Origin: Gammaproteobacteria bacterium | GTDB lineage: Bacteria > Pseudomonadota > Gammaproteobacteria > Eutrophobiales > Eutrophobiaceae | Length of the DNA stretch: 64,000 nucleotides | Reading direction: 5' to 3' | Assembly (NCBI GenBank): GCA_965221335.1 | Contig: CBDCSC010000006.1 | Coordinates: 199,570-263,569, forward strand | In this document: positions 1 to 64,000 of the stretch, piece by piece | Layout of the letters: every line of letters begins with the position of its first letter | How positions within the stretch are numbered: the first letter of the stretch is position 1 | The notes under the pieces: model-generated | Seen by the model: the letters and a program-made list of their open reading frames with translations, nothing else | Told to the model about the DNA's origin: nothing | Database searches by the model: none | Translations under genes and position numbers: made by a program

Positions 1-2
1 GG

Positions 3-1025
3 CACCTGCAGGTGGGTCCGCAAAGCGCGGGCGCCGTGCCGGGTCCTGCCTGTTATGCAAAGGGGGGTGAGGATGCAACCTTTACCGATGCCGCATTGGT
101 GATGGGTTACCTGGATCCTGATAATTTTCTCGGTGGTGAGCTTGCGCTTAATGGTGCACGCGCACACCAGGCCATTTCGAAGGTTGCCGGTGCGGTGCAA
201 CTTTCCGTGCAAGAGACAGCCGCAGGGATAATGCGCATCAGCGAGGCCAAGATTGCAGGCGCCGTCCGGGTCATTTCAATCGAGCAGGGACATCACCCAA
301 TAGATTTCGCGCTGCTTGCCTTTGGAGGCGGAGGCGCTTTCGTTGCCACCAATATAGCCCGGGAGCTCGGTATCCCAAGGGTAATTATTCCGCCGGCGCC
401 GGCTAATTTTTCCGCATTGGGAATGCTGATGGTAGACGTTACCCATGACTTGTCTCAGACATGTGTCATGGACCTGGATCAACTCAAGGTAGAATCAATC
501 AACGCCATTTTCGCCGAACTGGGCAGAAAAGGGCACGATGCCCTGGAAAAAGACCAGGTAGACCCCGCAAACAGGCGCCTGGTTCCCATGGCTGAATTGC
601 GTTATCAGGGACAGGAACACACCGTTAACCTGGTCTTTCCCACAGCGGAACTTGGCGTCCGGGATCGGGGGAAAATAGAAGCGTTATTTAATGTTGCCCA
701 TGAAAAACAGTACGGGCATGCGATGCAAGACCCTATCCAGATAGTGACCTTGCGCTTGCGCGCCCTGGGAATGCTGAGCCGCCCGGACCTGCCGAAACTC
801 GATCGGACTATGGAACAGCCGATAAGCAATGGAAACAGACAAATTTACCGCGCCGGGAGCGGCGCCAGGCAAACCTATTGCATATATCAGAGGGAAGATC
901 TCAGGGCAGACCAGCAAATTCAGGGACCGGCCATCATAGAAGAGTCCACTTCGACTACAATACTACACACTGGTGATAGCCTGATTGTGGGCTTATATGG
1001 CGAACTGCTGGTGAATATCGGATAA
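3..1025 (+). CDS. hyuA: Hydantoinase/oxoprolinase family, HyuA-type subunit, C-terminal part only (5' end lies upstream of the window)
   Basis: The frame is open from the window edge. The blocks VGPQSAGAVPGPACY..GG..TDAA and FGGGGA are collinear with the full-length paralogs at 2889 and 8932. A HyuB-type gene follows 35 nt later. Confidence 0.85.
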   Translation, partial: HLQVGPQSAGAVPGPACYAKGGEDATFTDAALVMGYLDPDNFLGGELALNGARAHQAISKVAGAVQLSVQETAAGIMRISEAKIAGAVRVISIEQGHHPIDFALLAFGGGGAFVATNIARELGIPRVIIPPAPANFSALGMLMVDVTHDLSQTCVMDLDQLKVESINAIFAELGRKGHDALEKDQVDPANRRLVPMAELRYQGQEHTVNLVFPTAELGVRDRGKIEALFNVAHEKQYGHAMQDPIQIVTLRLRALGMLSRPDLPKLDRTMEQPISNGNRQIYRAGSGARQTYCIYQREDLRADQQIQGPAIIEESTSTTILHTGDSLIVGLYGELLVNIG

Positions 1026-1060
1026 TCCGTACCGGATGAAAAACTTGGGAGATCACAGAG

Positions 1061-2782
1061 ATGGCTGATGTCGACTCCATAACCGTACAGGTTATACATA
1101 ACTATTTGTTGTCGGCAGCGCGGGAAATGAACCGGAATCTCATGCGCACTGCCTACAGTACCCTGATATACGAAGTACATGATTTTGGTCTCGGGCTTTA
1201 TGACAGGGATTGCCGGTTGCTGGCCGAGGCGCCGGGGCTGGCTGTTTTTACCCGCAGCAATGACTATGGCCTGAATAAAATGGTCGAATTTCTAGGTCAT
1301 GACGATATTCACCCCGGTGATGTGATCCTGCTCAATTACCCGTACTGGAGTTCAACCCACACCCTGGATGTAATGGCGGCATCTCCTGTGTTTTACCGGG
1401 ACGAGCTCGTGGGCTTTACTGCCGTGAAGGAGCATTGGCTGGACCTTGGGCAAAAAGATCCCGGTTACTGCCTTGATACCCTGGAACTTGCCCAGGAAGG
1501 GCTGGTCTTCCCCTGTTCCAAGATATATTCAAAGGGGGTGCTGAACAGGGAACTGGAGCAATTGATACGTTTTAACAGCCGCATCCCGGACCGGGTCATC
1601 GGCGACATGAATGCGCAGGTTTCCGCCTGCCGGACCGGGGAACGGCGGGTCCGGGAACTGGTGGAAAAGTTTGGTGTAGATGTCTATACCGAAGCGGTCA
1701 GCGAGATTCTGGACCATGGCGAACGCCTGGCGCGCAAGCGGTTGGCGGCGTTGCCGGACGGCGTCTGGACTGCGGAGGATTATGTTGATGATGACGGAGT
1801 AGAGCGGGACAAAAAAATGCGCTTGCAGGCCACGGTAACCATTGCCGGTGATGAAATGACGATAGACTGGACCGGGTCGGATGATAAATGCAAAGGCCCG
1901 ATGAACGTGCCGATAGGAACGACCGAAGGGGTATGCGCGCTGGTCTTCAAGTCGATTACCACCCCGGATACTCCCGCAAATGAAGGCAACTTTCGACCGT
2001 TGCGGGTAATCGCCCCGGAAGGCTGCATTATGAACGCACAACCGCCGTCACCGACGTTTACCCTGTGGACGGCCCTGATCGCGCCCGAAGTGGTGACCAA
2101 GGCCTTGGCCAAGGGAATGCCCGACCGTATCCCGGCATGCAGTGGCGGTGATATCTTTTCCCTGATGGGAGTAGGCGCCCATCCTGAGACCGGCAAGCTC
2201 TGGATTGAAAGCACCAATGAAGGCATCGGGTTTGGCGGGCATGCCGCCGATGATGGTGAGAGCGGCATTATGCACATGACCGAACCCGGTTGCCGCAACA
2301 ACCCGGTTGAGGTGCTGGAAACCAAGGCCCCCTGGCTCATAGAGAACTACGGCTTGCGGGCCGATTCGGGGGGAGCCGGAAAACATCGCGGGGGGCTTGG
2401 AATTACCCGCACCTACCGTTTTCTGTCAGATGCGTCTGCATTGACCCTGGTAAAAAAAACCAAGACCTCGCCATGGGGCATGGCTGACGGCGAGGATGGA
2501 CAAGCGGGGGCTGTGATCGTGCGGCCCGGCACGGATCGGGAACAGGTGACCGGCGCCATATACGAGCAGGTGTCGGCGGGTGATGTGATCATCAACCGCT
2601 CCGGCGGCGGTGGCGGTTGGGGTAATCCGCTGGAGCGGGACCCGTCACGGGTGCTTGACGATGTCAGGAATGAATTTGTGTCGGTTATTGCAGCCCGGGA
2701 GAAATATGGCGTCATTATCGATCCCAAGACCATGACTGTTGATGACATGGCGACAGATGCGTTGCGCGCCTCCATGTCATAG
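1061..2782 (+). CDS. hyuB: Hydantoinase B/oxoprolinase family subunit (HyuB-type), pair 1
   Basis: 573 aa. Family blocks: N-terminal D.IT..V....L......M...L.RTA.S..I.E..DF, and C-terminal GGGGWG.P..RDP..V..DV. It is paired with the upstream HyuA-type gene. Confidence 0.9.
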   Translation: MADVDSITVQVIHNYLLSAAREMNRNLMRTAYSTLIYEVHDFGLGLYDRDCRLLAEAPGLAVFTRSNDYGLNKMVEFLGHDDIHPGDVILLNYPYWSSTHTLDVMAASPVFYRDELVGFTAVKEHWLDLGQKDPGYCLDTLELAQEGLVFPCSKIYSKGVLNRELEQLIRFNSRIPDRVIGDMNAQVSACRTGERRVRELVEKFGVDVYTEAVSEILDHGERLARKRLAALPDGVWTAEDYVDDDGVERDKKMRLQATVTIAGDEMTIDWTGSDDKCKGPMNVPIGTTEGVCALVFKSITTPDTPANEGNFRPLRVIAPEGCIMNAQPPSPTFTLWTALIAPEVVTKALAKGMPDRIPACSGGDIFSLMGVGAHPETGKLWIESTNEGIGFGGHAADDGESGIMHMTEPGCRNNPVEVLETKAPWLIENYGLRADSGGAGKHRGGLGITRTYRFLSDASALTLVKKTKTSPWGMADGEDGQAGAVIVRPGTDREQVTGAIYEQVSAGDVIINRSGGGGGWGNPLERDPSRVLDDVRNEFVSVIAAREKYGVIIDPKTMTVDDMATDALRASMS

Positions 2783-2805
2783 GCGCCGAATTAAAGCTAT
2801 AGAGA

Positions 2806-2872
2806 GCAAAACAACAATCGCATTTTTTTTGCGAGCTCTGACTAGCACAGGATGAACTTGTCAGAGCTTCCT
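2806..2872. repeat. Partial copy (modules 4-5) of the composite element
   Basis: GCAAAACAACAATCGCATTTTTTTTGC followed by GAGCTCTGAC...GTCAGAGCTTCC, between hyuB (pair 1) and hyuA (pair 2). Confidence 0.7.
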
Positions 2873-2888
2873 TAAGAGGAGAAGGTTA

Positions 2889-4928
2889 TTGAGCAGCCGT
2901 ATCGGTGTCGATATAGGTGGTACTTTTACCGACCTCATTTTTTTCAATGAGGATGACGGTTCCGTGCTGGTGGACAAGACACCGACCACGCCGGCAGCGC
3001 CTGAAGTCGGCTGTGTCGATGCCGTAAATTCTGCTGTCGCGCCGGAATTACTGCGATCATCTTCGTATTTTCTTCACGGTACGACAGTGGGATTGAATGC
3101 CCTGCTGGAGCGTAAAGGTTCTGTCGTCGGTCTGTTGACTACCATGGGATTTCGTGATGTGCTGGAAATCCGCAAGGGTTCAAGAGAAGAATGGTACAAC
3201 GTATTCTGGATTCCCGATGAACCCCTTGTGCCCCGCCGGCGCAGGCTTGAGGTCAGGGAACGAGTACTGGCCTCCGGCAATGTGCTGGAACCACTGTTTG
3301 CAGACGATGTCGCCGATGCGGTGAAAGTATTCCGGGAACAGGGTGTGACCGCGATAGCAGTGGCCTACCTGAATGCATACAGGAATCCGTGCCATGAAGT
3401 TGAAACCGAAAAGTTAATCCGTGCTGCCGGTTTTGACGGGGCCGTTTCCCTGTCCCATCGCGTATCCGGCGAATACCGCGACTATGAACGTTCCTCAACT
3501 ACCGTGATTGACGCGTACGTGCGCGGGCGCCTGGCAAATTACATGGACCACATAGAATCCAGGCTGCGCGCGGACGGATTTACGGGCACATGCCTGATTA
3601 CCCGTTCCGGAAGCGGTTCCATGACGTTTGCCGAAGCGTCGGAGCGGCCATTTGAAACCATCATGTCAGGACCTGTTGCCGGGGTTGAAGGCGCGGCGCA
3701 ACTGGCGCGAACCCTGGAGCTGGGGGATATCATCTCTGCCGACGTTGGCGGCACCAGTTTTGATACGGCATTGATTCGGGATGGTCGCCCGCAATTGTTG
3801 TACGAAGGATCCGTGTTGGGCATGCCGTTACAGACACCATGGGTGGATGTGCGTTCCATTGGCGCAGGCGGCGGTTCCATCGCTTACGTTGATGTGGGAG
3901 GCCTGCTGCAGGTCGGCCCGCAAAGCGCCGGCGCTGATCCCGGTCCTGCGTGTTACGGGCGCGGCGGCGCACGCGCCACGGTGACGGATGCAGCGTTTTA
4001 CCTGGGTATGCTGGCGTCAGGGAATCTCGCTTCCGGTATCAGGCTGGATCGCAGCAAGTCGGAAGTGGCGCTTAAACCCCTGGCTGACGCGCTTGGCTAT
4101 GACCTGACTCAAACGGCGGAAGGTATTATTACCATTGCGGTCGCCGCCATGGCCAATGCCATCCGTGAGATTACCGTAGAACAGGGTTTCGACCCCAGGG
4201 AAATGAAACTGCTGCCGTTTGGCGGCGCCGGTCCTATGCTGGCAACCGAACTGGCGCGGGAACTGGCTATGCGCGAGATCATTATTCCACCTTGTGCCGG
4301 TAATTTTTCCGCAATGGGGTTGCTGACGTCAGACCTGTTACAAAGCGCGGCGCTGACCCGGCCCATGCCGCTCAATGACGAGTCGTTAAACCTGGCAAAC
4401 GAAATGCTCGAAGGCCTTTTCAGGGATTTGAAATCCAGGGGTTCGAGCGGGATAAACGAAACGGAGACTCAATTGGAGGTTGCGCTGGACCTGCGTTATA
4501 CCGGACAGGAGCATTCAATTAATGTTAAACCTGCGGCGGCTGACGGTACGATTACGGCTGCGGCTGAAGATGTGCAAAGCCGGTTTGAGACCGCCTACCA
4601 TGAAGCATACGGCGGGATTCTTGATACCCTGATTGAAATTGTTTCTGTGCGCGCCGCGGTGCGGCAGCCTTTGTCCGGCACAATGAAATTTGCCGGGTCC
4701 GGTAGTATTGCTGCAAGCGCTTCCGCCGATCAGGTTCGGGCCTATAGCTTCATGCGCCGGGAATACTCGGAGTTTGCCGTGATTGAACGGAGCCGGCTCT
4801 CTGTTGATGAACAGCGCAAGGGTCCTGCAATTATCATCGAACCTACCACTACCACCTACATTGATGCGCATTGCCGGTATGGCGTTGATGCCGGTGGTTG
4901 TTTACACATTCACCTTGAGGAAACCTGA
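2889..4928 (+). CDS. hyuA: Hydantoinase A/oxoprolinase family subunit (HyuA-type), pair 2
   Basis: 679 aa. It has the N-terminal ASKHA-type motif IGVDIGGTFTDL, plus DVGGTSFD and [18 protein letters not shown]. The start is TTG, preceded by AAGAGGAGAAGG. The stop overlaps the next start (ATGA at 4925-4931). Confidence 0.9.
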   Translation: MSSRIGVDIGGTFTDLIFFNEDDGSVLVDKTPTTPAAPEVGCVDAVNSAVAPELLRSSSYFLHGTTVGLNALLERKGSVVGLLTTMGFRDVLEIRKGSREEWYNVFWIPDEPLVPRRRRLEVRERVLASGNVLEPLFADDVADAVKVFREQGVTAIAVAYLNAYRNPCHEVETEKLIRAAGFDGAVSLSHRVSGEYRDYERSSTTVIDAYVRGRLANYMDHIESRLRADGFTGTCLITRSGSGSMTFAEASERPFETIMSGPVAGVEGAAQLARTLELGDIISADVGGTSFDTALIRDGRPQLLYEGSVLGMPLQTPWVDVRSIGAGGGSIAYVDVGGLLQVGPQSAGADPGPACYGRGGARATVTDAAFYLGMLASGNLASGIRLDRSKSEVALKPLADALGYDLTQTAEGIITIAVAAMANAIREITVEQGFDPREMKLLPFGGAGPMLATELARELAMREIIIPPCAGNFSAMGLLTSDLLQSAALTRPMPLNDESLNLANEMLEGLFRDLKSRGSSGINETETQLEVALDLRYTGQEHSINVKPAAADGTITAAAEDVQSRFETAYHEAYGGILDTLIEIVSVRAAVRQPLSGTMKFAGSGSIAASASADQVRAYSFMRREYSEFAVIERSRLSVDEQRKGPAIIIEPTTTTYIDAHCRYGVDAGGCLHIHLEET

Positions 4929-6655
4929 TGATGGACATGGAAACCAAAATCTATACCTATGTTGCCGGCAAGATTACTGATGTGGACAGCTCTGCCGCAG
5001 ACCCCGTCACTACCCAACTGGTGCGGAACTCACTTAACTCCATTGCCAACCAGATGCGCAATACGCTGACCCGCGCGTCGTTTTCACCCATCGTCTATGA
5101 GGCAAACGATTTTTGCGTGGCGCTGTATGATCACAATATCTGTCTGTTGTCCCAGGCGCCGACATTGCCGGTGTTCCTGGGCACGATGAATTTCTGTATT
5201 GAGGCCGCTGTTGAAGGTGTGGGCGGTATCGAAGCGCTGGAACCCGGCGATATCCTGCTCTATAACATGCCTTACGGCACCGGTTCCCATGCCCAGGATG
5301 CCGCAGTCGTGATGCCGGTATTTATGCAGGATGGTGAACTGGCGGGTTATGCCTGCAACAAGGCGCATTGGTATGACATCGGCGCCAAGAACCCGTATTG
5401 CACTGATACTGAAGACCTGTTCCAGGAAGGCGTAATCTTTCCCGGTGTGAAACTATACAAACGGGGTGAGAAAAACGACGATATATTCCGCATGGTAGAA
5501 GCCAACACGCGCACGCCGGACTATGTACTGGGTGACATCCATGCCCAGTGCGCATCGGCGCGTGCCGGGGCTGAGGCGCTGGTCAAATTGATAGGCCGTT
5601 TCGGGCGCGATACATTCCGCTTATGCGTCCAGCGCATGTTCGACCATGGTGAGGCGCTGGTGCGGGATTTTTTCGCGAAATTGCCTGACGGCCGTTATAC
5701 CGCGACCAGTACCATGGATAATGACGGTCTTACCGATGATGCTATCGATTTTGAAATCACGGTGGAAATCGAGGGCAGTACTATCCGGATCGATTATTCA
5801 AAAGTACCTGATGCCGTTGCCGGACCCATGAACTGCCCGTTCCCGTCAACAGTGTCCGGCAGCCGCGTGGCCATCGGCATGATGCTGGGGGAAGGGGGGT
5901 CTCCGGCGGAAGGGCATTTTCGCCCGCTGGAGGTGGTCACCCGCACCGGGTCCATGTTCCACCCGGTTGCTCCGCAGCCCTGTTACTTATATGGCTGGCC
6001 GCTGATGCATGCGATGGAAGCGATTTATCAAGCCTTTTCAAAAGCTGCGGCAGACCTGGTGCCTTCAGGCAGCGCCGGCGATATCTGTGCCGTACAGGCC
6101 TACGGCTACCACTCCGAGACCGGCGAGTTTTTCTTTAACGGCTATGCGCTGCCGGTGGGACACGGCGCTTGCGCTCACGCTGACGGTGCAACATTGTATG
6201 TGCCGGCCCTGGCAAAATCCACGTTACCTTCGGCGGAAATTCAGGAAGCCAAGTTTCCGTTAATATTCAGAAAATGGAAGCTGGCGCCGGATTCTTGCGG
6301 ACCTGGAAAATACCGGGGTGGGCTGGGCGTAGACTACGAATGGCAGTTGGCGCATGATGCCCGCTTGATTTCCACCATTGAGAACACCAAGACGCCCGCT
6401 TGGGCACAACAGGGCGGGCGTTCCGGAACCTGCAACAGATTAACCATTGAATACCCTGACGGGCGCGTCGAAAAACGCAACAAGGTTACGGGTTTGCCCG
6501 TGCCGGAAGGGACGATCATCAAAATCCATTGCGGCGGAGGCGGCGGCTATGGCTCGCCGGCAGATCGGGACCCTGAAGCCGTGCGGCGGGACCTGGAAGA
6601 AGGCTATATCAGCGAACGGTATGCCAAACAGAATTATCCTCAGGCATTTGCCTGA
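4928..6655 (+). CDS. hyuB: Hydantoinase B/oxoprolinase family subunit (HyuB-type), pair 2
   Basis: 575 aa, collinear with the protein at 10975 over its whole length. It ends with the GGGGGYGSPADRDPEAV block. Alternative in-frame ATG starts lie at 4931 and 4937. Confidence 0.9.
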   Translation: MMDMETKIYTYVAGKITDVDSSAADPVTTQLVRNSLNSIANQMRNTLTRASFSPIVYEANDFCVALYDHNICLLSQAPTLPVFLGTMNFCIEAAVEGVGGIEALEPGDILLYNMPYGTGSHAQDAAVVMPVFMQDGELAGYACNKAHWYDIGAKNPYCTDTEDLFQEGVIFPGVKLYKRGEKNDDIFRMVEANTRTPDYVLGDIHAQCASARAGAEALVKLIGRFGRDTFRLCVQRMFDHGEALVRDFFAKLPDGRYTATSTMDNDGLTDDAIDFEITVEIEGSTIRIDYSKVPDAVAGPMNCPFPSTVSGSRVAIGMMLGEGGSPAEGHFRPLEVVTRTGSMFHPVAPQPCYLYGWPLMHAMEAIYQAFSKAAADLVPSGSAGDICAVQAYGYHSETGEFFFNGYALPVGHGACAHADGATLYVPALAKSTLPSAEIQEAKFPLIFRKWKLAPDSCGPGKYRGGLGVDYEWQLAHDARLISTIENTKTPAWAQQGGRSGTCNRLTIEYPDGRVEKRNKVTGLPVPEGTIIKIHCGGGGGYGSPADRDPEAVRRDLEEGYISERYAKQNYPQAFA

Positions 6656-6693
6656 TAAGGAGAAAATTATTACAATCATCCGAAATTTATACA

Positions 6694-6718
6694 AAAATTA
6701 AGTTGAAAGAGTACTAGA
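6694..6718. repeat. 25-nt sequence AAAATTAAGTTGAAAGAGTACTAGA, repeated exactly in inverted orientation at 54662-54686
   Basis: I compared the two copies base by base. Copy 1 sits just upstream of the TonB-receptor SD. Copy 2 begins 2 nt upstream of the dmpP stop codon and covers it. Confidence 0.8.
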
Positions 6719-6728
6719 GGGGGAGAGC

Positions 6729-8870
6729 ATGAAATTCCACAATTCCTGTCTGACGGCTTTTGTGATCAGTTCCATAATCAACCTGCCTGTGTTTGCACAG
6801 GGCACCGGGTTACTTGAAGAAATCGTGGTAACCGCCACCAAGCGGGAAACCAACCTGCAGGATACGGCCATGTCAGTTTCCGCATTCACCGGAGAACAAC
6901 TGGAGCAGGCCGGGGCCATGGACCTCAGGGAAATGCAGTTATTTACGCCGGGGCTGTGGGTAGGCGGGAACGCCGGTTTCGGTACTAATCCCGTGGTAAT
7001 CCGCGGTATGGGTTCGCTGATTACCGGTATCGGCGCCGATGAGGCGGTTGGCGTGTATGTGGACGGTATCTACCAGGGGCGCACTGCCGGCACAGTGTTT
7101 GAATTTGTCGATATTGATCGGGTGGAAGTACTGCGCGGCCCCCAGGGCACGTTATATGGCCGTAATGCTACCGGCGGCGCCATTAATGTTATCACCAAGA
7201 CGCCCGGTGATGAATTTGAAGGCCGTTTGGAAGGCGAGGTTACGTCCTTCGACGGTTGGGGGGCACGCGGCTATTTTCTGGCGCCTGTCTCCGATAACCT
7301 TGGGATAAAACTTTCCGGCGGCAAATACGACCGTGACGGCTGGATGCATAATCCGACAACCGGCGTTGACGGCAATTCCGTGGACAAGGAGTATTTTTCA
7401 GCAGGACTGCATTGGACGCCCTCAGACAGAACCACGGTGGACCTGCGCGGTTATTCCGGCGTATCCAAGCTTCCTACCGCCTATAAAGACCTGAACGACG
7501 GCATAGATACGATAAGTGTTTATACGGCTGATCACCCAAATGCTTCCCGGCGCGAGTTTACTTCCGTCAGCGGGACTATCACCCATGAGTTTGACTGGTT
7601 TACCGCAAAGGCGATAGTTGGTTATCTGGAAACGGATGTGGTGGATTTCGTTGATTCTGACGGCCAGGCGATTAACAACGTGCAATACCGCGGGTTTAAT
7701 GAATCCGACCAGGTCAGCGTGGAGTTGCAGTTCGCTTCCACGGGAGACGGCCCGTTCACCTGGCTGGTGGGCGCATTTTACTTCGACGAGTTTGCTGATG
7801 ACCACACACCGTTTAACTTCTTCCGGGACCCCATGTCCATTTTCGGCGTGCCCCCGGGGGGCGCTTTGGGGCCATTCGGATTGCTGTTTGCGGCCGAAGT
7901 GGAAACCGAGGCCTGGGCCGGCTTTGGCGAGGTGACTTTCCAGCCAATTGAAAGAATAAAATTAACAGCCGGCGTGCGTTACAGTTCCGAGTCCAAGGAT
8001 TGGCTGGGTTGCATCGGCAACTTTACCGAGTATGAAGTCGATTACCAGCCCGGAATTTGCGATAACAGCTTCGTGCCGGATGATGATTCGTGGAATGCGT
8101 GGACGCCCCATTTCGTTATCGATTTTCAGTTGAGCGACGATATGCTGTTCTACGCCAGCGCCACCCGGGGATTCCGCAGCGGCGGCTGGAACTGGACTGC
8201 GCCCACGTTTCCCAACACCGATAACGGCTTCAACCCGGAATATGTCTGGACTTTCGAGGGCGGCATGAAGGCCGATTTGCTCGATCAGCGCGCGCGTTTC
8301 AATATCGCCGGTTTTTATTCCGATTACACCAATGTGCAGGTGCGCACCACAGATGCCAACGCGCTGATTACCATCGTCAATGCGGCCACCGCCGATATTT
8401 ATGGCGTGGAAATGGAATTGAGCGCAACGCCGGTCGATAATTTCAATATTGCCGGTACCGCAGCCTGGCTGGACGCCACCTACAATAAGTTTGTCGGCGC
8501 AGGTGGCGTTGACTTATCCGGCAACAGGCTGAACCGCGCGCCGGAGTGGCAGTTATCACTGATGGCGCAATATACCTTCCCGATCGCGGACTTCGGCACA
8601 CTCACTCCCCGCATTGAGTGGCAGTATGTCGATGACATGTTCCACGATGAGAACAACACCCAGCCGCAGGGCTCGGAGAGTTTTGATATCGTCAACGTAA
8701 AACTGCGTTTTGAGGCAAATAATGAACGTTGGGGCGCAGAGTTGTACGCAAAAAATGCGGACGATACCCAGTACCGGACACACTCGTTCCAGGGGATTCT
8801 GCCTACTATTCTGCCCAGCCAGTACAGCGATCCGCGCATATTCGGGGGCAAGGTGTTTTTCAATTTTTAA
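6729..8870 (+). CDS. TonB-dependent outer-membrane receptor
   Basis: 713 aa. It has a signal peptide ending VFAQG, a TonB-box-like EEIVVTATKRE, the plug block VEVLRGPQGTLYGRNATGGAINVITK, and a beta-barrel-type C terminus ending in F. A strong SD (GAGGGGGAG) lies upstream. Confidence 0.92.
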   Translation: MKFHNSCLTAFVISSIINLPVFAQGTGLLEEIVVTATKRETNLQDTAMSVSAFTGEQLEQAGAMDLREMQLFTPGLWVGGNAGFGTNPVVIRGMGSLITGIGADEAVGVYVDGIYQGRTAGTVFEFVDIDRVEVLRGPQGTLYGRNATGGAINVITKTPGDEFEGRLEGEVTSFDGWGARGYFLAPVSDNLGIKLSGGKYDRDGWMHNPTTGVDGNSVDKEYFSAGLHWTPSDRTTVDLRGYSGVSKLPTAYKDLNDGIDTISVYTADHPNASRREFTSVSGTITHEFDWFTAKAIVGYLETDVVDFVDSDGQAINNVQYRGFNESDQVSVELQFASTGDGPFTWLVGAFYFDEFADDHTPFNFFRDPMSIFGVPPGGALGPFGLLFAAEVETEAWAGFGEVTFQPIERIKLTAGVRYSSESKDWLGCIGNFTEYEVDYQPGICDNSFVPDDDSWNAWTPHFVIDFQLSDDMLFYASATRGFRSGGWNWTAPTFPNTDNGFNPEYVWTFEGGMKADLLDQRARFNIAGFYSDYTNVQVRTTDANALITIVNAATADIYGVEMELSATPVDNFNIAGTAAWLDATYNKFVGAGGVDLSGNRLNRAPEWQLSLMAQYTFPIADFGTLTPRIEWQYVDDMFHDENNTQPQGSESFDIVNVKLRFEANNERWGAELYAKNADDTQYRTHSFQGILPTILPSQYSDPRIFGGKVFFNF

Positions 8871-8931
8871 TCGGGTCTGACGTACATCGGCGTTCACAAG
8901 TGTAATATCAACACCCGCGCGGAAACGGGGC

Positions 8932-10962
8932 ATGGCTACCAGAATCGGCGTTGACATAGGCGGCACGTTTACCGACCTGTTGTTCTATGACGATCAGACT
9001 TCAGATACACTGGTGGCCAAGGTGCCGACCACGCCCGCATCCCCTGAGCAGGGTTGTGTCCGGGCGGTAACTGATTCCATCGGCGCTGACCAGTTGCGGC
9101 AGACGCAGTACTTCCTGCACGGGACTACTGTCGGTCTCAACGCGTTACTGGAACGCAAGGGCGCCAGGGTCGGCATGCTGGCTACCCGAGGGTTTCGCGA
9201 TATCCTCGAAATCCGCCGCGGCGACCGCGATGAGATGTATAACCTGTTCTGGCAGTTGCCGGAGCCATTGGTTCCCAGGCGCTTGCGCCTGCCTGTGACC
9301 GGGCGGATACGGTCTGACGGCACGGTTCACATACCCTTTGAAATACAGGATGTCCTGGATGCGTTGGTGACTTTCACCAATGAGAGGGTGGACAGTATCG
9401 CAGTGGCATTTATGAATGCCTACGCCAACCCGACCCATGAACTGGCTGCGGAAGCAGCGCTCAGGGAGGCCGGTTTTTCAGGAGAAATCTCCCTGTCCCA
9501 TAAGATATCCCGCGAATACCGGGAGTATGAGCGCACTTCCACAACCGTCATTGATGCCTTCGTGCGCGGGCGTATGTCGAATTATCTGCGGCGGCTGGAA
9601 TCCGACCTGGGCGGCGCCGGGTTCAACGGCGCTTGCCTGATCACCCGGTCAGGCAGTGGTTCCATGACATTCTCGGAAGCTGAAGACCGGCCGTTCGAGA
9701 CGATTATGTCGGGGCCGGTTGCAGGCGCTGAGGGTGGCGGCGAACTGTCCAGGCAACTGGAGCTGGGAGACCTGATCACGGCAGATGTCGGCGGCACCAG
9801 TTTTGATACCTGTATGATCACCCAGGGTCGGCCAACCTTGTTGTTCGAGGGCAAGATAGTCGGCATGCCCTTGCAGACTCCGTGGGTGGATGTGCGATCC
9901 ATCGGAGCGGGAGGCGGGTCCATTGCCCAGGTCGACGTGGGTGGCCTGCTTCGAGTCGGCCCAGAGAGCGGTGGGGCCGACCCGGGTCCCGCCTGCTACG
10001 GCAAAGGCGGTGAAAATGCCTGTGTGACCGATGCGGCATATTATCTTGGCATGCTGGGAGAAGGGAAACTGGCATCGGGACTGCAACTTGACCTGTCACT
10101 GGCGGAGCAGGCCTTGCAACCGCTGGCGAGTAAATTGGGTTACGATCTGGATGCAACGGCCATCGGAATTATGGATATCGCCTCGGCATCCATGGCCGAT
10201 GCGATCCGTGAAATCACCGTGGAACAGGGTATTGATCCGAGAAAGCTCAAACTGCTGGCTTTCGGGGGCGCCGGCCCTTTGATGAGTACCCTGCTGGCGC
10301 GCGACCTGGATATTACCGAGATAATCATCCCTCTCCATGCCGGCAATTTCTCTGCCTGGGGGCTGCTGGGGGCCGATCTGACACGGGCGACTGCGCGCAC
10401 ACGCATCATGCGGCTTGATGAGGACAGCCTGGCAATTGCCAATGATATGCTGGAAGAGATGTATTCGGACCTGGCCGCCCGTGCAGGTGGCGCAAGCGCC
10501 GGAGTTGCGTGGGCGCGGGAGATTGGTCTGGACATGCGTTACAAGGGACAGGAACATACGCTGAATATCAATGTGCCCGGCGAAAACGGCCGGATGACAA
10601 TCACAACAGAACAGGTTCGCGATATCTTTACCCGTAATTACGATAGGACCTTCGGTAATACCATGGATGAGCCGGTGGAGATAGTATCGATCCGCGCCAC
10701 GGTGAGACATGCCTTGCCTAGGAGGTCGGAGAGACTGTCGGCGCTGAACGGCGCGGACGGCATACAACAGGAGCGGAACGCATATTCTTTTACCGAAAAG
10801 AAACAAATGGAGTTCCGGATTCTTGAGCGCTCATCCATACAGGTCGGCGATACCCTGGCTGGACCTGCTATTATTAATGAACCGACAGCGACGACTTACC
10901 TTGATGCGAACTGGACCTGCAAGGTCCATGGTTCGGGGTGCCTGTTCATCTCGCGCCGTTAA
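8932..10962 (+). CDS. hyuA: Hydantoinase A/oxoprolinase family subunit (HyuA-type), pair 3
   Basis: 676 aa and a close paralog of the protein at 2889, with the same blocks: IGVDIGGTFTDL, SLSH..S.EYR.YER.STTVIDA.VRGR, DVGGTSFDT. Confidence 0.9.
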   Translation: MATRIGVDIGGTFTDLLFYDDQTSDTLVAKVPTTPASPEQGCVRAVTDSIGADQLRQTQYFLHGTTVGLNALLERKGARVGMLATRGFRDILEIRRGDRDEMYNLFWQLPEPLVPRRLRLPVTGRIRSDGTVHIPFEIQDVLDALVTFTNERVDSIAVAFMNAYANPTHELAAEAALREAGFSGEISLSHKISREYREYERTSTTVIDAFVRGRMSNYLRRLESDLGGAGFNGACLITRSGSGSMTFSEAEDRPFETIMSGPVAGAEGGGELSRQLELGDLITADVGGTSFDTCMITQGRPTLLFEGKIVGMPLQTPWVDVRSIGAGGGSIAQVDVGGLLRVGPESGGADPGPACYGKGGENACVTDAAYYLGMLGEGKLASGLQLDLSLAEQALQPLASKLGYDLDATAIGIMDIASASMADAIREITVEQGIDPRKLKLLAFGGAGPLMSTLLARDLDITEIIIPLHAGNFSAWGLLGADLTRATARTRIMRLDEDSLAIANDMLEEMYSDLAARAGGASAGVAWAREIGLDMRYKGQEHTLNINVPGENGRMTITTEQVRDIFTRNYDRTFGNTMDEPVEIVSIRATVRHALPRRSERLSALNGADGIQQERNAYSFTEKKQMEFRILERSSIQVGDTLAGPAIINEPTATTYLDANWTCKVHGSGCLFISRR

Positions 10963-10974
10963 CCGGAGAGAATA

Positions 10975-12693
10975 ATGGATACACTTGCTGATAGCGAAAT
11001 CAGAATTTATCGGGCCTTGCCCGGTAAGGATACCGGCATTGATGCCGATCCGATACAGACCGAAATCATCCGGCATTCACTCAATTCAGCCGCCAACCAG
11101 ATGAAACGAACCCTTATTCGAACTTCGTTCTCACCGGTTATCTACGAGGTGTTGGATTTTGCCGCCGCCCTGTACGATTCACAGGTGCGGTTGCTCGCCC
11201 AGGCGCCGTCCATCCCGCTGTTCATGGGGACACTGAATTTTTGCGTCGAAGCGGCGGTTGCGGGAGCCGGCGGTGTCGAGAACCTCGAACCCGGCGATGT
11301 GATTCTGTATAACTGGCCGTTTGGCACGGGTTCACATGCGCAGGATACGGCCATGGTCCAACCGGTATTTACCGAAGAGGGGGTTCTGGTCGGTTATTCG
11401 GCTATCAAGGCCCATTGGCTGGATATCGGCGCGGTAGCGCCGTACTGCACCGACACAACAGACGTTTTCCAGGAGGGAACATTTTTCCCGGGGGTAAAAC
11501 TCTACCGGGGAGGAGAACTGGTTGATGATATTTACCGTTTAGCGCTTGCTAATTCGCGCATGCCCGCATTCGTTGCCGGGGATATTCAAGCGCAAGCGAG
11601 CGCTGTGGGTATCGGCGCGCGCAACCTGGTTCGTATCGTTGAACGTTATGGCCTGGAGGTATTCCGCAACGCGGTCGAACGTATTTTCGACCACGGCGAG
11701 GCAACGGTTCGCAGCTATTTTGAAAATATCCCCGACGGGCGTTACGTGGGGCGCGGCATGATGGACAACAACGGCGTTGACGACAAGCCAATTCCTTTCA
11801 GTGTCATTATCGAAGTAAACGGTTCGTCGGTGCGGGTGGATTTCACCAATTCTCCGGAAGTGCAGCCCGGGCCGGTAAACTGCCCGGTTGCGTCAACCGT
11901 TTCAGCCAGCCGCGTCGCCATTACCATGCTGGCCGGTGGCAATCAGGCGCCTTGTGACGGGCATTTCCGGTCGCTGGAGATTGTCACGCGCCGTAATTCC
12001 ATGTTCGATCCCAACCCGCCGGCCCCTTGTTTCCTGTATGGCTGGCCGGCCATGCAATCCATGGAAGTCATCTACCATGCGATGTCCAAAGTCAATCCGG
12101 AGACCGTGCCGGCTTGTTCAGGCGGCGACCTGTGCGCGCTGGTATGGTGGGGGACAAGACAGGATACCGGCGAGATGTGGGGAGATGGCTCGCCGTTTCC
12201 GGTCGGTCACGGCGGCAGTGTGAAAGGAGATGGCAGCACGATGATGCACGCGGCCGAAGCGGCAACCCGGTTTGCCTCCATGGAAGTAATGGAGTCAAAA
12301 TTTCCCTGGGTGGTTGAACAGTGCGAGTTCGCGCCGGACAGTTGTGGCGCGGGACAATATCGGGGTGGCATGGGTTATGACCTGGGATTTGAGTTGCTTG
12401 AAGACGCATTTTGCACTCCGACCCTGGAACGAACCCGAACCAGACCCTGGGGACTGGCCGGCGGTGGCGAGGCACGCGCCAACAGCGGAACCCTGCGTTT
12501 CCCGGATGGCAGGATGGAGTCCTTTACCAAGGCCACTGGTATGCAGGTACCCAAGGGCGCCGTGTTGACGATCCATGCCGGCGGCGGAGGCGGCTATGGG
12601 CCACCCCGAAAACGGCCACCGGAACAGGTCTTGAACGATCTGCAGGAAGGCTATATCACTAAAACCTTCGCACAGGAACACTACGGAGTATAG
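10975..12693 (+). CDS. hyuB: Hydantoinase B/oxoprolinase family subunit (HyuB-type), pair 3
   Basis: 572 aa and a close paralog of the protein at 4928, sharing FSP.IYE..DF..ALYD, GTGSHAQD and GGGGGYG. Confidence 0.9.
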   Translation: MDTLADSEIRIYRALPGKDTGIDADPIQTEIIRHSLNSAANQMKRTLIRTSFSPVIYEVLDFAAALYDSQVRLLAQAPSIPLFMGTLNFCVEAAVAGAGGVENLEPGDVILYNWPFGTGSHAQDTAMVQPVFTEEGVLVGYSAIKAHWLDIGAVAPYCTDTTDVFQEGTFFPGVKLYRGGELVDDIYRLALANSRMPAFVAGDIQAQASAVGIGARNLVRIVERYGLEVFRNAVERIFDHGEATVRSYFENIPDGRYVGRGMMDNNGVDDKPIPFSVIIEVNGSSVRVDFTNSPEVQPGPVNCPVASTVSASRVAITMLAGGNQAPCDGHFRSLEIVTRRNSMFDPNPPAPCFLYGWPAMQSMEVIYHAMSKVNPETVPACSGGDLCALVWWGTRQDTGEMWGDGSPFPVGHGGSVKGDGSTMMHAAEAATRFASMEVMESKFPWVVEQCEFAPDSCGAGQYRGGMGYDLGFELLEDAFCTPTLERTRTRPWGLAGGGEARANSGTLRFPDGRMESFTKATGMQVPKGAVLTIHAGGGGGYGPPRKRPPEQVLNDLQEGYITKTFAQEHYGV

Positions 12694-12729
12694 GGTCAGA
12701 CTACGCCAACCTGACCCGCCGCTGTCACA

Positions 12730-13980
12730 ATGCTGGGCCGATCCTATTCTTTTCCGAAGATTGTTTACCATGCGCTTTGGGGACATAAGCGCTGGAAGCC
12801 GGCCTGGCGTACGCCGGAGCCGAAGAAATCCTATGATGTAATCATTATCGGCGGCGGCGGGCATGGACTTGCCACGGCCTATTACCTGGCTAAAAAGCAC
12901 GGTGTCTCAAATATCGCGGTACTGGAACGCGGTTGGATCGGGGGTGGCAACAGCGGTCGCAATACCCAGGTGACCCGGTCGAACTATTTCTATCCGGAGA
13001 GCGCCGCTTTTTTTGAGCATTCGCTGAAATTGTATGAAACCATGAGCCGGGACCTGAATATCAATGTGATGTTCAGCCAGCGCGGGGTGCTGAATCTTGC
13101 CCATAGCGATCATGATATGGAGATGTTGACGCGCTGGACCAATGCGATCCAGCTTAACGGTATCGATTCCGAGATGCTCACAGCGCAGCAAATTAAGGAG
13201 CTCGAGCCGCTCATGGACATTAATGCGCGTTTTCCTGTGGCCGGTGGATTTATACAGTGGCGCGGTGGTATCTCGCGGCACGATGCAGTCAACTGGGGTT
13301 ACGCACGCGCCGCCGACGCCCTGGGTGTGGATATTATCCAGAACTGTACCGTGACCGGCTTGAAAATCAGCCGCGGCATGATTACCGGCGTTAATACTTC
13401 ACTGGGAGATATTTCGGCGGAAAAAGTACATGTCACGGTAGCCGGCCACACCAGTGTGCTGGCGAAAATGGCGGGTATCCGCCTGCCGTTGACCAGCATG
13501 GCGTTACAGGCCATGGTATCAGAGCCGATTAAACCGGCGCTTAACCTGGTGACCGTGTCCGGCGCGATACACATGTATGTGAGCCAGTCCGATCGCGGCG
13601 AGATAGTCCTGGGCGCCGGCGCCGACATATATAATTCCTATGCCCAGCGCGGCAGCTACGATAACATCGAATCCTGTATCGCGGCATTCCTGACCCTGTA
13701 TCCCCGTTTCAGCCGCTTGAAACTCATGCGCCAGTGGGCCGGTATCGTGGATATCACGCCGGATACCAGCCCCATTATGGGTATGACTCCCGTGCAAAAC
13801 CTGTATATCAACTGTGGCTGGGGGACCGGTGGTTACAAGGCCATACCGGCCAGCGGTGACACCATGGCTTATACCATCGTTAAAGACCAGCCGCACGCGC
13901 TGATTACGCCATTCTCCCTGGATCGTTTCCAAACCGGCGCGCTGGTGGATGAATCGGCGGCGGCAGGCGTCGCGCATTAA
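12730..13980 (+). CDS. soxB: Sarcosine oxidase (heterotetrameric), beta subunit
   Basis: 416 aa. The N terminus reads ...W..PEPKKSYDVIIIGGGGHGLATAYYLAKKHG..N.AVLE.GW.GGGN.GRNT, which is typical of SoxB. It is followed by soxD, soxA and soxG in the canonical order. Confidence 0.93.
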   Translation: MLGRSYSFPKIVYHALWGHKRWKPAWRTPEPKKSYDVIIIGGGGHGLATAYYLAKKHGVSNIAVLERGWIGGGNSGRNTQVTRSNYFYPESAAFFEHSLKLYETMSRDLNINVMFSQRGVLNLAHSDHDMEMLTRWTNAIQLNGIDSEMLTAQQIKELEPLMDINARFPVAGGFIQWRGGISRHDAVNWGYARAADALGVDIIQNCTVTGLKISRGMITGVNTSLGDISAEKVHVTVAGHTSVLAKMAGIRLPLTSMALQAMVSEPIKPALNLVTVSGAIHMYVSQSDRGEIVLGAGADIYNSYAQRGSYDNIESCIAAFLTLYPRFSRLKLMRQWAGIVDITPDTSPIMGMTPVQNLYINCGWGTGGYKAIPASGDTMAYTIVKDQPHALITPFSLDRFQTGALVDESAAAGVAH

Positions 13981-14006
13981 ACCGGATAGACCGCGAGTCA
14001 GGCGCA

Positions 14007-14300
14007 ATGCTGCGAATCTCCTGCCCAATTTGTGGTGAACGCGACGAAAATGAGTTTGTGTTCGGCGGCCAGGCTCATATCGCCCGGCCTGAACCGGCGG
14101 AGCAGGCATCTGACCGCGAGTGGGCTGAATATCTTTTTTTCCGGGACAACCCCAAAGGCGTGCATTTCGAACGCTGGCAACACCGCTACGGCTGCCGGCA
14201 GTGGTTCAATGTTGCCCGTCATACCGTAAGCCATGAGCTCCTGGCCGTGTATCGTCTCGATGAAGCGCCTCCGGAGATAGGCCGGGAAGAAACGGTATGA
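14007..14300 (+). CDS. soxD: Sarcosine oxidase delta subunit
   Basis: 97 aa. It has the zinc-ribbon-like start MLRISCPICGERDENEF that is typical of SoxD. Its stop overlaps the soxA start (ATGA). Confidence 0.9.
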   Translation: MLRISCPICGERDENEFVFGGQAHIARPEPAEQASDREWAEYLFFRDNPKGVHFERWQHRYGCRQWFNVARHTVSHELLAVYRLDEAPPEIGREETV

Positions 14301-17260
14301 ATAACACTCAACCGATGCGGCTTGCAACAGGCGGCAGCATAGACCGTGAAAAACCGTTGTCATTCACGTTCGATGGCAAACAATACAGCGGCTTCAAAGG
14401 GGATACCCTGGCATCGGCATTACTGGCAAACGGGGTGCGCGTGGTGGGACGCAGTTTCAAGTATCATCGTCCCCGGGGGATTCTCGCTGCCGGCGCTGAG
14501 GAGTGCAACGCACTGGTGACTGTGGGGCAGGGCGGCCTGGAGGAACCCAATATCCGTGCGACCTTACAACCATTGTATGATGGCTTGACGGCGCGTAGCC
14601 AGAACTGCTGGCCCGGCGTAAAGTTCGATATTGGCCGCAGCCTTGATTACCTGCATTTTCTCTGGCCTGCCGGGTTTTACAACAAGACGTTTATCTGGCC
14701 TCACTGGCGCTGGTACGAGGGGTTTATCCGGCGCTTGTCGGGCCTGGGCAAGCTGCCGCCCGATGCAGACCCGGATCACTATATACAGCATAATGTTCAT
14801 TGTGATGTCCTGGTCGTAGGCGCCGGACCTGCCGGGCTGAGCGCCGCGCTGGCAGCCAGTGAGCAGGGGTCCAAGGTCGTTCTTATTGAACAGGACAGCG
14901 TCCCGGGCGGCAGCCTGCTCTGGAGTGGAGAGAGCATTAACGGAACGCAGGCAAATACGTGGCTGCAAGACAGTGTGCGCGTCTTACGGCAACGGGACAA
15001 CGTTACTTTGTTGACCAATACCACGGCCTCAGCCTGGTTTGACCATCGTATGGTGATTGCGAGCGAGATGCTGTGTGACCGGCGCAGCGCAGCGGAGAGC
15101 AAAGGGCCGCGGCAGCGGCTGTGGAAGGTCCATGCACGCGCGACGGTACTCGCCACAGGCGCTATTGAGCAGCCACTGGTGTTCGCCAATAACGACCGTC
15201 CCGGCATCATGCTGGCAAGCGCCGCGCAACAGTATTGTAACCGCTACGCGGTGGCGACCGGGAGACGCATAGCCATAGCGACCAACAACGACAGCGCATA
15301 TGGCGCTGTCCGGGCGCTGAGGAACGCAGGTATTGATGTGGTTGCGATGATCGATTCACGGCAACAGCTCACAGAAAAAAGTGCACGGTTGATACAGGCT
15401 CAAGGCATGACGGTATTTCATAACGCGCTGGCGCTGGATAGCCGCGGCGATAAAGGTGTACGCAGCGTAGCCGTTGCCAGGCGGGGCAGTACGCAAACGC
15501 TGGCGACGTTACAGTGTGACTGTGTCGCGATGGCCGGAGGCTGGCAGCCGGCTGTTCATCTCTTTACCCAGGCGCGCGGCAGGTTGCGCTATGATGCCGC
15601 GCTGGGGGCGTTCATGCCGGATCAGGCTCCCGCCCATATGCACGTAGCAGGCATGGTGGCCGGCGCGCTGACCCTGGATAACGCACTGGAGCAGGGCCGG
15701 GACGCCGGTCTCGCGGCCGTTGGTGACGAGCTTCAGGGGCGTGGCCGGACGCGCCGGAAGCACGCCGGCGCGCTGCATATTGAACGCATCGGCTGTGAGC
15801 ATCGCATAGGTCGTCAGTGGATTGATTTTCAGTATGACGTGACCTTACAGGACATCGATATCGCAACGGCTGAGAACTATACCTCTGTTGAACACATGAA
15901 ACGATATACTACCGCAGGCATGGCCGTGGACCAGGGCAAGACCGCCAACCTGAACGCGTTACTGGCGCTGGCGCAACGCACCGGACGCACGCCGGACGAG
16001 GTGGGCACCACCACTTTTCGTCCATTTTACCTGCCGGTAACCCTGGGTGCGCTGGCCGGGCGCAACAGGGGTGATTTCTATGCTCCGGTGCGGCACAGCC
16101 CGCTGTTTTACTGCCACCAACAGGCAAATGCCCTGTTTGATGATTACGGTGGCTGGCGCCGCCCCCGGGTTTACCTGCGCAAAGGTGAAAACGAACAACA
16201 AGCCGTTGCCAGGGAGGCCGTGGCCGCACGTACTTCGGTTGTGATCTTTGACGGTTCGCCGTTGGGCAAATTCGAAGTATCCGGCTCGGATGCCGCCGAA
16301 TTTCTGCACCGCGTTTACATCAATAACGTTACGTCATTGAAAACGGGCCGCGCCCGTTACGGCCTGATGCTGAATGAAAACGGCATTGTTATCGACGACG
16401 GCATTTTCGCCCGGATTTCCGCCAACGGATACCTGGTACACACCACCAGCGGCGGGGCTGACCGGATCCATGCCTGGATGGAAGCGCTGTTGCAGGGCGA
16501 CTGGCCGAACCTGGACGTGATCCTGACCCCTGTTACCAGCCAATGGGCAAACATAGCCGTATCCGGTCCGCGGTCGAGAGAACTGGTGGAACGGCTGGAA
16601 ACCGGTATCGATCTCGGCAATAACGGTATGCCTCACCTGTCCGTTATGGCCGGAACAATCGGCGATATACCGCTACGCGTGCTAAGAGCCGGTTATACCG
16701 GTGAGTTGTGTTATGAACTCAACGTTCCCGCCGACCGCGGAGCAGCCTTGTGGAACCGGCTGTTGGAACGGGGAGATGACCTGGACCTGATGCCGATCGG
16801 AATCGAGACGCTGACGGTGCTGAGAATCGAGAAAGGCTATCTGCATATCGGCAGTGATACTGACGGTGCGAGCATGCCGCGGGATATCGGTTGGGGCCAT
16901 GTGACTGACAATAAACAGGGTGAATTTCTTGGTAAGCGCTCCCTGCTGCGTCCCTTTAATACACGTGACGGGCGTCTGGAATTCGTTGGTCTCACACCCG
17001 TGCGGGAAGGGGGTGAGCTGGTTGCCGGCGCGCATGTGATTGGCGTGCAATACACAAAAGCGCCGGCGCCCACCCAGGGCTACGTGACTTCCGCGTGTTA
17101 CAGCCCGAACCTGAAGCGCTACGTGGGGCTCGGACTGGTTCAGGATGGCAGGAGTCGGCTGGATGAAACAGTGCACTTGTTTGATAACGGCAAGGTGTAT
17201 CCCGCGCGTATTTCCCGGCCTGCCGCCTGGGACCCGCAAGGAGACAGGTTGCATGTCTGA
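14297..17260 (+). CDS. soxA: Sarcosine oxidase alpha subunit
   Basis: 987 aa. It has an N-terminal 2Fe-2S-like/SoxA fold (F.FDG....G..GDTLASALLANG), the NAD/FAD Rossmann motif VLVVGAGPAGLSAA, and a C-terminal GcvT-like folate-binding domain. Confidence 0.93.
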   Translation: MNNTQPMRLATGGSIDREKPLSFTFDGKQYSGFKGDTLASALLANGVRVVGRSFKYHRPRGILAAGAEECNALVTVGQGGLEEPNIRATLQPLYDGLTARSQNCWPGVKFDIGRSLDYLHFLWPAGFYNKTFIWPHWRWYEGFIRRLSGLGKLPPDADPDHYIQHNVHCDVLVVGAGPAGLSAALAASEQGSKVVLIEQDSVPGGSLLWSGESINGTQANTWLQDSVRVLRQRDNVTLLTNTTASAWFDHRMVIASEMLCDRRSAAESKGPRQRLWKVHARATVLATGAIEQPLVFANNDRPGIMLASAAQQYCNRYAVATGRRIAIATNNDSAYGAVRALRNAGIDVVAMIDSRQQLTEKSARLIQAQGMTVFHNALALDSRGDKGVRSVAVARRGSTQTLATLQCDCVAMAGGWQPAVHLFTQARGRLRYDAALGAFMPDQAPAHMHVAGMVAGALTLDNALEQGRDAGLAAVGDELQGRGRTRRKHAGALHIERIGCEHRIGRQWIDFQYDVTLQDIDIATAENYTSVEHMKRYTTAGMAVDQGKTANLNALLALAQRTGRTPDEVGTTTFRPFYLPVTLGALAGRNRGDFYAPVRHSPLFYCHQQANALFDDYGGWRRPRVYLRKGENEQQAVAREAVAARTSVVIFDGSPLGKFEVSGSDAAEFLHRVYINNVTSLKTGRARYGLMLNENGIVIDDGIFARISANGYLVHTTSGGADRIHAWMEALLQGDWPNLDVILTPVTSQWANIAVSGPRSRELVERLETGIDLGNNGMPHLSVMAGTIGDIPLRVLRAGYTGELCYELNVPADRGAALWNRLLERGDDLDLMPIGIETLTVLRIEKGYLHIGSDTDGASMPRDIGWGHVTDNKQGEFLGKRSLLRPFNTRDGRLEFVGLTPVREGGELVAGAHVIGVQYTKAPAPTQGYVTSACYSPNLKRYVGLGLVQDGRSRLDETVHLFDNGKVYPARISRPAAWDPQGDRLHV

Positions 17261-17813
17261 ACTGAATCCGTGTTACGCATTGCAGGGCAGTGATGGACAG
17301 GCGCTGGTTTTGCAGACGGATCGCCTGGTACTGCAGGCGATCAACAATGTTCGCAAGCTGCGCTTGCAAGCCCGGCCGGACACGGAGATAAACCCGGCGC
17401 CGCTTGAAGCGTTACTGGGCATGACATTACCGCAAAACCCGCGGGAAAAGGTCAACCATGAGCCGGCAGCCTACTGGCTGGCCCCCAATGACTGGCTGCT
17501 GCTCGACCCGGCGCCGGCCGGCGGCAATATCAGCAATGTATTGCGGGAAGCAGCCGGTGGCGCCACGTGCGTTGTCACCGATGTGAGTGATGCCTGGAGC
17601 ATCATAGAGATTTCCGGCGCGGATGCCGCGGCAAAATTGGCGGAAGGCTGCTCGGTAGACCTTGATGACGATGCATTCCCGGTTGGCCGGTATGCCTTGA
17701 CCCGGTTGCAGCACCTGTCAGTAATCATACACAGACTGGACGACGGGTCAAAATTCCACCTCCTGGTTGACCGCAACCTGGCGTGTTTTCTCTGGGATTG
17801 GTTACGCATGTGA
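17253..17813 (+). CDS. soxG: Sarcosine oxidase gamma subunit
   Basis: The ATG at 17253 overlaps the soxA stop (ATGTCTGA). Size and position fit SoxG. The ORF-track start at 17145 would add 36 aa that lie inside soxA. Confidence 0.8.
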   Translation: MSELNPCYALQGSDGQALVLQTDRLVLQAINNVRKLRLQARPDTEINPAPLEALLGMTLPQNPREKVNHEPAAYWLAPNDWLLLDPAPAGGNISNVLREAAGGATCVVTDVSDAWSIIEISGADAAAKLAEGCSVDLDDDAFPVGRYALTRLQHLSVIIHRLDDGSKFHLLVDRNLACFLWDWLRM

Positions 17814-20083
17814 ACCGGGACAACGCACCGGTTTTCAAGGACCTGGTCCTGGTTGGTGGAGGCCACGCCCATGTCACGGTATTGAAAAAGTTTGCAATGA
17901 AACCGGTGCCCGGGGTGCGCATTACCCTGGTTTGCCGGGACTTGCAGGCGCCTTACTCCGGCATGTTGCCGGGATATATAGCCGGGCATTACCTATTTGA
18001 CGACGCGCATATCGACCTGGTTCCGCTGTGCCGATTTGCCCGCGCCCGGTTTTTCCACGATGAAGTCATCGGTCTGGATACGGATAACAGGAAACTGATC
18101 TGCCGCAGCCGGCCGTACCTGGGTTATGATATTTTGTCGATTAACGTCGGCTCAGCGCCCGATATCGCCGCAGTCCCCGGCGCTGACGGCAAGGTTATTC
18201 CCGTAAAACCCATTGATGGTTTCGTCGGTAACTGGCGCAAACTGTGTGCGCGAATGTTGCAGCGTCAAAATGGCGCGCGCATCGGTATCGTCGGCGGCGG
18301 GGCAGGCGGCGTCGAACTGGCGCTTGCAGTTCAATACCGGCTGAAAGCATTACTGGCCGGGAAATGGCCGGATAATACAAGTCCTGAATTTCACTTGTTT
18401 ACCGATGCCGGCGAGGTCCTTACAACACATAACCGCAATGTGCGCGCCAAGTTCCGGCGCGTGCTTAACGAGCGGAACATTCACGTACATACAGGGCACG
18501 AGGTGACCGAAGTCAGGGCCGGTGTGCTGCAATGTGCAAACGGCGCTACTTTTCAACTGGATGAGATCCTGTGGGTGACCAGGGCCCGCGCCCAGGACTG
18601 GCCGGGGCAGGCCGGATTGGATGTTGATGAACAGGGCTTTATCAAAGTCAACAATACTCTCGAGTCCGTCTCGCATCCCGGCATCTTTGCGGCCGGCGAT
18701 ATCGCGCATATGATTAACCATCCCCGGCCCAAGTCCGGTGTATTTGCCGTGCGCCAGGGAGCGCCGCTGTCACTGAATCTCCGCAACAGGTTGTTAAATC
18801 GCTCCCTCAAACCCTATTTTCCCCAGAGAGAGTTTCTGAGCCTGATTTCCACGGGTGATCAGTATGCCATCGCCTCACGCTCCTGGTGGGCGCTGGAAGG
18901 GCGCTGGGTGTGGCGCTGGAAGGACTGGATTGATCGCCGCTTCATGCGCAAGTACAACCGGCTTCCGGAAATGAAGGAGCCGGCACGGCGGGATATTCCC
19001 CGCGGCGTAGCCGATAAGGATGCGATCAGGGAGATATCCGCCATTGCGATGCGCTGTGGCGGGTGTGGCGCCAAGGTGGGCGCGACAGTGCTTGAAAATG
19101 CATTGGCTGGCCTTGAGCCGATCTCCCGGGACGATGTGCTTATCGGGTTGCACGAACCTGATGACGCCGCCGTGGCGAGTGTGCCGGCAGGCAAGGCAAT
19201 AGTGCATACGGTCGATGCCTTCCGTTCGTTTATCGATGATCCGTACATCTTCGGACAGGTGGCGGCCAATCATGCGCTGAGCGATTTATTTGCGATGGGC
19301 GCACAGCCGCAAACGGCGCTGGCAATCGTGACCGTTCCCTACGCGGACGAAAAGAAGCTTGAAGAGCTGCTGTCGCACCTGCTGCAAGGCGCTCTCAAGG
19401 CGCTGAACGGGGCTGGCGCGGCGCTGGTAGGCGGGCATACCTCCGAAGGCGAGGAACTGTCCCTGGGATTCGCCGTGAACGGGTTGGTTGATCGGGAGCA
19501 GATCCTGCGCAAACGCGGCCTGCGTGCCGGCGACAGAATAGTGCTGACCAAGCCCATCGGCACCGGGACACTGTTTGCCGCCGATATGCGGCACAAGGCT
19601 AAAGGCGCTTGGATTGCGGCCGCGCTGGACTGTATGCTGCAATCAAACCGGGAAGCCGCCAAGCGCCTGTTTGACCATGGCGCCGCGGCCTGTACGGACG
19701 TCACCGGATTCGGCCTGTTGGGACACCTGGTGGAAATGATCAAGCCATCTGGCGTCGATGTCGAGATTGACCTGGGCGCGATTCCGTGTCTTGATGGCGC
19801 TGAAGAGACGATTGCAGCCGGCATCTTCAGTTCCCTGCAGCCCCAGAACCTGCGACTGCGCCGGGCGATACGTGACGCTGAGAACGTATCAAAAGATACG
19901 CGCTACCCGTTGATATTTGACCCGCAAACATCCGGCGGACTGCTTGCCGGCGTTCCTGCAGAACAGGCCGAAGCCTGTGTTACCGCGCTACGTGAATTGG
20001 GCTATGCCCAAACTGCAATTATCGGCAGGGTATTGCCTGAGAGTAATAGGCTGGAACCGGTTAGGCTCGTCAGGAAGTCATAG
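17783..20083 (+). CDS. selD: Fusion protein: FAD/NAD(P)-dependent pyridine nucleotide-disulfide oxidoreductase (N-terminal) + selenide,water dikinase SelD (C-terminal). It is the candidate selenophosphate supplier (SenC role) for the adjacent senB/senA.
   Basis: The N-terminal domain has the Rossmann motifs DLVLVGGGHAHV and IGIVGGGAGGVELA plus FAAGDIA. The C-terminal domain has the SelD active-site loop MRCGGCGAKVG (the Cys form, not Sec) and AIR-synthase-like blocks (DDAAV, GGHT.EG). The start is uncertain: GTG at 17783, or GTG at 17810 overlapping the soxG stop as GTGA. Confidence 0.88.
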   Translation: MFSLGLVTHVNRDNAPVFKDLVLVGGGHAHVTVLKKFAMKPVPGVRITLVCRDLQAPYSGMLPGYIAGHYLFDDAHIDLVPLCRFARARFFHDEVIGLDTDNRKLICRSRPYLGYDILSINVGSAPDIAAVPGADGKVIPVKPIDGFVGNWRKLCARMLQRQNGARIGIVGGGAGGVELALAVQYRLKALLAGKWPDNTSPEFHLFTDAGEVLTTHNRNVRAKFRRVLNERNIHVHTGHEVTEVRAGVLQCANGATFQLDEILWVTRARAQDWPGQAGLDVDEQGFIKVNNTLESVSHPGIFAAGDIAHMINHPRPKSGVFAVRQGAPLSLNLRNRLLNRSLKPYFPQREFLSLISTGDQYAIASRSWWALEGRWVWRWKDWIDRRFMRKYNRLPEMKEPARRDIPRGVADKDAIREISAIAMRCGGCGAKVGATVLENALAGLEPISRDDVLIGLHEPDDAAVASVPAGKAIVHTVDAFRSFIDDPYIFGQVAANHALSDLFAMGAQPQTALAIVTVPYADEKKLEELLSHLLQGALKALNGAGAALVGGHTSEGEELSLGFAVNGLVDREQILRKRGLRAGDRIVLTKPIGTGTLFAADMRHKAKGAWIAAALDCMLQSNREAAKRLFDHGAAACTDVTGFGLLGHLVEMIKPSGVDVEIDLGAIPCLDGAEETIAAGIFSSLQPQNLRLRRAIRDAENVSKDTRYPLIFDPQTSGGLLAGVPAEQAEACVTALRELGYAQTAIIGRVLPESNRLEPVRLVRKS

Positions 20084-21028
20084 ATTATCCAGTAGGGCCT
20101 GCCACAACTTGCTTTCGCGTTCCGGGGTGAACAAGTGTTTGCGTTTGCTTCCGTGCTCGCGCAGATGTTGCAGGAATTCTTGCTCGTTTTCCGCCCGCTG
20201 TAACAACGCGCATAATGTTTCGGTGTCTGTTACCGGATAATAACCGGGATAATCGTCGCCGAGCAGGCCGGTATTGCCGTCGATCGCGGAGGCAATCACG
20301 GGAACGCCTGCGACCAGGGCTTCGGAAATGACATTCGCGCCGCCTTCCATGGTTGAGCTGTGAACCAGTGCATGGGTCTTCAGAAACTGCTCTCTGACCT
20401 GCCAGGCGCTGACCTCGCCGCGCCAATGATAACGGGGATTGATTGCCATCTCCGCGCGCGCCCGTGCAGCCCATTCAGCATTTTGCGCGTTGCCAAGATG
20501 GATTACCCGCAGGCGTGACCGTTGTGCAAGATTGCGCGCGGCGTAAGCGGTTCTGAACGGGTCTTTCTCTGCGCGTAAATGGCCGATAACGCAGACGTCG
20601 AACGTGCGTACTGAGGGACGGCGCGGGCGCGCCGGCGGCGTTGCCGATTGATGGATAACATGCAGCTTGTCGTGGAATGATGCCGGGAGCGCCCGGTGTG
20701 CAAGGTCATGCAGGCAGACCAGTGCATCGGCGGTCTGCATCGAACCCAGGGTTTCCTTCGCGTGACTGTATTGGAAGCGATAAATATCCGTTCCGGTCAG
20801 CGCAACCACCAGCGGGCGGGTCGGATAGCGCGTACGAAAGCGCGCGATCGAAGTGGCGCTACGCCAGGCATGCAATGCCACCATCATATCTCCAGGCATC
20901 CCATCCCAGTCGGATTGCACTGTTACCCTGTGGCCAATACCTCGCAGCAGTCGCGCCCAACGCGTTGCGGTCACGCGATTGCCCGTCTTCGATTGTTTTG
21001 TTGCGGGCGTGATCAGGATAATTTTCAT
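20078..21028 (-). CDS. senB: GT-B glycosyltransferase of the SelD-associated family (selenosugar synthase SenB-like)
   Basis: 316 aa. The N terminus MKIILITPA...KTGNRVTATRWA..LR..GH.V and HAWRSA match my memory of the SenB (TIGR04348-type) family. The C-terminal EGGANVISEALVAGVPVIAS block is the GT-B donor-binding motif. The gene sits between a SelD fusion and an EgtB-like gene. Confidence 0.75.
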   Translation of the reverse strand: MKIILITPATKQSKTGNRVTATRWARLLRGIGHRVTVQSDWDGMPGDMMVALHAWRSATSIARFRTRYPTRPLVVALTGTDIYRFQYSHAKETLGSMQTADALVCLHDLAHRALPASFHDKLHVIHQSATPPARPRRPSVRTFDVCVIGHLRAEKDPFRTAYAARNLAQRSRLRVIHLGNAQNAEWAARARAEMAINPRYHWRGEVSAWQVREQFLKTHALVHSSTMEGGANVISEALVAGVPVIASAIDGNTGLLGDDYPGYYPVTDTETLCALLQRAENEQEFLQHLREHGSKRKHLFTPERESKLWQALLDNL

Positions 21029-21143
21029 CCGCTACGCACTGTCTGATGGCATTATTGTCAACAGGTTATCATAACTCCTCGGCAGTAACTCTCTATCCTG
21101 CGATGAAGCGAATTGGTGACTGCTTCGGCTTGAGCTACAATAA

Positions 21144-22454
21144 ATGGCGATGCAACAGCTAAGCGGCAAATATTTAAAGGAAATCATGCTGGATGCCCAT
21201 CAGCGTACGCTGGAGTTGATCGCCGGCCTGGATGACGCGCAGTTGATGGGGCCAAAGTTGCCCATCGTCAATCCGTTGCGCTGGGAAATAGGGCATGTTG
21301 CCTGGTTTCATGAAAAGTTTATCTTACGCGATTTGTATGATTGCCCGCCGTTGCTGGCAAATGGTGATTCCCTCTATGATTCCATCGCCATCGATCACGA
21401 TCAGCGCTGGGATTTACCGTTGTTGAGCATGCGGGAGACGCTGGACTATATAGGGAACGTCCTGGGCCACTGCCTGGCGCGGTTGCCGGATGGCGCGGCA
21501 GACCCGGAACAGAGTTATATCTACCGGTTTTCCACCTACCACGAGGACATGCATACCGAGGCCTATTGCTGGTCGCGCCAGACCCTGGCCTACCCGCAGC
21601 CCGCTTTTGCCGCTGCGGGCAAACCGGAGGATGCAGGCGCCGGGGCCTGGTCTGGGGATGTGGCGATCCCTGGCGGGGTGTTTTCTCCGGGCGCCGTGGA
21701 AGCGACGCCGTTTGTGTTTGATAACGAGAAATGGGCGCACAAGACAACCCTGGAGCCGTTTCATATTGCAAAAGCGCCGGTGACCAATGCCGAGTTCATG
21801 GAATTTGTCGCTGCCGGGGGCTACCTGTGCCGGGAGTTCTGGAGTGATGCAGGCTGGTCCTGGCGCGAGCAAGCTGACGCCCGGCATCCCGTATACTGGC
21901 AGAACGGCGGCAAGGATGCGTGGCGGCTGAGGTGGTTTGATGACGTCGGGGAGCTGCCGCCGCATCAGCCTGTTATCCATGTCAACTGGCATGAGGCCAA
22001 TGCGTACTGCCGTTGGGCAGGCAGGCGTTTGCCGACGGAAGCGGAGTGGGAAGCGGCGGCGTTGGGCGAACCTGCCGATGACCACAGCAGGCTTGCTTTG
22101 AAGAAACGCAGTTACCCGTGGGGGGAACAACCTCCTGGTGAACTTCATGCCAATCTTGATGGCCGGGCGCTGGGCTGTGTCGATGTCGCAGCCCTGCCGG
22201 CGGGGGACAGCGCGTTCGGCTGCCGGCAGATGCTAGGCAACGTATGGGAATGGACTGCATCCACGTTTGCGCCGTTCCCGGGCTTTTCGCCGGATGCCTA
22301 CAAAGAATATTCCGAACCGCTGTTTTATCACACGAAAGTATTGAAGGGTGGCGCCTGGGCTACCCGGAGCCGGATGATAACAGGCCGCTACCGTAACTTT
22401 TTCACGCCTGACCGGCGCGATGTGCTCGCGGGTTTCAGAACCTGCGCTCTTTAG
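21144..22454 (+). CDS. senA: EgtB-like C-S/C-Se bond-forming synthase (DinB-like domain + FGE-sulfatase/SUMF1 domain); selenoneine synthase SenA-like by context
   Basis: 436 aa. It has three-His iron-site candidates (EIGHVAWFHE; YHEDMHTE) and FGE-domain blocks (HVNWHEANAYCRWAGRRLPTEAEWE, GNVWEWT, KGGAW). It is divergent from senB and lies 2 nt upstream of selA. Confidence 0.78.
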   Translation: MAMQQLSGKYLKEIMLDAHQRTLELIAGLDDAQLMGPKLPIVNPLRWEIGHVAWFHEKFILRDLYDCPPLLANGDSLYDSIAIDHDQRWDLPLLSMRETLDYIGNVLGHCLARLPDGAADPEQSYIYRFSTYHEDMHTEAYCWSRQTLAYPQPAFAAAGKPEDAGAGAWSGDVAIPGGVFSPGAVEATPFVFDNEKWAHKTTLEPFHIAKAPVTNAEFMEFVAAGGYLCREFWSDAGWSWREQADARHPVYWQNGGKDAWRLRWFDDVGELPPHQPVIHVNWHEANAYCRWAGRRLPTEAEWEAAALGEPADDHSRLALKKRSYPWGEQPPGELHANLDGRALGCVDVAALPAGDSAFGCRQMLGNVWEWTASTFAPFPGFSPDAYKEYSEPLFYHTKVLKGGAWATRSRMITGRYRNFFTPDRRDVLAGFRTCAL

Positions 22455-22456
22455 CA

Positions 22457-23917
22457 ATGGGCATAAATATCCGGAGTTTGAGACGCCTGCCATCCGTGGA
22501 TCGCGTGCTGCGGGAAGCGTCTGATTTGGTCGAGCGTTGGGGACATGAGCGGGTGGCTGTTGCGATACGCAATACGCTAGAGCAGGTGCGCGCAAACATG
22601 GAAGAATTCGCTGCTCTCGACAAGTCAGCGCTATTGGAGCAAGTCGTTTCCATACTGGCGTGCAGGCTGGAACAGGAGTCCGCGGGCAGCCTGGTCAGTG
22701 TGTTCAACCTGACCGGCACCGTCCTGCATACCAACCTGGGCCGCGCGGTACTGCCGCGCGCGGCGCTGGACAACGCGCTGGCCTTGGCCCAGACACCGGT
22801 AAACCTGGAATTTGACCTGGAGAGCGGCACGCGCGGAGATCGCGATGAGCATATCGAACCACTGATCTGCGAACTCTGCGGGGTGGAAGCGGCAACCGTG
22901 GTGAACAACAATGCCGCCGCAGTATTACTGGTATTGAATACTTTGGCTAAAGGCCGGGAGGTTCCGGTCTCACGCGGCGAACTGGTCGAGATTGGCGGTT
23001 CTTTTCGCATCCCGGATATCATGCAGGGTTCAGGCTGTGCGCTGGTTGAGGTCGGTACGACCAACCGTACCCATTTGCAGGACTACCACAATGCGATCAA
23101 TGACAGGACGGCGTTGTTGTTAAAAGTTCATGCCAGTAACTATCAGATCCGCGGGTTTACCCATAGTGTTCCCGAGAAAGAGTTGGCTCAACTGGCCCAC
23201 CAGCGCGGGTTGCCGCTGGTTGTCGACCTGGGTAGCGGTAATCTGATCGACTTTGCCGCCTTCAACCTGCCTGATGAGCCTACGGTCGCGCAAGCGCTGA
23301 AGAGTGGCGCCGATATTGTAACCTTCAGTGGAGACAAGCTGTTGGGCGGTCCCCAATGCGGCATAATCGCCGGCGAACACGCATTGATCGCCAGGATGAA
23401 GAACAATCCGCTGAAACGCGCGCTAAGGGTTGACAAGATAACCCTGGCTGTCCTGTCAGAGGTGTTGAAACTCTATCAAAACCCCGCGCGGCTTGCACAG
23501 GATCTGCCGGCTCTGGCCGCGCTGACACGTCCACCGGATGCTATCCGCGCCCAGGCTGAGCGGATCGCCCCTGCGCTCGCGGACGCGCTGGCGCCGCGTT
23601 ATCAAGTCGAGGTCTGCGAATGTCACAGCCAGGTTGGCAGCGGTGCGCTGCCGATTGATACACTGGCAAGTTACGGGTTAAGGATCAGCGCGGTGGAAGA
23701 GTCGGATGAAGCGATCAGACTGCTGGCGGCATCCATGCGCCGTCTGCCCACACCGGTCATAGGCCGGATCAACCAACGCGCTTATTTCCTGGATCTGCGC
23801 TGCCTGGACCGGGAGGAAGAGTTTATTTCCCAGTTACGGAGTACTGGTACTGGTCTCCCGGATCATCTTCCGGAACATGCGCACGCCGACAAGTTTGAGC
23901 ATCAGTTTTTGGAATAG
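22457..23917 (+). CDS. selA: L-seryl-tRNA(Sec) selenium transferase
   Basis: 486 aa. Blocks: LPSVDRVL, VFNLTGTVLHTNLGRA, NLEFDLE.G.RG.R, VVNNNAAAVLL.LN, SRGELVEIGGSFRIPDIM, and the PLP-lysine block FSGDKLLGGPQ. Confidence 0.93.
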   Translation: MGINIRSLRRLPSVDRVLREASDLVERWGHERVAVAIRNTLEQVRANMEEFAALDKSALLEQVVSILACRLEQESAGSLVSVFNLTGTVLHTNLGRAVLPRAALDNALALAQTPVNLEFDLESGTRGDRDEHIEPLICELCGVEAATVVNNNAAAVLLVLNTLAKGREVPVSRGELVEIGGSFRIPDIMQGSGCALVEVGTTNRTHLQDYHNAINDRTALLLKVHASNYQIRGFTHSVPEKELAQLAHQRGLPLVVDLGSGNLIDFAAFNLPDEPTVAQALKSGADIVTFSGDKLLGGPQCGIIAGEHALIARMKNNPLKRALRVDKITLAVLSEVLKLYQNPARLAQDLPALAALTRPPDAIRAQAERIAPALADALAPRYQVEVCECHSQVGSGALPIDTLASYGLRISAVEESDEAIRLLAASMRRLPTPVIGRINQRAYFLDLRCLDREEEFISQLRSTGTGLPDHLPEHAHADKFEHQFLE

Positions 23918-25039
23918 GGATGGGGGCGTTGAGTTGGCTGCGGAGACATATCGGTTTATGCCGAGTTGCTCGCACAGGTCTTCGGACATGACCTGCATCG
24001 GCCCGTCCGACGGGATGCCGGTCGCATCGGCGATGCGCACCATGCGCTGAAAGTTCGATACCACCCCCGCAGCGTCGATCATCGCCGCCGAACCCATCTT
24101 ATCCGACAAAGTCTGGCGCGCGCGGTCCAGTTCAAAGCCGTCGACGCCCATGCAGGCATTCGCGAACTGCAGCAGTTCCTGGGAATCCGGTATACCCTTG
24201 ATCTCGGTGCAGGCGGGATCAGTGAGGCCATCGAAGTCGATGGACCCGCCTGTCAGCCTGACGCTCTCACGGAGCATCACCACATGTGAGGAAGTTCAGT
24301 AAAAACAGCCGTTCAGCGCAGATACCCGGGCGGCCACAATCTCGGTCTGGGGACGGGTCAGGGTTCCCTGCGGCGGCCTGGTCATATTCCAGACCTCGTG
24401 CACATCCAGGTAATGCGCGTCGGACTGCTCAAGCAGGTTGCGGACTTCGTCAGGAACCAGGCTCATGGCTCTGATCACATAGCCGCGCATGTCGCCTTCC
24501 CACAGGTCCGCATCCGGCCCGCTATCGACCCGCGTCGGCAGTATCGGCACCCAGGCGCCCTCGTGGGATACATTGGCCGGACGGTAGCGGCTGGGTTCGC
24601 CCGGTTGCGGATCCGGCAGTTCATTCAAAGGCAGGCCCAGGCAACGGCAGAACTCGTCGATGGAGAACACCGAGACCAGTGTGCCGATGATCTCAATATA
24701 TTTTTCTTCGCTGAGACCCTGTTGCATGATCCCGTCGAACCAGGATTTCGTCAGGCGCGCCGAGTCGGTGGTGACCCGGTGGATCACTTCGATTACGACA
24801 TCCGGAAGATCGGTGACGGTGTCATGGGCGCCGTCAACCGTGTAAGGTGACAACGATTCCTTGCGCCGGCTGCACAGTCTGCACTGTAGCGCCTGGCGTA
24901 TTTCCCTGGCAATGTCAACACGCTCAGCGCCGGTGAACCAGGTACCCGGCGCGGCTAGCCGCTGCCAGTAACGATTGTGGCAGGCGGCAAAGTCTGCGCG
25001 TACCGGCCAGGGGGCGTTGCTGTAGTTGATCTCAGTCAC
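23834..25039 (-). CDS. AhpD-like (carboxymuconolactone decarboxylase family) two-domain protein with an in-frame UGA at 24296-24298, predicted to encode selenocysteine; the read-through product is 401 aa
   Basis: ORF-track entries 24296..25039 and 23834..24283 are in the same frame and separated only by TGA plus 4 sense codons. Reading through gives ...SALNGCFY-U-TSSHVVML..., i.e. C-x-x-U-x-x-x-H, which matches the AhpD/CMD C-x-x-C-x-x-x-H redox motif. selA and selD are adjacent. Confidence 0.75.
24266..24290 (-). promoter_or_regulatory. Candidate bacterial SECIS-like hairpin, starting at the ninth nucleotide counted from the U of the UGA codon
   Basis: On the mRNA, CUCAC (nt 9-13 counted from the U of UGA) can pair with GUGAG (nt 29-33). 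The apical region contains GGUGAUG. This was folded by eye only. Confidence 0.35.
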
Positions 25040-25190
25040 TGCCCACTATTCTCAATAATTTTGCAGGTAACGTCAATGCAATTTTGCCGGTAAGTGATAC
25101 TATTCCTGCCCTTGCTAGGATATTGCCCGGAGTGAACTGGTGTAATATCGAGGCAATTTTAGGCAATACTTGAAGACGGGATATTCAATC

Positions 25191-28100
25191 ATGTGGCAAT
25201 TCTGGATCGATCGCGGCGGCACGTTTACCGATATAGTCGCCAAATCTCCCGAAGGCCGGTTACACAGCCACAAGCTGCTCTCCGAAAACCCCGGGCATTA
25301 CCGGGATGCGGCCGTGCAGGGGATTCGTGACATTCTCGGCCTTGCGCCCGGCGCCGCCATTCCTCCGAACACTATTGAACAGGTGAAGATGGGCACCACT
25401 GTGGCTACCAATGCACTGCTGGAGCGTAACGGCGAGCGTACCGTGTTTGTGACCACCAGGGGTTTTGCGGACGCGCTGCGTATCGGCTACCAGGATCGCC
25501 CGCGCCTGTTTGATCGCCATATCGTGCTGCCGGCGCTGTTATATGAGCGCGTAATAGAAGTGGATGAGCGTGTCGATGCCGAGGGCAAGGTGTTGTGCCC
25601 TCTCAATCAAGAGTGGGTCAGGGCCGACTTGAAGTCGGTATTCGATACCGGGATCCGATCAGTAGCGGTTGCCTTCATGCATGGTTATCGCCAACGCGGC
25701 CATGAACGCAAGGTCGGTGAAATTTGCCGGCAGCTCGGTTTTACCCAGGTTTCCCTGAGTCATGAAGTCAGTCCCCTGGTCAAACTGGTTGCACGTGGTG
25801 ACACCACCGTTGTCGACGCCTACCTGTCACCTATCCTGCGCCGCTACGTGGAGCAGGTTGCCGATGAGCTGGGCATTGAGGATGGCAGCGGCACGCGCCT
25901 GCTGTTCATGCAGTCCAACGGCGGGCTCACCGATGCCCACCTGTTCCGGGGCAAGGATGCGATCTTCTCCGGCCCTGCCGGCGGTGTGGTGGGCATGACC
26001 CGGACTGCCGAAATGAGCGGGCTGCACAAGTTGATCGGTTTCGATATGGGAGGCACTTCAACCGACGTGAGCCACTATGACGGCGAGTATGAGCGCAGTT
26101 TTGAAACACAGGTGGCCGGCGTGCGCATGCGCGCGCCGATGATGAATATCCATACAGTGGCCGCGGGCGGAGGTTCGATACTTCGCTATGATGGCGCCCG
26201 TTTCAGGGTTGGGCCCGAATCCGCCGGCGCCGATCCCGGCCCGGCCTGTTACCGGCGCGGCGGGCCGCTGACCGTAACCGATTGCAATGTGATGCTGGGA
26301 AAAATCCAGCCGCAGCATTTCCCGGCCATCTTCGGCGCCACAGGTAATGAACAACCGGATCGGGAAACAGTGGAACGGAAGTTTATCGACCTTGCGCAGA
26401 GAGTTTCCCGCACCCGGCGAAAAACCGTAAGCGCTGAAGATGTGGCGCAGGGCTTTTTGCGCATTGCCGTGGAAAACATGGCCAATGCGATTAAAAAAAT
26501 TTCTCTGCAACGCGGTTATGACGTCACCGAATACACGCTTAATTGCTTTGGCAGCGCCGCCGGCCAGCATGCTTGCGCGGTCGCGGACTCGCTGGGTATG
26601 GACCGGATTTTTCTGCATCCGCTTGCCGGGGTGTTATCCGCCTACGGCATGGGACTCGCCGAACTGCGGGTACTGCGCGAGGCGCAAGTAGGTATTGATT
26701 TTAACGGTCCCGACGTGGAAAAGGAAATTGCGATACACAGCCGGCCGCTGGCTGTCTCCGCCCGTGCCGCGCTGCGGCAGCAAGGGGTGAATGCACAGAA
26801 TATCTCCATTATTGTCAGGGTTCACATGCGCTACCAGGGCACCGACACCAGCCTGGAAGTTGACGCCGGCAGCGCCACACAAATGTTGTCTGATTTTGAA
26901 GCCGCACACCGCCGCCGCTTCGGCTTTGTGGCGCGCGAGCGGGGCCTGGTCATTGAGTCCCTGGCGGTGGAGGCTGTCGGCGAAACGGATTTCGGGATCG
27001 ACCCGGAGACGGACTCGCCCATGCCGGAACAGGACCCGCCTGTACACGAGCGGGTCGGCATGTACTCTGATGGGCAATGGCGGGACATACCCCTGTACCT
27101 GCGCGCGCACCTGCTCCCTGAACAGGTGCTTGAGGGGCCTGCCATCATCATCGAACCTACGGGTACGATCGTAGTCGAGCAGGGTTGGCGCGGCACGCTG
27201 AACCGCCGTGGCCACCTGGTGCTCGAACGTCACGCCAAATGTGACAACCGGGAGACTGTCGGCACCGGCGCCGATCCGGTGATGCTCGAGGTGTTCAATA
27301 ACCTGTTCATGTCGATCGCCGAGCAGATGGGCGTTACCCTGCAGAACACCGCGTACTCCGTGAATATCAAGGAACGCCTGGATTTTTCCTGTGCGCTGTT
27401 CAATGCCGAAGGTAAATTGGTGGCCAACGCCCCGCACATACCCGTGCACCTGGGTTCGATGGGTGAATCCGTACAGCGCGTCATTGATGCCAACAAGGGC
27501 CATATCGAGCCCGGTAATGTATATGTACTCAATGCCCCGTATGCGGGCGGCACCCACCTGCCTGATGTAACCGTGATTACGCCGGTGTTTGATGATCGGG
27601 GTGAGAACATCCTGTTTTACCTGGCTTCACGCGGACACCATGCCGACATAGGCGGGCGCACACCCGGCTCGGCCCCGCCGGACAGCGCCCATATCGACGA
27701 GGAGGGAGTGCTGATTGACAACTTCCTGCTGGTGGAGAACGGCCGGTTGCGTGAGCGGGAGATACGGAAATTGCTGGGATCGGGCAAGTACCCTTGCCGC
27801 AATATCGACCAGAACCTGGCCGACCTGGCAGCGCAGGTAGCCGCCAACGAGACCGGTCTTAACGAATTGCGCCGAATAGTCGGACATTACGGCATCGATG
27901 TAGTGGATGCCTATATGCGGCATGTGCAGGACAACGCCGAGGAGTCGGTGCGGCGGGTACTGCAAACATTGCAGGATGGAGAATTCGACTACCGGATGGA
28001 CCAGGGTTGCGTGATCCGCGTTCGCTTGTCCGTTGACCGCGAAAACCGAGAGGCGAGTATTGATTTTACCGGCACCTCCATGCAGAACCCGACGAACTAC

Positions 28101-28799
28101 AACGCTCCGAGCGCGGTCTGCCGGGCCGCGATCCTGTACGTGTTACGCACGCTGGTCGACGATGACATCCCGTTGAACGAAGGTTGCCTCAAACCGATCA
28201 GACTGATCCTGCCTGAGCGCTCAATGCTCGCGCCCGAATATCCGGCGGCAGTAATGGCCGGCAATATCGAAGTGTCCCAGGCGCTTGCGAACGCGCTGTA
28301 TGGCGCCCTGGGGACCCTGGCCGCATCACAGGGCACGATGAACAATATCTTCTACGGTAACGAGCGGCACCAGAATTACGATACCGTCTGCGGCGGCACG
28401 GGCGCCGGACCGCAGCATCCCGGTACGGATGCCGTACACAGTCATATGACCAATACCCGTATGACTGATCCGGAGATACTGGAATTGCGATTTCCCGTGC
28501 GCTTGGAGGAGTTTTCCATCCGCCGGGGTTCGGGTGGCGCCGGCAGGCATTACGGGGGAAACGGTATGCTGCGCAAATTGCGCTTCCTGGAGCCTATGAC
28601 CGTCACCACGTTGAGTTCCCACAGAGTGGTGCCACCTTTCGGAGTGGCGGGAGGAAAACCAGGCCGGCGCGGTAATAACTATGTGGAGCGGGCTGACGGT
28701 GAATATGTACAACTCAGGGGCGATGACGAGATCGAAGTCAATACCGGCGATATGTTCGTCATGGAAACACCGGGAGGAGGGGGCTTTGGCAAGGTCTGA
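25191..28799 (+). CDS. 5-oxoprolinase (ATP-hydrolysing), fused HyuA-HyuB type
   Basis: About 1200 aa. The N terminus [17 protein letters not shown], plus DMGGTSTDV and [18 protein letters not shown], mark the A-type half. The B-type half has FSCALF...G.L.ANAPH.PVHLGSM and ends GGGGFGK. The ORF-track start at 25170 (TTG) is an alternative. Confidence 0.9.
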
Positions 28800-28855
28800 T
28801 CCTGATAAACCAGTAATGAGAAATGACTACTGTTGTTTCAACCTGAGATAGCTAT

Positions 28856-29006
28856 GGAACCTCTGATTAAGTCAGAGGTTCCTGCGACACATGGATGTAT
28901 CGCCAAATTCGATGACGATAAGTCATTGAATTTGAAAGCAAAACAAAAATCGCTTTTTTGTTTTGCGTGCACTGACAAGTCCAGGATGGACTTGTTCAGA
29001 GCTTCC
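28856..29006. repeat. Composite ~150-nt intergenic element made of five consecutive hairpins (copy A)
   Basis: Modules: (1) GGAACCTCTGA-N-TCAGAGGTTCC, (2) CGA.ACA-N-TGTATCG, (3) CAAATTCGATGAC/GTCATTGAATTTG, (4) GCAAAACAAAAA/TTTTTGTTTTGC, (5) CTGACAAGTCC/GGACTTGTTCAG. It is collinear with copy B at 34574. Confidence 0.85.
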
Positions 29007-29136
29007 CTATATATCCACCATTCCCGTGAAAACGGGAATCCAGAAAGGAACTCTTCCTTAGTTTGGAAACTTGTTACCCGCTGGTTTCCCGGTAATGTGA
29101 GAATAGGAATGGAAAGTGGCTAGCGTATATTATAGT

Positions 29137-29164
29137 AAACTCTGAGACTTAATCAGAGTTTCCT
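29137..29164. repeat. Solo palindromic unit (AAACTCTGA-N7-TCAGAGTTTCC)
   Basis: It carries the same CTCTGA/TCAGAG core as module 1. Confidence 0.65.
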
Positions 29165-29183
29165 AAAATAGGGTAGAACTGAT

Positions 29184-30560
29184 ATGACAGAGATTGCCAG
29201 AAGTACCGGTGAATGGCAACAGGCGGATATTGATAATTACCTGCACCCGTTCACTGATTATAAGGCGCTGCTGAGCGAAAAGGCGCTTGTCATCAAGCGC
29301 GGGAAAGGTTGTTATGTCTGGGACAATGACAATAACAGGTACCTTGACGGTTTGGCCGGCCTTGCCTGTGTCAATATCGGTTACGGCCGAACTGAACTCG
29401 GGGAGGCTGCCGCCGCACAGGTGGAACAGTTAAGCTACTTCAACAGTTTTTTCAAATCGACGAATCCACTGGCGGTCACACTGGCCGAGAAACTGGTTGA
29501 GATAACGCCTGTTGGATTGAACCACGTCTTCTACGCCAACTCCGGTTCCGAGGCAAACGATACCGCATTACGCATGGTAAGACAGTATTGGATGCTTGAA
29601 GGGCAGTCGAAAAAGCAGACGATCATCGCCCGGGAGATGGCCTATCACGGCAGCACCGTGGCGTCCGGCGCCTTGTCCGGTATGCCGTGGATGCATGAAC
29701 AGGCCGCCGTGGTACCCGGTGTTGAGCATATTCAGTGTCCTTACCAGTTTCAGTACGGTCGGAATGTGAGCGAGGAAGAGTTCGGTGTTATCGCTGCAGG
29801 CTGGCTCGAGGACAGGATTCTGCAGACTGGTCCTGAGAAGGTGGCTGCGTTTTTTGCTGAACCGGTGCAAGGGGCCGGGGGCGCTAAGATTCCCCCGCGG
29901 AATTATTTTGATGAGGTCGGGAAGATCTGCAGGAAATACGATGTATTACTGGTTATCGATGAGGTGATTACCGGCTTTGGTCGGACCGGAAAGTGGTTCG
30001 CCAGCGATCTCATGCAGATAGAACAGGTGGACCTGATGTGTGTGGCCAAGGGAATCACTTCCGGTTACCTGCCGCTCTCTGCAGTCATGGTCGGCGACCG
30101 GGTTGCGGATACCCTGGTCGAAAAAGGCGGCGAATTCTATCATGGGTTCACCTATTCCGGCCATCCGGTGAGTTGCGCGGTGGCCCTTGAAAATATCCGC
30201 ATCCTTGACGAAGAGGGAATAATCCGCCAGGTTGAGAAAGTAACCGGACCCTACCTGAAACAACGTTTAACGGCATTGTACGGGTCGCCGCTGGTAGCAG
30301 AGGCGCGCAGTTGCGGCATGATAGCCGCGGTCGAACTGGTGAGGAATTGTGAAAGTATGGAACCGATAGCTGACAATATGGAGGACATTGAGCGATACAC
30401 CGAAGTATTTCGCGACCTGTGTCTTGAACAGGGCATCATTGTGCGCCCGATTGGCTCAACGATCATGATGTGTCCGCCGTTGATCATTACCGAACCGGAA
30501 ATCGACTTCCTGGTGGAAAAAATGCAGGTTGCCCTGGAAGGATTTGAGAAGGTTATCTAG
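29184..30560 (+). CDS. Class III (omega) aminotransferase, PLP-dependent (beta-alanine/putrescine:pyruvate transaminase-like)
   Basis: 458 aa. Blocks: YLHPFTD, NSGSEANDTALR, DEVITGFGRTG, and the PLP-lysine block CVAKGITSGYLPLS. Confidence 0.88.
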   Translation: MTEIARSTGEWQQADIDNYLHPFTDYKALLSEKALVIKRGKGCYVWDNDNNRYLDGLAGLACVNIGYGRTELGEAAAAQVEQLSYFNSFFKSTNPLAVTLAEKLVEITPVGLNHVFYANSGSEANDTALRMVRQYWMLEGQSKKQTIIAREMAYHGSTVASGALSGMPWMHEQAAVVPGVEHIQCPYQFQYGRNVSEEEFGVIAAGWLEDRILQTGPEKVAAFFAEPVQGAGGAKIPPRNYFDEVGKICRKYDVLLVIDEVITGFGRTGKWFASDLMQIEQVDLMCVAKGITSGYLPLSAVMVGDRVADTLVEKGGEFYHGFTYSGHPVSCAVALENIRILDEEGIIRQVEKVTGPYLKQRLTALYGSPLVAEARSCGMIAAVELVRNCESMEPIADNMEDIERYTEVFRDLCLEQGIIVRPIGSTIMMCPPLIITEPEIDFLVEKMQVALEGFEKVI

Positions 30561-30563
30561 TAC

Positions 30564-30602
30564 TAGCGCAGTCTGCAACAACACGAAAGTGAACTGGCGC
30601 TA
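30564..30602. terminator. Hairpin between the convergent aminotransferase and ahcY genes (possible bidirectional terminator)
   Basis: TAGCGCAGT (30564-30572) pairs with ACTGGCGCTA (30593-30602) with one bulge. There is no U-tract and the loop is long. Confidence 0.3.
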
Positions 30603-30610
30603 ACCAAATG

Positions 30611-31834
30611 CTAGTACTCGGTCCAGGATTGCAATGTCCTGAGGGCCACCTCGTTCTCGATTTGTGTTGGTACCGGCTGCGGACCAACGGGTAATGATTG
30701 CCCGTCCTGTGCCAGGCAGGCCAGGGACAGGGATTGCAGCGCCAGGCCCAGGTCCATGATTTCAATCGGGTTGCCGTCGCCGGCGGCCAGGTTGACCGAG
30801 TTGCCCTCGCTCAGGAGGTAGACGGTTTTGCCGTTATCCAGCTTGAATTGCCGTATTTCCGGCATGATGGTATGTGTCTCGACCGACAGTTCGCGCAGGC
30901 CGGCCAGGTCGATTTCTGTTTCAAACATGCCGGCATTGCAAATGACGGCGCCGTCCTTCAGCAGCGCCAGGTGGTCGCGTTGGAGCGCGCCCGGCCTGCC
31001 GGTGACGGTGATGACGAAGTCGCTGGCAGGCAATGCTTCATGCAAATCGGCCGTGTCGTAACCTTCCGTATGCGCTTCAAGGCGCGTCAGCGGGTCGATA
31101 TCCACGACCGTTACGTGAGTACCCAGGCCGCGTAACGCGCGGGCAATGCCCTGGCCACAGAAGCCATATCCGATTATGGTTACCCGTTTGCCGCCGAGCA
31201 ACAGGTTGGAACAGCGCATGATGCCGTCCACCACCGATTGGCCGACACCGTAACGGTTTTCGATGATCCGTTTTGCCCGGCTGTCATTGATGACAATAGT
31301 GGGGAACAAGTGTTCCGCGAGTTCCTCGCGCAAGCGGAAGCCGCCGGTGGTGGTCTCCTCGGTAGCGCCGATGATCCTTAATTTTACCCTGGAAAATTCC
31401 GGATCGGTAAGCGCGAGCACATGCAGGTCGGCGCCATTGTCTACAACCAGGTCGGGGCCGGTTGCCAGTACTCTTGACGCGTACTCCAGGTGCCGGGTGA
31501 ACGTTTCGCTTTTCCTGGCAAACACCTGTACACGGTATTCCTGCACCAGCGCTGCGGCCACTTCATCCTGGGTGGTGCCGGGACTGCCGGTGATGGCGAT
31601 CTCTGCGCCACCGCTGAGCAACGCATCCAGCCAGATGCCGGTCTTTGCCTCCACGTGCAGGCAAATGCCGATGCGCATGCCCGCAAAAGGCCTGCTGCGG
31701 GCGAACTCCTGTTTTATTCCGCGCAGTATCGGCATTTGCTCCCGCACCCAGTCCATGCGCTGCAAACCTTGGCGCGCCAGACCGATATCTTCTATCTCGT
31801 AGGAAAAATCAGTCATCATTAACCTCTTCTTCAT
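30611..31834 (-). CDS. ahcY: Adenosylhomocysteinase family protein, short (archaeal-like, 407 aa) form
   Basis: Blocks: MP.L...K.EF...PF.G.RI..CLH.E.KT, TEETTTG and DS..K...EN.YG. It has the NAD-binding motif IIGYGFCGQGIA. Confidence 0.85.
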   Translation of the reverse strand: MKKRLMMTDFSYEIEDIGLARQGLQRMDWVREQMPILRGIKQEFARSRPFAGMRIGICLHVEAKTGIWLDALLSGGAEIAITGSPGTTQDEVAAALVQEYRVQVFARKSETFTRHLEYASRVLATGPDLVVDNGADLHVLALTDPEFSRVKLRIIGATEETTTGGFRLREELAEHLFPTIVINDSRAKRIIENRYGVGQSVVDGIMRCSNLLLGGKRVTIIGYGFCGQGIARALRGLGTHVTVVDIDPLTRLEAHTEGYDTADLHEALPASDFVITVTGRPGALQRDHLALLKDGAVICNAGMFETEIDLAGLRELSVETHTIMPEIRQFKLDNGKTVYLLSEGNSVNLAAGDGNPIEIMDLGLALQSLSLACLAQDGQSLPVGPQPVPTQIENEVALRTLQSWTEY

Positions 31835-31913
31835 TCCTGCGCCAGCAGGCGTGCGAATCCGGCCGGCGCTTGCCGCTCAGGTCATTCTCATTTGCGCGCA
31901 TGCAGGTGCCCAA

Positions 31914-33437
31914 TCACAAGGCGCGGATGAAACCCGGTTTGCCGTTCCCGACGACAAAACGCGCCAGGTCAGAGACTCCGGATTGCGCATCCCTGACATT
32001 ATCCAGCGCGCGCACCGTTGTATTCCACTCGTTTGCATTCGCTTCATGTAACAGGTAGCCGCGCTTGTCCGGTTCATAGAATTTTATTTGCGGATTGCGA
32101 ACCAGGTTGTCTCTGATGGGTTGATCCATCTGTTCCGGCCAGTTGGCTGAGATGGAAGAAGTCACGAACTCCACCCCTGGAAAACGGTCGCCCGCGGCGT
32201 CGGACCCGCTTCCGTCAATCGCCCAGAAAGAGTGCATGTCACCGCTGAGGATCACTGCCTGGCCGGTGTCACTCTGCTTGATTTCATTGACAACCCTGTC
32301 CCTGTTTGCCGGGTAACCGTCCCAGGAACCGGTAAAGTTGAGGGTCTTGTTGCCGATATCAAGGTGGAACGGAGAGAACACACTGGTGGACGCAATCACA
32401 TTCCACGTTGACTTGTTGCTTGCGATGCTTTCCATCAAAGATCGCTCCTGGGCCTTTCCCAACATGCTGCGCTGTTCATCGAATATCACAGGACAGCGTT
32501 CCCGGTAGTTGCCGAAGCCGTATGGGGGATCGTTGTTGCTGCAGAGATACTGGCTGTCGCGGAATTGGCGGGTGTCGAGCAGGTTTAGCTGAATCAGATC
32601 GCCGGCGTGAATGGTTCTGGGCAGGTCAAACCGATCGTCACCGGGGTTGTTGTAACCGCGCACCGGCATGTGCTCGTACCAGGCCTGGTAGGCGGCGGCC
32701 CTGCTCGCCAATCCGGCCGGGTCGGTATCGATTACGGCATCGTGGTTGTCAAGCGTGGTAAAAAAGGGCAGCCTGGCATGTGCCCGTTTCAGGGATGCAT
32801 CGGTTTTGTACAGCGCATGCCGCCGCCGGAAACCATCAAGCGTAAGCGGCATATCTTCAACCTCGTGTCGCCTGAAAGTCTCGCCGTACGATGTTTCATA
32901 GATATAGTCGCCCAGGTGCACCACGAAGTCCGGGTTGTCGGCAATGATATGGTCGTAAGCGACGAAATAACCATGCGTGTAGTTCTGGCAGGAGGCCGTG
33001 ACGAAACGTATGGATTCAACTTGGCTGCCCGGCGCGGGCAGGGTCTTGGTGCGGCCTGTTTCAGACCTGTATGTGCCCGTGGAAAACCGGTACCAGTACT
33101 CCTTCTCCGGTTCCAGTCCCTGTACGTCAACATGTATTGAGTGGGCCAGTTCCGGCATAGCCAACTCTTCGCCGTGGCGGATACGCCGCCGCATCCGTTC
33201 ATCCTCAAACAACTCCCAGTGCACCGGTAGCACATCCTGGGCCATCCCGCCATCCGCAGCCTGCGGTTGCGGCGCCAACCGGGTCCACAATACGACCGAA
33301 TCCTGTGTTACGTCTCCGGACGCGACTCCAAGCGTGAATGGATACCCGGACCTGTTAATTTCAGCAGTTAACGGCGCGGCAATACTGGATGCCGCCAACC
33401 CCGCGCTGGTACCGATTATGAAATCCCGCCGTTTCAT
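31914..33437 (-). CDS. phoD: Alkaline phosphatase D family (PhoD), Tat-exported
   Basis: 507 aa. It has the twin-arginine signal MKRRDFIIGTSAGLAA, the PhoD N-terminal block FTLGVASGD, and the metallophosphatase blocks HLGDYIYE and DNHD. Confidence 0.88.
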   Translation of the reverse strand: MKRRDFIIGTSAGLAASSIAAPLTAEINRSGYPFTLGVASGDVTQDSVVLWTRLAPQPQAADGGMAQDVLPVHWELFEDERMRRRIRHGEELAMPELAHSIHVDVQGLEPEKEYWYRFSTGTYRSETGRTKTLPAPGSQVESIRFVTASCQNYTHGYFVAYDHIIADNPDFVVHLGDYIYETSYGETFRRHEVEDMPLTLDGFRRRHALYKTDASLKRAHARLPFFTTLDNHDAVIDTDPAGLASRAAAYQAWYEHMPVRGYNNPGDDRFDLPRTIHAGDLIQLNLLDTRQFRDSQYLCSNNDPPYGFGNYRERCPVIFDEQRSMLGKAQERSLMESIASNKSTWNVIASTSVFSPFHLDIGNKTLNFTGSWDGYPANRDRVVNEIKQSDTGQAVILSGDMHSFWAIDGSGSDAAGDRFPGVEFVTSSISANWPEQMDQPIRDNLVRNPQIKFYEPDKRGYLLHEANANEWNTTVRALDNVRDAQSGVSDLARFVVGNGKPGFIRAL

Positions 33438-33531
33438 TATCCGCTATAATACTACTCCCTTTCCAGTTTCAGAAATCACCATGCCGCCAAAGACAATCGA
33501 TGCAGTTACAATGGGAAGGTGAGGGCAATCC

Positions 33532-34569
33532 TTACATCGCCAGCAGCCCGCGTACCTGATTATGGCTGCGGACTATCCTGTAAGCTCCCGCCTCGCACAG
33601 GCTGGCGCAAGTCCCGGCGCCGGTCAGCACTGCAATCGGCAGCACTCCCGCTGCATGACTTGCCTGCATATCGATAACGCTGTCCCCGATATAAACCGCA
33701 TCGCCGGGGGCGATATCCATGCGTTCCAGGCACTTGTTGAGTCCTTCCGGGTCCGGTTTGTAATGTTTCACATCGTGGCCGGTGATAACAGTTTCGAACA
33801 GGTCCGCGACCCCCAGGCCGTACAGCAGGCCCAACGACGATTGCTTCGAACCGGTGACTATGCCCAGCGCATAGCCGGCTGCCTTGAGTTCGGTCAGGGT
33901 TTCCCGTACCCCGGCAAAAACCCCCGCATGGTCGCTGATGAGGTCGGGCCAGATCTCCTTGGCCCTGTCATTCAGTTTTTCAATCATGGCCGGGCGGTCT
34001 TTCATTGACTTGGGCACAACATAGTCCCAATAGGAGATACCCAGGTTCAGGGTTTCATACATGCGATCCCTGGATACTTCCAGGCCAAACTCCGCGCTGG
34101 TCCGCTTGGCGAGTTGGTAGAACGCGTCCACCGTATCGACCAGGGTGCCGTCCAGGTCAAACAGGACTGCACGGGTGCGCACGGGATCGATTAAATTCAA
34201 GCTGAGGCGGTCTCCATCGTTGAGGGAGAAATGCCGGCGCAATGACAGCGGCGCAATGACCTCCACCTGGTCATCCGGATAACCGTCGACCTGCGGAAAG
34301 ATAATGGCCGCGGTGATATGGTCGTTGACCTGCACCGGATAGCAGCGGGCATCGCAGTTGCCGGCAGCAGGCGCGTGGATGCCGATACCGTCCTGATTTC
34401 TCAGGGAATGCCATTCGGCAAGGGAACCCGCATCGTCCAATTTCAGGTTCAGCGTGCCGGGCCAGGTATCAATGCCCAGTTTGTCCAGGAATTGCCGCTT
34501 GGCATAGTCCAGTTCGGTAAAACGCGCGGCTTGCCCTGTTCCGGTAACCACACGGCCGGTTAGTTTCAA
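33532..34569 (-). CDS. Fusion: archaeal-type CTP-dependent riboflavin kinase (DUF120/RibK) domain + HAD-superfamily phosphatase domain
   Basis: The N-terminal G.V.TG.GQAARFT....Y...F...LGI...PGTLN..L resembles the archaeal RibK family. The C-terminal half has HAD motif I (FDLDGTLVD), motif II (TGS) and motifs III/IV (K....GDS..D). The start is TTG, with its SD inside the adjacent repeat. Confidence 0.7.
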   Translation of the reverse strand: MKLTGRVVTGTGQAARFTELDYAKRQFLDKLGIDTWPGTLNLKLDDAGSLAEWHSLRNQDGIGIHAPAAGNCDARCYPVQVNDHITAAIIFPQVDGYPDDQVEVIAPLSLRRHFSLNDGDRLSLNLIDPVRTRAVLFDLDGTLVDTVDAFYQLAKRTSAEFGLEVSRDRMYETLNLGISYWDYVVPKSMKDRPAMIEKLNDRAKEIWPDLISDHAGVFAGVRETLTELKAAGYALGIVTGSKQSSLGLLYGLGVADLFETVITGHDVKHYKPDPEGLNKCLERMDIAPGDAVYIGDSVIDMQASHAAGVLPIAVLTGAGTCASLCEAGAYRIVRSHNQVRGLLAM

Positions 34570-34573
34570 CTTG

Positions 34574-34726
34574 GGAACCTCTGATTAAGTCTCAGAGGTT
34601 CCTACGATACAAGGATGTATCGTCAAAATCAATGTCAGTAAGGCATTGATTTTGGGAGGAAAACAAAAATCGCATTTTTGTTTTCCATACTCTGACAAGT
34701 CCAGGATGGACTTGTTCAGAGTTTCC
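34574..34726. repeat. Composite ~150-nt five-hairpin intergenic element (copy B)
   Basis: It has the same module order as copy A. Its ends are inverted: GGAACCTCTGA ... TCAGAGTTTCC. Confidence 0.85.
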
Positions 34727-34761
34727 CTTGATAAATCCCCTATTATGATGCGGAATGTAAA

Positions 34762-34790
34762 GGAAGCTCTGAATAAGCCTCAGAGCTTCC
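34762..34790. repeat. Solo palindromic unit (GGAAGCTCTGA-N7-TCAGAGCTTCC)
   Basis: It has perfect 11-bp arms. Confidence 0.75.
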
Positions 34791-34886
34791 TAAACAATAT
34801 AATCCAGATTGATATGGATTTGAATCCCTTTTTATCCGGCATGAACAGTGAGTGTTGTACGCGCCAGTTTGCTATCATTCCGAACC

Positions 34887-35573
34887 ATGGCTGCGCACGA
34901 GATCGAATTCCGCCACCTGTCCAAATCCTATTGGGAGGCCGACCGCGAACATGTCGTTCTGCATGATGTAAACGGTGTGGTGCGCGCAGGGGAATTTATC
35001 GTGTTGCTCGGCAAGAGCGGGTGCGGGAAATCCACGCTGTTGAATCTTATCAGTGGTATCGATGCGCCAAGCCGGGGCGATATACTGGTCAACGGGCAAT
35101 CGCTGACCGCGATGAGCGAAGATGAGCGCACGTTGTTCCGCCGCCGTCATATCGGTTTCGTGTACCAGAGCTTCAACCTGATCCCCACATTGACGGTAAG
35201 GGACAACCTGTTGTTACCGCTGGCGTTGACGCGCCAGCTTGACCGCGACAGCCGGACAAAACCGGCAGACATGCTGGCGCAACTCGGTATTGCGCAGCGG
35301 CTGGATTATTACCCCGACAAGCTGTCCACCGGCGAACAGCAACGCATTGCCATCGGCAGGGCGCTGATCCATAACCCCTCCATCATCCTCGCCGATGAAC
35401 CCACCGGAAACCTCGATCATGACACCGGACAGGAAGTGTTGAGCCTGCTCGACCGGCTGGTGCGCCGCGCCGGCAGAACCCTGATCATGGTTACCCACAG
35501 CCGGGAGGTTATCGGGCTGGCCGACCGGCTGATGACAATACGGGATTGCCGGTTGGAAGAAAGCGCTTGCTAA
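34887..35573 (+). CDS. ABC transporter ATP-binding protein (MacB/LolD/AttE-like)
   Basis: It has Walker A (GKSGCGKST), the signature LSTGEQQR and Walker B (ILADEPT). The ATG at 34887 is preferred over the ORF-track start at 34848. Confidence 0.9.
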
Positions 35574-38134
35574 GCTTTAACAACGTCCTGTTCCGTTCGA
35601 GCGCGCGCTTTTTCCTGCGTCATCCCGCGCAATTGGGGCTGGCCGTAACCGGCATTGCCCTGGCCGTTGCCGTGGTGGTGTCCGTTGACCTGGTCAACAA
35701 CAGCGCCAGGCATTCCTTCGAACGGTCCACTGCAACCATCACCGGCGGGGCTACCCATCGTATCATTGCCGGACCCGCTGGGCTTGATGAAACGCTGTAT
35801 ACGCGATTGCGTATCGATCACGGCCTGCGCGCCACCGCGCCCATCATCGAGGCCAGGGTGGCCCTGGAGAAGAACACAAAGCGGGAGGCGCTGGTCTTGC
35901 TTGGTCTTGACCCGTTCGCGGAACGGAATTTTCGCACCTATGCCGGGTTCAACAACCTCCGCAGTGCGGAAGGAGAGGGCGCCCTGATCCCCTTGTTGGC
36001 GGAGGCAAGTACCGTACTCGTCGATGCCACAACGGCAACCCGGCTGGGACTGCGGGCAAACGATGAAGCTGACCTGGTGACCGGCGGCCGGAGGCTACCC
36101 GTGCGTGTGGCAGGCATTATTGCCGAGACCGCAACGGGATCTTCCCATACCCCCGATAACCTGCTGGTGGCGGACATAGCCACTGCCCAGGAACTGCTTG
36201 GTATGCAGGGTCGGATCAGCCGTATCGATGTGTTGCTAGAAGACGGGGACGGCACGGCCGGGAACATGTTGCAATCATTGTTGCCGCCGGGTGCGGCATT
36301 GCTTCCCGCAACAACGAGAACCCGTTCTGTTGAACAGATGACCGGTGCATTTCATACCAATCTTACCGCATTGAGCCTGCTGGCCTTGCTGGTGGGCATG
36401 TTTCTCATCTATAACACGATGACGTTCATCGTGGTGCAGCGGCGGCCCCTGTTGGGCCGGTTGCGGGCGCTGGGCGTAACACGGCGGCAACTGGGCGGGA
36501 TTATCGCGCTGGAGGCATTACTCATGGGGGTTGCGGCCACTGTTGCCGGCCTGGTATTGGGCGTTGTGCTGGCGCATGGCCTGTTACAGGTCGTTAACCG
36601 CACCATCAACGAGGTATATGAACTGCTCACGGATTCGAATCTCACCCTGTCAAATTTGTCGTTGCTGAAGGGTGCGCTACTGGGCATCGCGGGCACGCTG
36701 CTGGCAACCATCCCCGCGGCGCTGGAGGCGATGCGGGTCACGCCAAGACAGGCGCTGTTACGCTCGCACATGGAAACAGCGGCGCGGCGCCTGGCGCTAC
36801 CGGCTGCGTTCGCGGGTAGTATTGCGCTCGGCGCCGGTATTGCCGTCATCCGGCTCTCCGGTCACGGTATCGGACTGGGGTTCGCCGGTATCTTTATCAT
36901 CATCCTGGGCACGACCCTGCTGATACCTTTAATGACGGTTGTCCTGATGGCATGCTTAAAACCCCTGCTGGGCAGATGTTTCGGTATTTCGGGGCGTTAT
37001 GCCAGCGAATCGGTCACGGCTTCCCTGAGCCGTACCGCGGCCGCGATCGCGGCGCTGATGATCGCCATCGCCACAGTTATCGGTATTGGTCTGATGGTCA
37101 ATAATTTCCGTGTATCTGTGCAGAGCTGGCTGCAACAGGCGCTGCGCGCAGAGATGTATGTATCCTTGCCGTCGGCGGGAACGACGGCTTCAGGCTTCGC
37201 CCTGGATGCCGGGTTTGCGGATGCCATGCAGGCGTTGCCGCAGGTGCAAGCCGTCAGCAGCGTGCGGCGCATTAACATCGAAACATCCCGGGGGACAACA
37301 GAACTGGCCGCCTACGGGTTGAACGAGACTGCACGGGAAGGCTTCCGCTTCAAACAGCGTGAAGCCGAGGATATCTGGCCGGACTTTCACGAGCAGGATA
37401 CGGTCATCGTGTCCGAACCCTATGCCTGGCATCACGCGCTGGAACCGGATGACATGCTGGAACTCCGTACCGACAACGGTTACCGGTCATTCCGCGTGCT
37501 GGGCGTGTACAAGGATTACAGCTCTGACCAGGGTGTCGTCAGTATGAGCCGGCGCACCTATGATCGGCATTGGCGCGATAACCGCTATTCGGGTTTTGGT
37601 CTGTACACGCTACCCGGCACGGACCTGGAGGTATTGCGCAGGCAGGTGCAACAACTGGCGCCGGAACGTGACCTGTGGTTGCAGGACAGGGACAGAATAA
37701 TGCGCGCATCGCTGGAGGTGTTTGACAATACCTTCGCCGTCACTGACATTCTGCGGGTACTGGCGGCCATCATCGCCTTTATTGGCGTGTTCAGCGCACT
37801 GATGGCATTGCAAATGGAGCGCAGCCGGGAACATGCGCTGCTGCGGGCTATGGGTTTTCTGCCCGCACAGGTGCGACGTTTGATTATTTCAGAAACCGGC
37901 CTGCTGGGCCTGGTTGCCGGCCTGCTGGCAATCCCGGTGGGCTGTCTCATTACCGCGCTGCTGATCTTGGTAATCAACCGGCGTTCCTTCGGCTGGAGCA
38001 TGGAACTCCAATTCAGCGCGGAGATCATGTTGCAGGGGCTGGCCCTTGGGCTGGCGGCGGCCCTGCTTGCCGGCATTTATCCCGCCTGGAAGATTTCCCG
38101 TGCGCAACCTGCCGAGGCCCTGAGAAGGGAATAA
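35546..38134 (+). CDS. ABC transporter permease with two FtsX-like domains (AttF/G-like)
   Basis: 862 aa. Two multi-helix hydrophobic modules are separated by large periplasmic segments. The gene overlaps the ATPase gene end. The start codon is uncertain (TTG at 35546 or 35567). Confidence 0.85.
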   Translation: MPVGRKRLLSFNNVLFRSSARFFLRHPAQLGLAVTGIALAVAVVVSVDLVNNSARHSFERSTATITGGATHRIIAGPAGLDETLYTRLRIDHGLRATAPIIEARVALEKNTKREALVLLGLDPFAERNFRTYAGFNNLRSAEGEGALIPLLAEASTVLVDATTATRLGLRANDEADLVTGGRRLPVRVAGIIAETATGSSHTPDNLLVADIATAQELLGMQGRISRIDVLLEDGDGTAGNMLQSLLPPGAALLPATTRTRSVEQMTGAFHTNLTALSLLALLVGMFLIYNTMTFIVVQRRPLLGRLRALGVTRRQLGGIIALEALLMGVAATVAGLVLGVVLAHGLLQVVNRTINEVYELLTDSNLTLSNLSLLKGALLGIAGTLLATIPAALEAMRVTPRQALLRSHMETAARRLALPAAFAGSIALGAGIAVIRLSGHGIGLGFAGIFIIILGTTLLIPLMTVVLMACLKPLLGRCFGISGRYASESVTASLSRTAAAIAALMIAIATVIGIGLMVNNFRVSVQSWLQQALRAEMYVSLPSAGTTASGFALDAGFADAMQALPQVQAVSSVRRINIETSRGTTELAAYGLNETAREGFRFKQREAEDIWPDFHEQDTVIVSEPYAWHHALEPDDMLELRTDNGYRSFRVLGVYKDYSSDQGVVSMSRRTYDRHWRDNRYSGFGLYTLPGTDLEVLRRQVQQLAPERDLWLQDRDRIMRASLEVFDNTFAVTDILRVLAAIIAFIGVFSALMALQMERSREHALLRAMGFLPAQVRRLIISETGLLGLVAGLLAIPVGCLITALLILVINRRSFGWSMELQFSAEIMLQGLALGLAAALLAGIYPAWKISRAQPAEALRRE

Positions 38135-38214
38135 CGCATGACTTGGCGGTTTCTACCAACCCAAAAACAGCGCCAATGGATGCGATGATTTCACGGCACG
38201 AAACGTATCACTCC

Positions 38215-39378
38215 ATGGAGAAGTTTATTTCGGTCATCCTGGCAGCGCTCATACTTCCCGGCTGCATAGACAGGGACCCCGAAAAAAACCCTGTAACTAA
38301 CGAGGAACCGATACCTGTCGTCGACATATTGCGCGGCGACCCGGCGCGATCGTTTGCCCAGGTGGATCGGCCCAGACAGTTCCGTTTTCCCGCTGATCAT
38401 GGCCCGCATAACGAATATCGGACCGAGTGGTGGTATTTCACCGGTAATGTCAACGCCGGCGACGCGCATCGGTTCGGGTATCAGCTCACCTTTTTTCGTT
38501 TTCGGCCAAGCGCCGAACAACAGAACGGTTCTTCCCGCTGGCGGACCCGGCATCTCTATATGGCCCACTTTGCGCTGACCGATATCGGCAATGACAAGTT
38601 CCATACCTTCGAGCGTTTCAGTCGCGGCGCCGCCGGTCTTGCCGGCGCAATTTCGGGCAAGCTGCATGTCTGGCTTGAGGACTGGTCTGCGGCGGCAACT
38701 TCAGCGCAAACATTTCCGCTGCGTCTGCACGCCCGCGAGGAAAGGATTGCGCTGGACCTCACGCTGGAACAGGGTAAGGACGTTGTTCTCCATGGTGAGG
38801 ACGGCATCAGTGTGAAGAACGACGAGCCGGGCAATGCTTCGTATTACTACTCCTATACGCGCATGCCAACCTCGGGACGTATCAGCGTTGGTGATAAGAC
38901 GTATACGGTAAGCGGCTATAGCTGGATGGACCGGGAGTGGAGCAGCAGCGCCCTGGGCGAGGAACAACAGGGATGGGACTGGTTTGCGCTGCAATTGTCC
39001 AATGATTACGAAGTCATGTATTACCGTTTTCGCCGCGCGGACGGCGCGGTCGATCGCTTCAGTTACGGCGCCGTCGTGCTGCCAAATGGCCGAGTCAACA
39101 AGCTGGACTTCGACCAGGTGCAGCTGGATATACTGGATACCTGGCAGAGCACCGGGAGTGGGGTGATATATCCCTGCGCATGGCGCCTGCGGGTACCGGA
39201 GCATGCAATCGATCTGACGATCCGGCCGGCGGTAGCCGCCCAGGAACTGGATCTCTCGTTCCGGTACTGGGAGGGCGCAGTTGAATTTGACGGCGCTGTT
39301 GACGGAAGCGACGTTTACGGCCGTGGTTACGTAGAACTCACCGGCTACGGAGCAAACGCCGTGCCGCGGAGCCGGTAA
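38215..39378 (+). CDS. AttH/CrtC-like lipocalin-fold lipoprotein (hydroxyneurosporene synthase-like domain)
   Basis: It has the lipobox LILPGC after MEKFISVILAA. The block FRFPADHGPHNEYRTEWWYFTGN...GYQLTFFR is typical of the AttH/CrtC family. It follows the ATPase and permease as in attEFGH. The ORF-track start at 38143 is less likely. Confidence 0.8.
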   Translation: MEKFISVILAALILPGCIDRDPEKNPVTNEEPIPVVDILRGDPARSFAQVDRPRQFRFPADHGPHNEYRTEWWYFTGNVNAGDAHRFGYQLTFFRFRPSAEQQNGSSRWRTRHLYMAHFALTDIGNDKFHTFERFSRGAAGLAGAISGKLHVWLEDWSAAATSAQTFPLRLHAREERIALDLTLEQGKDVVLHGEDGISVKNDEPGNASYYYSYTRMPTSGRISVGDKTYTVSGYSWMDREWSSSALGEEQQGWDWFALQLSNDYEVMYYRFRRADGAVDRFSYGAVVLPNGRVNKLDFDQVQLDILDTWQSTGSGVIYPCAWRLRVPEHAIDLTIRPAVAAQELDLSFRYWEGAVEFDGAVDGSDVYGRGYVELTGYGANAVPRSR

Positions 39379-39411
39379 ATACATATCCTGAATCAGAAAG
39401 CACTGCATTTG

Positions 39412-39446
39412 ATATATGTCATTTATATACCTATAATGACATATAT
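39412..39446. promoter_or_regulatory. Inverted repeat (ATATATGTCATT ... AATGACATATAT) with an embedded TATAAT; a likely vapBC promoter/operator
   Basis: The two 12-nt arms are perfect reverse complements, at 39412-39423 and 39435-39446. TATAAT lies at 39432-39437. The repeat overlaps the predicted vapB start. Confidence 0.5.
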
Positions 39447-39660
39447 GGTCAAAACACAAATATATTTACCGGAAGATGAATTGCAAGCGTTGCGGGAAAC
39501 CGCTCAGCGCTCGGGCCGTAGTATGGCAGATCTTGTGCGTGAAGCGATTCGGCAAGTCTGGCTGCGCCCGGATTCGGTTACCACAGGCCCTGTGGCTTTG
39601 TGGGATGGGGTACCTTCCCGCACCTCTGTTGAGCATGACTCAATTTATGATGAGCAATGA
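39445..39660 (+). CDS. vapB: Ribbon-helix-helix (CopG/VapB-type) antitoxin
   Basis: MVKTQIYLPEDELQALRETAQRSGRSMADLVREAIR is an RHH fold signature. Its stop overlaps the PIN gene start (ATGA). Confidence 0.8.
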   Translation: MVKTQIYLPEDELQALRETAQRSGRSMADLVREAIRQVWLRPDSVTTGPVALWDGVPSRTSVEHDSIYDEQ

Positions 39661-40073
39661 GAGATCGTTCGGATGTTTTTGTCGATTCAGGGGGTTGGAT
39701 AGCGTTGGCATTATCGCGGGACCCGTTTCACGAGAGAGCGGTTGAAGTCTGGAAACGGGTACATGAAAGCCGCGCCAGCCTCTATACATCCGTGCCGGTT
39801 ATCCTGGAGACATTTACGTTTCTTGATCGGCATGCTCGCAGGGATATCGCTCTAGCTTGGAAAGATTCGTTGGAACAACTGTCCAACCTTGAAACTATCT
39901 CATGTAATGCAGATGAGATGCGCGCTGCGTGGCAGTATTTCACCGGGCAAAAATATCATAAGCTGTCAGCCGTAGATGCGACGAGCTTTGTCCTGATGGC
40001 AAGACGGCATATCAAAATAGCGTTCACTTTTGACCATCACTTCACATCTGCGGGATTCCAACTTATCGGTTAA
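39657..40073 (+). CDS. vapC: PIN-domain ribonuclease toxin
   Basis: 138 aa. Acidic PIN residues are in the expected positions (VFVDSGGWIA, ILET, SAVDATSF, FTFDHHF). Confidence 0.85.
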   Translation: MRDRSDVFVDSGGWIALALSRDPFHERAVEVWKRVHESRASLYTSVPVILETFTFLDRHARRDIALAWKDSLEQLSNLETISCNADEMRAAWQYFTGQKYHKLSAVDATSFVLMARRHIKIAFTFDHHFTSAGFQLIG

Positions 40074-40169
40074 CCCGGATATTGCGGCCAGTGGAAGTGA
40101 TGAACGCGCAGGTTTTTTCGTCTACGGGCGCATGAGACCTGCAGATTGAAGCACTGGAAGGTCAGTAAA

Positions 40170-40589
40170 TCAGGCCCAGCCCAACTCATTTAAAGCCCAG
40201 GATGAGTTCCATACTTTTACCATGCCGGAAATAAGGTCATTTTCATCGAGGGTCAGCACATAGACGTAGTGCGAGTTGGTCTGTTTGTTCGTCGGCGGTA
40301 CCGGTCCGCCTTCGCCGGTATGGGTGCCTGAAAATGTGGCGAAAAACAGCGCGGTGCGCGTCGCTTCATCATAGGACGATGCGTGCAGTTCATAACTGCA
40401 GCCGGGCATCAGGTTGAGACCGAGTCCTGCCATCCACTCGGCGTACCCTTCAACCGTGTCTACTTCAGCCAAGGCGTCGCTCTGTGCAAAAAAACCAGCG
40501 CCGGGCGCTACGTATTGTTTACAGCCATTCCAACCTTCAAGACTTTCACAGGCATGGAAAAAACGGGTTGCAGTATCAAATGCGGACAT
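40170..40589 (-). CDS. SnoaL-like / NTF2-fold protein (ester cyclase-like)
   Basis: 139 aa. The size and pattern (…A.F.GTHTGEGGP.PPT.K.....YVYV…) resemble SnoaL-like polyketide cyclase family proteins. Confidence 0.6.
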   Translation of the reverse strand: MSAFDTATRFFHACESLEGWNGCKQYVAPGAGFFAQSDALAEVDTVEGYAEWMAGLGLNLMPGCSYELHASSYDEATRTALFFATFSGTHTGEGGPVPPTNKQTNSHYVYVLTLDENDLISGMVKVWNSSWALNELGWA

Positions 40590-40620
40590 GCTTTTCTCCT
40601 GAAGTTGATTATTGGGCCAA

Positions 40621-40650
40621 GAAAGCTCTGAGGATTAAGTCAGAGATTTC
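40621..40650. repeat. Solo palindromic unit (GAAAGCTCTGA-N8-TCAGAGATTTC)
   Basis: Same core. It lies in the divergent intergenic region near the vapBC edge of the accessory block. Confidence 0.6.
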
Positions 40651-40824
40651 TGAACTGATCGTACATTCAATAACATACTACTTGAGGCAGACCATACTGT
40701 CCACCAATGGACTAAAACCAATGGACGCATTGCGCTGCTTACGGGACCTTTCTTCTGCGTGCTTTTGTCGATGATTGGGTTACACTGTACATTCAGACCA
40801 ATCGTATAAAATCGGAGATGAAGC

Positions 40825-41145
40825 ATGAAAACTGTCCTGGTTACCTACAACCTTCCCGGCAAGCCACCGCGCCAGGCAATCAGAGAAAAATTTGCCGATG
40901 CTGCCAACAACATTTTCAAAGGTCTTCCCGGCTTGATGAGCAAGCAATTCTGTTACGACGAGACAACAGGTGACGGTCACTCCGTGTATCTGTGGGAATC
41001 CGAGGAGCAGGCCAAGGAATTCTTTGCGCCTGACTTTGCGGAACATTTCCGTGAAGTCTTCGGCGTGGATCCAACAATCACCCATCTCGATATTCAGGTT
41101 CTGTTGGACAACCGGGCCGGTGATGTGGTCGTTAACAGGGAGTGA
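40825..41145 (+). CDS. YdhR-like / Dabb-fold putative monooxygenase
   Basis: 106 aa. The block G.SVYLWESEEQAKEFF resembles the E. coli YdhR family. Confidence 0.55.
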   Translation: MKTVLVTYNLPGKPPRQAIREKFADAANNIFKGLPGLMSKQFCYDETTGDGHSVYLWESEEQAKEFFAPDFAEHFREVFGVDPTITHLDIQVLLDNRAGDVVVNRE

Positions 41146-41163
41146 ATCGTTAAGGGGATAACT

Positions 41164-42084
41164 ATGCCAACTTCTTTATGGACAAAAATAACGGGTTTGC
41201 TGACCGGTAAACCTGCATATACTCCACCCAGGGTGTGGACCTGGGATGCGCCCAGTGGCGGTCAATTTGAAAATATCAACCGGCCGGTTGCCGGCGCTAC
41301 CCATGAACAGGCATTGCCCGTTGGCAAACATCCCCTGCAGCTATATTCATTGGCTACGCCGAACGGCGTGAAAGTGACCGTGATGCTGGAAGAACTCCTG
41401 GCCCTGGGGTTTGCAGGCGCTGAATATGATGCGTGGATGATCGATATCGGAGAGGGGCAGCAGTTCGGTAGCGGTTTTGTCGATATTAACCCGAACTCCA
41501 AGATCCCGGCCCTTGTTGATCGCAGCGGTGAGGAGCCTGTACGCCTGTTTGAATCGGGCGCCATCCTGCTTTACCTGGCGCAGAAATTCGGCGCGCTGAT
41601 CCCCGAAGAGCCGGTTTTGCAGGCGCAATGCCTGTCCTGGCTGTTCTGGCAAATGGGCAGCGCGCCATATCTTGGCGGCGGTTTCGGGCATTTTTATGCT
41701 TATGCGCCCGAAAAGTTCGAATACCCCATTAATCGCTATGCGATGGAAGTGAAACGCCAGATGGACGTGCTCGATCGTCACCTGGCTGATAATCGATACT
41801 GCTGCGGAGAGGAATACAGCATCGCCGATATCGCTGTCTGGCCCTGGTATGGCGCGCTGGTACTGAATAAGGTCTATGGCGCTGCCGAGTTCCTGGATGC
41901 CGGTTCCTATACACACCTGAATCGATGGACCGGCGAAATAACAGAGCGTCCCGCGGTCAAACGCGGGCGCATGGTGAATCGGAGCTGGGGCGAACCGGCG
42001 GAGCAGTTGCGGGAACGCCATGATGCGGGCGACTTCGATACCCGAACCCAGGATAAGCTCGAACCTGTTGAGAACGCGGAGTAG
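41164..42084 (+). CDS. yghU: Nu-class glutathione S-transferase (YghU-like disulfide-bond reductase)
   Basis: It is near-collinear with my memory of E. coli YghU: VWTWD..SGG.F.NINRPV.G.THE..LPVGKHPLQLYSL.TPNG.KVT.MLEELLALG..GAEYDAW.I.IG.G.QF.SGFV..NPNSKIPAL.D. Confidence 0.88.
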   Translation: MPTSLWTKITGLLTGKPAYTPPRVWTWDAPSGGQFENINRPVAGATHEQALPVGKHPLQLYSLATPNGVKVTVMLEELLALGFAGAEYDAWMIDIGEGQQFGSGFVDINPNSKIPALVDRSGEEPVRLFESGAILLYLAQKFGALIPEEPVLQAQCLSWLFWQMGSAPYLGGGFGHFYAYAPEKFEYPINRYAMEVKRQMDVLDRHLADNRYCCGEEYSIADIAVWPWYGALVLNKVYGAAEFLDAGSYTHLNRWTGEITERPAVKRGRMVNRSWGEPAEQLRERHDAGDFDTRTQDKLEPVENAE

Positions 42085-42158
42085 CTTGGATCTTGCACCA
42101 CTGGATGTGCTGAACATGTCAGAATTAACCGGAAAGGGTACCAGAGGCGCCCGTCCGT

Positions 42159-43337
42159 TTGACTGCGTTGAACCCATCGGCGGCAAATCGTCTCCGCTGC
42201 GCATTCATTGTGCCTGATCTGCCGAGCAACACTTTCCGGCATATCGCAGCCGTTTGCGCCGCCCAGGCGCTGGCAATTGCAGCGTCCATCCTGTCTCCAC
42301 TGGCCGTGGGCAGTCTGATCATCGGCCTGGGTATCGGCGAAGTTGAAGCGGGAGCACTGATTACCGCCGAATTGCTGGTCCTGGGGGCGACCAGCATCCT
42401 GGTGGCGCCGCTGGGTGTCAGGATACCGTATCGCATCCTGGCCCTGGCCGGAGGCGTCATGATCATCAGCGGTCAAGCCGGTGCGGCAACAGCAACCGGG
42501 CTGAACGACCTGTATCCGTGGCGCCTGCTGGCGGGGGCCGGTTGTGGTTGCCTGCTGGCGACAGTGAATGCCGCGATCGCCCGGGCGCGCAACCCGGACC
42601 TGTTGTACGGTCTGGCCTGGGCTGCGGCCTACAGCTTCAGTTCCGTCATGGCCATTGCGATTACCGAGAGCAACACTCTGGTGACCTACGAGGTAGTGTA
42701 TGGTTCCCTGGCCGTGGCGCAGTTGCTTTTGCTACCCTTGCTCTGGTTCATCCCGGAACACGGTAAGACACGCGCATCACTCTCGTTGCCTGCGGGCAGT
42801 ATCGGTACCGGCTGTATCCTGATGGCGGGGATCGCACTCATGGGCGTTAGTGTGATGGTGTATTATGCTTTCCTGGAACGGTTGGCAGTGCAGATTGGCG
42901 CGGCGCCGGCAGAAACCGGCCGCATTGTTGCTGCGGCCCAGGTTGCGGGCATTGTCGGCGGTTTGCTTGCCGCTCCGGTAGCCCGCAAGTTCGGTCTGGC
43001 GGCAGGACTGTGCACCACCACAATATTGCATGCAGTGGCGATCAGTCTGGCTGTCTGGACCGGCTCAGTATTGACGCTGGGGATCGTTGCCTTTGTTGAG
43101 GCTGTACTGTTTATTATGATGATACCCCTGATGCTGACCCTGGCAGCCGGTATTGACGAAAAAGGGCGTTGGGCAGCCGTTGCCGGGGGTGTGTTTGTTC
43201 TCAGTACCGCGCTGGGGCCGGTTTTGGGCGCATTGCTCATAGAATGGTCAGGATATGACGCGATAGCCTGGGCACAGTGGCCGGCGGCATTGCTGGCAGT
43301 TGCCATTTTTTCCTGGGTGAGCCGCAACCGCGGATAA
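42159..43337 (+). CDS. MFS-type transporter
   Basis: 392 aa, with about 12 hydrophobic helices in a two-halves organisation. Confidence 0.7.
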   Translation: MTALNPSAANRLRCAFIVPDLPSNTFRHIAAVCAAQALAIAASILSPLAVGSLIIGLGIGEVEAGALITAELLVLGATSILVAPLGVRIPYRILALAGGVMIISGQAGAATATGLNDLYPWRLLAGAGCGCLLATVNAAIARARNPDLLYGLAWAAAYSFSSVMAIAITESNTLVTYEVVYGSLAVAQLLLLPLLWFIPEHGKTRASLSLPAGSIGTGCILMAGIALMGVSVMVYYAFLERLAVQIGAAPAETGRIVAAAQVAGIVGGLLAAPVARKFGLAAGLCTTTILHAVAISLAVWTGSVLTLGIVAFVEAVLFIMMIPLMLTLAAGIDEKGRWAAVAGGVFVLSTALGPVLGALLIEWSGYDAIAWAQWPAALLAVAIFSWVSRNRG

Positions 43338-43344
43338 AGATATT

Positions 43345-44355
43345 TTGGAGAGGGGTATGGATCAAGAAAAACTTGCAGCTTTGCGTGACAAGTACCAAGA
43401 TCAGCCTTATGACAAGGTAGACGACCCGGACCATGCCAAGGCCTTGCCCGGGGCCACGGATATGCTGACCGGCATCGCCACCTTGTGCGACGCGCCTTAC
43501 CGGGAAACCCCGGACGGACTTGATATTGCTTTGATCGGCGTGCCGTTTGATGCCGGCGTGGTGCACCGGACCGGCGCTCGCTTTGGGCCGCGCTCGATCC
43601 GGAACATCTCGATGGCGGTGGGGCCGTTCAATCATCAGACCCTGGTAAACCCATTCACCCTGTGCGCGATCGCGGATGTCGGCGATGTGCCCCTGCATGG
43701 TTTCAGCCTGGAAGAAGGCATCCGCACCATTGAGCAATATTTCCACAAGATCGTGGACGCGGGAGTCATTCCGGTATCAGCCGGCGGCGACCACTCCATC
43801 ACTTATCCGATCATGAAGGCAGTGGGCCGGGATGAGCCGTTGGGCATGATCCACATCGACGCTCACTGTGACACCATGGGAGCGCTGGAAGACCATAAGT
43901 TCCACCACGGTGGCCCGTTTCGCCACGCGGTTCTGGACGGAGTGCTGGACCCGGATCGTTGCGTGCAGGTCGGCATCCGGGGCGCGGCAGAGGTATTCTG
44001 GGAATTTTCTTATGACTCAGGGATGACGGTCATACCCATTCAGGACTTTCATGCAATGGGAGTGCCGGCAGTCATCAAAAAGACGCGGGAAGTACTGGGT
44101 GAGGGTCCTGTTTATGTCAGTTTCGATGTGGATGGCCTGGACCCGGTCTATGCCCCCGGCACCGGGACGCCGGAAGTCGGCGGTCTGAGCACTGCTGATG
44201 CGATACAGCTTCTCAGGGGCTTACGGGGGTTGCAGTTCGTGGGCGGCGACCTGGTAGAAGTCGCGCCGCAGTACGATGCAACCACCAACACGTCGCAGGT
44301 CGGCAAACAGATGCTGTTTGAAATCCTGTGCCTGGTGGCCGAGAGCAAAACCTAA
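43345..44355 (+). CDS. Ureohydrolase (arginase-fold) family: agmatinase / guanidino-acid hydrolase
   Basis: It has the Mn-binding blocks GGDHSITYP, IHIDAHCDT and SFDVDGLDP. Confidence 0.88.
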   Translation: MERGMDQEKLAALRDKYQDQPYDKVDDPDHAKALPGATDMLTGIATLCDAPYRETPDGLDIALIGVPFDAGVVHRTGARFGPRSIRNISMAVGPFNHQTLVNPFTLCAIADVGDVPLHGFSLEEGIRTIEQYFHKIVDAGVIPVSAGGDHSITYPIMKAVGRDEPLGMIHIDAHCDTMGALEDHKFHHGGPFRHAVLDGVLDPDRCVQVGIRGAAEVFWEFSYDSGMTVIPIQDFHAMGVPAVIKKTREVLGEGPVYVSFDVDGLDPVYAPGTGTPEVGGLSTADAIQLLRGLRGLQFVGGDLVEVAPQYDATTNTSQVGKQMLFEILCLVAESKT

Positions 44356-45512
44356 TGCCAGAGTGTGCGCAGCAGTTTTGTTGCGTCGGCAAGGCTTTCG
44401 AGGTTGTGTACCGGCAGAAAATAATCCAGAAAGGGCAGGGCGGTTTGCATTCCTTTGCATAACGGCTGGTAATTGGCGTTGCCCAGCAGCGGGTTGAGCC
44501 AGATCAGCCGGTGCACACGCCGGCGCAGTTGTTCCATTTCGTTACGCATTATCTCTGTGTCGCCCTGGTCCCAGCCGTCGCTCAGAATCACGGCGATGGT
44601 ATGCGTTCTCAGCATCTGGTGTGCCTGTTGCTCGTTCAATTCGCGCAGGCAACCACCGATGTTGGTGCCGCCTGCCCAGTCATGTACCTGCTCGGACATC
44701 TGTTGTACCACCTCGCCAATATCCTTGCGGTTCAGGTACGGGGTAATACTGGTCATCCGGGTGGAGAACACGGCTACCTCGATGTTGGAAATCCGGGCGC
44801 CCATCGCGCAGATCAGTTGTATCAGGAAGCGGCTGTAACGTTCCATGGAACCGCTCACGTCACAGAACAGGATAAGCTTGTTTTTCTTCAGCCGGTGAGT
44901 CCTGTGAGCCAGTTTCAGGCAATATTCTCCGTAAGGCATGCTGCGCCGGAAAATTTTTCTGAAATCCAGTTGTGCGCCTGATTTTTCCGGTTTGAAACGC
45001 CGGCTCCGGCGATTGGCGAGAATAGCGATCAGTTGTGCGATGATCTTGCGGGCTTGTTCCAGTTCTTCGTCACTCATGGTATCGATATCCTTTTGCGCCA
45101 GCAGTTCCTGACTGGAATAACCGGTCTGCCTGCTCTCAGAGGCTTCTTCCTCGCCGTCACCGGCACTGTCCGCTTCCGCACGCTGCTGTTCTTGTCGTAT
45201 GTCCGGGGAATGGTCTGCGTCTTGCCTGGTATTATTCTCCGGGTATGCCTGTTCCTTCGTTGTTTCAAGCGCATCCCAGTATTCATTGAACAGCAACGTG
45301 AACAACTCCATGTCTTCCCGGTTGCTAATCAGGCTTGCCAGGGCGGCTGTATGGAAATCCCGCCGATTGGCAATATCTATATATTGCAGGCTGCGGCTGA
45401 AGTCGATGAGGTTGGCGGGGGTGACATCGATACCGGCGTCATGCAGTTTCCTGCCGAACAGGACAATGTGGGTACTGAAAGGTAATGAATTCTGGTGCAT
45501 GTGTTCCCTCAC
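44352..45512 (-). CDS. VWA-domain protein, CoxE-like
   Basis: 386 aa. It has an acidic linker followed by a VWA MIDAS-type block (ILFCDVSGSM). It lies downstream of a MoxR/CoxD-like ATPase. Confidence 0.8.
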   Translation of the reverse strand: MREHMHQNSLPFSTHIVLFGRKLHDAGIDVTPANLIDFSRSLQYIDIANRRDFHTAALASLISNREDMELFTLLFNEYWDALETTKEQAYPENNTRQDADHSPDIRQEQQRAEADSAGDGEEEASESRQTGYSSQELLAQKDIDTMSDEELEQARKIIAQLIAILANRRSRRFKPEKSGAQLDFRKIFRRSMPYGEYCLKLAHRTHRLKKNKLILFCDVSGSMERYSRFLIQLICAMGARISNIEVAVFSTRMTSITPYLNRKDIGEVVQQMSEQVHDWAGGTNIGGCLRELNEQQAHQMLRTHTIAVILSDGWDQGDTEIMRNEMEQLRRRVHRLIWLNPLLGNANYQPLCKGMQTALPFLDYFLPVHNLESLADATKLLRTLWH

Positions 45513-45555
45513 GACTGCCCAACCGGGGACAGGTGGCCCTGGCTCCGCATAGCAT

Positions 45556-46479
45556 TCAGTTTATGCGCTCGTGGGCGGCGACAGTTGTACTGCGCTTGAA
45601 ATTCCTGCTCTGTGCCAGGGTTTTATGCAGGTTCTCTCCAGCCATCTTATCCTTGTCTTGTTTATATTTAAGTATGCAACTTAAAGTATTTTCTATAGTA
45701 TCGGGGTCCAGTTCCTCCACACCCAGGGCAAGCAGCGCGTTGGCCCAGTCGATGGTCTCGGCGATTCCCGGCCGCTTGTAGAAGTCCTCCTTGCGCAGCA
45801 GTTCCATGAATTTGCATACCTGTATCGACAGCAGCTCCTTTATCTGCGGGACTTTTGCCAGCACGATGTCCAGTTCCTTCTCCAGTGTGGGGTAATCGAT
45901 CCAATGGTACAGGCAGCGGCGTTTCAGCGCATCGTGCATTTCCCGGGTCCGGTTCGAGGTCAATACGACAAACGGCGGCTGTTCGGCCCGGATCGTACCC
46001 ACTTCCGGAATGGTGATCTGGAAATCCGACAACAATTCCAGCAGGAACGCCTCGAATTCATCATCGGAGCGATCAATTTCGTCGATCAGCAACACCGGTC
46101 GCTTGTTCTTACACCGGATCGCCTGCAGCAACGGCCGGTGCAACAGGAACTGTTCATCAAAAATATTGGCGCCGATTTCTTCCCTGGCAACACCGCGGGC
46201 TTCCTGCAAGCGCACTTCCAGCATCTGTCTCAGGTAATTCCACTCGTACAGCGCCAGGTTGGTGTCCAGCCCTTCGTAACACTGCAAGCGTATCAACTCG
46301 GTATCCAGGCTTTCAGCCAGCACCTTGGCTACTTCGGTCTTCCCAACGCCCGGTTCCCCTTCCAGGTAAAGCGGTTTGCCCAGGCACATTGACAGGTAAA
46401 TTGTGGTGGCCAGAGGTCGGTCGGTGATATAACCTTGCGCGGCGAATTTTTGTTCAACTTCTTCGATTGACTGAAACAT
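45556..46479 (-). CDS. MoxR/CoxD-like AAA+ ATPase
   Basis: It has Walker A (GEPGVGKT) and Walker B (VLLIDEIDR). The ATG at 46479 (MFQSIEEVE...) is preferred. The ORF-track start at 46620 adds an implausible 47-aa extension. Confidence 0.88.
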   Translation of the reverse strand: MFQSIEEVEQKFAAQGYITDRPLATTIYLSMCLGKPLYLEGEPGVGKTEVAKVLAESLDTELIRLQCYEGLDTNLALYEWNYLRQMLEVRLQEARGVAREEIGANIFDEQFLLHRPLLQAIRCKNKRPVLLIDEIDRSDDEFEAFLLELLSDFQITIPEVGTIRAEQPPFVVLTSNRTREMHDALKRRCLYHWIDYPTLEKELDIVLAKVPQIKELLSIQVCKFMELLRKEDFYKRPGIAETIDWANALLALGVEELDPDTIENTLSCILKYKQDKDKMAGENLHKTLAQSRNFKRSTTVAAHERIN

Positions 46480-46574
46480 TTTCTTGAACCTGTGTGTGGC
46501 CGCAACACACGCTATTTCTTGGATAATAACACCATATAAAGATAATATTCCTAAAACTCCAATACAGCAAACAA

Positions 46575-47891
46575 TCAAACCAACCCAAACCTCCCATACG
46601 TAAACAACGCCACGACACAAACCCCCAACATCGCTACCGCATACCCCGCATTCCAGCGCATTAATGTGAATGAAGAAGTTCCAAACCTTCCCTGCAAAGT
46701 CAGATTAATGCCGGAAAAAGGCGAAACCACAATGCTGCTGCCCCACATCATCATCATCGCAATCCCCAGCAGGTTGGCATTGTAAGGTGTATTGCTGAGC
46801 AATCCCCCCAGGATGGAAATCGTAATAATAGGATGAATGCCCAGCAATGAAAGCAACATCGCTGCGAGGATAAATCCTCCGGCCGTCGCCGGCGAAACCG
46901 CGCTAATTCCCAGGGACACGTCGCTGCCCATCAGCGCCGCAGAAATTCCGGTAGACATTACCCCAGCGGCCAGGAACAGCGTCAGCTCCCGGTGCATCCC
47001 CGGCAGACCGGTATTGATATGGGAGATTAGCAGGCCGCCCGCCGCGCGCAAGTTGCGAACCAGCAACATCACCACCGTAATCAGCAACGCCAGGATGGTA
47101 ATCAGGGTCAATACCGGGAAATCCGGGAACAACTCGTGCAACCCGATTACCGCCAACGACAGCGCCAGCGGAATAAACAAGGTCTTAAAGCGCAATGGGT
47201 ACCCAGTGGTGTCCTCGCTTTCCTTATCCCGCAACAATTGCCAACTGGTGATAATCAACCCGCATAGGGCAATCGGTATCCCTGCCAGTATCAGCGTCAG
47301 CAAGCCGGAGCCGGGCGCATAGACCAGCGCGGTGGCAATAGACACATAAAACGGTGACCAGTAACAGCCGCTACAGAACGCCCGGGAAAACAGGATTAGC
47401 TGTAACCGATTGATCTTACCTGCCTGCTCCATCCTGTTGCCGAAGATCATCACCGCTGACAGGTTGATCACCGAAGCAAACAGGTGCAAGCCCCAGATGG
47501 TCTTGGCAAGCGCCATTCTCCCCTTGGGCGCCGCCTCAGCCGTTTGTGCGTCCTGACCGGTAATCAGCCGCAGAAATGTCACCGACGCAATCAGCGCCAA
47601 TACGTGAATATTCGCCGCTGCCACCCGTGACCAATCCACCGGCAAACGGTACAGCACAGACCAGACCACACAACCTGCTCCCACCAGTAACATCCCGGAA
47701 ATCTGCACAACCATCGCCCGCGGCAGATCCCGGCACAGCAGCAGCGCCGCCAACCAACCGCAAAGCCCGGCCCACACCGGTGACACTGACGATGACACAG
47801 CCGCGCCCACCGCTAACAGCATCATCAACAATAACAACCCGCCAGGTAGCTCAATGCGCACTGTAATTTGGAGATTTCGATTTCGTAACAA
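46575..47891 (-). CDS. Polytopic integral membrane protein (permease-like), family not recognised
   Basis: 438 aa and highly hydrophobic throughout. The start codon is uncertain (TTG at 47891; internal Met codons follow). Confidence 0.6.
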   Translation of the reverse strand: MLRNRNLQITVRIELPGGLLLLMMLLAVGAAVSSSVSPVWAGLCGWLAALLLCRDLPRAMVVQISGMLLVGAGCVVWSVLYRLPVDWSRVAAANIHVLALIASVTFLRLITGQDAQTAEAAPKGRMALAKTIWGLHLFASVINLSAVMIFGNRMEQAGKINRLQLILFSRAFCSGCYWSPFYVSIATALVYAPGSGLLTLILAGIPIALCGLIITSWQLLRDKESEDTTGYPLRFKTLFIPLALSLAVIGLHELFPDFPVLTLITILALLITVVMLLVRNLRAAGGLLISHINTGLPGMHRELTLFLAAGVMSTGISAALMGSDVSLGISAVSPATAGGFILAAMLLSLLGIHPIITISILGGLLSNTPYNANLLGIAMMMMWGSSIVVSPFSGINLTLQGRFGTSSFTLMRWNAGYAVAMLGVCVVALFTYGRFGLV

Positions 47892-47936
47892 TTGCTATGA
47901 TAAGACCGTTAAAGCAACTGAAACTTTAGGATGGGG

Positions 47937-48773
47937 CTATTCCGCTTCCAATAGAAAATCGCTGACCAGCTTTTTGAACCGCCGGTTGTGTTCTATCTGG
48001 GTCCAGTGGCCGCAGTTGCCGAAAATATGCAATTGCGAGTTCTTAATGCATCGGAATAGTTGTTCCGACACCGCCACCGGGATGACCCGGTCGTCCCGGC
48101 CGTGGATGATCAAGGTCTCGTGTTCGATATTCCTGACATCGGCTTCACTGCTGCAGATCTTTTTGATTCCATCCTGGCGCGGCGCCGGAAACATCGCGGC
48201 ATAGGCCTCCTGTACGCCCGGTCGGATGCTGGCTGCATGGCGAAGCTCGGCCAGTTCGTCGCTGACCAGTGAGCGATCATAAGCAAACAGGTCCAGCAAG
48301 CGGCGCATGTTCTCCAGCGAAGGGGTGTAACCCCAGGTCAGGTCCAGCCCTTCCGTCAGTTCAAATTCAAGGCCCACGCTGCCCATCAGCACGAGCCGGG
48401 AGACCCGTTCCGGCGCTTGAATCGCCAATGCCACCGCCAGCGACCCGCCGAAGGAGTTCCCGATCACATGGGCTTGCTTAATCTCCAGGGCGTCAAGAAA
48501 GTCGAGCGCGTGCCGCAACCAGGTTTCCATATCATAGCTGATGCCGTTGGGCCGCTCGGTGAAGCCAAAACCCACGATATCCGGCGCAATTACCCTGAAG
48601 TTGTCCGCCAGGGAGGGGATTACCAGGCGCCAGTTCGCCCAGGCGCTGACGCCGGGGCCGGATCCGTGCAGCAAAAGCGCCGGCGCCCCATGTCCCTGGT
48701 CATGGTAGTTGGTTGTTATGCCGCCGGCATTGATGGATAAACCGATTTCTGTTGATGCAGTCATGTTCGGCAT
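47937..48773 (-). CDS. Alpha/beta hydrolase, meta-cleavage product hydrolase type (2-hydroxymuconate semialdehyde hydrolase, DmpD/XylF-like)
   Basis: It has LLLHGSGPGVSAW.NW, the nucleophile elbow GNSFGG, and a C-terminal GHW...E block. It lies next to the phenol hydroxylase/C23O cluster. Confidence 0.8.
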   Translation of the reverse strand: MPNMTASTEIGLSINAGGITTNYHDQGHGAPALLLHGSGPGVSAWANWRLVIPSLADNFRVIAPDIVGFGFTERPNGISYDMETWLRHALDFLDALEIKQAHVIGNSFGGSLAVALAIQAPERVSRLVLMGSVGLEFELTEGLDLTWGYTPSLENMRRLLDLFAYDRSLVSDELAELRHAASIRPGVQEAYAAMFPAPRQDGIKKICSSEADVRNIEHETLIIHGRDDRVIPVAVSEQLFRCIKNSQLHIFGNCGHWTQIEHNRRFKKLVSDFLLEAE

Positions 48774-48836
48774 TATACGCCGCTTGCGGAAAAAAAATCC
48801 GACCCGCGTGATTGATGATATGATTAAACTCCTGGG

Positions 48837-49607
48837 ATGAGCTTGTTCAGCGCTTTCCGAAATTCACAACGGTTGGGGGATATAACGTTGCAGGCTAAAC
48901 ATTTCGTCCTGGTGCACGGTGCCTGGCATGGCGCCTGGTGCTGGGAAAAAGTCACCCCGTTGCTTGCCGCATCAGGGCATCACGCGCATACTCTCGACCT
49001 GCCGGGACTGGGCAATGACCCGACGCCGATTTCCGAGGTTACCCTGGATTCCTATGTCAATGCGGTCAAAGACGTGATCCTTTCAGTTGATGAGCCGGTG
49101 ATACTGGTTGGTCACAGCATGGGCGGGCTGATCATCACCCAGACCGCCGAATTTGTGCCGGAGCGAGTGCGGGCGTTGGGTTACCTGGCCGCGTTTTCGC
49201 CAAAGAACGGGGAATCGCTGTTTGATTATGCGATGGCCGACACGGAATCTCACGTCACACGTTTTAATGTAGTCAATGAGGAAGAGGGATACTTCACTAT
49301 CCCCGAAGACAGGCTCCCGGCCTGCTTCTATGACTTATGCAGTGAGGAAGACACCCGCAATGCGATCGCACGGCTGCGGCCGCAACCCCTGGCGCCGCTG
49401 GTACAACCGGTCAGTCTCTCCGAGGACAACTACGGGAGGGTGCGCCGGTGTTATATCGAATGCACCAGGGATCAGGCGCTGACCTGGCCCATGCAGCAAA
49501 AGATGCTGAATAATGCCCGCCTTGACGCGTTGCTTACACTCGAAACGGACCATTCGCCGTTTTATTCCTGTCCGGAACAACTGGTTGATTGTCTGCTGAG
49601 ACTGTAA
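48837..49607 (+). CDS. Alpha/beta hydrolase (esterase, SABP2/methylesterase-like)
   Basis: It has HFVLVHGAWHGAWCW and the nucleophile elbow GHSMGG. The start is uncertain. Confidence 0.7.
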   Translation: MSLFSAFRNSQRLGDITLQAKHFVLVHGAWHGAWCWEKVTPLLAASGHHAHTLDLPGLGNDPTPISEVTLDSYVNAVKDVILSVDEPVILVGHSMGGLIITQTAEFVPERVRALGYLAAFSPKNGESLFDYAMADTESHVTRFNVVNEEEGYFTIPEDRLPACFYDLCSEEDTRNAIARLRPQPLAPLVQPVSLSEDNYGRVRRCYIECTRDQALTWPMQQKMLNNARLDALLTLETDHSPFYSCPEQLVDCLLRL

Positions 49608-49619
49608 CGGGTCAGGGCA

Positions 49620-49976
49620 ATGCAAATTCTGTTAATTCTCTGGGAACCCAACGACAAATGGCATGTCTTATCAAGTGAGCAGCAGATGGCGTACCTGCGC
49701 TCACTGGACGGCGCAATCAACGAGGCGCGCAGCCACGGCGTGATGACCCTGGGCTGGAGCCGGGTGGACCGCTCGCTGAACAACGCGCCGGCTGAGGGTT
49801 ATGTTGGCGTGTTTGCGATGGACTCGGCGCAGGCCATTCATGAACTGGACAGAAATATTCAGCAATCTCTGTGGTATGAGTATTTCGATTCCGTCAATAT
49901 CAGCATCAACCTGGAAGGTGAAACAGAGCCAGAACCGCACCGGGTCTATGCCAGGTTGCTGGGACTTGATAGTTGA
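49620..49976 (+). CDS. Hypothetical protein (118 aa)
   Basis: The ORF fills the gap between two confident genes. No family was recognised. Confidence 0.4.
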   Translation: MQILLILWEPNDKWHVLSSEQQMAYLRSLDGAINEARSHGVMTLGWSRVDRSLNNAPAEGYVGVFAMDSAQAIHELDRNIQQSLWYEYFDSVNISINLEGETEPEPHRVYARLLGLDS

Positions 49977-49978
49977 GC

Positions 49979-50015
49979 GTTGACAATATCGATATTTTAT
50001 GAAAATATCGATATT
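49979..50015 (+). promoter_or_regulatory. Putative sigma70-type -35 box (TTGACA) followed by two copies of the perfect 12-bp palindrome AATATCGATATT, upstream of dmpK
   Basis: TTGACA lies at 49979-49984. The palindromes lie at 49985-49996 and 50004-50015 (19-bp centre-to-centre spacing). The dmpK ATG is at 50058. Confidence 0.45.
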
Positions 50016-50057
50016 ATTTCGTATCCTGGGTATGATAAACAGCAAAAAGCGGGTATT

Positions 50058-50315
50058 ATGACGGCGCAGAAACGTTACGTGCGCATCACCAGCAGAGACA
50101 GGCCGGGATTTGTCGAGTTCAATTTTTCCCTCGGCGATCCGGCTCTCTACCTGGAAATGATTTTGCCAACAGCAGCGTTTACCGAGTTTTGCCGGGACAA
50201 CCAGGTAACGTTTCTGGACGACAAAGAGGCAGCAGCGGTAGACAAACAACAGGCAAAATGGCAATACGGTGAAGCCGGCGCCGAATGCGAGACGGGTGAG
50301 CCGGAAACCCATTGA
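50058..50315 (+). CDS. dmpK: Phenol hydroxylase assembly subunit (P0)
   Basis: About 85 aa: MTAQKRYVRIT....GFVEF.F..GDP.L..E.ILP..AF.EFC. It is the first gene of a K-L-M-N-O-P order cluster. Confidence 0.8.
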   Translation: MTAQKRYVRITSRDRPGFVEFNFSLGDPALYLEMILPTAAFTEFCRDNQVTFLDDKEAAAVDKQQAKWQYGEAGAECETGEPETH

Positions 50316-50328
50316 GAAGAACAGTCAG

Positions 50329-51324
50329 ATGTCAATCGATCTTAAAACGACAAAAATTGAGCAGAAAAGGATTACTTTCGACAATGTTGCGGCAAAAGTG
50401 GGTGAGGGGAAAGTACCCAGCCGCTACCAGGAAGTGATGGTGAGGATGCAACATGAAGAGGTGTTTCACTATCGCCCCACATGGGACCCTGAGCACGACA
50501 TTTTCGATGCGGACCGCACCGCGATTAACATGCAGGATTTCGACGATCTGACGGACCCGCGCCAGTATTATTATGCCCCCTATGTTATCCAGCGCTCAAA
50601 ACAGCAGGAAACCATGGAAAAGAATTTTTCCATGGTTGAAAAAAGAGGATTGCTCACTGCGCTGGACGCAGGTCTTATCGAACAAATCCTGCGCATCGTC
50701 ATACCGTTCCGGCATGCGGAATGGGGCGCCAATACCAATAACCTGTTTATCGCTGCCTACGGCTTTGGCACGCCGATGCCCATTGCCGCGGATTTTCAGG
50801 GCATGGATCGGCTCGGGAACGCCCAGTACATCACGCGCATTGGTTTGATCTTGTCGGGCAACGACCCGGAGATACTGGACCAGGCCAAATCGGAATGGCT
50901 GGAGCAACCGCTGTGGCAGCCGTTACGCAAGTTGATAGAAGACAGTTTTGTCCTCAAGGACTGGTTTGAACTGCACTTGTTGCAGAATTTCCTGGTGGAC
51001 GGCGTTCTGCAACCGTTGTTGTTCGAACACTTCGATGCTGAAGTCGTGAATAACGGCGGCGCCGCATTTGCGATGCTCACGGAATTTTTCGTGGAATGGT
51101 ATGCGGAGTCGACCCGCTGGACTGATCACACGATCAAAACGGCAGCCGGGGAATCCGCTGAAAATCGTGCGCTGCTTGCAGGCTGGAAAGACAAGTGGAT
51201 GCCGGAAGTCAAAAACGCTGCGTTACCGTTGGCGGAGTATATTTTCGCCGATCGCAGCGCCGAAGTAATGAACCAGATCATCGACCGGCTTGAAAGCAGA
51301 GCCGGTAAGATTGGCTTGAGTTGA
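50329..51324 (+). CDS. dmpL: Phenol hydroxylase beta subunit (P1)
   Basis: About 331 aa from the ATG at 50329. Its position and size fit DmpL. The ORF-track start at 50269 overlaps dmpK. Confidence 0.85.
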   Translation: MSIDLKTTKIEQKRITFDNVAAKVGEGKVPSRYQEVMVRMQHEEVFHYRPTWDPEHDIFDADRTAINMQDFDDLTDPRQYYYAPYVIQRSKQQETMEKNFSMVEKRGLLTALDAGLIEQILRIVIPFRHAEWGANTNNLFIAAYGFGTPMPIAADFQGMDRLGNAQYITRIGLILSGNDPEILDQAKSEWLEQPLWQPLRKLIEDSFVLKDWFELHLLQNFLVDGVLQPLLFEHFDAEVVNNGGAAFAMLTEFFVEWYAESTRWTDHTIKTAAGESAENRALLAGWKDKWMPEVKNAALPLAEYIFADRSAEVMNQIIDRLESRAGKIGLS

Positions 51325-51333
51325 GATAAACAC

Positions 51334-51606
51334 ATGGCTGAAAACGTATTCATTGCATTACAGAACAGCCCGGAAGCGCAGCCTGTAATACAGGCAATTA
51401 CCGAAGACAACCCGGCTGCGGTAGTGAATGAGACGCCGGGAATGGTGAAAATAGATTGCCCCAAACGATTGGTGATCCGGCGTGAGACCGTGGAAGAAAA
51501 AATCGGCACGGAATTCAACCTGCAGGACATCCACCTGACGCTGATATCCCTGTCCGGCAACATAGAAGAAGACGAAGACGAATTTGTATTATATTGGAAT
51601 ATTTGA
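51334..51606 (+). CDS. dmpM: Phenol hydroxylase regulatory/coupling protein (P2, MmoB/DmpM family)
   Basis: 90 aa, between the beta and alpha subunit genes. Confidence 0.85.
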   Translation: MAENVFIALQNSPEAQPVIQAITEDNPAAVVNETPGMVKIDCPKRLVIRRETVEEKIGTEFNLQDIHLTLISLSGNIEEDEDEFVLYWNI

Positions 51607-51635
51607 CTCCGCTGCTTTAGTACGAGGTAAACATC

Positions 51636-53162
51636 ATGGCAAACAAACCCAGACGACTTAACCTGAACCAGAAATACCAGCTCATGACCCGCGGGCTGGA
51701 CTGGGAGACCACCTACCAGTCGATGGACGATGTATTTCCCTATGACAAGTACGAAGGCATCAAGATCAAGGATTGGGACAAGTGGCAGGATCCGTTCCGC
51801 CTCACGATGGACGCGTACTGGAAATACCAGGCGGAAAAGGATCGGAAGCTGTACGCGATCCTGGATGGTTTTGCTCAGAACAACAGCCAGTTGAATATCT
51901 CCGATGCGCGTTACATGAATGCCGTCAAGATCTGGGTGCAGGGCGTTACGCCGTTGGAATATGCCGCTTTCAGGGGCTTTGCGATGCTTGGCAGGGGGTT
52001 TCGCGGCGCCGGCGCCCGCGTTGCCTGCCAGTTCCAGTCCATTGATGAGATGCGCCATTACCAGACGCAGATGCATGCGTTCAGCCATTACAACAAGTAC
52101 TTCAACGGCTTCCGGCAGTATGCGCGCATTCGCGACCGGGCCTGGTACCTGTCCATCCCCAAGAGTTATTTTGAAGACGCGGTCAGCGCCGGCCCGTTCG
52201 AGTTGATCACGGCCATATCGTTTTCCTTTGAATATGTGTTGACCAACCTGCTGTTCATGCCGTTTGTGTCCGGCGCCGCCTATAACGGCGATATGGCCAC
52301 GACGACCTTCGGCTTCTCCGCGCAATCAGACGAATCGCGCCACATGACGTTGGGTCTTGAAGTCATCAAGTTTATGCTGGAGCAACATGAAGATAACGTG
52401 GTTATCATCCAGGAGTGGCTGGATAAGTGGTTCTGGCGCGGCTATCGCCTGCTTGGCCTGATCGGTACGATGATGGATTACATGCTGCCCAAGAAGGTGA
52501 TGTCCTGGCGTCAGGCCTGGGAGATTTACTGGGAGGAGAACGGCCTGGCGTTGTTCAACGACCTGTCCCGCTACGGTTTGCGCCCGCCCAAGTATCACGA
52601 GGTGGCAACCAAGGAAAAATACCGCATCTCCCATGAATTCTGGAGCACGATCTACCAGTTCTCCCATGCCACGGCCTTGTACACCTGGATCCCCACCGAG
52701 GAGGAACTGGACTGGCTGTCGGCGGAGTATGGCGAACTGTTCGATACCGTTTATCGCCCTCGTTATGAGTACTGGGCCGAACTGGAACGGAACGGTGAAC
52801 GCTTTTTCCAGAAACGGCTGCCGGTTGTCTGCAACGTCTGCCAGATACCGATCTTCCACACCATGCCCGACGACCCGTTGATGAACTGTTGCCTGGTCTC
52901 TGAATACAAGGGTACCAAGCACCAGATGTGTTCCCAGGGCTGCAAGGATATTTTTGACAGGGAACCGGAGAAGTATTGTCAGGCCTACATCCCGCCGCAG
53001 CAGATCTACCAGGGGAACTGCGGGGGCGCTACGCTTGAAGCCTACAAGGAATGGCTCCATATCAAGGAAGAGGAAACCGGGGAGTATTATGGGTCGGAAG
53101 ATCACCGCATGTGGGAAAGTTGGAAAGCCCAGGCGGCAAAAGCAGCCGAGTTGTCAGCCTGA
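51636..53162 (+). CDS. dmpN: Phenol hydroxylase alpha subunit (P3), soluble diiron monooxygenase
   Basis: 508 aa with the two diiron E..H motifs (IDEMRHYQ and DESRHM). Confidence 0.92.
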   Translation: MANKPRRLNLNQKYQLMTRGLDWETTYQSMDDVFPYDKYEGIKIKDWDKWQDPFRLTMDAYWKYQAEKDRKLYAILDGFAQNNSQLNISDARYMNAVKIWVQGVTPLEYAAFRGFAMLGRGFRGAGARVACQFQSIDEMRHYQTQMHAFSHYNKYFNGFRQYARIRDRAWYLSIPKSYFEDAVSAGPFELITAISFSFEYVLTNLLFMPFVSGAAYNGDMATTTFGFSAQSDESRHMTLGLEVIKFMLEQHEDNVVIIQEWLDKWFWRGYRLLGLIGTMMDYMLPKKVMSWRQAWEIYWEENGLALFNDLSRYGLRPPKYHEVATKEKYRISHEFWSTIYQFSHATALYTWIPTEEELDWLSAEYGELFDTVYRPRYEYWAELERNGERFFQKRLPVVCNVCQIPIFHTMPDDPLMNCCLVSEYKGTKHQMCSQGCKDIFDREPEKYCQAYIPPQQIYQGNCGGATLEAYKEWLHIKEEETGEYYGSEDHRMWESWKAQAAKAAELSA

Positions 53163-53213
53163 TGGGGCAGGGATGGGACATGACTCGCGCCGGCGTCAGG
53201 TGAGGTTGCCCCG

Positions 53214-53576
53214 ATGCCGGTGAAGTTTGTTGGCGCTGCGTACGATTTCCCATGCGCTAACCAGGTGGAGAACTATGGCGGCGATATGAATGTATACGTG
53301 GTCTGGGATCACCACCTGATCTATTGCGCGCCCAACACCTACCGGCTGCCGCCAACCATGAAATTCAGGGATTTCCTGGAGCAGGTGTTTGCGCCCGATT
53401 ATCCGCAACATCCCGATACTGAGAAAGTTGACTGGGACCAGGGTGTCTGGCAACTGGAAAATGAACCCTGGCAGCCTGACCTGGATAAATCCTTTGCCGA
53501 AAACGGCGTTGCACACAATTCATTCATCCGGGTGACCACGCCGGGCCTCGAGGGCATGCACGGAGTAGGGAACTGA
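53214..53576 (+). CDS. dmpO: Phenol hydroxylase gamma subunit (P4)
   Basis: 120 aa, in the canonical position. Confidence 0.8.
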   Translation: MPVKFVGAAYDFPCANQVENYGGDMNVYVVWDHHLIYCAPNTYRLPPTMKFRDFLEQVFAPDYPQHPDTEKVDWDQGVWQLENEPWQPDLDKSFAENGVAHNSFIRVTTPGLEGMHGVGN

Positions 53577-53601
53577 ACAGGCCCGGTATAGGGGCAGGCA
53601 C

Positions 53602-54666
53602 GTGTCTTTTCAGGCAATCATAGAACCACTGGGCGAGACGATAGAGGTCGAGGACGGCCAGAAGCTGCTTGATGCGGCATTGCGCGCCGGGGTATGGTTG
53701 CCGTATGCCTGTAACCACGGCGTCTGCGGCACCTGCAAGGTGGACGTGCTGGAAGGCGAGGTCGAGCATAACGAGGCGTCGTCGTTTGCCCTGATGGATA
53801 TCGAGCGGGACGAAGGCAAGACCCTGGCCTGTTGCGCGACCCTGTCATCCGATATTGTGATAGAGGCTGATATCGAAGAGGAAGACGACGCGCGCTACCT
53901 GCCGGTGGAGGATTTTACCGGCACAGTGGTCCGGTTGGAGGACCTGACCCCGACGATTAAAGGCATCTGGCTGGAAGTGCCGGGCGCCGGCATCGAATTC
54001 CAGGCCGGTCAGTACCTGAATCTCAATATTCCCGGCGTGGATATCCCCCGGGCATTTTCTTTGGCCAACCCGCCCTCCGAGAGGAATATCATCGAACTGA
54101 ATGTGCGCCATGTCCCCGACGGCCAGGCGACCACGTACCTGCATGAGCAACTCAAAACGGGAGACACACTCAGTTTCACCGCACCGTTGGGCCGGTTTTT
54201 TGTGCGCAAATCCGCGCCGGAACCGATGCTCTTCCTGGCCGGCGGCTCCGGCCTGTCCAGCCCCAAATCCATGATCCTGGACCTGCTGGAGAGCGGGGAT
54301 GAACGCGCGATCACGTTGATTTACGGCGCCCGCAACCGCGCGGAACTGTATTATTCTGACCTGTTCTGCGAACTTGCCGAAAAACACGATAATTTTCATT
54401 ACCTGGCCGCATTGTCTGAAGCATTGGATACGGATGACTGGGACGGCGCCCGTGGTTTCGTGCATGAGCTGGCCGAGCAGCATTTTGAACAGCGTTTTGA
54501 AGGTCATAAAGCCTACCTGTGCGGCCCGCCGCCGATGGTGGACAGTTGTATCACCAGCCTGATGCGCGGCCGCCTGTTTGAAGAACACATCTTCATGGAA
54601 AACTTTTTTACCGCCGCGGACAGTGAAAAACCGGCCCGCCGCAGCGCGTTGTTCAAGAAATTCTAG
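53602..54666 (+). CDS. dmpP: Phenol hydroxylase reductase (P5): plant-type 2Fe-2S + FNR-like FAD/NAD domains
   Basis: It has C.HG.CG.C...C, RAFS (FAD) and GGSG (NAD) motifs. The start is GTG. Confidence 0.9.
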   Translation: MSFQAIIEPLGETIEVEDGQKLLDAALRAGVWLPYACNHGVCGTCKVDVLEGEVEHNEASSFALMDIERDEGKTLACCATLSSDIVIEADIEEEDDARYLPVEDFTGTVVRLEDLTPTIKGIWLEVPGAGIEFQAGQYLNLNIPGVDIPRAFSLANPPSERNIIELNVRHVPDGQATTYLHEQLKTGDTLSFTAPLGRFFVRKSAPEPMLFLAGGSGLSSPKSMILDLLESGDERAITLIYGARNRAELYYSDLFCELAEKHDNFHYLAALSEALDTDDWDGARGFVHELAEQHFEQRFEGHKAYLCGPPPMVDSCITSLMRGRLFEEHIFMENFFTAADSEKPARRSALFKKF

Positions 54667-54686
54667 TACTCTTTCAACTTAATTTT
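54662..54686. repeat. Inverted partner of the 25-nt repeat at 6694-6718
   Basis: It is the exact reverse complement of 6694-6718. Confidence 0.8.
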
Positions 54687-54722
54687 GACATATTTAGAGC
54701 TGGCTGGCGTCAGAGTGTAATA

Positions 54723-55070
54723 ATGATGCACGCAGAAAAATTTACTATTATCATTGAAGATAGCGGTGAAGAATTCACCTGCGCGCCGGAGCGCAATGTG
54801 CTCAAGTCCATGGAGCAGTTGGGCAGGAAGGGCATCCCGGTGGGTTGCCGGGGCGGTGGTTGCGGAGTATGCCGGGTGCAGGTTGTCTGCGACGGTCGCT
54901 ACCGTACCGGCAAAATGAGCCGCGAACAGGTGCCCGTTGAGGATGAAGAACAACGCATTTGCCTGGCGTGCAAGCTGTTCCCCGAGGATAATCTTCGCTT
55001 GAAGGTTCTCGGCAAATGGCAGAAATACTTTTTGTCCGGTACACAATTTCTGTCAGAGAATACAAATTAA
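54723..55070 (+). CDS. dmpQ: Plant-type 2Fe-2S ferredoxin (XylT/DmpQ-like, C23O reactivation)
   Basis: 115 aa with CRGGGCGVCRV ... C. It lies immediately upstream of catechol 2,3-dioxygenase. Confidence 0.85.
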   Translation: MMHAEKFTIIIEDSGEEFTCAPERNVLKSMEQLGRKGIPVGCRGGGCGVCRVQVVCDGRYRTGKMSREQVPVEDEEQRICLACKLFPEDNLRLKVLGKWQKYFLSGTQFLSENTN

Positions 55071-55174
55071 GCCCAAATTTTTTCGGCACAGAGTAAAATT
55101 CATCTACTATATGAACCATGAATAATTTGCTGTTCTGCCCTGGTACCAGGCAATAACTCGAGGAGGAAAAGACA

Positions 55175-56098
55175 ATGTCATTTACTGGTGTGATGCGACC
55201 CGGCCATGCGGCAATCCGGGTATTGGATATGGATGAATCGGTAACGTACTACACGGAACGGTTGGGTTTGATAAAGACCGATGAGGATGCTCAGGGCAGG
55301 GTGTATCTCAAGGCCTGGGAAGAGCTGGACAGTTTTTCCATCGTGCTCAGGGAGGCCGATGCGCCGGGCATTGATTATACCGGCTATAAGACCTACTCGC
55401 GCGCGGACATGGATGAACTGGTGGGCAAGCTCAAGGATTACGGCCTGGATATCGAGTGGCTCCCGGAAGGCGAGTTGAACAATTGTGGCGAACGGGCCCG
55501 CTTCCAGACACCAACCGGTCATTACTTTGAATTGTATGCGGACAAGAAACAGATCGGCGATGGGCTTGGCCGGCTCAACCCCAATCCCTGGCCGGAAGGA
55601 TTGAAGGGCATGCAGGTCTACCGGTTTGACCATGTGCTGCTATACGGCCCCAAGGTTATTGAAACCACGAAAATTTTTACCGATGTGCTGGGTTTTGACC
55701 TGACCGAACGGGTGCTGACGCCGGACGACGAAATGAATGTCGCCTTCGTTTCCTGTTCCAACAAGGCCCATGACCTTGCCTTCGTGGAACATCCCGAACC
55801 GAACAAGCTGCACCATGTCTCGTTCATGCTGATGACCTGGGAAGAAGTGTTACGTGCCGCAGATTTAATGAGCATGCACGATATCTCCATTGACATCGGC
55901 CCCACCCGTCATGGCATTACCCGGGGGCGCACCATTTACTTCTTCGACCCGTCGGGTAATCGTAACGAAGTATTCTGTGGCGATTACACCTGGTATCCTG
56001 ATCGGGAGCCGATCACCTGGACGGCGGAAGAACTGGGCAGGGCTATCTTCTACCACGACAGGAGATTGAACGAAAACTTCCTGTCGGTGGTTACCTGA
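55175..56098 (+). CDS. dmpB: Catechol 2,3-dioxygenase (extradiol, type I)
   Basis: 307 aa. It has a two-module vicinal oxygen chelate fold: MRPGH..IRVLD..., FDH.LLYG, HHVSF. Confidence 0.9.
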
Positions 56099-56111
56099 GG
56101 CTAAACTGGCC

Positions 56112-56537
56112 TTGATTGGAACACATCTCAAGGCCAGCGATTTAACGATCCCGGATGCTGAAATCGAGATTTCAGCGGTTCGCGCGCGCGGCGCCGGAGG
56201 GCAGAACGTCAACAAGGTCGCGACCGCGATCCACCTGCGTTTTGATATCCGCGCCTCGTCTCTGCCGGAACTGTATAAACAGCGCCTGCTGAAACTCAGG
56301 GACCGGCGTATCAGCAAGGACGGCGTGGTCGTCATCAAGGCAGGAAAATTCCGCACCCGGGAGAAAAACCGGAACGATGCTTTGCAGCGGCTGCAAGCGT
56401 TGATCAAAAGCGTTACCCTGACCAGGAAGAACAGGCGACCGACTGTTCCCACTCAATACGCACAGCAAAAAAGACTGGACCGTAAGACCCGGCGCGGACA
56501 GGTCAAATCCCTGCGCGCCAGGGTGATAGAGGAATGA
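56112..56537 (+). CDS. arfB: Alternative ribosome-rescue factor ArfB (peptidyl-tRNA hydrolase, YaeJ family)
   Basis: It has the GGQ motif (ARGAGGQNVNKVATAIHLRFDI) and a basic C-terminal tail. The start is TTG. Confidence 0.9.
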   Translation: MIGTHLKASDLTIPDAEIEISAVRARGAGGQNVNKVATAIHLRFDIRASSLPELYKQRLLKLRDRRISKDGVVVIKAGKFRTREKNRNDALQRLQALIKSVTLTRKNRRPTVPTQYAQQKRLDRKTRRGQVKSLRARVIEE

Positions 56538-56580
56538 GTTATTGGTTCTTTAACTGTTAAAGTACTTGGAATTAAGAGAT

Positions 56581-56608
56581 ATACTTGACCTGTATATTGT
56601 ACAAGTAT
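56581..56608. promoter_or_regulatory. Inverted repeat ATACTTG-N14-CAAGTAT containing a TGTACA core; a likely yefM-yoeB operator
   Basis: The arms lie at 56581-56587 and 56602-56608, with TGTACA at 56598-56603. This is 12 nt upstream of the yefM ATG. TGTACA cores are known from the E. coli yefM-yoeB operator. Confidence 0.5.
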
Positions 56609-56619
56609 GGCGCGATTCA

Positions 56620-56874
56620 ATGCGTGTAATCAATTTTTCTGAAGCAAGACACCAGTTGAAACAAGTCCTCGATCAAGTTGTTGAAGATTCCGACTGCACA
56701 ATCATCACGCGTCGGGATGCAGAAGACGCCGTGGTCATGTCGCTCGATCATTTCAATGGATTGATGGAAACAGTTTATCTATTAAACAGTCCGGCAAATT
56801 CAGAGCACTTGGCTGAATCAATCAAGCAATATCGCAAAGGGCAAACAAGGGAACATGGACTGATTAATGATTGA
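56620..56874 (+). CDS. yefM: Phd/YefM-family antitoxin
   Basis: MRVINFSEARHQLKQVLDQV....D...ITRR......VMSLD.FN.L.ET..LL.SP.N. The gene overlaps yoeB. Confidence 0.88.
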   Translation: MRVINFSEARHQLKQVLDQVVEDSDCTIITRRDAEDAVVMSLDHFNGLMETVYLLNSPANSEHLAESIKQYRKGQTREHGLIND

Positions 56875-57127
56875 AACGCTGGCATGGACGAAAGAAGCGT
56901 GGAATGACTACCTTTACTGGCAGAACCAGGGCAGGAATACCCTGAAACGCATCAACAAGCTCATTATGGATGCACAAAGATCGCCATTTTCCGGTATCGG
57001 CAAACCAGAACCGTTAAAAGGGAATTTGACCGGATTCTGGTCCAGACGAATTGATGAAGTTAACAGGCTGGCTTACGCTGTTGACACCGATAGACTGACA
57101 ATCATTTCGTGCAGCTATCATTACTAA
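56867..57127 (+). CDS. yoeB: YoeB/Txe-family mRNA interferase toxin
   Basis: 86 aa: ..W...AW.DY.YWQ.Q....LKRINKLI.D..R.PF.GIGKPEPLK..L.G.WSRRI....RL.Y......L.I.SC..HY. Confidence 0.9.
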   Translation: MIETLAWTKEAWNDYLYWQNQGRNTLKRINKLIMDAQRSPFSGIGKPEPLKGNLTGFWSRRIDEVNRLAYAVDTDRLTIISCSYHY

Positions 57128-57158
57128 GGAACCTCTGAGATTAAGTCAGAGTGCGTCC
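57128..57158. repeat. Solo palindromic unit (GGAACCTCTGA-N7-TCAGAG...)
   Basis: It lies between the convergent yoeB and hemL genes. Its right arm overlaps the hemL stop codon. Confidence 0.6.
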
Positions 57159-58435
57159 TGGATCAAGTTCTTGAATACGGTCGCGGCGGCTTCGATGGTT
57201 CTGTCTATCTCTTTATTGCCGTGGGCGCCGGAGATAAAGCCGGCCTCGTAACTTGAGGGCGCCAGGTAGACCCCTTGTTCCAGCATGCCGTGAAAAAAAC
57301 GGTTGAAGGTCTCCTGGTCGCAAGCGGTCGCCTGTTCGTATGAGGTGATGGGGGAAGCGTCGGTAAAAAACAGTCCGAACATGCCGATCGCGTAGGTTGT
57401 GGTCATGGGCACGCCGTTTGCGTCAGCCGCTTGCTTCAATCCTTTGAGCAGCTTGTTCAGGTTTGCTGACAGACCGGCAAAAAACCCGGGTTCCGATATC
57501 AGTTCCAGGGTTGTCAGGCCGGCAGCCATCGCGACGGGATTGCCGGACAGGGTCCCCGCCTGGTAGACGGCGCCGTCCGGCGCCAGGCAATTCATGATCG
57601 CCTTGCGGCCGCCGAACGCGCCAACCGGCATACCGCCACCGATTACCTTGCCGAGCAAGGTCAGGTCGGGCTTGATACCGTATAAGGACTGAGCGCCGCC
57701 CAACGCTAGACGAAAACCGGTCATCACTTCATCAAAGATCAGGACGCTCCCATACCGGTCACAGACCGCGCGCAAGGTATCCAGGAAGCGTTGTGAACCG
57801 GGGATGCAGTTCATGTTGCCGGCAACCGGCTCTACGATCACTGCGGCAACCTCCTCGCCGATGTCGGTAAATACACCGATGACCTGGTCGTGGTCGTTAT
57901 AGGGCAGTGTAATGGTGTGCCTTGCCAGGTCCGCGGGTACGCCCAGCGAGGTGGGGATACCCAGGGTCAAAGCGCCGGAACCGGCCTTGACCAGCAGTGA
58001 ATCGGCATGCCCGTGGTAGCAGCCTTCGAACTTGATGATTTTATCCCTGCCGGTAACGCCACGCGCCAGCCTGATGGCGCTCATCGCCGCTTCCGTGCCT
58101 GAGTTGACCATGCGTATCCTTTCCAGCGCGGGCATAAGTGAGCAGATTTTTTTTGCCAGCGCGGTTTCTATCCGGGTTGGCGCCCCGAAACTCAAACCAT
58201 CCGCCAATGCGTCCCGTACCCGCTCCAGGACAAGCGGATGCGCGTGTCCGAGGATCATCGGTCCCCAGGAACCGACGTAATCGATGTAGGCGCGCCCGTC
58301 GGTGTCATACAGGTAGGCGCCGCTGCCGCGCTCGAAAAAGATCGGGTCACCGCCCACGGCCTTGAACGCGCGCACCGGCGAATTCACGCCGCCGGCGATA
58401 TATTCTTTTGCTTGTTCAAAATGGCTACGCTTCAT
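57146..58435 (-). CDS. hemL: Glutamate-1-semialdehyde 2,1-aminomutase
   Basis: 429 aa with [21 protein letters not shown], and the PLP-lysine block LGKVIGGG. Confidence 0.93.
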
Positions 58436-59162
58436 TATCTGTTTTTACCACAATGTGCGTGGATGGCGCTGGTTTTTTTCCGGAGAGGGTACCAGTATCT
58501 TCCGTGAAGGCAAAATGCCGGTTGAATTCCTGCACGACTGAATGAGGGTCTTCAGACTGGTAGACACTGCTGATCACCGCGAGCATATCGGCGCCATGTT
58601 CGATTAGTGTTCCGCAGTTTGTCGGGGTTATTCCTCCAATTGCGGCAATCGGCAGAGTCAGTTGAGCTTTTGCCTGGCTTATGATTTCAGACTCGGCGGA
58701 AACAGCATGTTGCTTGGAGAGGCTTGGAAAGAATGCGCCGAACGCAACATAATTCGCGCCGTGTTCCTGGGCAGACACCGCGCGCTGCAAGCTGTTATAA
58801 CAGGAAATGCCGATAATGGCGCGTGGTCCCAGTTCTTTTCTTGCCGTTTTGCAATCAATATCGTCCTTGCCCAGGTGCACGCCATCACATTTTACCGAGA
58901 TGGCCAGTTCCAGGTCGTCGTTGATGATCAGCGGGCAACCGTATTGATGGCATAGGTGCCGTAATCGGGTCGCTTCGTATGCTCTTTTGGCGCGATCACC
59001 GGACTTGTCCCGGTATTGCAGCGCCGCGACACCGGCCCTCAGTACCTGTTCCGTTACGCTCAGAAGACTGTCCGTGGACAGCCTGGCGCAGTCCGTAATA
59101 ACGTACAGCCCTTTCACTTGAGCAAGCGTTCGGGATGCAACTGCGATTGGCCTATGCGGCAT
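58425..59162 (-). CDS. thiE: Thiamine-phosphate synthase
   Basis: It has GLYVITD, LQYRDK, NDD..LA...DGVHLG..D and GGI. A GTG at 59117 overlapping the thiD stop (GTGA) is the more likely start. The C-terminal ~30 aa tail overlaps hemL by 11 nt. Confidence 0.88.
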
Positions 59163-59884
59163 GCCAGTTTCAATGTCTTCCAGGTGTATTCCTGGGCATT
59201 TTCCACTGCAACGCGCGCCGTCTCGCCCCGGGCCAGCGCGCCTGCTATTGCGGCTGACAGGGTGCAGCCTGAGCCGTGATATGTATCGGGCAGTTTGTGC
59301 TGGCGGTAGTGGTATATTGAGCGGGTATTGCTCATCCAGACATTGATGAGTTGGTTGTCTGTTTGGCCGGCGCTGGTGAGTAAAGCCGTCTCACAGCCGA
59401 GATCCAATAGTCTGTGCAGCGCGTCCTCCGTGTCATTGCAAGCGGTAAGCGCCAACGCTTCCTCCCGGTTGGGCGTGATCACACTCGCGTGGGGAAACAG
59501 GCATTCGGTCATCGCCTGAATCAGCTCAGGTGAAGATAAATTGGCGCCGGCGCCGGCGCTCAGCACCGGATCCAGCACGACGGGAACCTTTGCTGAGGCC
59601 AGGTAATCGCCAATAATCCCGATCAGTTCAACATTGCCGATGAGGCCGATTTTACACGCGTCAACGGTAATGTCCCCGGTCAACAGGTTCAGTTGTTCGC
59701 TGAAGTTTGCCGGTGATTGTGGCGTCATGGTCCTGAATTCAGCCGTGTTTTGTGCGGTCAGCGCAGTAATGACCGAAACGCAGTGGCAGCCGGCATGTGC
59801 CAGCGCTTCGATATCGGCCTGTACCCCGGCTGCGCCGGACGGATCATGGCCGGAAAACGCCAGCACTACAGGCTTTTTGCGCAT
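59114..59884 (-). CDS. thiD: Hydroxymethylpyrimidine/phosphomethylpyrimidine kinase
   Basis: It has the DPSGGAG-like block (HDPSGAAGVQAD), KIG.. and GSGCTLSAAIA. Confidence 0.9.
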   Translation of the reverse strand: MRKKPVVLAFSGHDPSGAAGVQADIEALAHAGCHCVSVITALTAQNTAEFRTMTPQSPANFSEQLNLLTGDITVDACKIGLIGNVELIGIIGDYLASAKVPVVLDPVLSAGAGANLSSPELIQAMTECLFPHASVITPNREEALALTACNDTEDALHRLLDLGCETALLTSAGQTDNQLINVWMSNTRSIYHYRQHKLPDTYHGSGCTLSAAIAGALARGETARVAVENAQEYTWKTLKLACRIGQSQLHPERLLK

Positions 59885-59887
59885 GAG

Positions 59888-60313
59888 CTAGAGGGGTTTG
59901 TATACGGCCAGCAGGATGATCGCAATGAGGAAGATTACCGGAATTTCATTGTACCAACGGTACCAGACATGTGAATGGCGGTTGCGATCATGCTTGTAAT
60001 CCCGCAGCAACTTGCCGCAGTGAACGTGATAGCCGAGCAGCAGCAGCAGTAGCGCCAGTTTTACCTGGAACCAGGTTTGGCCCGCATAGTTGGCCCAGCC
60101 GTTGTATACGCTTAACCAGATGCCGAACACCAGGGTCAGAAGGGCGCCGGGAGTCATGATGCCGAAATAGAGTTTCCGTTCCATGACCTTGAACCGATCA
60201 ATACTGATCTCGTCAGTGCTCATCGCGTGGTACACGAACAGCCTGGGAAGGTAAAACAACCCGGCAAACCAGGTTACCATGAAGATCAGGTGGAGCGATT
60301 TCAGCAACAGCAT
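59888..60313 (-). CDS. hemJ: Protoporphyrinogen IX oxidase HemJ
   Basis: 141 aa with four TM helices. The block K.LH...M..WFAGLFYLPRLFVYH is typical of HemJ. Confidence 0.88.
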   Translation of the reverse strand: MLLLKSLHLIFMVTWFAGLFYLPRLFVYHAMSTDEISIDRFKVMERKLYFGIMTPGALLTLVFGIWLSVYNGWANYAGQTWFQVKLALLLLLLGYHVHCGKLLRDYKHDRNRHSHVWYRWYNEIPVIFLIAIILLAVYKPL

Positions 60314-60333
60314 GATGGCAGGTGAGGATGTGC

Positions 60334-60888
60334 TTAAACCTGTGCTCTTGTTGGCGCAGTAGATTTGTTTGCTTTAGCGGTGGCCTGTACATGCAGCAGG
60401 TTTTCAACCTGCTGTTTGAGTTTACCGATATCCATCTCGCCGATTTTGTGTTTGATTATCCTGCCGTCGGGGTCGATGAGGAAAGATGTCGGCGTTAGCA
60501 TGACGTTGCCGAACGCGGCTGCCAGCGCGCCGTCCAGGTCCAGCGCGATGGGGTACGGCAGTTGCCGCTCAGTGGTGAGTTCCACTACCCGGTTCGGCGG
60601 ATCGTAGGACATCGCGACGCCGATCAGTTCAAAACCGGCATTGCCGAACTCTTCGTACAGCTCCACCAGGTGCGGCATCTCTTTCAGGCAGCCGGGACAG
60701 CTAGTGGCCCAGAAGGTTACCAGGATCGGCCGTCCGCGCAGTTCACCCATGTTGAGTTTCTCACCTTCCAGGGTGGTGAACGTTACGTCAGGCGCCCATT
60801 TCAATCCGGACGGACTCATCCACAGCCAGAACGACAGGCCGGCAACCGCGAGGATGAAGATGGCTGAAATGGTTTCCTTGATTTTCAT
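60334..60888 (-). CDS. TlpA/ResA-like periplasmic thiol:disulfide oxidoreductase
   Basis: It has an N-terminal membrane anchor and the thioredoxin motif WATSCPGC. The ATG at 60888 is preferred over the ORF-track start at 60996. Confidence 0.85.
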   Translation of the reverse strand: MKIKETISAIFILAVAGLSFWLWMSPSGLKWAPDVTFTTLEGEKLNMGELRGRPILVTFWATSCPGCLKEMPHLVELYEEFGNAGFELIGVAMSYDPPNRVVELTTERQLPYPIALDLDGALAAAFGNVMLTPTSFLIDPDGRIIKHKIGEMDIGKLKQQVENLLHVQATAKANKSTAPTRAQV

Positions 60889-60905
60889 AGGCCCATTATA
60901 CCGTA

Positions 60906-61367
60906 TCAGAAAATCCCTGCCTCCAATCCCGCGGCCATGGTCATGCCCAGTTCTTCGCAGGACACGAGAAATTCCTCGCGATAGTCCCCGCGGCAAACCA
61001 GCGGTTCCTGCACCGCTTTCCAGGCCAGCCCCTTGATAATACGCTCGATGCTGGTCCTGGCCCCCGTGCCGTCATTGCCTGCCCGGATGAACAGTGCGTA
61101 GGGCAGACCTTCGGTTTTTTCCAGGCATGGATAATAGATCCGTTCAAAAAAGTCCTTGATCGCGCCACTCATGTACCCGAAGTTTTCTGTTGTGCCGAGA
61201 ATGACCGCATTGGCCCATAATACGTCTTCTGCTCCGGCTTCCCCCGGAACGAGCACTCGCAGGTCAACCCCCTGAATGTCCTCATGGGATGCGCCGCCAA
61301 CCACCGCATCCGTCATCGCGCTGGTATTGGCGGAAGGCACATGGGAGACAATCAATAGACGGGACAT
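60906..61367 (-). CDS. Flavodoxin-like fold / NAD(P)H-dependent oxidoreductase family protein
   Basis: About 153 aa from the ATG at 61367 (MSRLLIVSHVPS.NT). The block VILGTTENFGYMSG..K.FF is typical of flavodoxin-like proteins. Confidence 0.65.
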   Translation of the reverse strand: MSRLLIVSHVPSANTSAMTDAVVGGASHEDIQGVDLRVLVPGEAGAEDVLWANAVILGTTENFGYMSGAIKDFFERIYYPCLEKTEGLPYALFIRAGNDGTGARTSIERIIKGLAWKAVQEPLVCRGDYREEFLVSCEELGMTMAAGLEAGIF

Positions 61368-61401
61368 TTGAATATCATGTTCAGATAAGGTTATTATTTC
61401 A

Positions 61402-61433
61402 GCAAGCTCTGAACAAGTCCATCCTGAACTTCC
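61402..61433. repeat. Partial, inverted copy of module 5
   Basis: AAGCTCTGAACAAGTCCATCCTG is the exact reverse complement of part of copy A (about 28982-29004). Confidence 0.7.
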
Positions 61434-61469
61434 GCAAATTTGACAGGTATTTAATCCAGGCATCTGAAA

Positions 61470-62501
61470 ATGATCAACGCAGGCATAGTCGGTGGCACGG
61501 GCTACACAGGCGTAGAATTGATACGCTTCCTGTCCGGTCACCCGCAAGTGGAACTGGTGACCGTCACGTCGCGGACGGAGCAGGGCAGGCCGGTATCCGG
61601 ATTGTTCCCGTCACTGCGCGGGGCGGCAGACCTGGTGTTTTCCGATCCCGAATCCGGCGCGCTGTCGGACTGCGACGTGGTGTTTTTTGCAACGCCCAGC
61701 GGCACGGCCATGCACCAGGCCCCGGGATTGCTCGAAGCCGGGGTCAAGGTTATCGACCTGTCGGCCGATTATCGCCTGCGAGACCGTAATGAGTGGGAGC
61801 GCTGGTATGGCCAGGAACATGCCAGTCCCGGTTACCTGGACGAAGCAGTGTATGGTCTGCCGGAAGTCAATCGCGCCGATATCGCGGGTGCGCGCCTGGT
61901 TGCCAATCCGGGCTGTTACCCGACCGTGATACAACTGGGCTTTATGCCGCTGCTGGAGGAGGACCTGGTGGAACCCGACAGCCTTATCGCCGACGCCAAG
62001 TCCGGCGTCAGCGGCGCGGGGCGCAGTGCCTCTCTGAGGACCCAGTTCTGTGAGGCCGGTGAATCCTTTTCCGCCTATTCCGCCGGCGGGCACCGCCACT
62101 TGCCTGAGATCAAGCAAGGTCTCAGCGCGGTGTGTTACGGGGATATGGAACTGGTGTTTGTCCCTCACCTGTTGCCCATCATCCGCGGAATACACGCAAC
62201 CTTGTATGCGCGCCTGAAACAGCCCGGCGCCGACCTGCATGGTTTGTTCACCAAGCGCTATCAGGGGGAACGCTTTGTTGACGTGTTGCCTGAAGGCGTA
62301 CACCCGGACACGGCCTCGGTCCGTGGTTCCAATACCTGCAGGATAGCCGTTTTTCAGCCACAGGATGGCGCCACAGCCGTTATACTTGCCGTGGAGGATA
62401 ACCTGGTGAAAGGCGCTGCAGGCCAGGCGCTGCAGAATTTGAATATAATGTATGGTCTTGATGAAGCAACGGGCCTGACGCAACGCGCGCTCTGGCCTTG
62501 A
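61470..62501 (+). CDS. argC: N-acetyl-gamma-glutamyl-phosphate reductase
   Basis: It has [15 protein letters not shown] and the active-site block NPGCYPT. Confidence 0.93.
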
Positions 62502-63247
62502 TCCGTCAGTATACTTTTATCCCGGGCAATATAATCTTGAACAGTTTTATCATAAGACCTCGAAGGTCGTTGCGTTATTGGGTCTCCCTGCTGGGCCTGG
62601 TCGCCGTATTGCTGCTGCTGTTGCTATTCATCAACCGGGGAAATCTGGACGCCGGTTTGAGTTTCTGGTTTGCAGACGGGGGACTGGCCACGCAAGAACT
62701 GCGCGGCAGGAACGCAGAATTGCAAGAAAAAATACTTATCCTGGAGCAGAACAGCCAGGTGGACAAACTGGCCGCCGCCTTGTTGCAGGAACAATTGATC
62801 GATTCACAAGAGGATAACTTCCGGTTGCGAAAAGACCTGGAATTCTACAAGGGGATCATTGATGTAAAAGGTGGCAGGAACTCCCCGATAATTCACGGAA
62901 TGCGAATAAAACCGCTGGCGCGCGACCGCAGTTACCGGCTGGAGCTGATACTGCTCCATATTACCAATACGGACAAGGTGTTCGAAGGGATGCTCAATGT
63001 TGTTGTAGAAGGCATGCGGGACAGCAGCGAAACGCGCCTTTCGCTGAATGAAATCGGCATGAACCTGAACTATGCAGTCAGTTTAAGGAATTTCCAGCGT
63101 ATCGAGAATGATTTTATCTTGCCGGAAAACTTCCATCCGCATAAAATCCTTGTGACTATAACGATGGAAAACGAGGAAGACGCCGGATTCGAAGATACAT
63201 TTGATTGGCCGTTAACAGAAAACGGAGAGATAGCAGATGTTGGGTAG
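62498..63247 (+). CDS. Membrane-anchored coiled-coil protein, function unknown
   Basis: It has a single TM helix ([19 protein letters not shown]) followed by a heptad-like region. It sits in a conserved position between argC and the bactofilin gene. Confidence 0.55.
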
Positions 63248-63638
63248 CAACAGAAAGAAAAAAAGCGAGAAAATTGATTCCCTGATCGGCGAGAACACTG
63301 AAATCATCGGTGACATCAAATTCAGCGGAGGTTTGCACGTGGACGGCAGGATCAAGGGAAGTATTATCGCGGAGAGTGACAGCAATTCAGTATTATCTCT
63401 CAGCCATCAGGGTGTGATAGAAGGTGAAATACATGTACCGTATAACGTGATAGATGGCACCGTGATCGGCGATATCTACAGCAGCGAACATATCGAACTG
63501 CAAGCCAGGTCGCGTATTACCGGCGATGTTTATTACAATCTGCTGGAAATATCCAGCGGCGCGCAGATAAGCGGGCGGCTCGTGCATACGCCCAATAGCA
63601 AAGGCGAGCCACTGGCCGGCGTTGAAGAAGCGCCGTAA
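63237..63638 (+). CDS. Bactofilin family cytoskeletal protein
   Basis: 133 aa with a repetitive beta-helix pattern (G.I.F.G.L.VDG.I.G.I ... I.G.V.GDI). Confidence 0.8.
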   Translation: MLGSNRKKKSEKIDSLIGENTEIIGDIKFSGGLHVDGRIKGSIIAESDSNSVLSLSHQGVIEGEIHVPYNVIDGTVIGDIYSSEHIELQARSRITGDVYYNLLEISSGAQISGRLVHTPNSKGEPLAGVEEAP

Positions 63639-63683
63639 AAACCGGCGCCCGTTATCGGCAACGATTATAGCCGGCGCCGGTTT
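63639..63683 (+). terminator. Hairpin immediately after the bactofilin stop codon
   Basis: An 11-bp perfect stem, AAACCGGCGCC / GGCGCCGGTTT. The loop is about 23 nt and only a short T run follows. Confidence 0.35.
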
Positions 63684-63746
63684 ACGCCCCGCCGTTCTTC
63701 TCGCTGTTTTTCTTGAAAAATAAGCAACAGCCCTATATATTATTAA

Positions 63747-63796
63747 GGAACCTCTGATTAAGTCGTCAGAGTTTCCTACGATACAAGGATGTTTCC
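63747..63796. repeat. Partial copy (modules 1-2) of the composite element
   Basis: GGAACCTCTGATTAAGTCGTCAGAGTTTCCTACGATACAAGGATGT is nearly identical to the 5' end of copy B. Confidence 0.75.
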
Positions 63797-63849
63797 TTAA
63801 CTTGATACCCGCGATGCGCGGTAACCAGACAGGTTCAAAGACAACCAGT

Positions 63850-64000
63850 ATGAGTACATTGCTTGAAACTTCAGACAGATTACCGGACCCGCTTGTTTTC
63901 ACGGATACAGCCGCGTCCAAGGTGAGACAACTTATTGCCGAAGAGGACAACGTGGCCCTGATGTTGCGGGTTTTCATTTCAGGCGGAGGATGCTCCGGTT
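63850..64000 (+). CDS. erpA: Iron-sulfur cluster insertion protein ErpA (HesB/IscA family); N-terminal 50 codons, continuing beyond the window
   Basis: An ATG at 63850 opens a frame with no stop to the window edge. It translates as [50 protein letters not shown], which is the A-type carrier signature. This ORF is not in the supplied ORF track. Confidence 0.8.

Follow-up and report, generated by a model that had tools for sequence, protein, structure and literature searches.

Selenium genes at the locus

The window analysed here (the whole stretch of DNA, 64 kb in length) carries four selenium genes at positions 17783-23917, which code for a fused selenophosphate synthetase (SelD), SenB, SenA and SelA, and a fifth after selA, a convergent gene for an AhpD-related selenoprotein (Table 1). 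In profile searches all four products scored above curated equivalog cutoffs: the fusion with 496.9 bits against TIGR03169 (Nterm_to_SelD; cutoff 310) and 305 bits against TIGR00476 (SelD; cutoff 125), SenB with 417.1 bits (cutoff 300), SenA with 491.6 bits (cutoff 420; model positions 5-382 of 382) and SelA with 582.5 bits (cutoff 267.9). Their Pfam architectures were as expected. The gene identities proposed in an earlier note on this DNA (a SelD fusion, SenB-like and SenA-like proteins, and selA) are thus borne out, and the SenA, SenB and SelD models that it had named for a check each recognise the corresponding protein. The sen families are already covered by curated annotation models.

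Table 1. Features of the selenium locus, in window coordinates
Feature	Position	Strand	Models and remarks
NADH-dehydrogenase-like::SelD fusion protein (senC equivalent)	17783/17810-20083	+	TIGR03169 + TIGR00476; Pfam Pyr_redox_2 + AIRS + AIRS_C
senB, selenosugar synthase (GT-B Se-glycosyltransferase)	20078-21028	-	TIGR04348
Divergent senB/senA intergenic region, presumed promoter region	21029-21143		115 nt
senA, selenoneine (selenoxide) synthase, non-heme-iron DinB + FGE-fold	21144-22454	+	NF041186
selA, L-seryl-tRNA(Sec) selenium transferase	22457-23917	+	TIGR00474
AhpD-related CFYUT-motif selenoprotein gene	23834-25039	-	NF041238; in-frame TGA (Sec) 24296-24298
Candidate SECIS hairpin, 3' of the UGA	24249-24291	-	8-bp apical stem, 5-nt loop at 24259-24279

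No egtD, selB or ovsM-type methyltransferase gene was found among the open reading frames of at least 150 aa scanned in the 64-kb window, and no tRNA gene, including that for tRNA-Sec, was found in it. The lack of egtD had been remarked on before; it holds for the scanned reading frames, but it is not unusual for such clusters, and the sen cluster of V. paradoxus has no egtD either.

The SelD fusion and SenB

Residues ~20-391 of the fusion protein form an NDH-2-like FAD/NAD(P)H pyridine-nucleotide-disulfide oxidoreductase domain, and residues ~423-755 a selenophosphate synthetase, in which GGC428GAK431 aligns to AGC17GCK20 of E. coli SelD (3u0o), with C428 and K431 at the positions of Cys17 and Lys20. 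TIGR04369, the model of a look-alike fusion, gave 490 bits against a cutoff of 700 and was rejected. The start at GTG 17783, given in the earlier note, does open the longest reading frame, but the GTG at 17810, which makes a GTGA overlap with the stop codon of soxG, is likely to be the true one.

Fusions of an NADH-dehydrogenase-like domain to SelD are known (Zhang et al. 2008; Mariotti et al. 2015, PMC4561486), with the same domain order as here. They were reported in genomes with selenocysteine (Sec) machinery and their SelD activity is predicted to be retained (PMC4561486); like the present protein, they have a Cys-type SelD and belong to Sec-using organisms. Both studies predate the sen pathway and do not tie the fusion to selenoneine, whereas here, and in ~30 of the 80 species-representative loci that we surveyed, the fusion is the SelD of the sen cluster, in the layout fusion-selD(+)/senB(-)/senA(+).

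The best PDB matches of SenB are the V. paradoxus SenB structures 8jjn and 8fbx (185 bits), and residues N17, T20, K155, E228 and E236 correspond to N20, T23, K158 (catalytic), E231 and E239 of that enzyme. The sugar pocket differs from the V. paradoxus one at V157 and H235, which are E and N here, the latter turning the sugar-donor motif EGGAHV into EGGANV. Counting the one from the window, 49 of 69 aligned SenB sequences have this E/N pair, which is therefore a trait of this large clade and its majority state.

The senB gene meets the fusion gene tail-to-tail, with a 6-nt overlap, and is divergent from senA. Contact between senB and selD also recalls the overlap criterion behind the first discovery of the V. 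paradoxus cluster; compared with that cluster, however, SelD is fused here to the NDH-2-like flavoprotein domain, and senB is read from the other strand, facing selD and pointing away from senA. By alignment, the intergenic region between senB and senA exceeds that of most relatives in the clade by ~85 nt. It contains one weak -35/-10-like match on the minus strand (21095-21068), and such matches are no more numerous there than expected by chance.

SenA and its predicted acceptor

The SenA of the window is a long form, with ~54 extra residues (311-364) and 42% identity to V. paradoxus SenA. For its assignment we used the 17-position composite motif xNEH--HRHxHYYN(F/Y)(F/Y)R (PMC11030361, methods) and, as a second criterion, the replacement of the thiol-binding Arg87 and Asp416 of EgtB by His and Phe/Tyr. 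The motif comparison comprises 14 positions, with the first "x" and the two gap positions of the published motif outside the mapping, and the residues found at them (N43, E48, H51, H85, R88, H133, M136, H137, Y386, Y389, N418, F419, F420 and R424) agree with the motif throughout. V. paradoxus SenA, included in that comparison, has the same residue at all 14, and in the alignment to 4x8b the EgtB residues Arg87 and Asp416 correspond to H85 and F420.

There is next to no probability, in our judgement, that this protein is an ordinary sulfur EgtB (an ergothioneine sulfoxide synthase) with selenium neighbours by coincidence. It does reach 321.6 bits against the EgtB model TIGR03440, and M. thermoresistibile EgtB-I matches it better (256.7 bits) than V. 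paradoxus SenA does (223 bits), but the model score is below the cutoff of 360 and the EgtB-I motif xSDH--RRHQHYYNWDR differs at 6 of the 14 compared positions, where S/D...R...Q...W/D becomes N/E...H...M...F/F, both thiol-binding residues included. The genomic context also argues against coincidence, as 66 of the 80 surveyed loci have senA and senB as a divergent pair, most of them with senB as the very next gene upstream of senA, and many have selD associated with senA.

The other enzyme to be considered is OvsA, from the ovoselenol (ovs) clusters of Halomonas utahensis and Marinobacter (OvsA/OvsM with senB/senC; PMC11030361; 8u41/8u42/8ux5). These are also Gammaproteobacteria, and their clusters, like the one described here, join a senB/selD selenosugar cassette to a SenA-related selenoxide synthase. 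Wild-type or mutant, OvsA is the best match of our SenA among solved structures (299-309 bits), and both the gammaproteobacterial host and the lack of egtD among the scanned reading frames would suit an OvsA-type enzyme, ovs organisms being mostly without egtD. Such an enzyme would selenylate C5 of free histidine and lead to 5-selenohistidine/ovoselenol rather than selenoneine. We consider this very unlikely. The OvsA residues M401/Q430/A431 switch between histidine and hercynine, and an OvsA mutant with YNF at these positions makes selenoneine (PMC11030361); the protein in the window has Y389/N418/F419 there, the SenA state, because of which the YNF mutant outscores wild-type OvsA as a match (308.8 against 299.2 bits). 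Moreover, its composite motif departs from the ...HYMQAYR of OvsA, it scores above the cutoff of the SenA model NF041186, and no OvsM-type methyltransferase was found among the scanned reading frames of the window or in the flanks of the relatives' loci.

Since the SenA motif is present and the OvsA and EgtB motifs are not, hercynine is the predicted acceptor, and the long-form SenA is predicted from its sequence to catalyse C2 selenylation of hercynine with a selenosugar. The earlier note had left the acceptor substrate open, which the hercynine-type Y/N/F residues, in place of the histidine-type M/Q/A of OvsA, argue against.

The sen-pathway assignment is supported by the curated models, the SenA composite motif and the conserved SenB and SelD residues, and the three enzyme functions are those of V. 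paradoxus senABC (Kayrouz et al. 2022; bioRxiv 10.1101/2022.04.13.486033; 8k5i for SenA, 8jjn/8fbx for SenB). We are confident that the locus belongs to the common "fused-SelD" type of selenoneine (sen) cluster and that it lies within a small selenium island in this gammaproteobacterial clade. The sen gene set is standard and already described for bacteria, and the placement of selA beside it represents no new system or pathway. Particular to this locus is the lineage-specific gene order of the "selenium island", with sen genes, selA and a selenoprotein gene together in one small uncultured gammaproteobacterial group.

The senA-selA junction and the selenoprotein gene

Where senA meets selA the sequence is ...ctt TAG ca ATG...; the senA stop codon occupies 22452-22454 and the ATG of selA begins at 22457, which confirms the direct 2-nt junction seen earlier. 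We found no recognisable Shine-Dalgarno sequence before selA and no terminator-like site between the two genes, and they probably share a transcript. Only these two genes can form one transcript, since senB is on the minus strand, convergent with the fusion and divergent from senA; the co-transcription of the selenium pathway with selA suggested in the earlier note may thus apply to senA and selA but does not extend to senB.

SelA carries PF03841 (SelA) and PF12390 (Se-cys_synth_N), the N-terminal tRNA(Sec)-binding domain, and is a full-length TIGR00474 equivalog, as in the canonical proteobacterial selAB operon. In contrast to that operon, selA here follows senA, with no selB after it and with selB and selC outside the 64-kb window, and its 3' end overlaps the convergent selenoprotein gene by 84 nt. 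The position of selA directly after senA also sets the locus apart from that of V. paradoxus.

The in-frame TGA of the selenoprotein gene lies between ...NGCFY and TSSH and represents the U of CFYUT. The part before the TGA scores 324.6 bits against NF041238, and the read-through product, scored with U written as C, reaches 474.3 bits over model positions 1-356 of 357. In two relatives (L001 and L034) the TGA is kept, as is the coding sequence beyond it, and the stem sequence of the candidate SECIS hairpin is identical in them. The folding energy of the hairpin is no better than that of shuffled sequences (z = 0.72), and its structure alone is therefore weak evidence. The presence of selA and of an adjoining UGA-containing AhpD-related selenoprotein gene indicates that the organism also makes selenocysteine proteins.

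Gene order across relatives

Seventy of the surveyed loci were informative for selA directly after senA, and this arrangement was found in one of them; in the full set of 80, selA lies within 10 kb of senA in three. Its conservation is confined to the clade of the window itself, where six relatives, down to ~76-79% SenA identity, share the order fusion-senB-senA-selA, in most cases with the gene for the AhpD-related selenoprotein behind it. The senA-selA linkage no longer exists at 71% SenA identity. Within the clade the spacer measures 2, ~55 or ~140 nt, the last with three hairpins in a 97%-identical relative, and in two relatives a gene is inserted between senA and selA (an amidase gene in L083, a Snf2 helicase gene in L034). 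The 2-nt coupling to which the earlier note drew attention is thus present here but strain-specific.

The rarity of the arrangement, its variable spacers and inserted genes, and its loss at 71% identity would all fit a juxtaposition that has no regulatory or metabolic meaning, in which the clade simply inherited its gene order, the 2-nt junction is a recent deletion and Sec synthesis uses a separate SelD encoded at another place in the genome. We regard this as quite conceivable, if somewhat short of an even chance. It is countered by the persistence of the order in six relatives and by the report of such SelD fusions only in Sec-using genomes (PMC4561486), as well as by an independent grouping in an unrelated alphaproteobacterial MAG (L056), where selB-selA stand beside a putative selenate ABC transporter and are followed by fusion-senB-senA.

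Proposed pathway and possible sharing of selenophosphate

In the pathway that we propose, the SelD domain of the fusion would make selenophosphate from selenide and ATP, as its homology and conserved Cys and Lys suggest, and the N-terminal NDH-2-like flavoprotein domain would probably supply reduced selenium to SelD via NAD(P)H. SenB would then transfer selenium derived from selenophosphate to a UDP-sugar, yielding a selenosugar (SeGlcNAc, for example); its catalytic Lys and its residues for sugar binding are conserved, which supports this step. SenA would oxidatively couple the selenosugar to C2 of hercynine, and the resulting selenoxide would collapse to selenoneine; the complete motif of the active site, with the Y/N/F residues that bind hercynine, speaks for this coupling. 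The hercynine itself is assumed to be supplied by an egtD at another place in the genome, in line with what the discovery paper suggests where no egtD is co-localised with the sen genes (bioRxiv 10.1101/2022.04.13.486033).

Both sinks, selenoneine and selenoproteins, would draw on one selenophosphate pool, plausibly made by this one fused SelD. A tentative extension, which we think rather unlikely, is that in this clade the fusion is the sole source of selenophosphate and that senA-selA is one selenium-responsive transcription unit, so that the cell would regulate the selenoneine and the Sec-tRNA sinks together and divide its selenophosphate between them. If this were true, the locus would be a linked "selenium redox island", in which a selenol metabolite and a selenoprotein (for example the adjacent AhpD-like one, of peroxidase type) act together.

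Identity and layout of the genes

The locus comprises five genes (see table), four of which were taken from an ORF map and assigned with NCBIfam models. Residues 20-391 of the first product matched TIGR03169 'Nterm_to_SelD' (496.9 bits, cutoff 310) and residues 423-728 the SelD equivalog TIGR00476 (305 bits, cutoff 125). The senB, senA and selA products scored 417.1 bits against TIGR04348 SenB (cutoff 300), 491.6 against NF041186 SenA (cutoff 420) and 582.5 against TIGR00474 SelA (cutoff 267.9), respectively. Pfam architectures agreed with these assignments for all four proteins: Pyr_redox_2 + AIRS + AIRS_C in the fusion, Glycos_transf_1 in SenB, DinB_2 + FGE-sulfatase in SenA, and Se-cys_synth_N + SelA in SelA. 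The look-alike family 'fusion_not_SelD' (TIGR04369) was rejected for the fusion, which reached only 490 bits, under the cutoff of 700. The four identities proposed in the earlier note, including its SenB and SelD calls, are therefore correct, and the genes lie at the ORFs it described; two details differ, since senB is on the minus strand and the fusion may begin at a GTG at 17810 instead of 17783.

Features of the window at and around the sen locus
Feature	Coordinates	Strand	Remarks
Hydantoinase/oxoprolinase (CapA/CapB-like) genes	12-12693; 25170-28799		unusually dense
TonB-dependent receptor	6729-8870		
soxB-soxD-soxA-soxG-like heterotetrameric sarcosine-oxidase operon	12730-17813	+	leads directly into fusion; junction 17808-17813
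NADH-dehydrogenase-like::SelD fusion ORF	17783-20083	+	766 aa (ORF map)
senB	20078-21028	-	316 aa (ORF map)
senA	21144-22454	+	436 aa (ORF map)
selA	22457-23917	+	486 aa (ORF map)
AhpD-related CFYUT selenoprotein gene	23834-25039	-	in-frame TGA 24296-24298
MadB-like AAA ATPase/MadC-like VWA pair	44352-46620	-	unrelated to selenium genes
Multicomponent phenol-hydroxylase, ferredoxin reductase and catechol 2,3-dioxygenase cluster	50269-56098	+	unrelated to selenium genes

Only the two nucleotides 'ca' separate the senA TAG (22452-22454) from the selA ATG (22457), bearing out the junction described previously. The senB stop (20078-20080) abuts the fusion stop (20081-20083), giving a 6-nt convergent overlap of the ORFs, and senB and senA diverge from a 115-nt spacer. 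The GTG at 17810 overlaps the soxG TGA as GTGA; starting there, the fusion would be translationally coupled to the upstream soxBDAG-like operon. The order from sox to fusion recurs in three related loci of other genomes (L081, L001 and L086), and a luciferase-like gene (L083) or a transposase (L082) lies in between in two more. Elsewhere in the window, four CapA/CapB-like A/B pairs, broken by the TonB-dependent receptor, precede the locus, and a fused A-B hydantoinase/oxoprolinase protein of 1209 aa is encoded 3' of it; all of these score far under the caprolactamase and acetophenone-carboxylase cutoffs.

The EgtB-like enzyme carries a SenA active site

Searching solved structures with the SenA sequence ranked the OvsA-YNF mutant, a selenoneine-making variant of the ovoselenol enzyme OvsA, first (8ux5, 308.8 bits), followed by wild-type OvsA (8u41, 299.2 bits), EgtB-I (4x8b, 256.7 bits) and Variovorax paradoxus SenA (VpSenA; 8k5i/8ryz, ~223 bits). 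Because this ranking was unexpected, we tested subfamily membership using published criteria. NHISS-type enzymes are classified by a 17-position composite motif, which reads xNEH--HRHxHYYN(F/Y)(F/Y)R in SenA (1,514 sequences counted), ...HYMQAYR in OvsA and xSDH--RRHQHYYNWDR in EgtB-I; changing OvsA M401/Q430/A431 to Y/N/F turns this histidine-C5 enzyme into a hercynine-C2 (selenoneine) enzyme (PMC11030361). In a MAFFT alignment of the window SenA with the three reference sequences, its motif (N43 E48 H51 / H85 R88 / H133 M136 H137 / Y386 Y389 N418 F419 F420 R424) was exactly that of VpSenA and unlike those of both OvsA and EgtB-I. HMMER alignments likewise placed ...daYkeYsepl... and ...ryrNFFtpdrr... 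opposite ...dmYpfMstlq... and ...tyrQAYhpdr... of OvsA, and H85 and F420 opposite the EgtB thiol-binding Arg87 and Asp416, a substitution pair described as a hallmark of SenA (Kayrouz et al. 2022, bioRxiv 10.1101/2022.04.13.486033).

On these residues we rejected the OvsA reading, which the structure ranking had favored, as well as the EgtB reading, for which the EgtB model also gave only 321.6 bits (cutoff 360). Identity over aligned positions was 42% to VpSenA, 42% to OvsA and 38% to EgtB-I; the low pairwise score to VpSenA arises because that protein lacks a segment matching residues ~311-364 of the query. Neighbor-joining with EgtB-I as the root placed the window protein within a large clade of SenA-motif proteins, with OvsA and VpSenA branching outside. 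The SenA-like call of the earlier note therefore holds for model, mapped motif positions and phylogenetic placement alike, and we assign the protein to a 'long-form' SenA subclade. Its acceptor, which the note had left open, is predicted from Y389/N418/F419 to be hercynine. The segment of ~54 residues, common to long-form SenA, OvsA and EgtB-I and absent from the crystallised VpSenA, was present in all 79 surveyed relatives from which a full-length SenA was recovered. Our literature search found no biochemical characterisation of this abundant subclade.

SenB and the SelD domain also keep their key residues. The catalytic lysine of SenB (K155 = VpSenB K158) and its sugar-selectivity triad (N17, T20, E228 = VpSenB N20, T23, E231) are conserved, as are the equivalents of R155, Q131, H58, D86 and E239. 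The sugar pocket differs from that of VpSenB at V157 (E) and H235 (N); since most relatives (49/69 aligned SenB sequences) carry this E/N pair, it represents a clade trait. In the fusion, C428/K431 align with Cys17/Lys20 of E. coli SelD, and the structures closest to the N-terminal domain are type-II NADH dehydrogenases (9pxk, 4nwz).

A neighboring selenoprotein gene

Downstream of selA, a minus-strand ORF (24296-25039) matched NF041238 'AhpD_rel_CFYUT (seleno)protein' up to model position 238 only. It terminates in ...NGCFY-TGA-TSSH, with the frame running on to a TAA at 23834, and the read-through product scored 474.3 bits, spanning model positions 1-356 of 357. Both the TGA and the coding sequence after it are kept in two relatives, and the family is listed among prokaryotic selenoproteins (PMC13188914). 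A candidate SECIS hairpin was found in a folding search, with an energy no better than that of shuffled sequences (z = 0.72), so that conservation of the TGA and the full-length match, not the fold, carry the selenoprotein call. Together, the conserved TGA, the read-through match and the listed family indicate that the organism decodes UGA as selenocysteine (Sec) and that selA is genuine Sec machinery.

The gene is convergent with selA and covers its final 84 nt. Ordinary ORF calling breaks it in two (247 aa + 149 aa), and gene callers likewise divide it in the public relatives L081, L082 and L086. A split TonB-dependent receptor gene beside the selenoprotein gene in L082 (14103-16364, minus strand) was rejected as a second selenoprotein, as its in-frame stop is TAG; pseudogene formation or faulty sequencing probably accounts for it.

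Linkage of senA and selA is a clade trait

We surveyed 80 species-representative genomes with a close SenA by tblastn of the window proteins against 10-kb flanks. The commonest layout was fusion-selD(+) / senB(-) / senA(+), found across Alpha- and Gammaproteobacteria and other phyla; both fusion domains and a minus-strand senB occurred in 30 of the 80 loci, with further loci truncated by contig ends. Other lineages carry co-directional senA-senB or a stand-alone selD. A selA gene lay within 10 kb of senA in just three of the 80 loci and directly 3' of it in one (L001, 78% SenA identity) of the 70 with enough flank. In an alphaproteobacterial MAG (L056, 116-11290), selB-selA (minus strand) diverges from a putative selenate ABC transporter (TIGR04553, ATPase and PhnE-like permease), followed by fusion, senB(-) and senA(+), an independent 'selenium island' of Sec machinery, uptake and selenoneine genes.

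The window's own clade was drawn from exact-protein look-ups of the closest homologues (~76-97% SenA identity). Its order is sox genes - fusion - senB - senA - selA, in most cases with the AhpD-type selenoprotein gene next; it is intact in L081 (97%), L082, L086 and L001. An amidase gene separates senA and selA in L083, a Snf2-helicase gene does so in L034, where senA is possibly frameshifted, and the linkage is lost in L084/L085 (71%). The junction alignment was read without its L086 row, and the gene order of L086 was taken separately. The 2-nt spacer was found in the window only, as compared to ~55 nt in L001 and L082 and ~140 nt (11312-11450) in the 97% identical L081, whose spacer holds three short perfect inverted repeats (ACTCCCGC..GCGGGAGT, TCGCTCA..GAGCGA and TTCCCGT..ACGGGAA). 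This looks like a REP/MITE-type insertion in L081 or a deletion in the window's strain. Given such variation within a conserved order, adjacency of senA and selA is conserved at the clade level and the 2-nt coupling is strain-specific. The wiring that the earlier note called unusual is thus indeed rare in the survey, but its novelty was overrated.

Among individual relatives, senA of L034 (9998-11310) appears as two ORFs (319 + 121 aa), a frameshift or assembly error, and the helicase gene (11512-15801) encodes a 1429-aa Snf2-family protein. L082 has a PhoU_div + PHO4 (PiT-family) pair (7029-8971) between selD fusion and senB that has no counterpart in the window and may be a selenite/phosphate-type transporter.

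Surroundings and proposed pathway

Scans for tRNA and tmRNA returned nothing in the window, L001, L034 and L056, and thus no selC nearby. Among window ORFs of at least 150 aa we found no selB, OvsM-type methyltransferase or egtD, the latter in line with the earlier note. Hercynine is probably drawn from the ergothioneine pathway, and egtD occurs in just a small fraction of the sen clusters (bioRxiv 10.1101/2022.04.13.486033), so that its absence here is expected. An Rfam scan of the entire window at gathering thresholds gave no match. Promoter and terminator consensus scans (17000-25400) gave counts at or under shuffle expectation and so say little on operon structure, except that no site resembling a terminator came up between senA and selA. 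Across clade members, no conserved operator-like palindrome stood out in the aligned senB-senA intergenic region, whose length varies from ~30 to at least 115 nt.

The sequence itself shows what the five genes are, their catalytic and acceptor-determining residues, the UGA, and how the genes are ordered and where that order occurs; the locus is very probably a sen cluster with Sec-machinery neighbors. The SelD domain would convert selenide to selenophosphate, SenB would transfer it into a selenosugar, and SenA would use this to form hercynyl-selenoxide and then selenoneine, with hercynine supplied by an egtD outside the region seen. The N-terminal flavoprotein domain may supply reduced selenium, senA and selA may be co-transcribed, and selenoneine and Sec may draw on a common selenophosphate pool. 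Coupling of the two pathways through just one SelD and one Se-responsive transcript is a tentative and rather doubtful proposal.

The discovery study, whose search began from genes overlapping selD, assembled 827 egtB-TIGR04348-selD cassettes (bioRxiv 10.1101/2022.04.13.486033). NADH-dehydrogenase-like::SelD is the commonest SelD fusion, occurs in genomes with Sec machinery, and is predicted to keep SelD activity (PMC4561486), which fits one SelD serving both pathways without proving such sharing.

The locus holds no new chemistry, as its three sen enzymes pass curated models and published active-site criteria. Its value is comparative: the commonest sen layout employs a long-known fusion, and in one clade selA and a selenoprotein gene are physically linked to the cluster. 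It also draws attention to the long-form SenA, whose sequence resembles OvsA more than it does the crystallised SenA. The locus offers a natural system for asking what the flavoprotein domain of the fusion does and whether selenoneine and selenocysteine synthesis share one SelD, and its lineage-specific gene order is a reasonable model for selenophosphate sharing between small-molecule and protein sinks.

What the first reader, a model, noticed from the sequence alone, without database searches (positions are those of the whole stretch)
23834..25039. Two adjacent 'hypothetical ORFs' are one AhpD-like selenoprotein gene with UGA inside a C-x-x-U-x-x-x-H motif
On the minus strand the 247-aa ORF ends ...SALNGCFY-TGA. 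The next ORF starts only 4 sense codons later, in the same frame.

Reading TGA (24296-24298) as Sec gives NGCFYUTSSH. This superimposes on the AhpD/carboxymuconolactone-decarboxylase redox motif C-x-x-C-x-x-x-H, with Sec replacing the second Cys. The upstream half carries a second CxxC (QCRLCS), which suggests a tandem AhpD-like architecture.

The gene lies next to selA and selD. AhpD-like proteins are a known but rare bacterial selenoprotein family from computational selenoproteome surveys. Standard gene callers would mis-annotate this locus as two fragments.
Basis: partly seen in the sequence, partly recalled or inferred. Interest (0 to 1): 0.85.

Follow-up and report, generated by a model that had tools for sequence, protein, structure and literature searches.

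The report
Known AhpD-related selenoprotein gene, miscalled split
The two "hypothetical ORFs" are one gene for a redox protein that uses the rare amino acid selenocysteine at an in-frame UGA, but this protein family is already described and curated, so the gene is an ordinary new example.

Summary
On the minus strand, a 247-aa ORF (24296-25039) ends ...NGCFY-TGA and continues in frame to TAA at 23834-23836, giving 401 aa. The read-through protein scores 474 bits (cut-off 175), end to end, against NCBIfam NF041238 [quoted passage not shown].

Of 41 homologous genome loci that cover the site, 39 have TGA at the same codon. The other two (Henriciella, Pseudomaricurvus) have Cys codons and uninterrupted genes.

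The coding signature is the same before and after the UGA. A hairpin 24 nt downstream (24259-24279) meets all four published bacterial SECIS criteria. Its core shows almost no synonymous change across 38 genes, and the Cys forms lack it.

selA and an Ndh-SelD fusion gene lie alongside. In three relatives, tRNA-Sec lies beside the homologous gene. In the one of these read in full, selB lies there too.

The family was first reported in 2005 as Sargasso Sea "hypothetical protein 1" (CxxU). A 2026 review lists it under NF041238.

Not shown: selB and selC in this genome, selenium incorporation, and the substrate.

Modest additions: the N-terminal half also appears to have an AhpD-like fold with an invariant or near-invariant CxxC, most Sec forms share a basic C-terminal tail, and the gene is often linked to Sec-machinery genes.

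The parts
23834..25039 (-). Complete gene for the AhpD-related CFYUT selenoprotein: 401 codons including Sec248, plus the TAA stop at 23834-23836.
   Evidence: Searches show the sequence and frame. NF041238 scores 474 bits against a cut-off of 175 and covers residues 13-365; tblastn matches to residues 1-398/401 in related genomes.
24296..24298 (-). In-frame TGA, read as selenocysteine (U248).
   Evidence: TGA at the homologous codon in 39 of 41 loci; TGC or TGT (Cys) in L028 and L029. Cys of the full-length homologs aligns to it.
24284..24307 (-). Redox motif C245-F-Y-U248-T-S-S-H252. The upstream catalytic-type Glu233 lies at 24341-24343.
   Evidence: E233, C245, Y247, U248, T249 and H252 are invariant; the motif aligns to the CxxCxxxH of the AhpD-core structures 2oyo and 6k40.
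24259..24279 (-). SECIS-like hairpin: 8-bp stem (UGAUGCUC / GAGCGUCA) and 5-nt loop CGUGA, with 24 nt between the UGA and the loop.
   Evidence: the stem-loop has an energy of -10.8 kcal/mol; a 5-bp core is predicted from 41 sequences, with 90.8% of cells paired against 22-59% in slid controls; third-codon-position entropy is 0.35, 0.18, 0, 0.18 and 0 bits at codons 254-258, against a gene mean of about 1.4; the element is absent from the Cys forms. It meets the bSECIS criteria quoted in PMC13188914.
24470..25039 (-). N-terminal domain (residues 1-190), all-alpha, with a conserved C53-x-x-C56 (24872-24883) and a conserved C131. It is probably a second, divergent AhpD/CMD-like fold.
   Evidence: C53 is invariant in both alignments; C56 and C131 are invariant in A1 and at least 90% conserved in A5; the model has pLDDT 90, and its top 26 PDB fold matches are all AhpD/CMD-family proteins (prob 0.97-1.0 for the best, E 0.025-0.1, TM about 0.46); hhalign of the N half against the C half gives P = 0.06.
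23945..24469 (-). C-terminal AhpD/CMD domain (residues about 191-365), which carries the CxxU active site.
   Evidence: Pfam CMD PF02627 scores 28.2 bits against a cut-off of 23; the sequence matches the AhpD structure 6k40 over residues 209-342; the fold matches 2prr, 3c1l and 2oyo.
23837..23944 (-). C-terminal tail (residues 366-401; ...SLFQKLMLKLVGVRMFRKMIRE...). It is basic and hydrophobic, lies beyond the NF041238 model, and overlaps the 3' end of selA.
   Evidence: the tail is conserved in most Sec-form homologs down to about 52% identity. Its codon-position entropies (1.06, 0.85, 1.44) are coding-like. It is absent from the Cys forms and from the L034-L041 group. A role in membrane association is inference only.
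25048..25076 (-). Promoter-like hexamers TTGACG-17-GAGAAT, just upstream of the GTG start.
   Evidence: This is a consensus match only (2 found, 0.7 expected) and is not evidence of function.
22457..23917 (+). selA (L-seryl-tRNA(Sec) selenium transferase). It converges on the selenoprotein gene, and the two 3' ends overlap by 84 nt.
   Evidence: TIGR00474 scores 582 bits; selA has the same convergent position in L001-L003, L005, L009-L013 and L027.
17783..20083 (+). Ndh-SelD fusion: a pyridine nucleotide-disulfide oxidoreductase domain fused to selenophosphate synthetase, with CGGC at the active site. It would supply selenophosphate.
   Evidence: TIGR03169 scores 497 bits and TIGR00476 scores 305 bits. 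PMC2398784 describes this fusion type and its CxxC.

Best explanation
One 401-codon gene encodes a member of the known selenoprotein family NF041238 (AhpD-related, CFYUT motif).

Mechanism of decoding. During translation, the UGA at 24296-24298 is decoded as selenocysteine. A SECIS hairpin 24 nt downstream, inside the coding sequence, recruits SelB carrying Sec-tRNA(Sec). The Sec-tRNA(Sec) is made by the neighbouring SelA, using selenophosphate from the neighbouring Ndh-SelD.

The product. It is an all-helical, two-lobed protein. The C-terminal AhpD/CMD domain carries the active site E233...C245-F-Y-U248-T-S-S-H252. By analogy with AhpD, the selenolate of U248 is the attacking nucleophile on an oxidised partner or substrate (a sulfenic acid, disulfide or peroxide). 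C245 then resolves the adduct into a selenenylsulfide, which is re-reduced. The conserved N-terminal C53-x-x-C56 is a candidate for that internal relay.

Shown: gene continuity, the UGA/Cys pairing, family membership, the conserved hairpin, and adjacent selA and selD.

Inferred: actual Sec insertion, presence of selB and selC in this genome, the chemistry, the substrate, and the roles of the N-terminal domain and the C-terminal tail.
For: - Family: NF041238 scores 474 bits against a cut-off of 175, in one stretch across the UGA.
- Fold and motif: Pfam CMD is above its gathering score. The sequence aligns to the AhpD-core structures 2oyo and 6k40 with E, C, C and H in register.
- UGA/Cys pairing: 39 of 41 loci have TGA at the homologous codon and 2 have Cys. 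Full-length Cys proteins align over it.
- Translation downstream: codon-position entropies are 0.81/0.63/1.43 before the UGA and 0.82/0.67/1.37 after it. T249 and H252, which lie between the two 'ORFs', are invariant at the protein level but vary at synonymous sites.
- SECIS: an 8-bp stem, loop CGUGA with G at loop position 2 followed by U, 24-nt spacing, and -10.8 kcal/mol. This meets the four constraints of the bSECIS model quoted in PMC13188914. Pairing is 90.8% against 22-59% in slid controls, with some compensatory changes (G-C to A-U, A-U to G-C or C-G). Synonymous sites are frozen at codons 254-258. The Cys forms lack the element and have different residues there (MLSVS or MLQTS instead of MLRES).
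- Machinery: selA and Ndh-SelD are in the window. tRNA-Sec lies beside the homolog in L015, L018 and L033, and L015 has selD-selA-selB-selC. In L017's genome, tRNA-Sec is on the same chromosome about 1.6 Mb away.
- Literature: PMC1088965 (2005, 'hypothetical protein 1', CXXU) and PMC13188914 (2026, listed as NF041238).
Against: - No tRNA-Sec or selB is present in the 64-kb window.
- The hairpin is not statistically distinguishable from shuffles when folded alone (z = 0.62).
- Most of the hairpin's pairs are invariant, so covariation support is thin: the covariation score was reached by 51 of 500 shuffles.
- The protein fails the curated cut-offs for AhpD proper (TIGR00777, 15.6 against 192) and for the COG2128-type peroxidase-related family (TIGR01926, 36 against 81.8). 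'AhpD-like chemistry' is therefore analogy, not membership.
- No AhpC/Prx partner was seen in the window, by motif search only.
- There is no experimental evidence of selenium incorporation for any member that I could find.
Confidence: 0.93

Rival explanations
1. The TGA is a genuine stop. The locus encodes two separate proteins: a 247-aa N-terminal protein and a 149-aa protein that starts at GTG 24283.
For: The ORF lister and public gene callers produce exactly this. 116 of the top 120 database homologs are listed as fragments that cover only the first 56-62% of the query. A GTG lies 4 codons after the TGA.
Against: - The four codons between the two ORFs encode the invariant T249 and the catalytic-type H252, and they vary at synonymous sites.
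- A split would cut the CxxCxxxH motif in two.
- The Cys homologs are single uninterrupted genes.
- One HMM spans the junction.
- No Shine-Dalgarno-like or start context was examined or seen that would explain conservation of frame in 39 loci.
Confidence: 0.03
2. The gene is a pseudogene, or the TGA is an assembly or sequencing error for TGC or TGT.
For: A single-base change (TGC or TGT to TGA) would produce the observed codon.
Against: - The same TGA occurs in 39 independent assemblies spanning 38-95% protein identity.
- The downstream part keeps a coding signature.
- A dedicated conserved RNA hairpin accompanies only the TGA forms.
Confidence: 0.01
3. The UGA is recoded, but not (or not always) as Sec. 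For example, near-cognate tRNA-Trp or tRNA-Cys could read through it when selenium is scarce, or if this genome has lost selB or selC.
For: selB and selC were not found in the window or traced in its closest relatives.
Against: - An intact selA abuts the gene (582 bits, with the sequence ...SGDKLLGGPQ... that I take to contain the PLP-binding lysine, as recalled from E. coli SelA; and ORF listing). The only known substrate of SelA is Ser-tRNA(Sec).
- The conserved SECIS-type hairpin implies SelB-dependent decoding.
- Relatives place selB and selC next to the homolog.
Confidence: 0.03

Closest known systems
NCBIfam NF041238 'AhpD_rel_CFYUT', alkylhydroperoxidase-related (seleno)protein. This is 'hypothetical protein 1' of the Sargasso Sea selenoproteome (Zhang, Fomenko and Gladyshev 2005, PMC1088965), listed as 'AhpD-related protein' in PMC13188914.
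   Same: The whole protein matches: a full-length HMM match at 474 bits, the CFYUT motif with Sec at CxxU, the existence of Cys-form homologs, and a SECIS-type hairpin just downstream of the UGA.
   Different: Nothing essential differs. The window protein and most Sec forms carry a roughly 36-residue basic and hydrophobic C-terminal tail beyond the model's end. Function is unknown for the whole family.
AhpD of Mycobacterium tuberculosis, and AhpD-core 'peroxidase-related' proteins (PDB 6k40, 2oyo, 2prr, 3c1l; Pfam CMD PF02627; TIGR01926, COG2128-type).
   Same: All-helical AhpD/CMD fold in the C-terminal domain and the E-x11-C-x-x-C/U-x3-H motif in register. It probably works as a thiol/selenol oxidoreductase. 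Assigning the second position as the attacking nucleophile comes from my recollection of the AhpD literature; it was not tested here.
   Different: It is about twice as long, with an extra N-terminal domain that has its own CxxC. It scores below the curated cut-offs for TIGR00777 (15.6 against 192) and TIGR01926 (36 against 81.8). No AhpC partner is nearby. Sec replaces the second Cys.
'AhpD-like 1' (COG2128) and 'AhpD-like 2' or CMD (PF02627) selenoprotein families of the Sargasso Sea and GOS surveys (PMC1088965, PMC2398784).
   Same: A CxxU motif in an AhpD/CMD domain, and a marine or aquatic proteobacterial distribution.
   Different: The 2026 review table (PMC13188914) lists these as separate families (TIGR01926, PF02627) from NF041238. 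The window protein belongs to NF041238.
Sestrin2 (PDB 5dj4, 5t0n).
   Same: A two-lobed, all-helical protein. As I recall, both lobes are related to AhpD. It appears among the fold matches of the full-length model (best chain TMq 0.44, prob 0.66).
   Different: The match is weak (E above 0.5). There is no sequence similarity, it is eukaryotic, and it has no Sec. It is only an architectural analogy for a tandem AhpD-like protein.

Membership tests
NF041238 AhpD_rel_CFYUT (seleno)protein | Whole-protein HMM score above the curated cut-off (175 bits), with end-to-end coverage. | tested here: met
   474.3 bits; residues 13-365 align to model positions 1-356 of 357 in one stretch.
NF041238 AhpD_rel_CFYUT (seleno)protein | C-F-Y-U-T motif, with UGA (or Cys in the non-Sec forms) at the fourth position. 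| tested here: met
   NGCFY-TGA-TSSH; the same motif in 39 loci, with C[FY]YCT in the 2 Cys-form loci.
Bacterial selenoprotein (SelB/SECIS-dependent UGA decoding) | In-frame UGA aligned to Cys in homologs, with conserved coding sequence on both sides. | tested here: met
   for the alignment; codon-position entropies are 0.82/0.67/1.37 downstream and 0.81/0.63/1.43 upstream.
Bacterial selenoprotein (SelB/SECIS-dependent UGA decoding) | bSECIS immediately downstream: loop of 3-9 nt, upper stem of 4-16 bp, G in the first two loop positions, 16-37 nt from the UGA, and MFE of -7.5 kcal/mol or lower (PMC13188914, Fig. 2 legend). | tested here: met
   loop CGUGA (5 nt, G at position 2 then U), 8-bp stem, 24-nt spacing, -10.8 kcal/mol; the element is conserved and its synonymous sites are frozen. 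No dedicated bSECIS program was available.
Bacterial selenoprotein (SelB/SECIS-dependent UGA decoding) | selA and selD in the genome. | tested here: met
   TIGR00474 at 582 bits (22457-23917) and TIGR00476 at 305 bits within the Ndh-SelD fusion (17783-20083).
Bacterial selenoprotein (SelB/SECIS-dependent UGA decoding) | selB and tRNA-Sec (selC) in the genome. | not testable with these tools
   Neither is in the 64-kb window. Scans did not reach the window's lineage. Indirect support: tRNA-Sec is adjacent to the homolog in L015, L018 and L033, selB is also present in L015, and selC lies on the same chromosome in L017's genome.
Bacterial selenoprotein (SelB/SECIS-dependent UGA decoding) | Selenium physically present in the full-length polypeptide. 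| not testable with these tools
   This needs 75Se labelling or mass spectrometry.
Pfam CMD (PF02627) / AhpD-core domain | Domain score above the gathering threshold, and the E-x11-C-x-x-C-x3-H motif. | tested here: met
   28.2 bits against 23. E233, C245, U248 and H252 are in register with 2oyo and 6k40.
AhpD proper (TIGR00777) and COG2128-type peroxidase-related enzyme (TIGR01926) | Score above the curated cut-off. | tested here: not met
   TIGR00777 scores 15.6 against 191.95, and TIGR01926 scores 36 against 81.8. The protein is related to these families but is a member of neither.
Tandem (two-lobe) AhpD-like architecture | The N-terminal half independently recognisable as an AhpD/CMD fold. 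| tested here: inconclusive
   the N-domain model has pLDDT 90, and its top 26 PDB matches are all AhpD/CMD proteins, but with E 0.025-0.1, TM about 0.46 and rmsd 8-9 A; hhalign of the N half against the C half gives P = 0.06, with CxxC aligned to CxxU. No Pfam or NCBIfam domain hit falls in residues 1-190.

The most novel reading that the evidence does not exclude
The CFYUT selenoprotein may not be a general antioxidant. It could be a dedicated accessory of selenium metabolism, for example a selenol/thiol reductase that handles selenium (selenite, selenotrisulfide or selenide) for the Ndh-SelD fusion that feeds both Sec and selenoneine synthesis.

The hint is positional. In about one third of loci (13 of 41) the gene sits directly beside selA, Ndh-SelD, selB and selC, or beside the senAB genes. 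All eight adjacent selD genes matched the window's Ndh-SelD fusion protein, and where the locus held the 5' part of the gene the match ran into the Ndh half.

The evidence does not exclude this reading, but adjacency of a genome's few selenoprotein genes to the sel genes is common for trivial reasons. The other neighbours (TonB-dependent receptor, UbiD, MFS transporter) are unrelated to selenium.
Probability: 0.12. Interest if true: 0.6.

Novelty: already known. Interest (0 to 1): 0.22.

Why it matters
For annotation, the gene should be called as one 401-aa selenoprotein. Generic callers split or truncate it: 116 of the 120 best database homologs are listed as fragments that cover only the first 56-62% of the query.

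Biologically, the window shows a compact selenium island on one 7-kb stretch: Ndh-SelD, senB, senA-selA, and a selenoprotein gene. The organism therefore appears to channel selenophosphate into both selenocysteine and selenoneine. That is a tidy example but not a new principle.

The family's function has been unknown since 2005. Three observations here could guide an experiment: the probable second AhpD-like lobe with its own CxxC, the highly conserved SECIS core GAUGCUC-CGUGA-GAGC, and the recurrent linkage to Sec machinery. They are incremental.

Tried and rejected
1. Folding the 67 nt after the UGA alone gave no signal above shuffles (z = 0.62). The case for the hairpin rests on comparative data instead.

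2. The hairpin first seen by eye, CUCAC...GUGAG (positions 9-13 paired with 29-33), was rejected because it is broken in the L034-L043 group. The stem at 20-27 paired with 33-40 is the one that is kept.

3. Rfam at gathering thresholds found nothing in the window, and ARAGORN found no tRNA.

4. The search for selB and selC in the window's lineage failed.
- The exact 24-mer of the Halieaceae-type tRNA-Sec gave 29 hits, none from the L001-L014 genomes.
- The L015 SelB protein recovered only 4 loci.
It did recover selC on L017's chromosome.
- All four genome-contig scans are now used.

5. An exact look-up of the 247-aa product found no record, so the source contig was not identified.

6. A scan of the window for other TGA-interrupted ORFs with CxxU, UxxC or similar motifs found only out-of-frame or antisense junk besides this gene.

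7. A motif search for an AhpC/Prx or thioredoxin partner in the window found none. This was a weak test.

8. Neighbour clustering across the 45 loci found no consistent functional partner apart from the Sec genes.
Full report
**Observation.** On the minus strand, the ORF 24296-25039 (247 aa, GTG start) ends ...SALNGCFY followed by TGA at 24296-24298. The frame then continues through T-S-S-H and the GTG at 24283, and runs to TAA at 23834-23836. Read-through gives 401 aa containing NGCFYUTSSH. An N-terminal QCRLCS is also present.

**What it is.** With Cys substituted for the UGA, the 401-aa protein matches NCBIfam NF041238 'AhpD_rel_CFYUT, alkylhydroperoxidase-related (seleno)protein'. This is an equivalog model. 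The score is 474.3 bits against a curated cut-off of 175, and residues 13-365 align to model positions 1-356 of 357 in one stretch across the UGA. Pfam CMD (PF02627) is above its gathering score at residues 221-258. AhpD proper (TIGR00777) and the COG2128-type TIGR01926 model are far below their cut-offs. The protein is therefore AhpD-related, not AhpD. By sequence, residues 209-342 align to the solved AhpD-core proteins 2oyo and 6k40, with Glu, Cys, Cys(U) and His in register.

**Is the UGA decoded? Evidence from homologs.**
- A search of the large protein collection returned 1823 relatives. Of the best 120, 116 are listed as fragments that cover only the first 56-62% of the query; those aligned end at ...CFY. 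Four are full length (376-382 aa) with C[FY]YCTSGH.
- In one-genome-per-species contigs, 45 related loci were found, and tblastn matches run through the stop to residues 397-401.
- At the homologous codon, 39 of the 41 loci that cover it have TGA. Two have TGC or TGT: a Henriciella MAG and Pseudomaricurvus alkylphenolicus.
- In a codon alignment of 38 Sec-form genes, the mean entropies at codon positions 1, 2 and 3 are 0.81, 0.63 and 1.43 bits before the UGA, and 0.82, 0.67 and 1.37 bits after it. The downstream part therefore evolves as coding sequence in the same frame.
- T249 and H252 lie between the two 'ORFs'. They are invariant as amino acids but vary at synonymous sites.

Together these results exclude a sequencing error, a pseudogene, and two independent genes.

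**SECIS.** The 70 nt after the UGA were aligned for 41 Sec-form genes. The block GAUGCUCCGUGAGAGC is nearly invariant, including at third codon positions.
- RNAalifold predicts a 5-bp core with loop CGUGA.
- Extended to 7 pairs, 90.8% of cells pair, against 22-59% when the partners are slid. One-sided changes (U-A to U-G, G-C to G-U) and a few two-sided changes (G-C to A-U, A-U to G-C or C-G) keep the helix.
- In the window the hairpin lies at 24259-24279. It has an 8-bp stem, a 5-nt loop with G at position 2 followed by U, 24 nt between the UGA and the loop, and an energy of -10.8 kcal/mol.
- These values meet the four constraints of the published bacterial SECIS model: loop 3-9 nt, stem 4-16 bp, G in the first two loop positions, 16-37 nt spacing, and MFE of -7.5 kcal/mol or lower (PMC13188914, Fig. 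2 legend).
- Third-position entropy falls to 0.35, 0.18, 0.00, 0.18 and 0.00 bits at codons 254-258, against a gene mean of about 1.4.
- The Cys forms lack the element and encode different residues there (MLSVS or MLQTS rather than MLRES/MLRVS).

Two caveats apply. Folded alone, the segment is no more stable than shuffles. Because most pairs never vary, formal covariation is weak.

**Sec machinery.** The window holds selA (22457-23917, 582 bits). It also holds an Ndh-SelD fusion (17783-20083; TIGR03169 497 bits plus TIGR00476 305 bits) with CGGC at the SelD active site. The GOS study described this fusion type and its CxxC (PMC2398784).

No tRNA gene, and no ORF with SelB-type GTPase motifs, lies in the 64 kb.

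Among homologous loci, tRNA-Sec lies next to the gene in L015, L018 and L033, and L015 has selD-selA-selB-selC converging on it. In the genome of L017, tRNA-Sec lies on the same chromosome about 1.6 Mb away, so a remote selC is normal.

selB and selC in this genome therefore remain unverified. The intact selA, whose only known substrate is Ser-tRNA(Sec), makes their presence likely, but this is inference.

**Architecture.**
- A model of a full-length Cys homolog (pLDDT 82, pTM 0.84) is all-helical. Its best PDB fold matches are the AhpD-core proteins 2prr, 3c1l and 2oyo. The two-lobed Sestrin2 appears weakly.
- The N-terminal 190 residues of the window protein, modelled alone (pLDDT 90), have AhpD/CMD-family proteins as all of their top 26 matches. 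The best of these have probability 0.97-1.0 but E-values of 0.025-0.1 and TM of about 0.46.
- A profile alignment of the N half against the C half places C53-x-x-C56 over C245-x-x-U248 at P = 0.06.
- C53 is invariant and C56 at least 90% conserved across 44 sequences.
- Residues 366-401 form a basic, hydrophobic tail. It is conserved in most Sec forms, absent from the Cys forms, and lies beyond the model's end. Its last 28 codons overlap the poorly conserved 3' end of selA on the other strand.

**Likely mechanism.** By analogy with AhpD-type proteins, the U248 selenolate attacks an oxidised substrate or partner, with help from H252 and E233. C245 resolves the adduct to a selenenylsulfide. The enzyme is then re-reduced, possibly through the N-terminal CxxC. 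The motif and its conservation are shown. The chemistry, the substrate and the reductant are inferred. No AhpC/Prx motif was found in the window.

**Comparison with what is known.** CxxU AhpD-like selenoproteins were reported from the Sargasso Sea in 2005. In that paper 'hypothetical protein 1' (4 sequences, CXXU) had no assigned function (PMC1088965). [quoted passage not shown] 'AhpD-like 1' was the fourth most abundant selenoprotein family in GOS (PMC2398784), so these proteins are not rare in aquatic bacteria. The window gene is a routine member of an already curated family.

**Context noticed.** The gene ends a compact selenium island: Ndh-SelD, then senB (TIGR04348, 417 bits), then senA (NF041186, 492 bits), then selA 3 nt after senA. 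The same block flanks the homolog in L001-L003, L005 and L010-L013. Across all loci the neighbours vary: SelA in 13, a TonB-dependent receptor in 18, UbiD in 12 and an MFS transporter in 12. A dedicated role in selenium handling is therefore only a minority possibility.

**Verdict.** Novelty is low because the family is already known. What remains open is selB and selC in this genome, physical proof of selenium in the protein, and the function.

Noticed in passing
window 17783-23917: A compact selenium island. It comprises an Ndh-SelD fusion (CGGC active site), senB on the opposite strand (its 3' end overlaps that of selD by 6 nt), and senA followed 3 nt later by selA. Selenoneine biosynthesis genes and the Sec-tRNA synthase appear to share one selenophosphate synthetase and possibly one transcript (senA-selA). 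The same block occurs in L001-L003, L005 and L010-L013.
   Followed up: partly
window 23834-23917: The convergent genes selA and the selenoprotein gene overlap by 84 nt at their 3' ends. The selenoprotein tail is conserved across distant homologs. The last roughly 26 residues of SelA lie beyond the TIGR00474 model, and only L001 and L005 matched them.
   Followed up: partly
window 12-12693 and 25170-28799: Four sets of hydantoinase/oxoprolinase-type genes (caprolactamase CapA/CapB-like, all below the equivalog cut-offs). There are three alpha-beta pairs (12-2782, 2889-6655, 8932-12693) and one fused 1209-aa gene that runs divergently from the selenoprotein gene. A TonB-dependent receptor lies among them (6729-8870), and a soxBDAG-type sarcosine oxidase cluster follows (12730-17813).
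   Followed up: no
L001 1-6000 versus window 25040-31000: Synteny with the closest relative (95% identical selenoprotein, 96-99% identical SelA, SenA, SenB and SelD) appears to break immediately upstream of the selenoprotein gene. The window has the fused oxoprolinase-like gene there. L001 gave no match to that gene and instead holds members of the TonB-receptor and UbiD families somewhere in its 13 kb; I did not check where they lie.
   Followed up: no
L006/L020 (OZ242265.1), L014/L031 (CBDBPJ010000003.1), L015/L025 (SI037_bin171), L023/L037 (CBDDBH01): Several genomes carry two paralogous copies of the CFYUT selenoprotein gene. Both copies have the in-frame TGA. Identities to the window protein are 52-62% and, in two of the genomes, 82-83%.
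   Followed up: no
L062 and L074 (both JADFNG010000047.1); unidentified locus among L046-L074: One 18.8-kb contig holds two matches to the tRNA-Sec 5' 24-mer, roughly 7.5 kb apart (possibly two selC copies). One tRNA-Sec-like sequence in the set carries an unusually long insertion in the variable-arm region.
   Followed up: no
window 24299-24301 and 24294-24295; alignment A2 columns 1-5: The codon before the Sec codon is always TAC (Tyr, with no synonymous TAT in 38 genes). The two bases after the UGA are always AC. This may reflect a constraint on UGA context beyond the hairpin.
   Followed up: no
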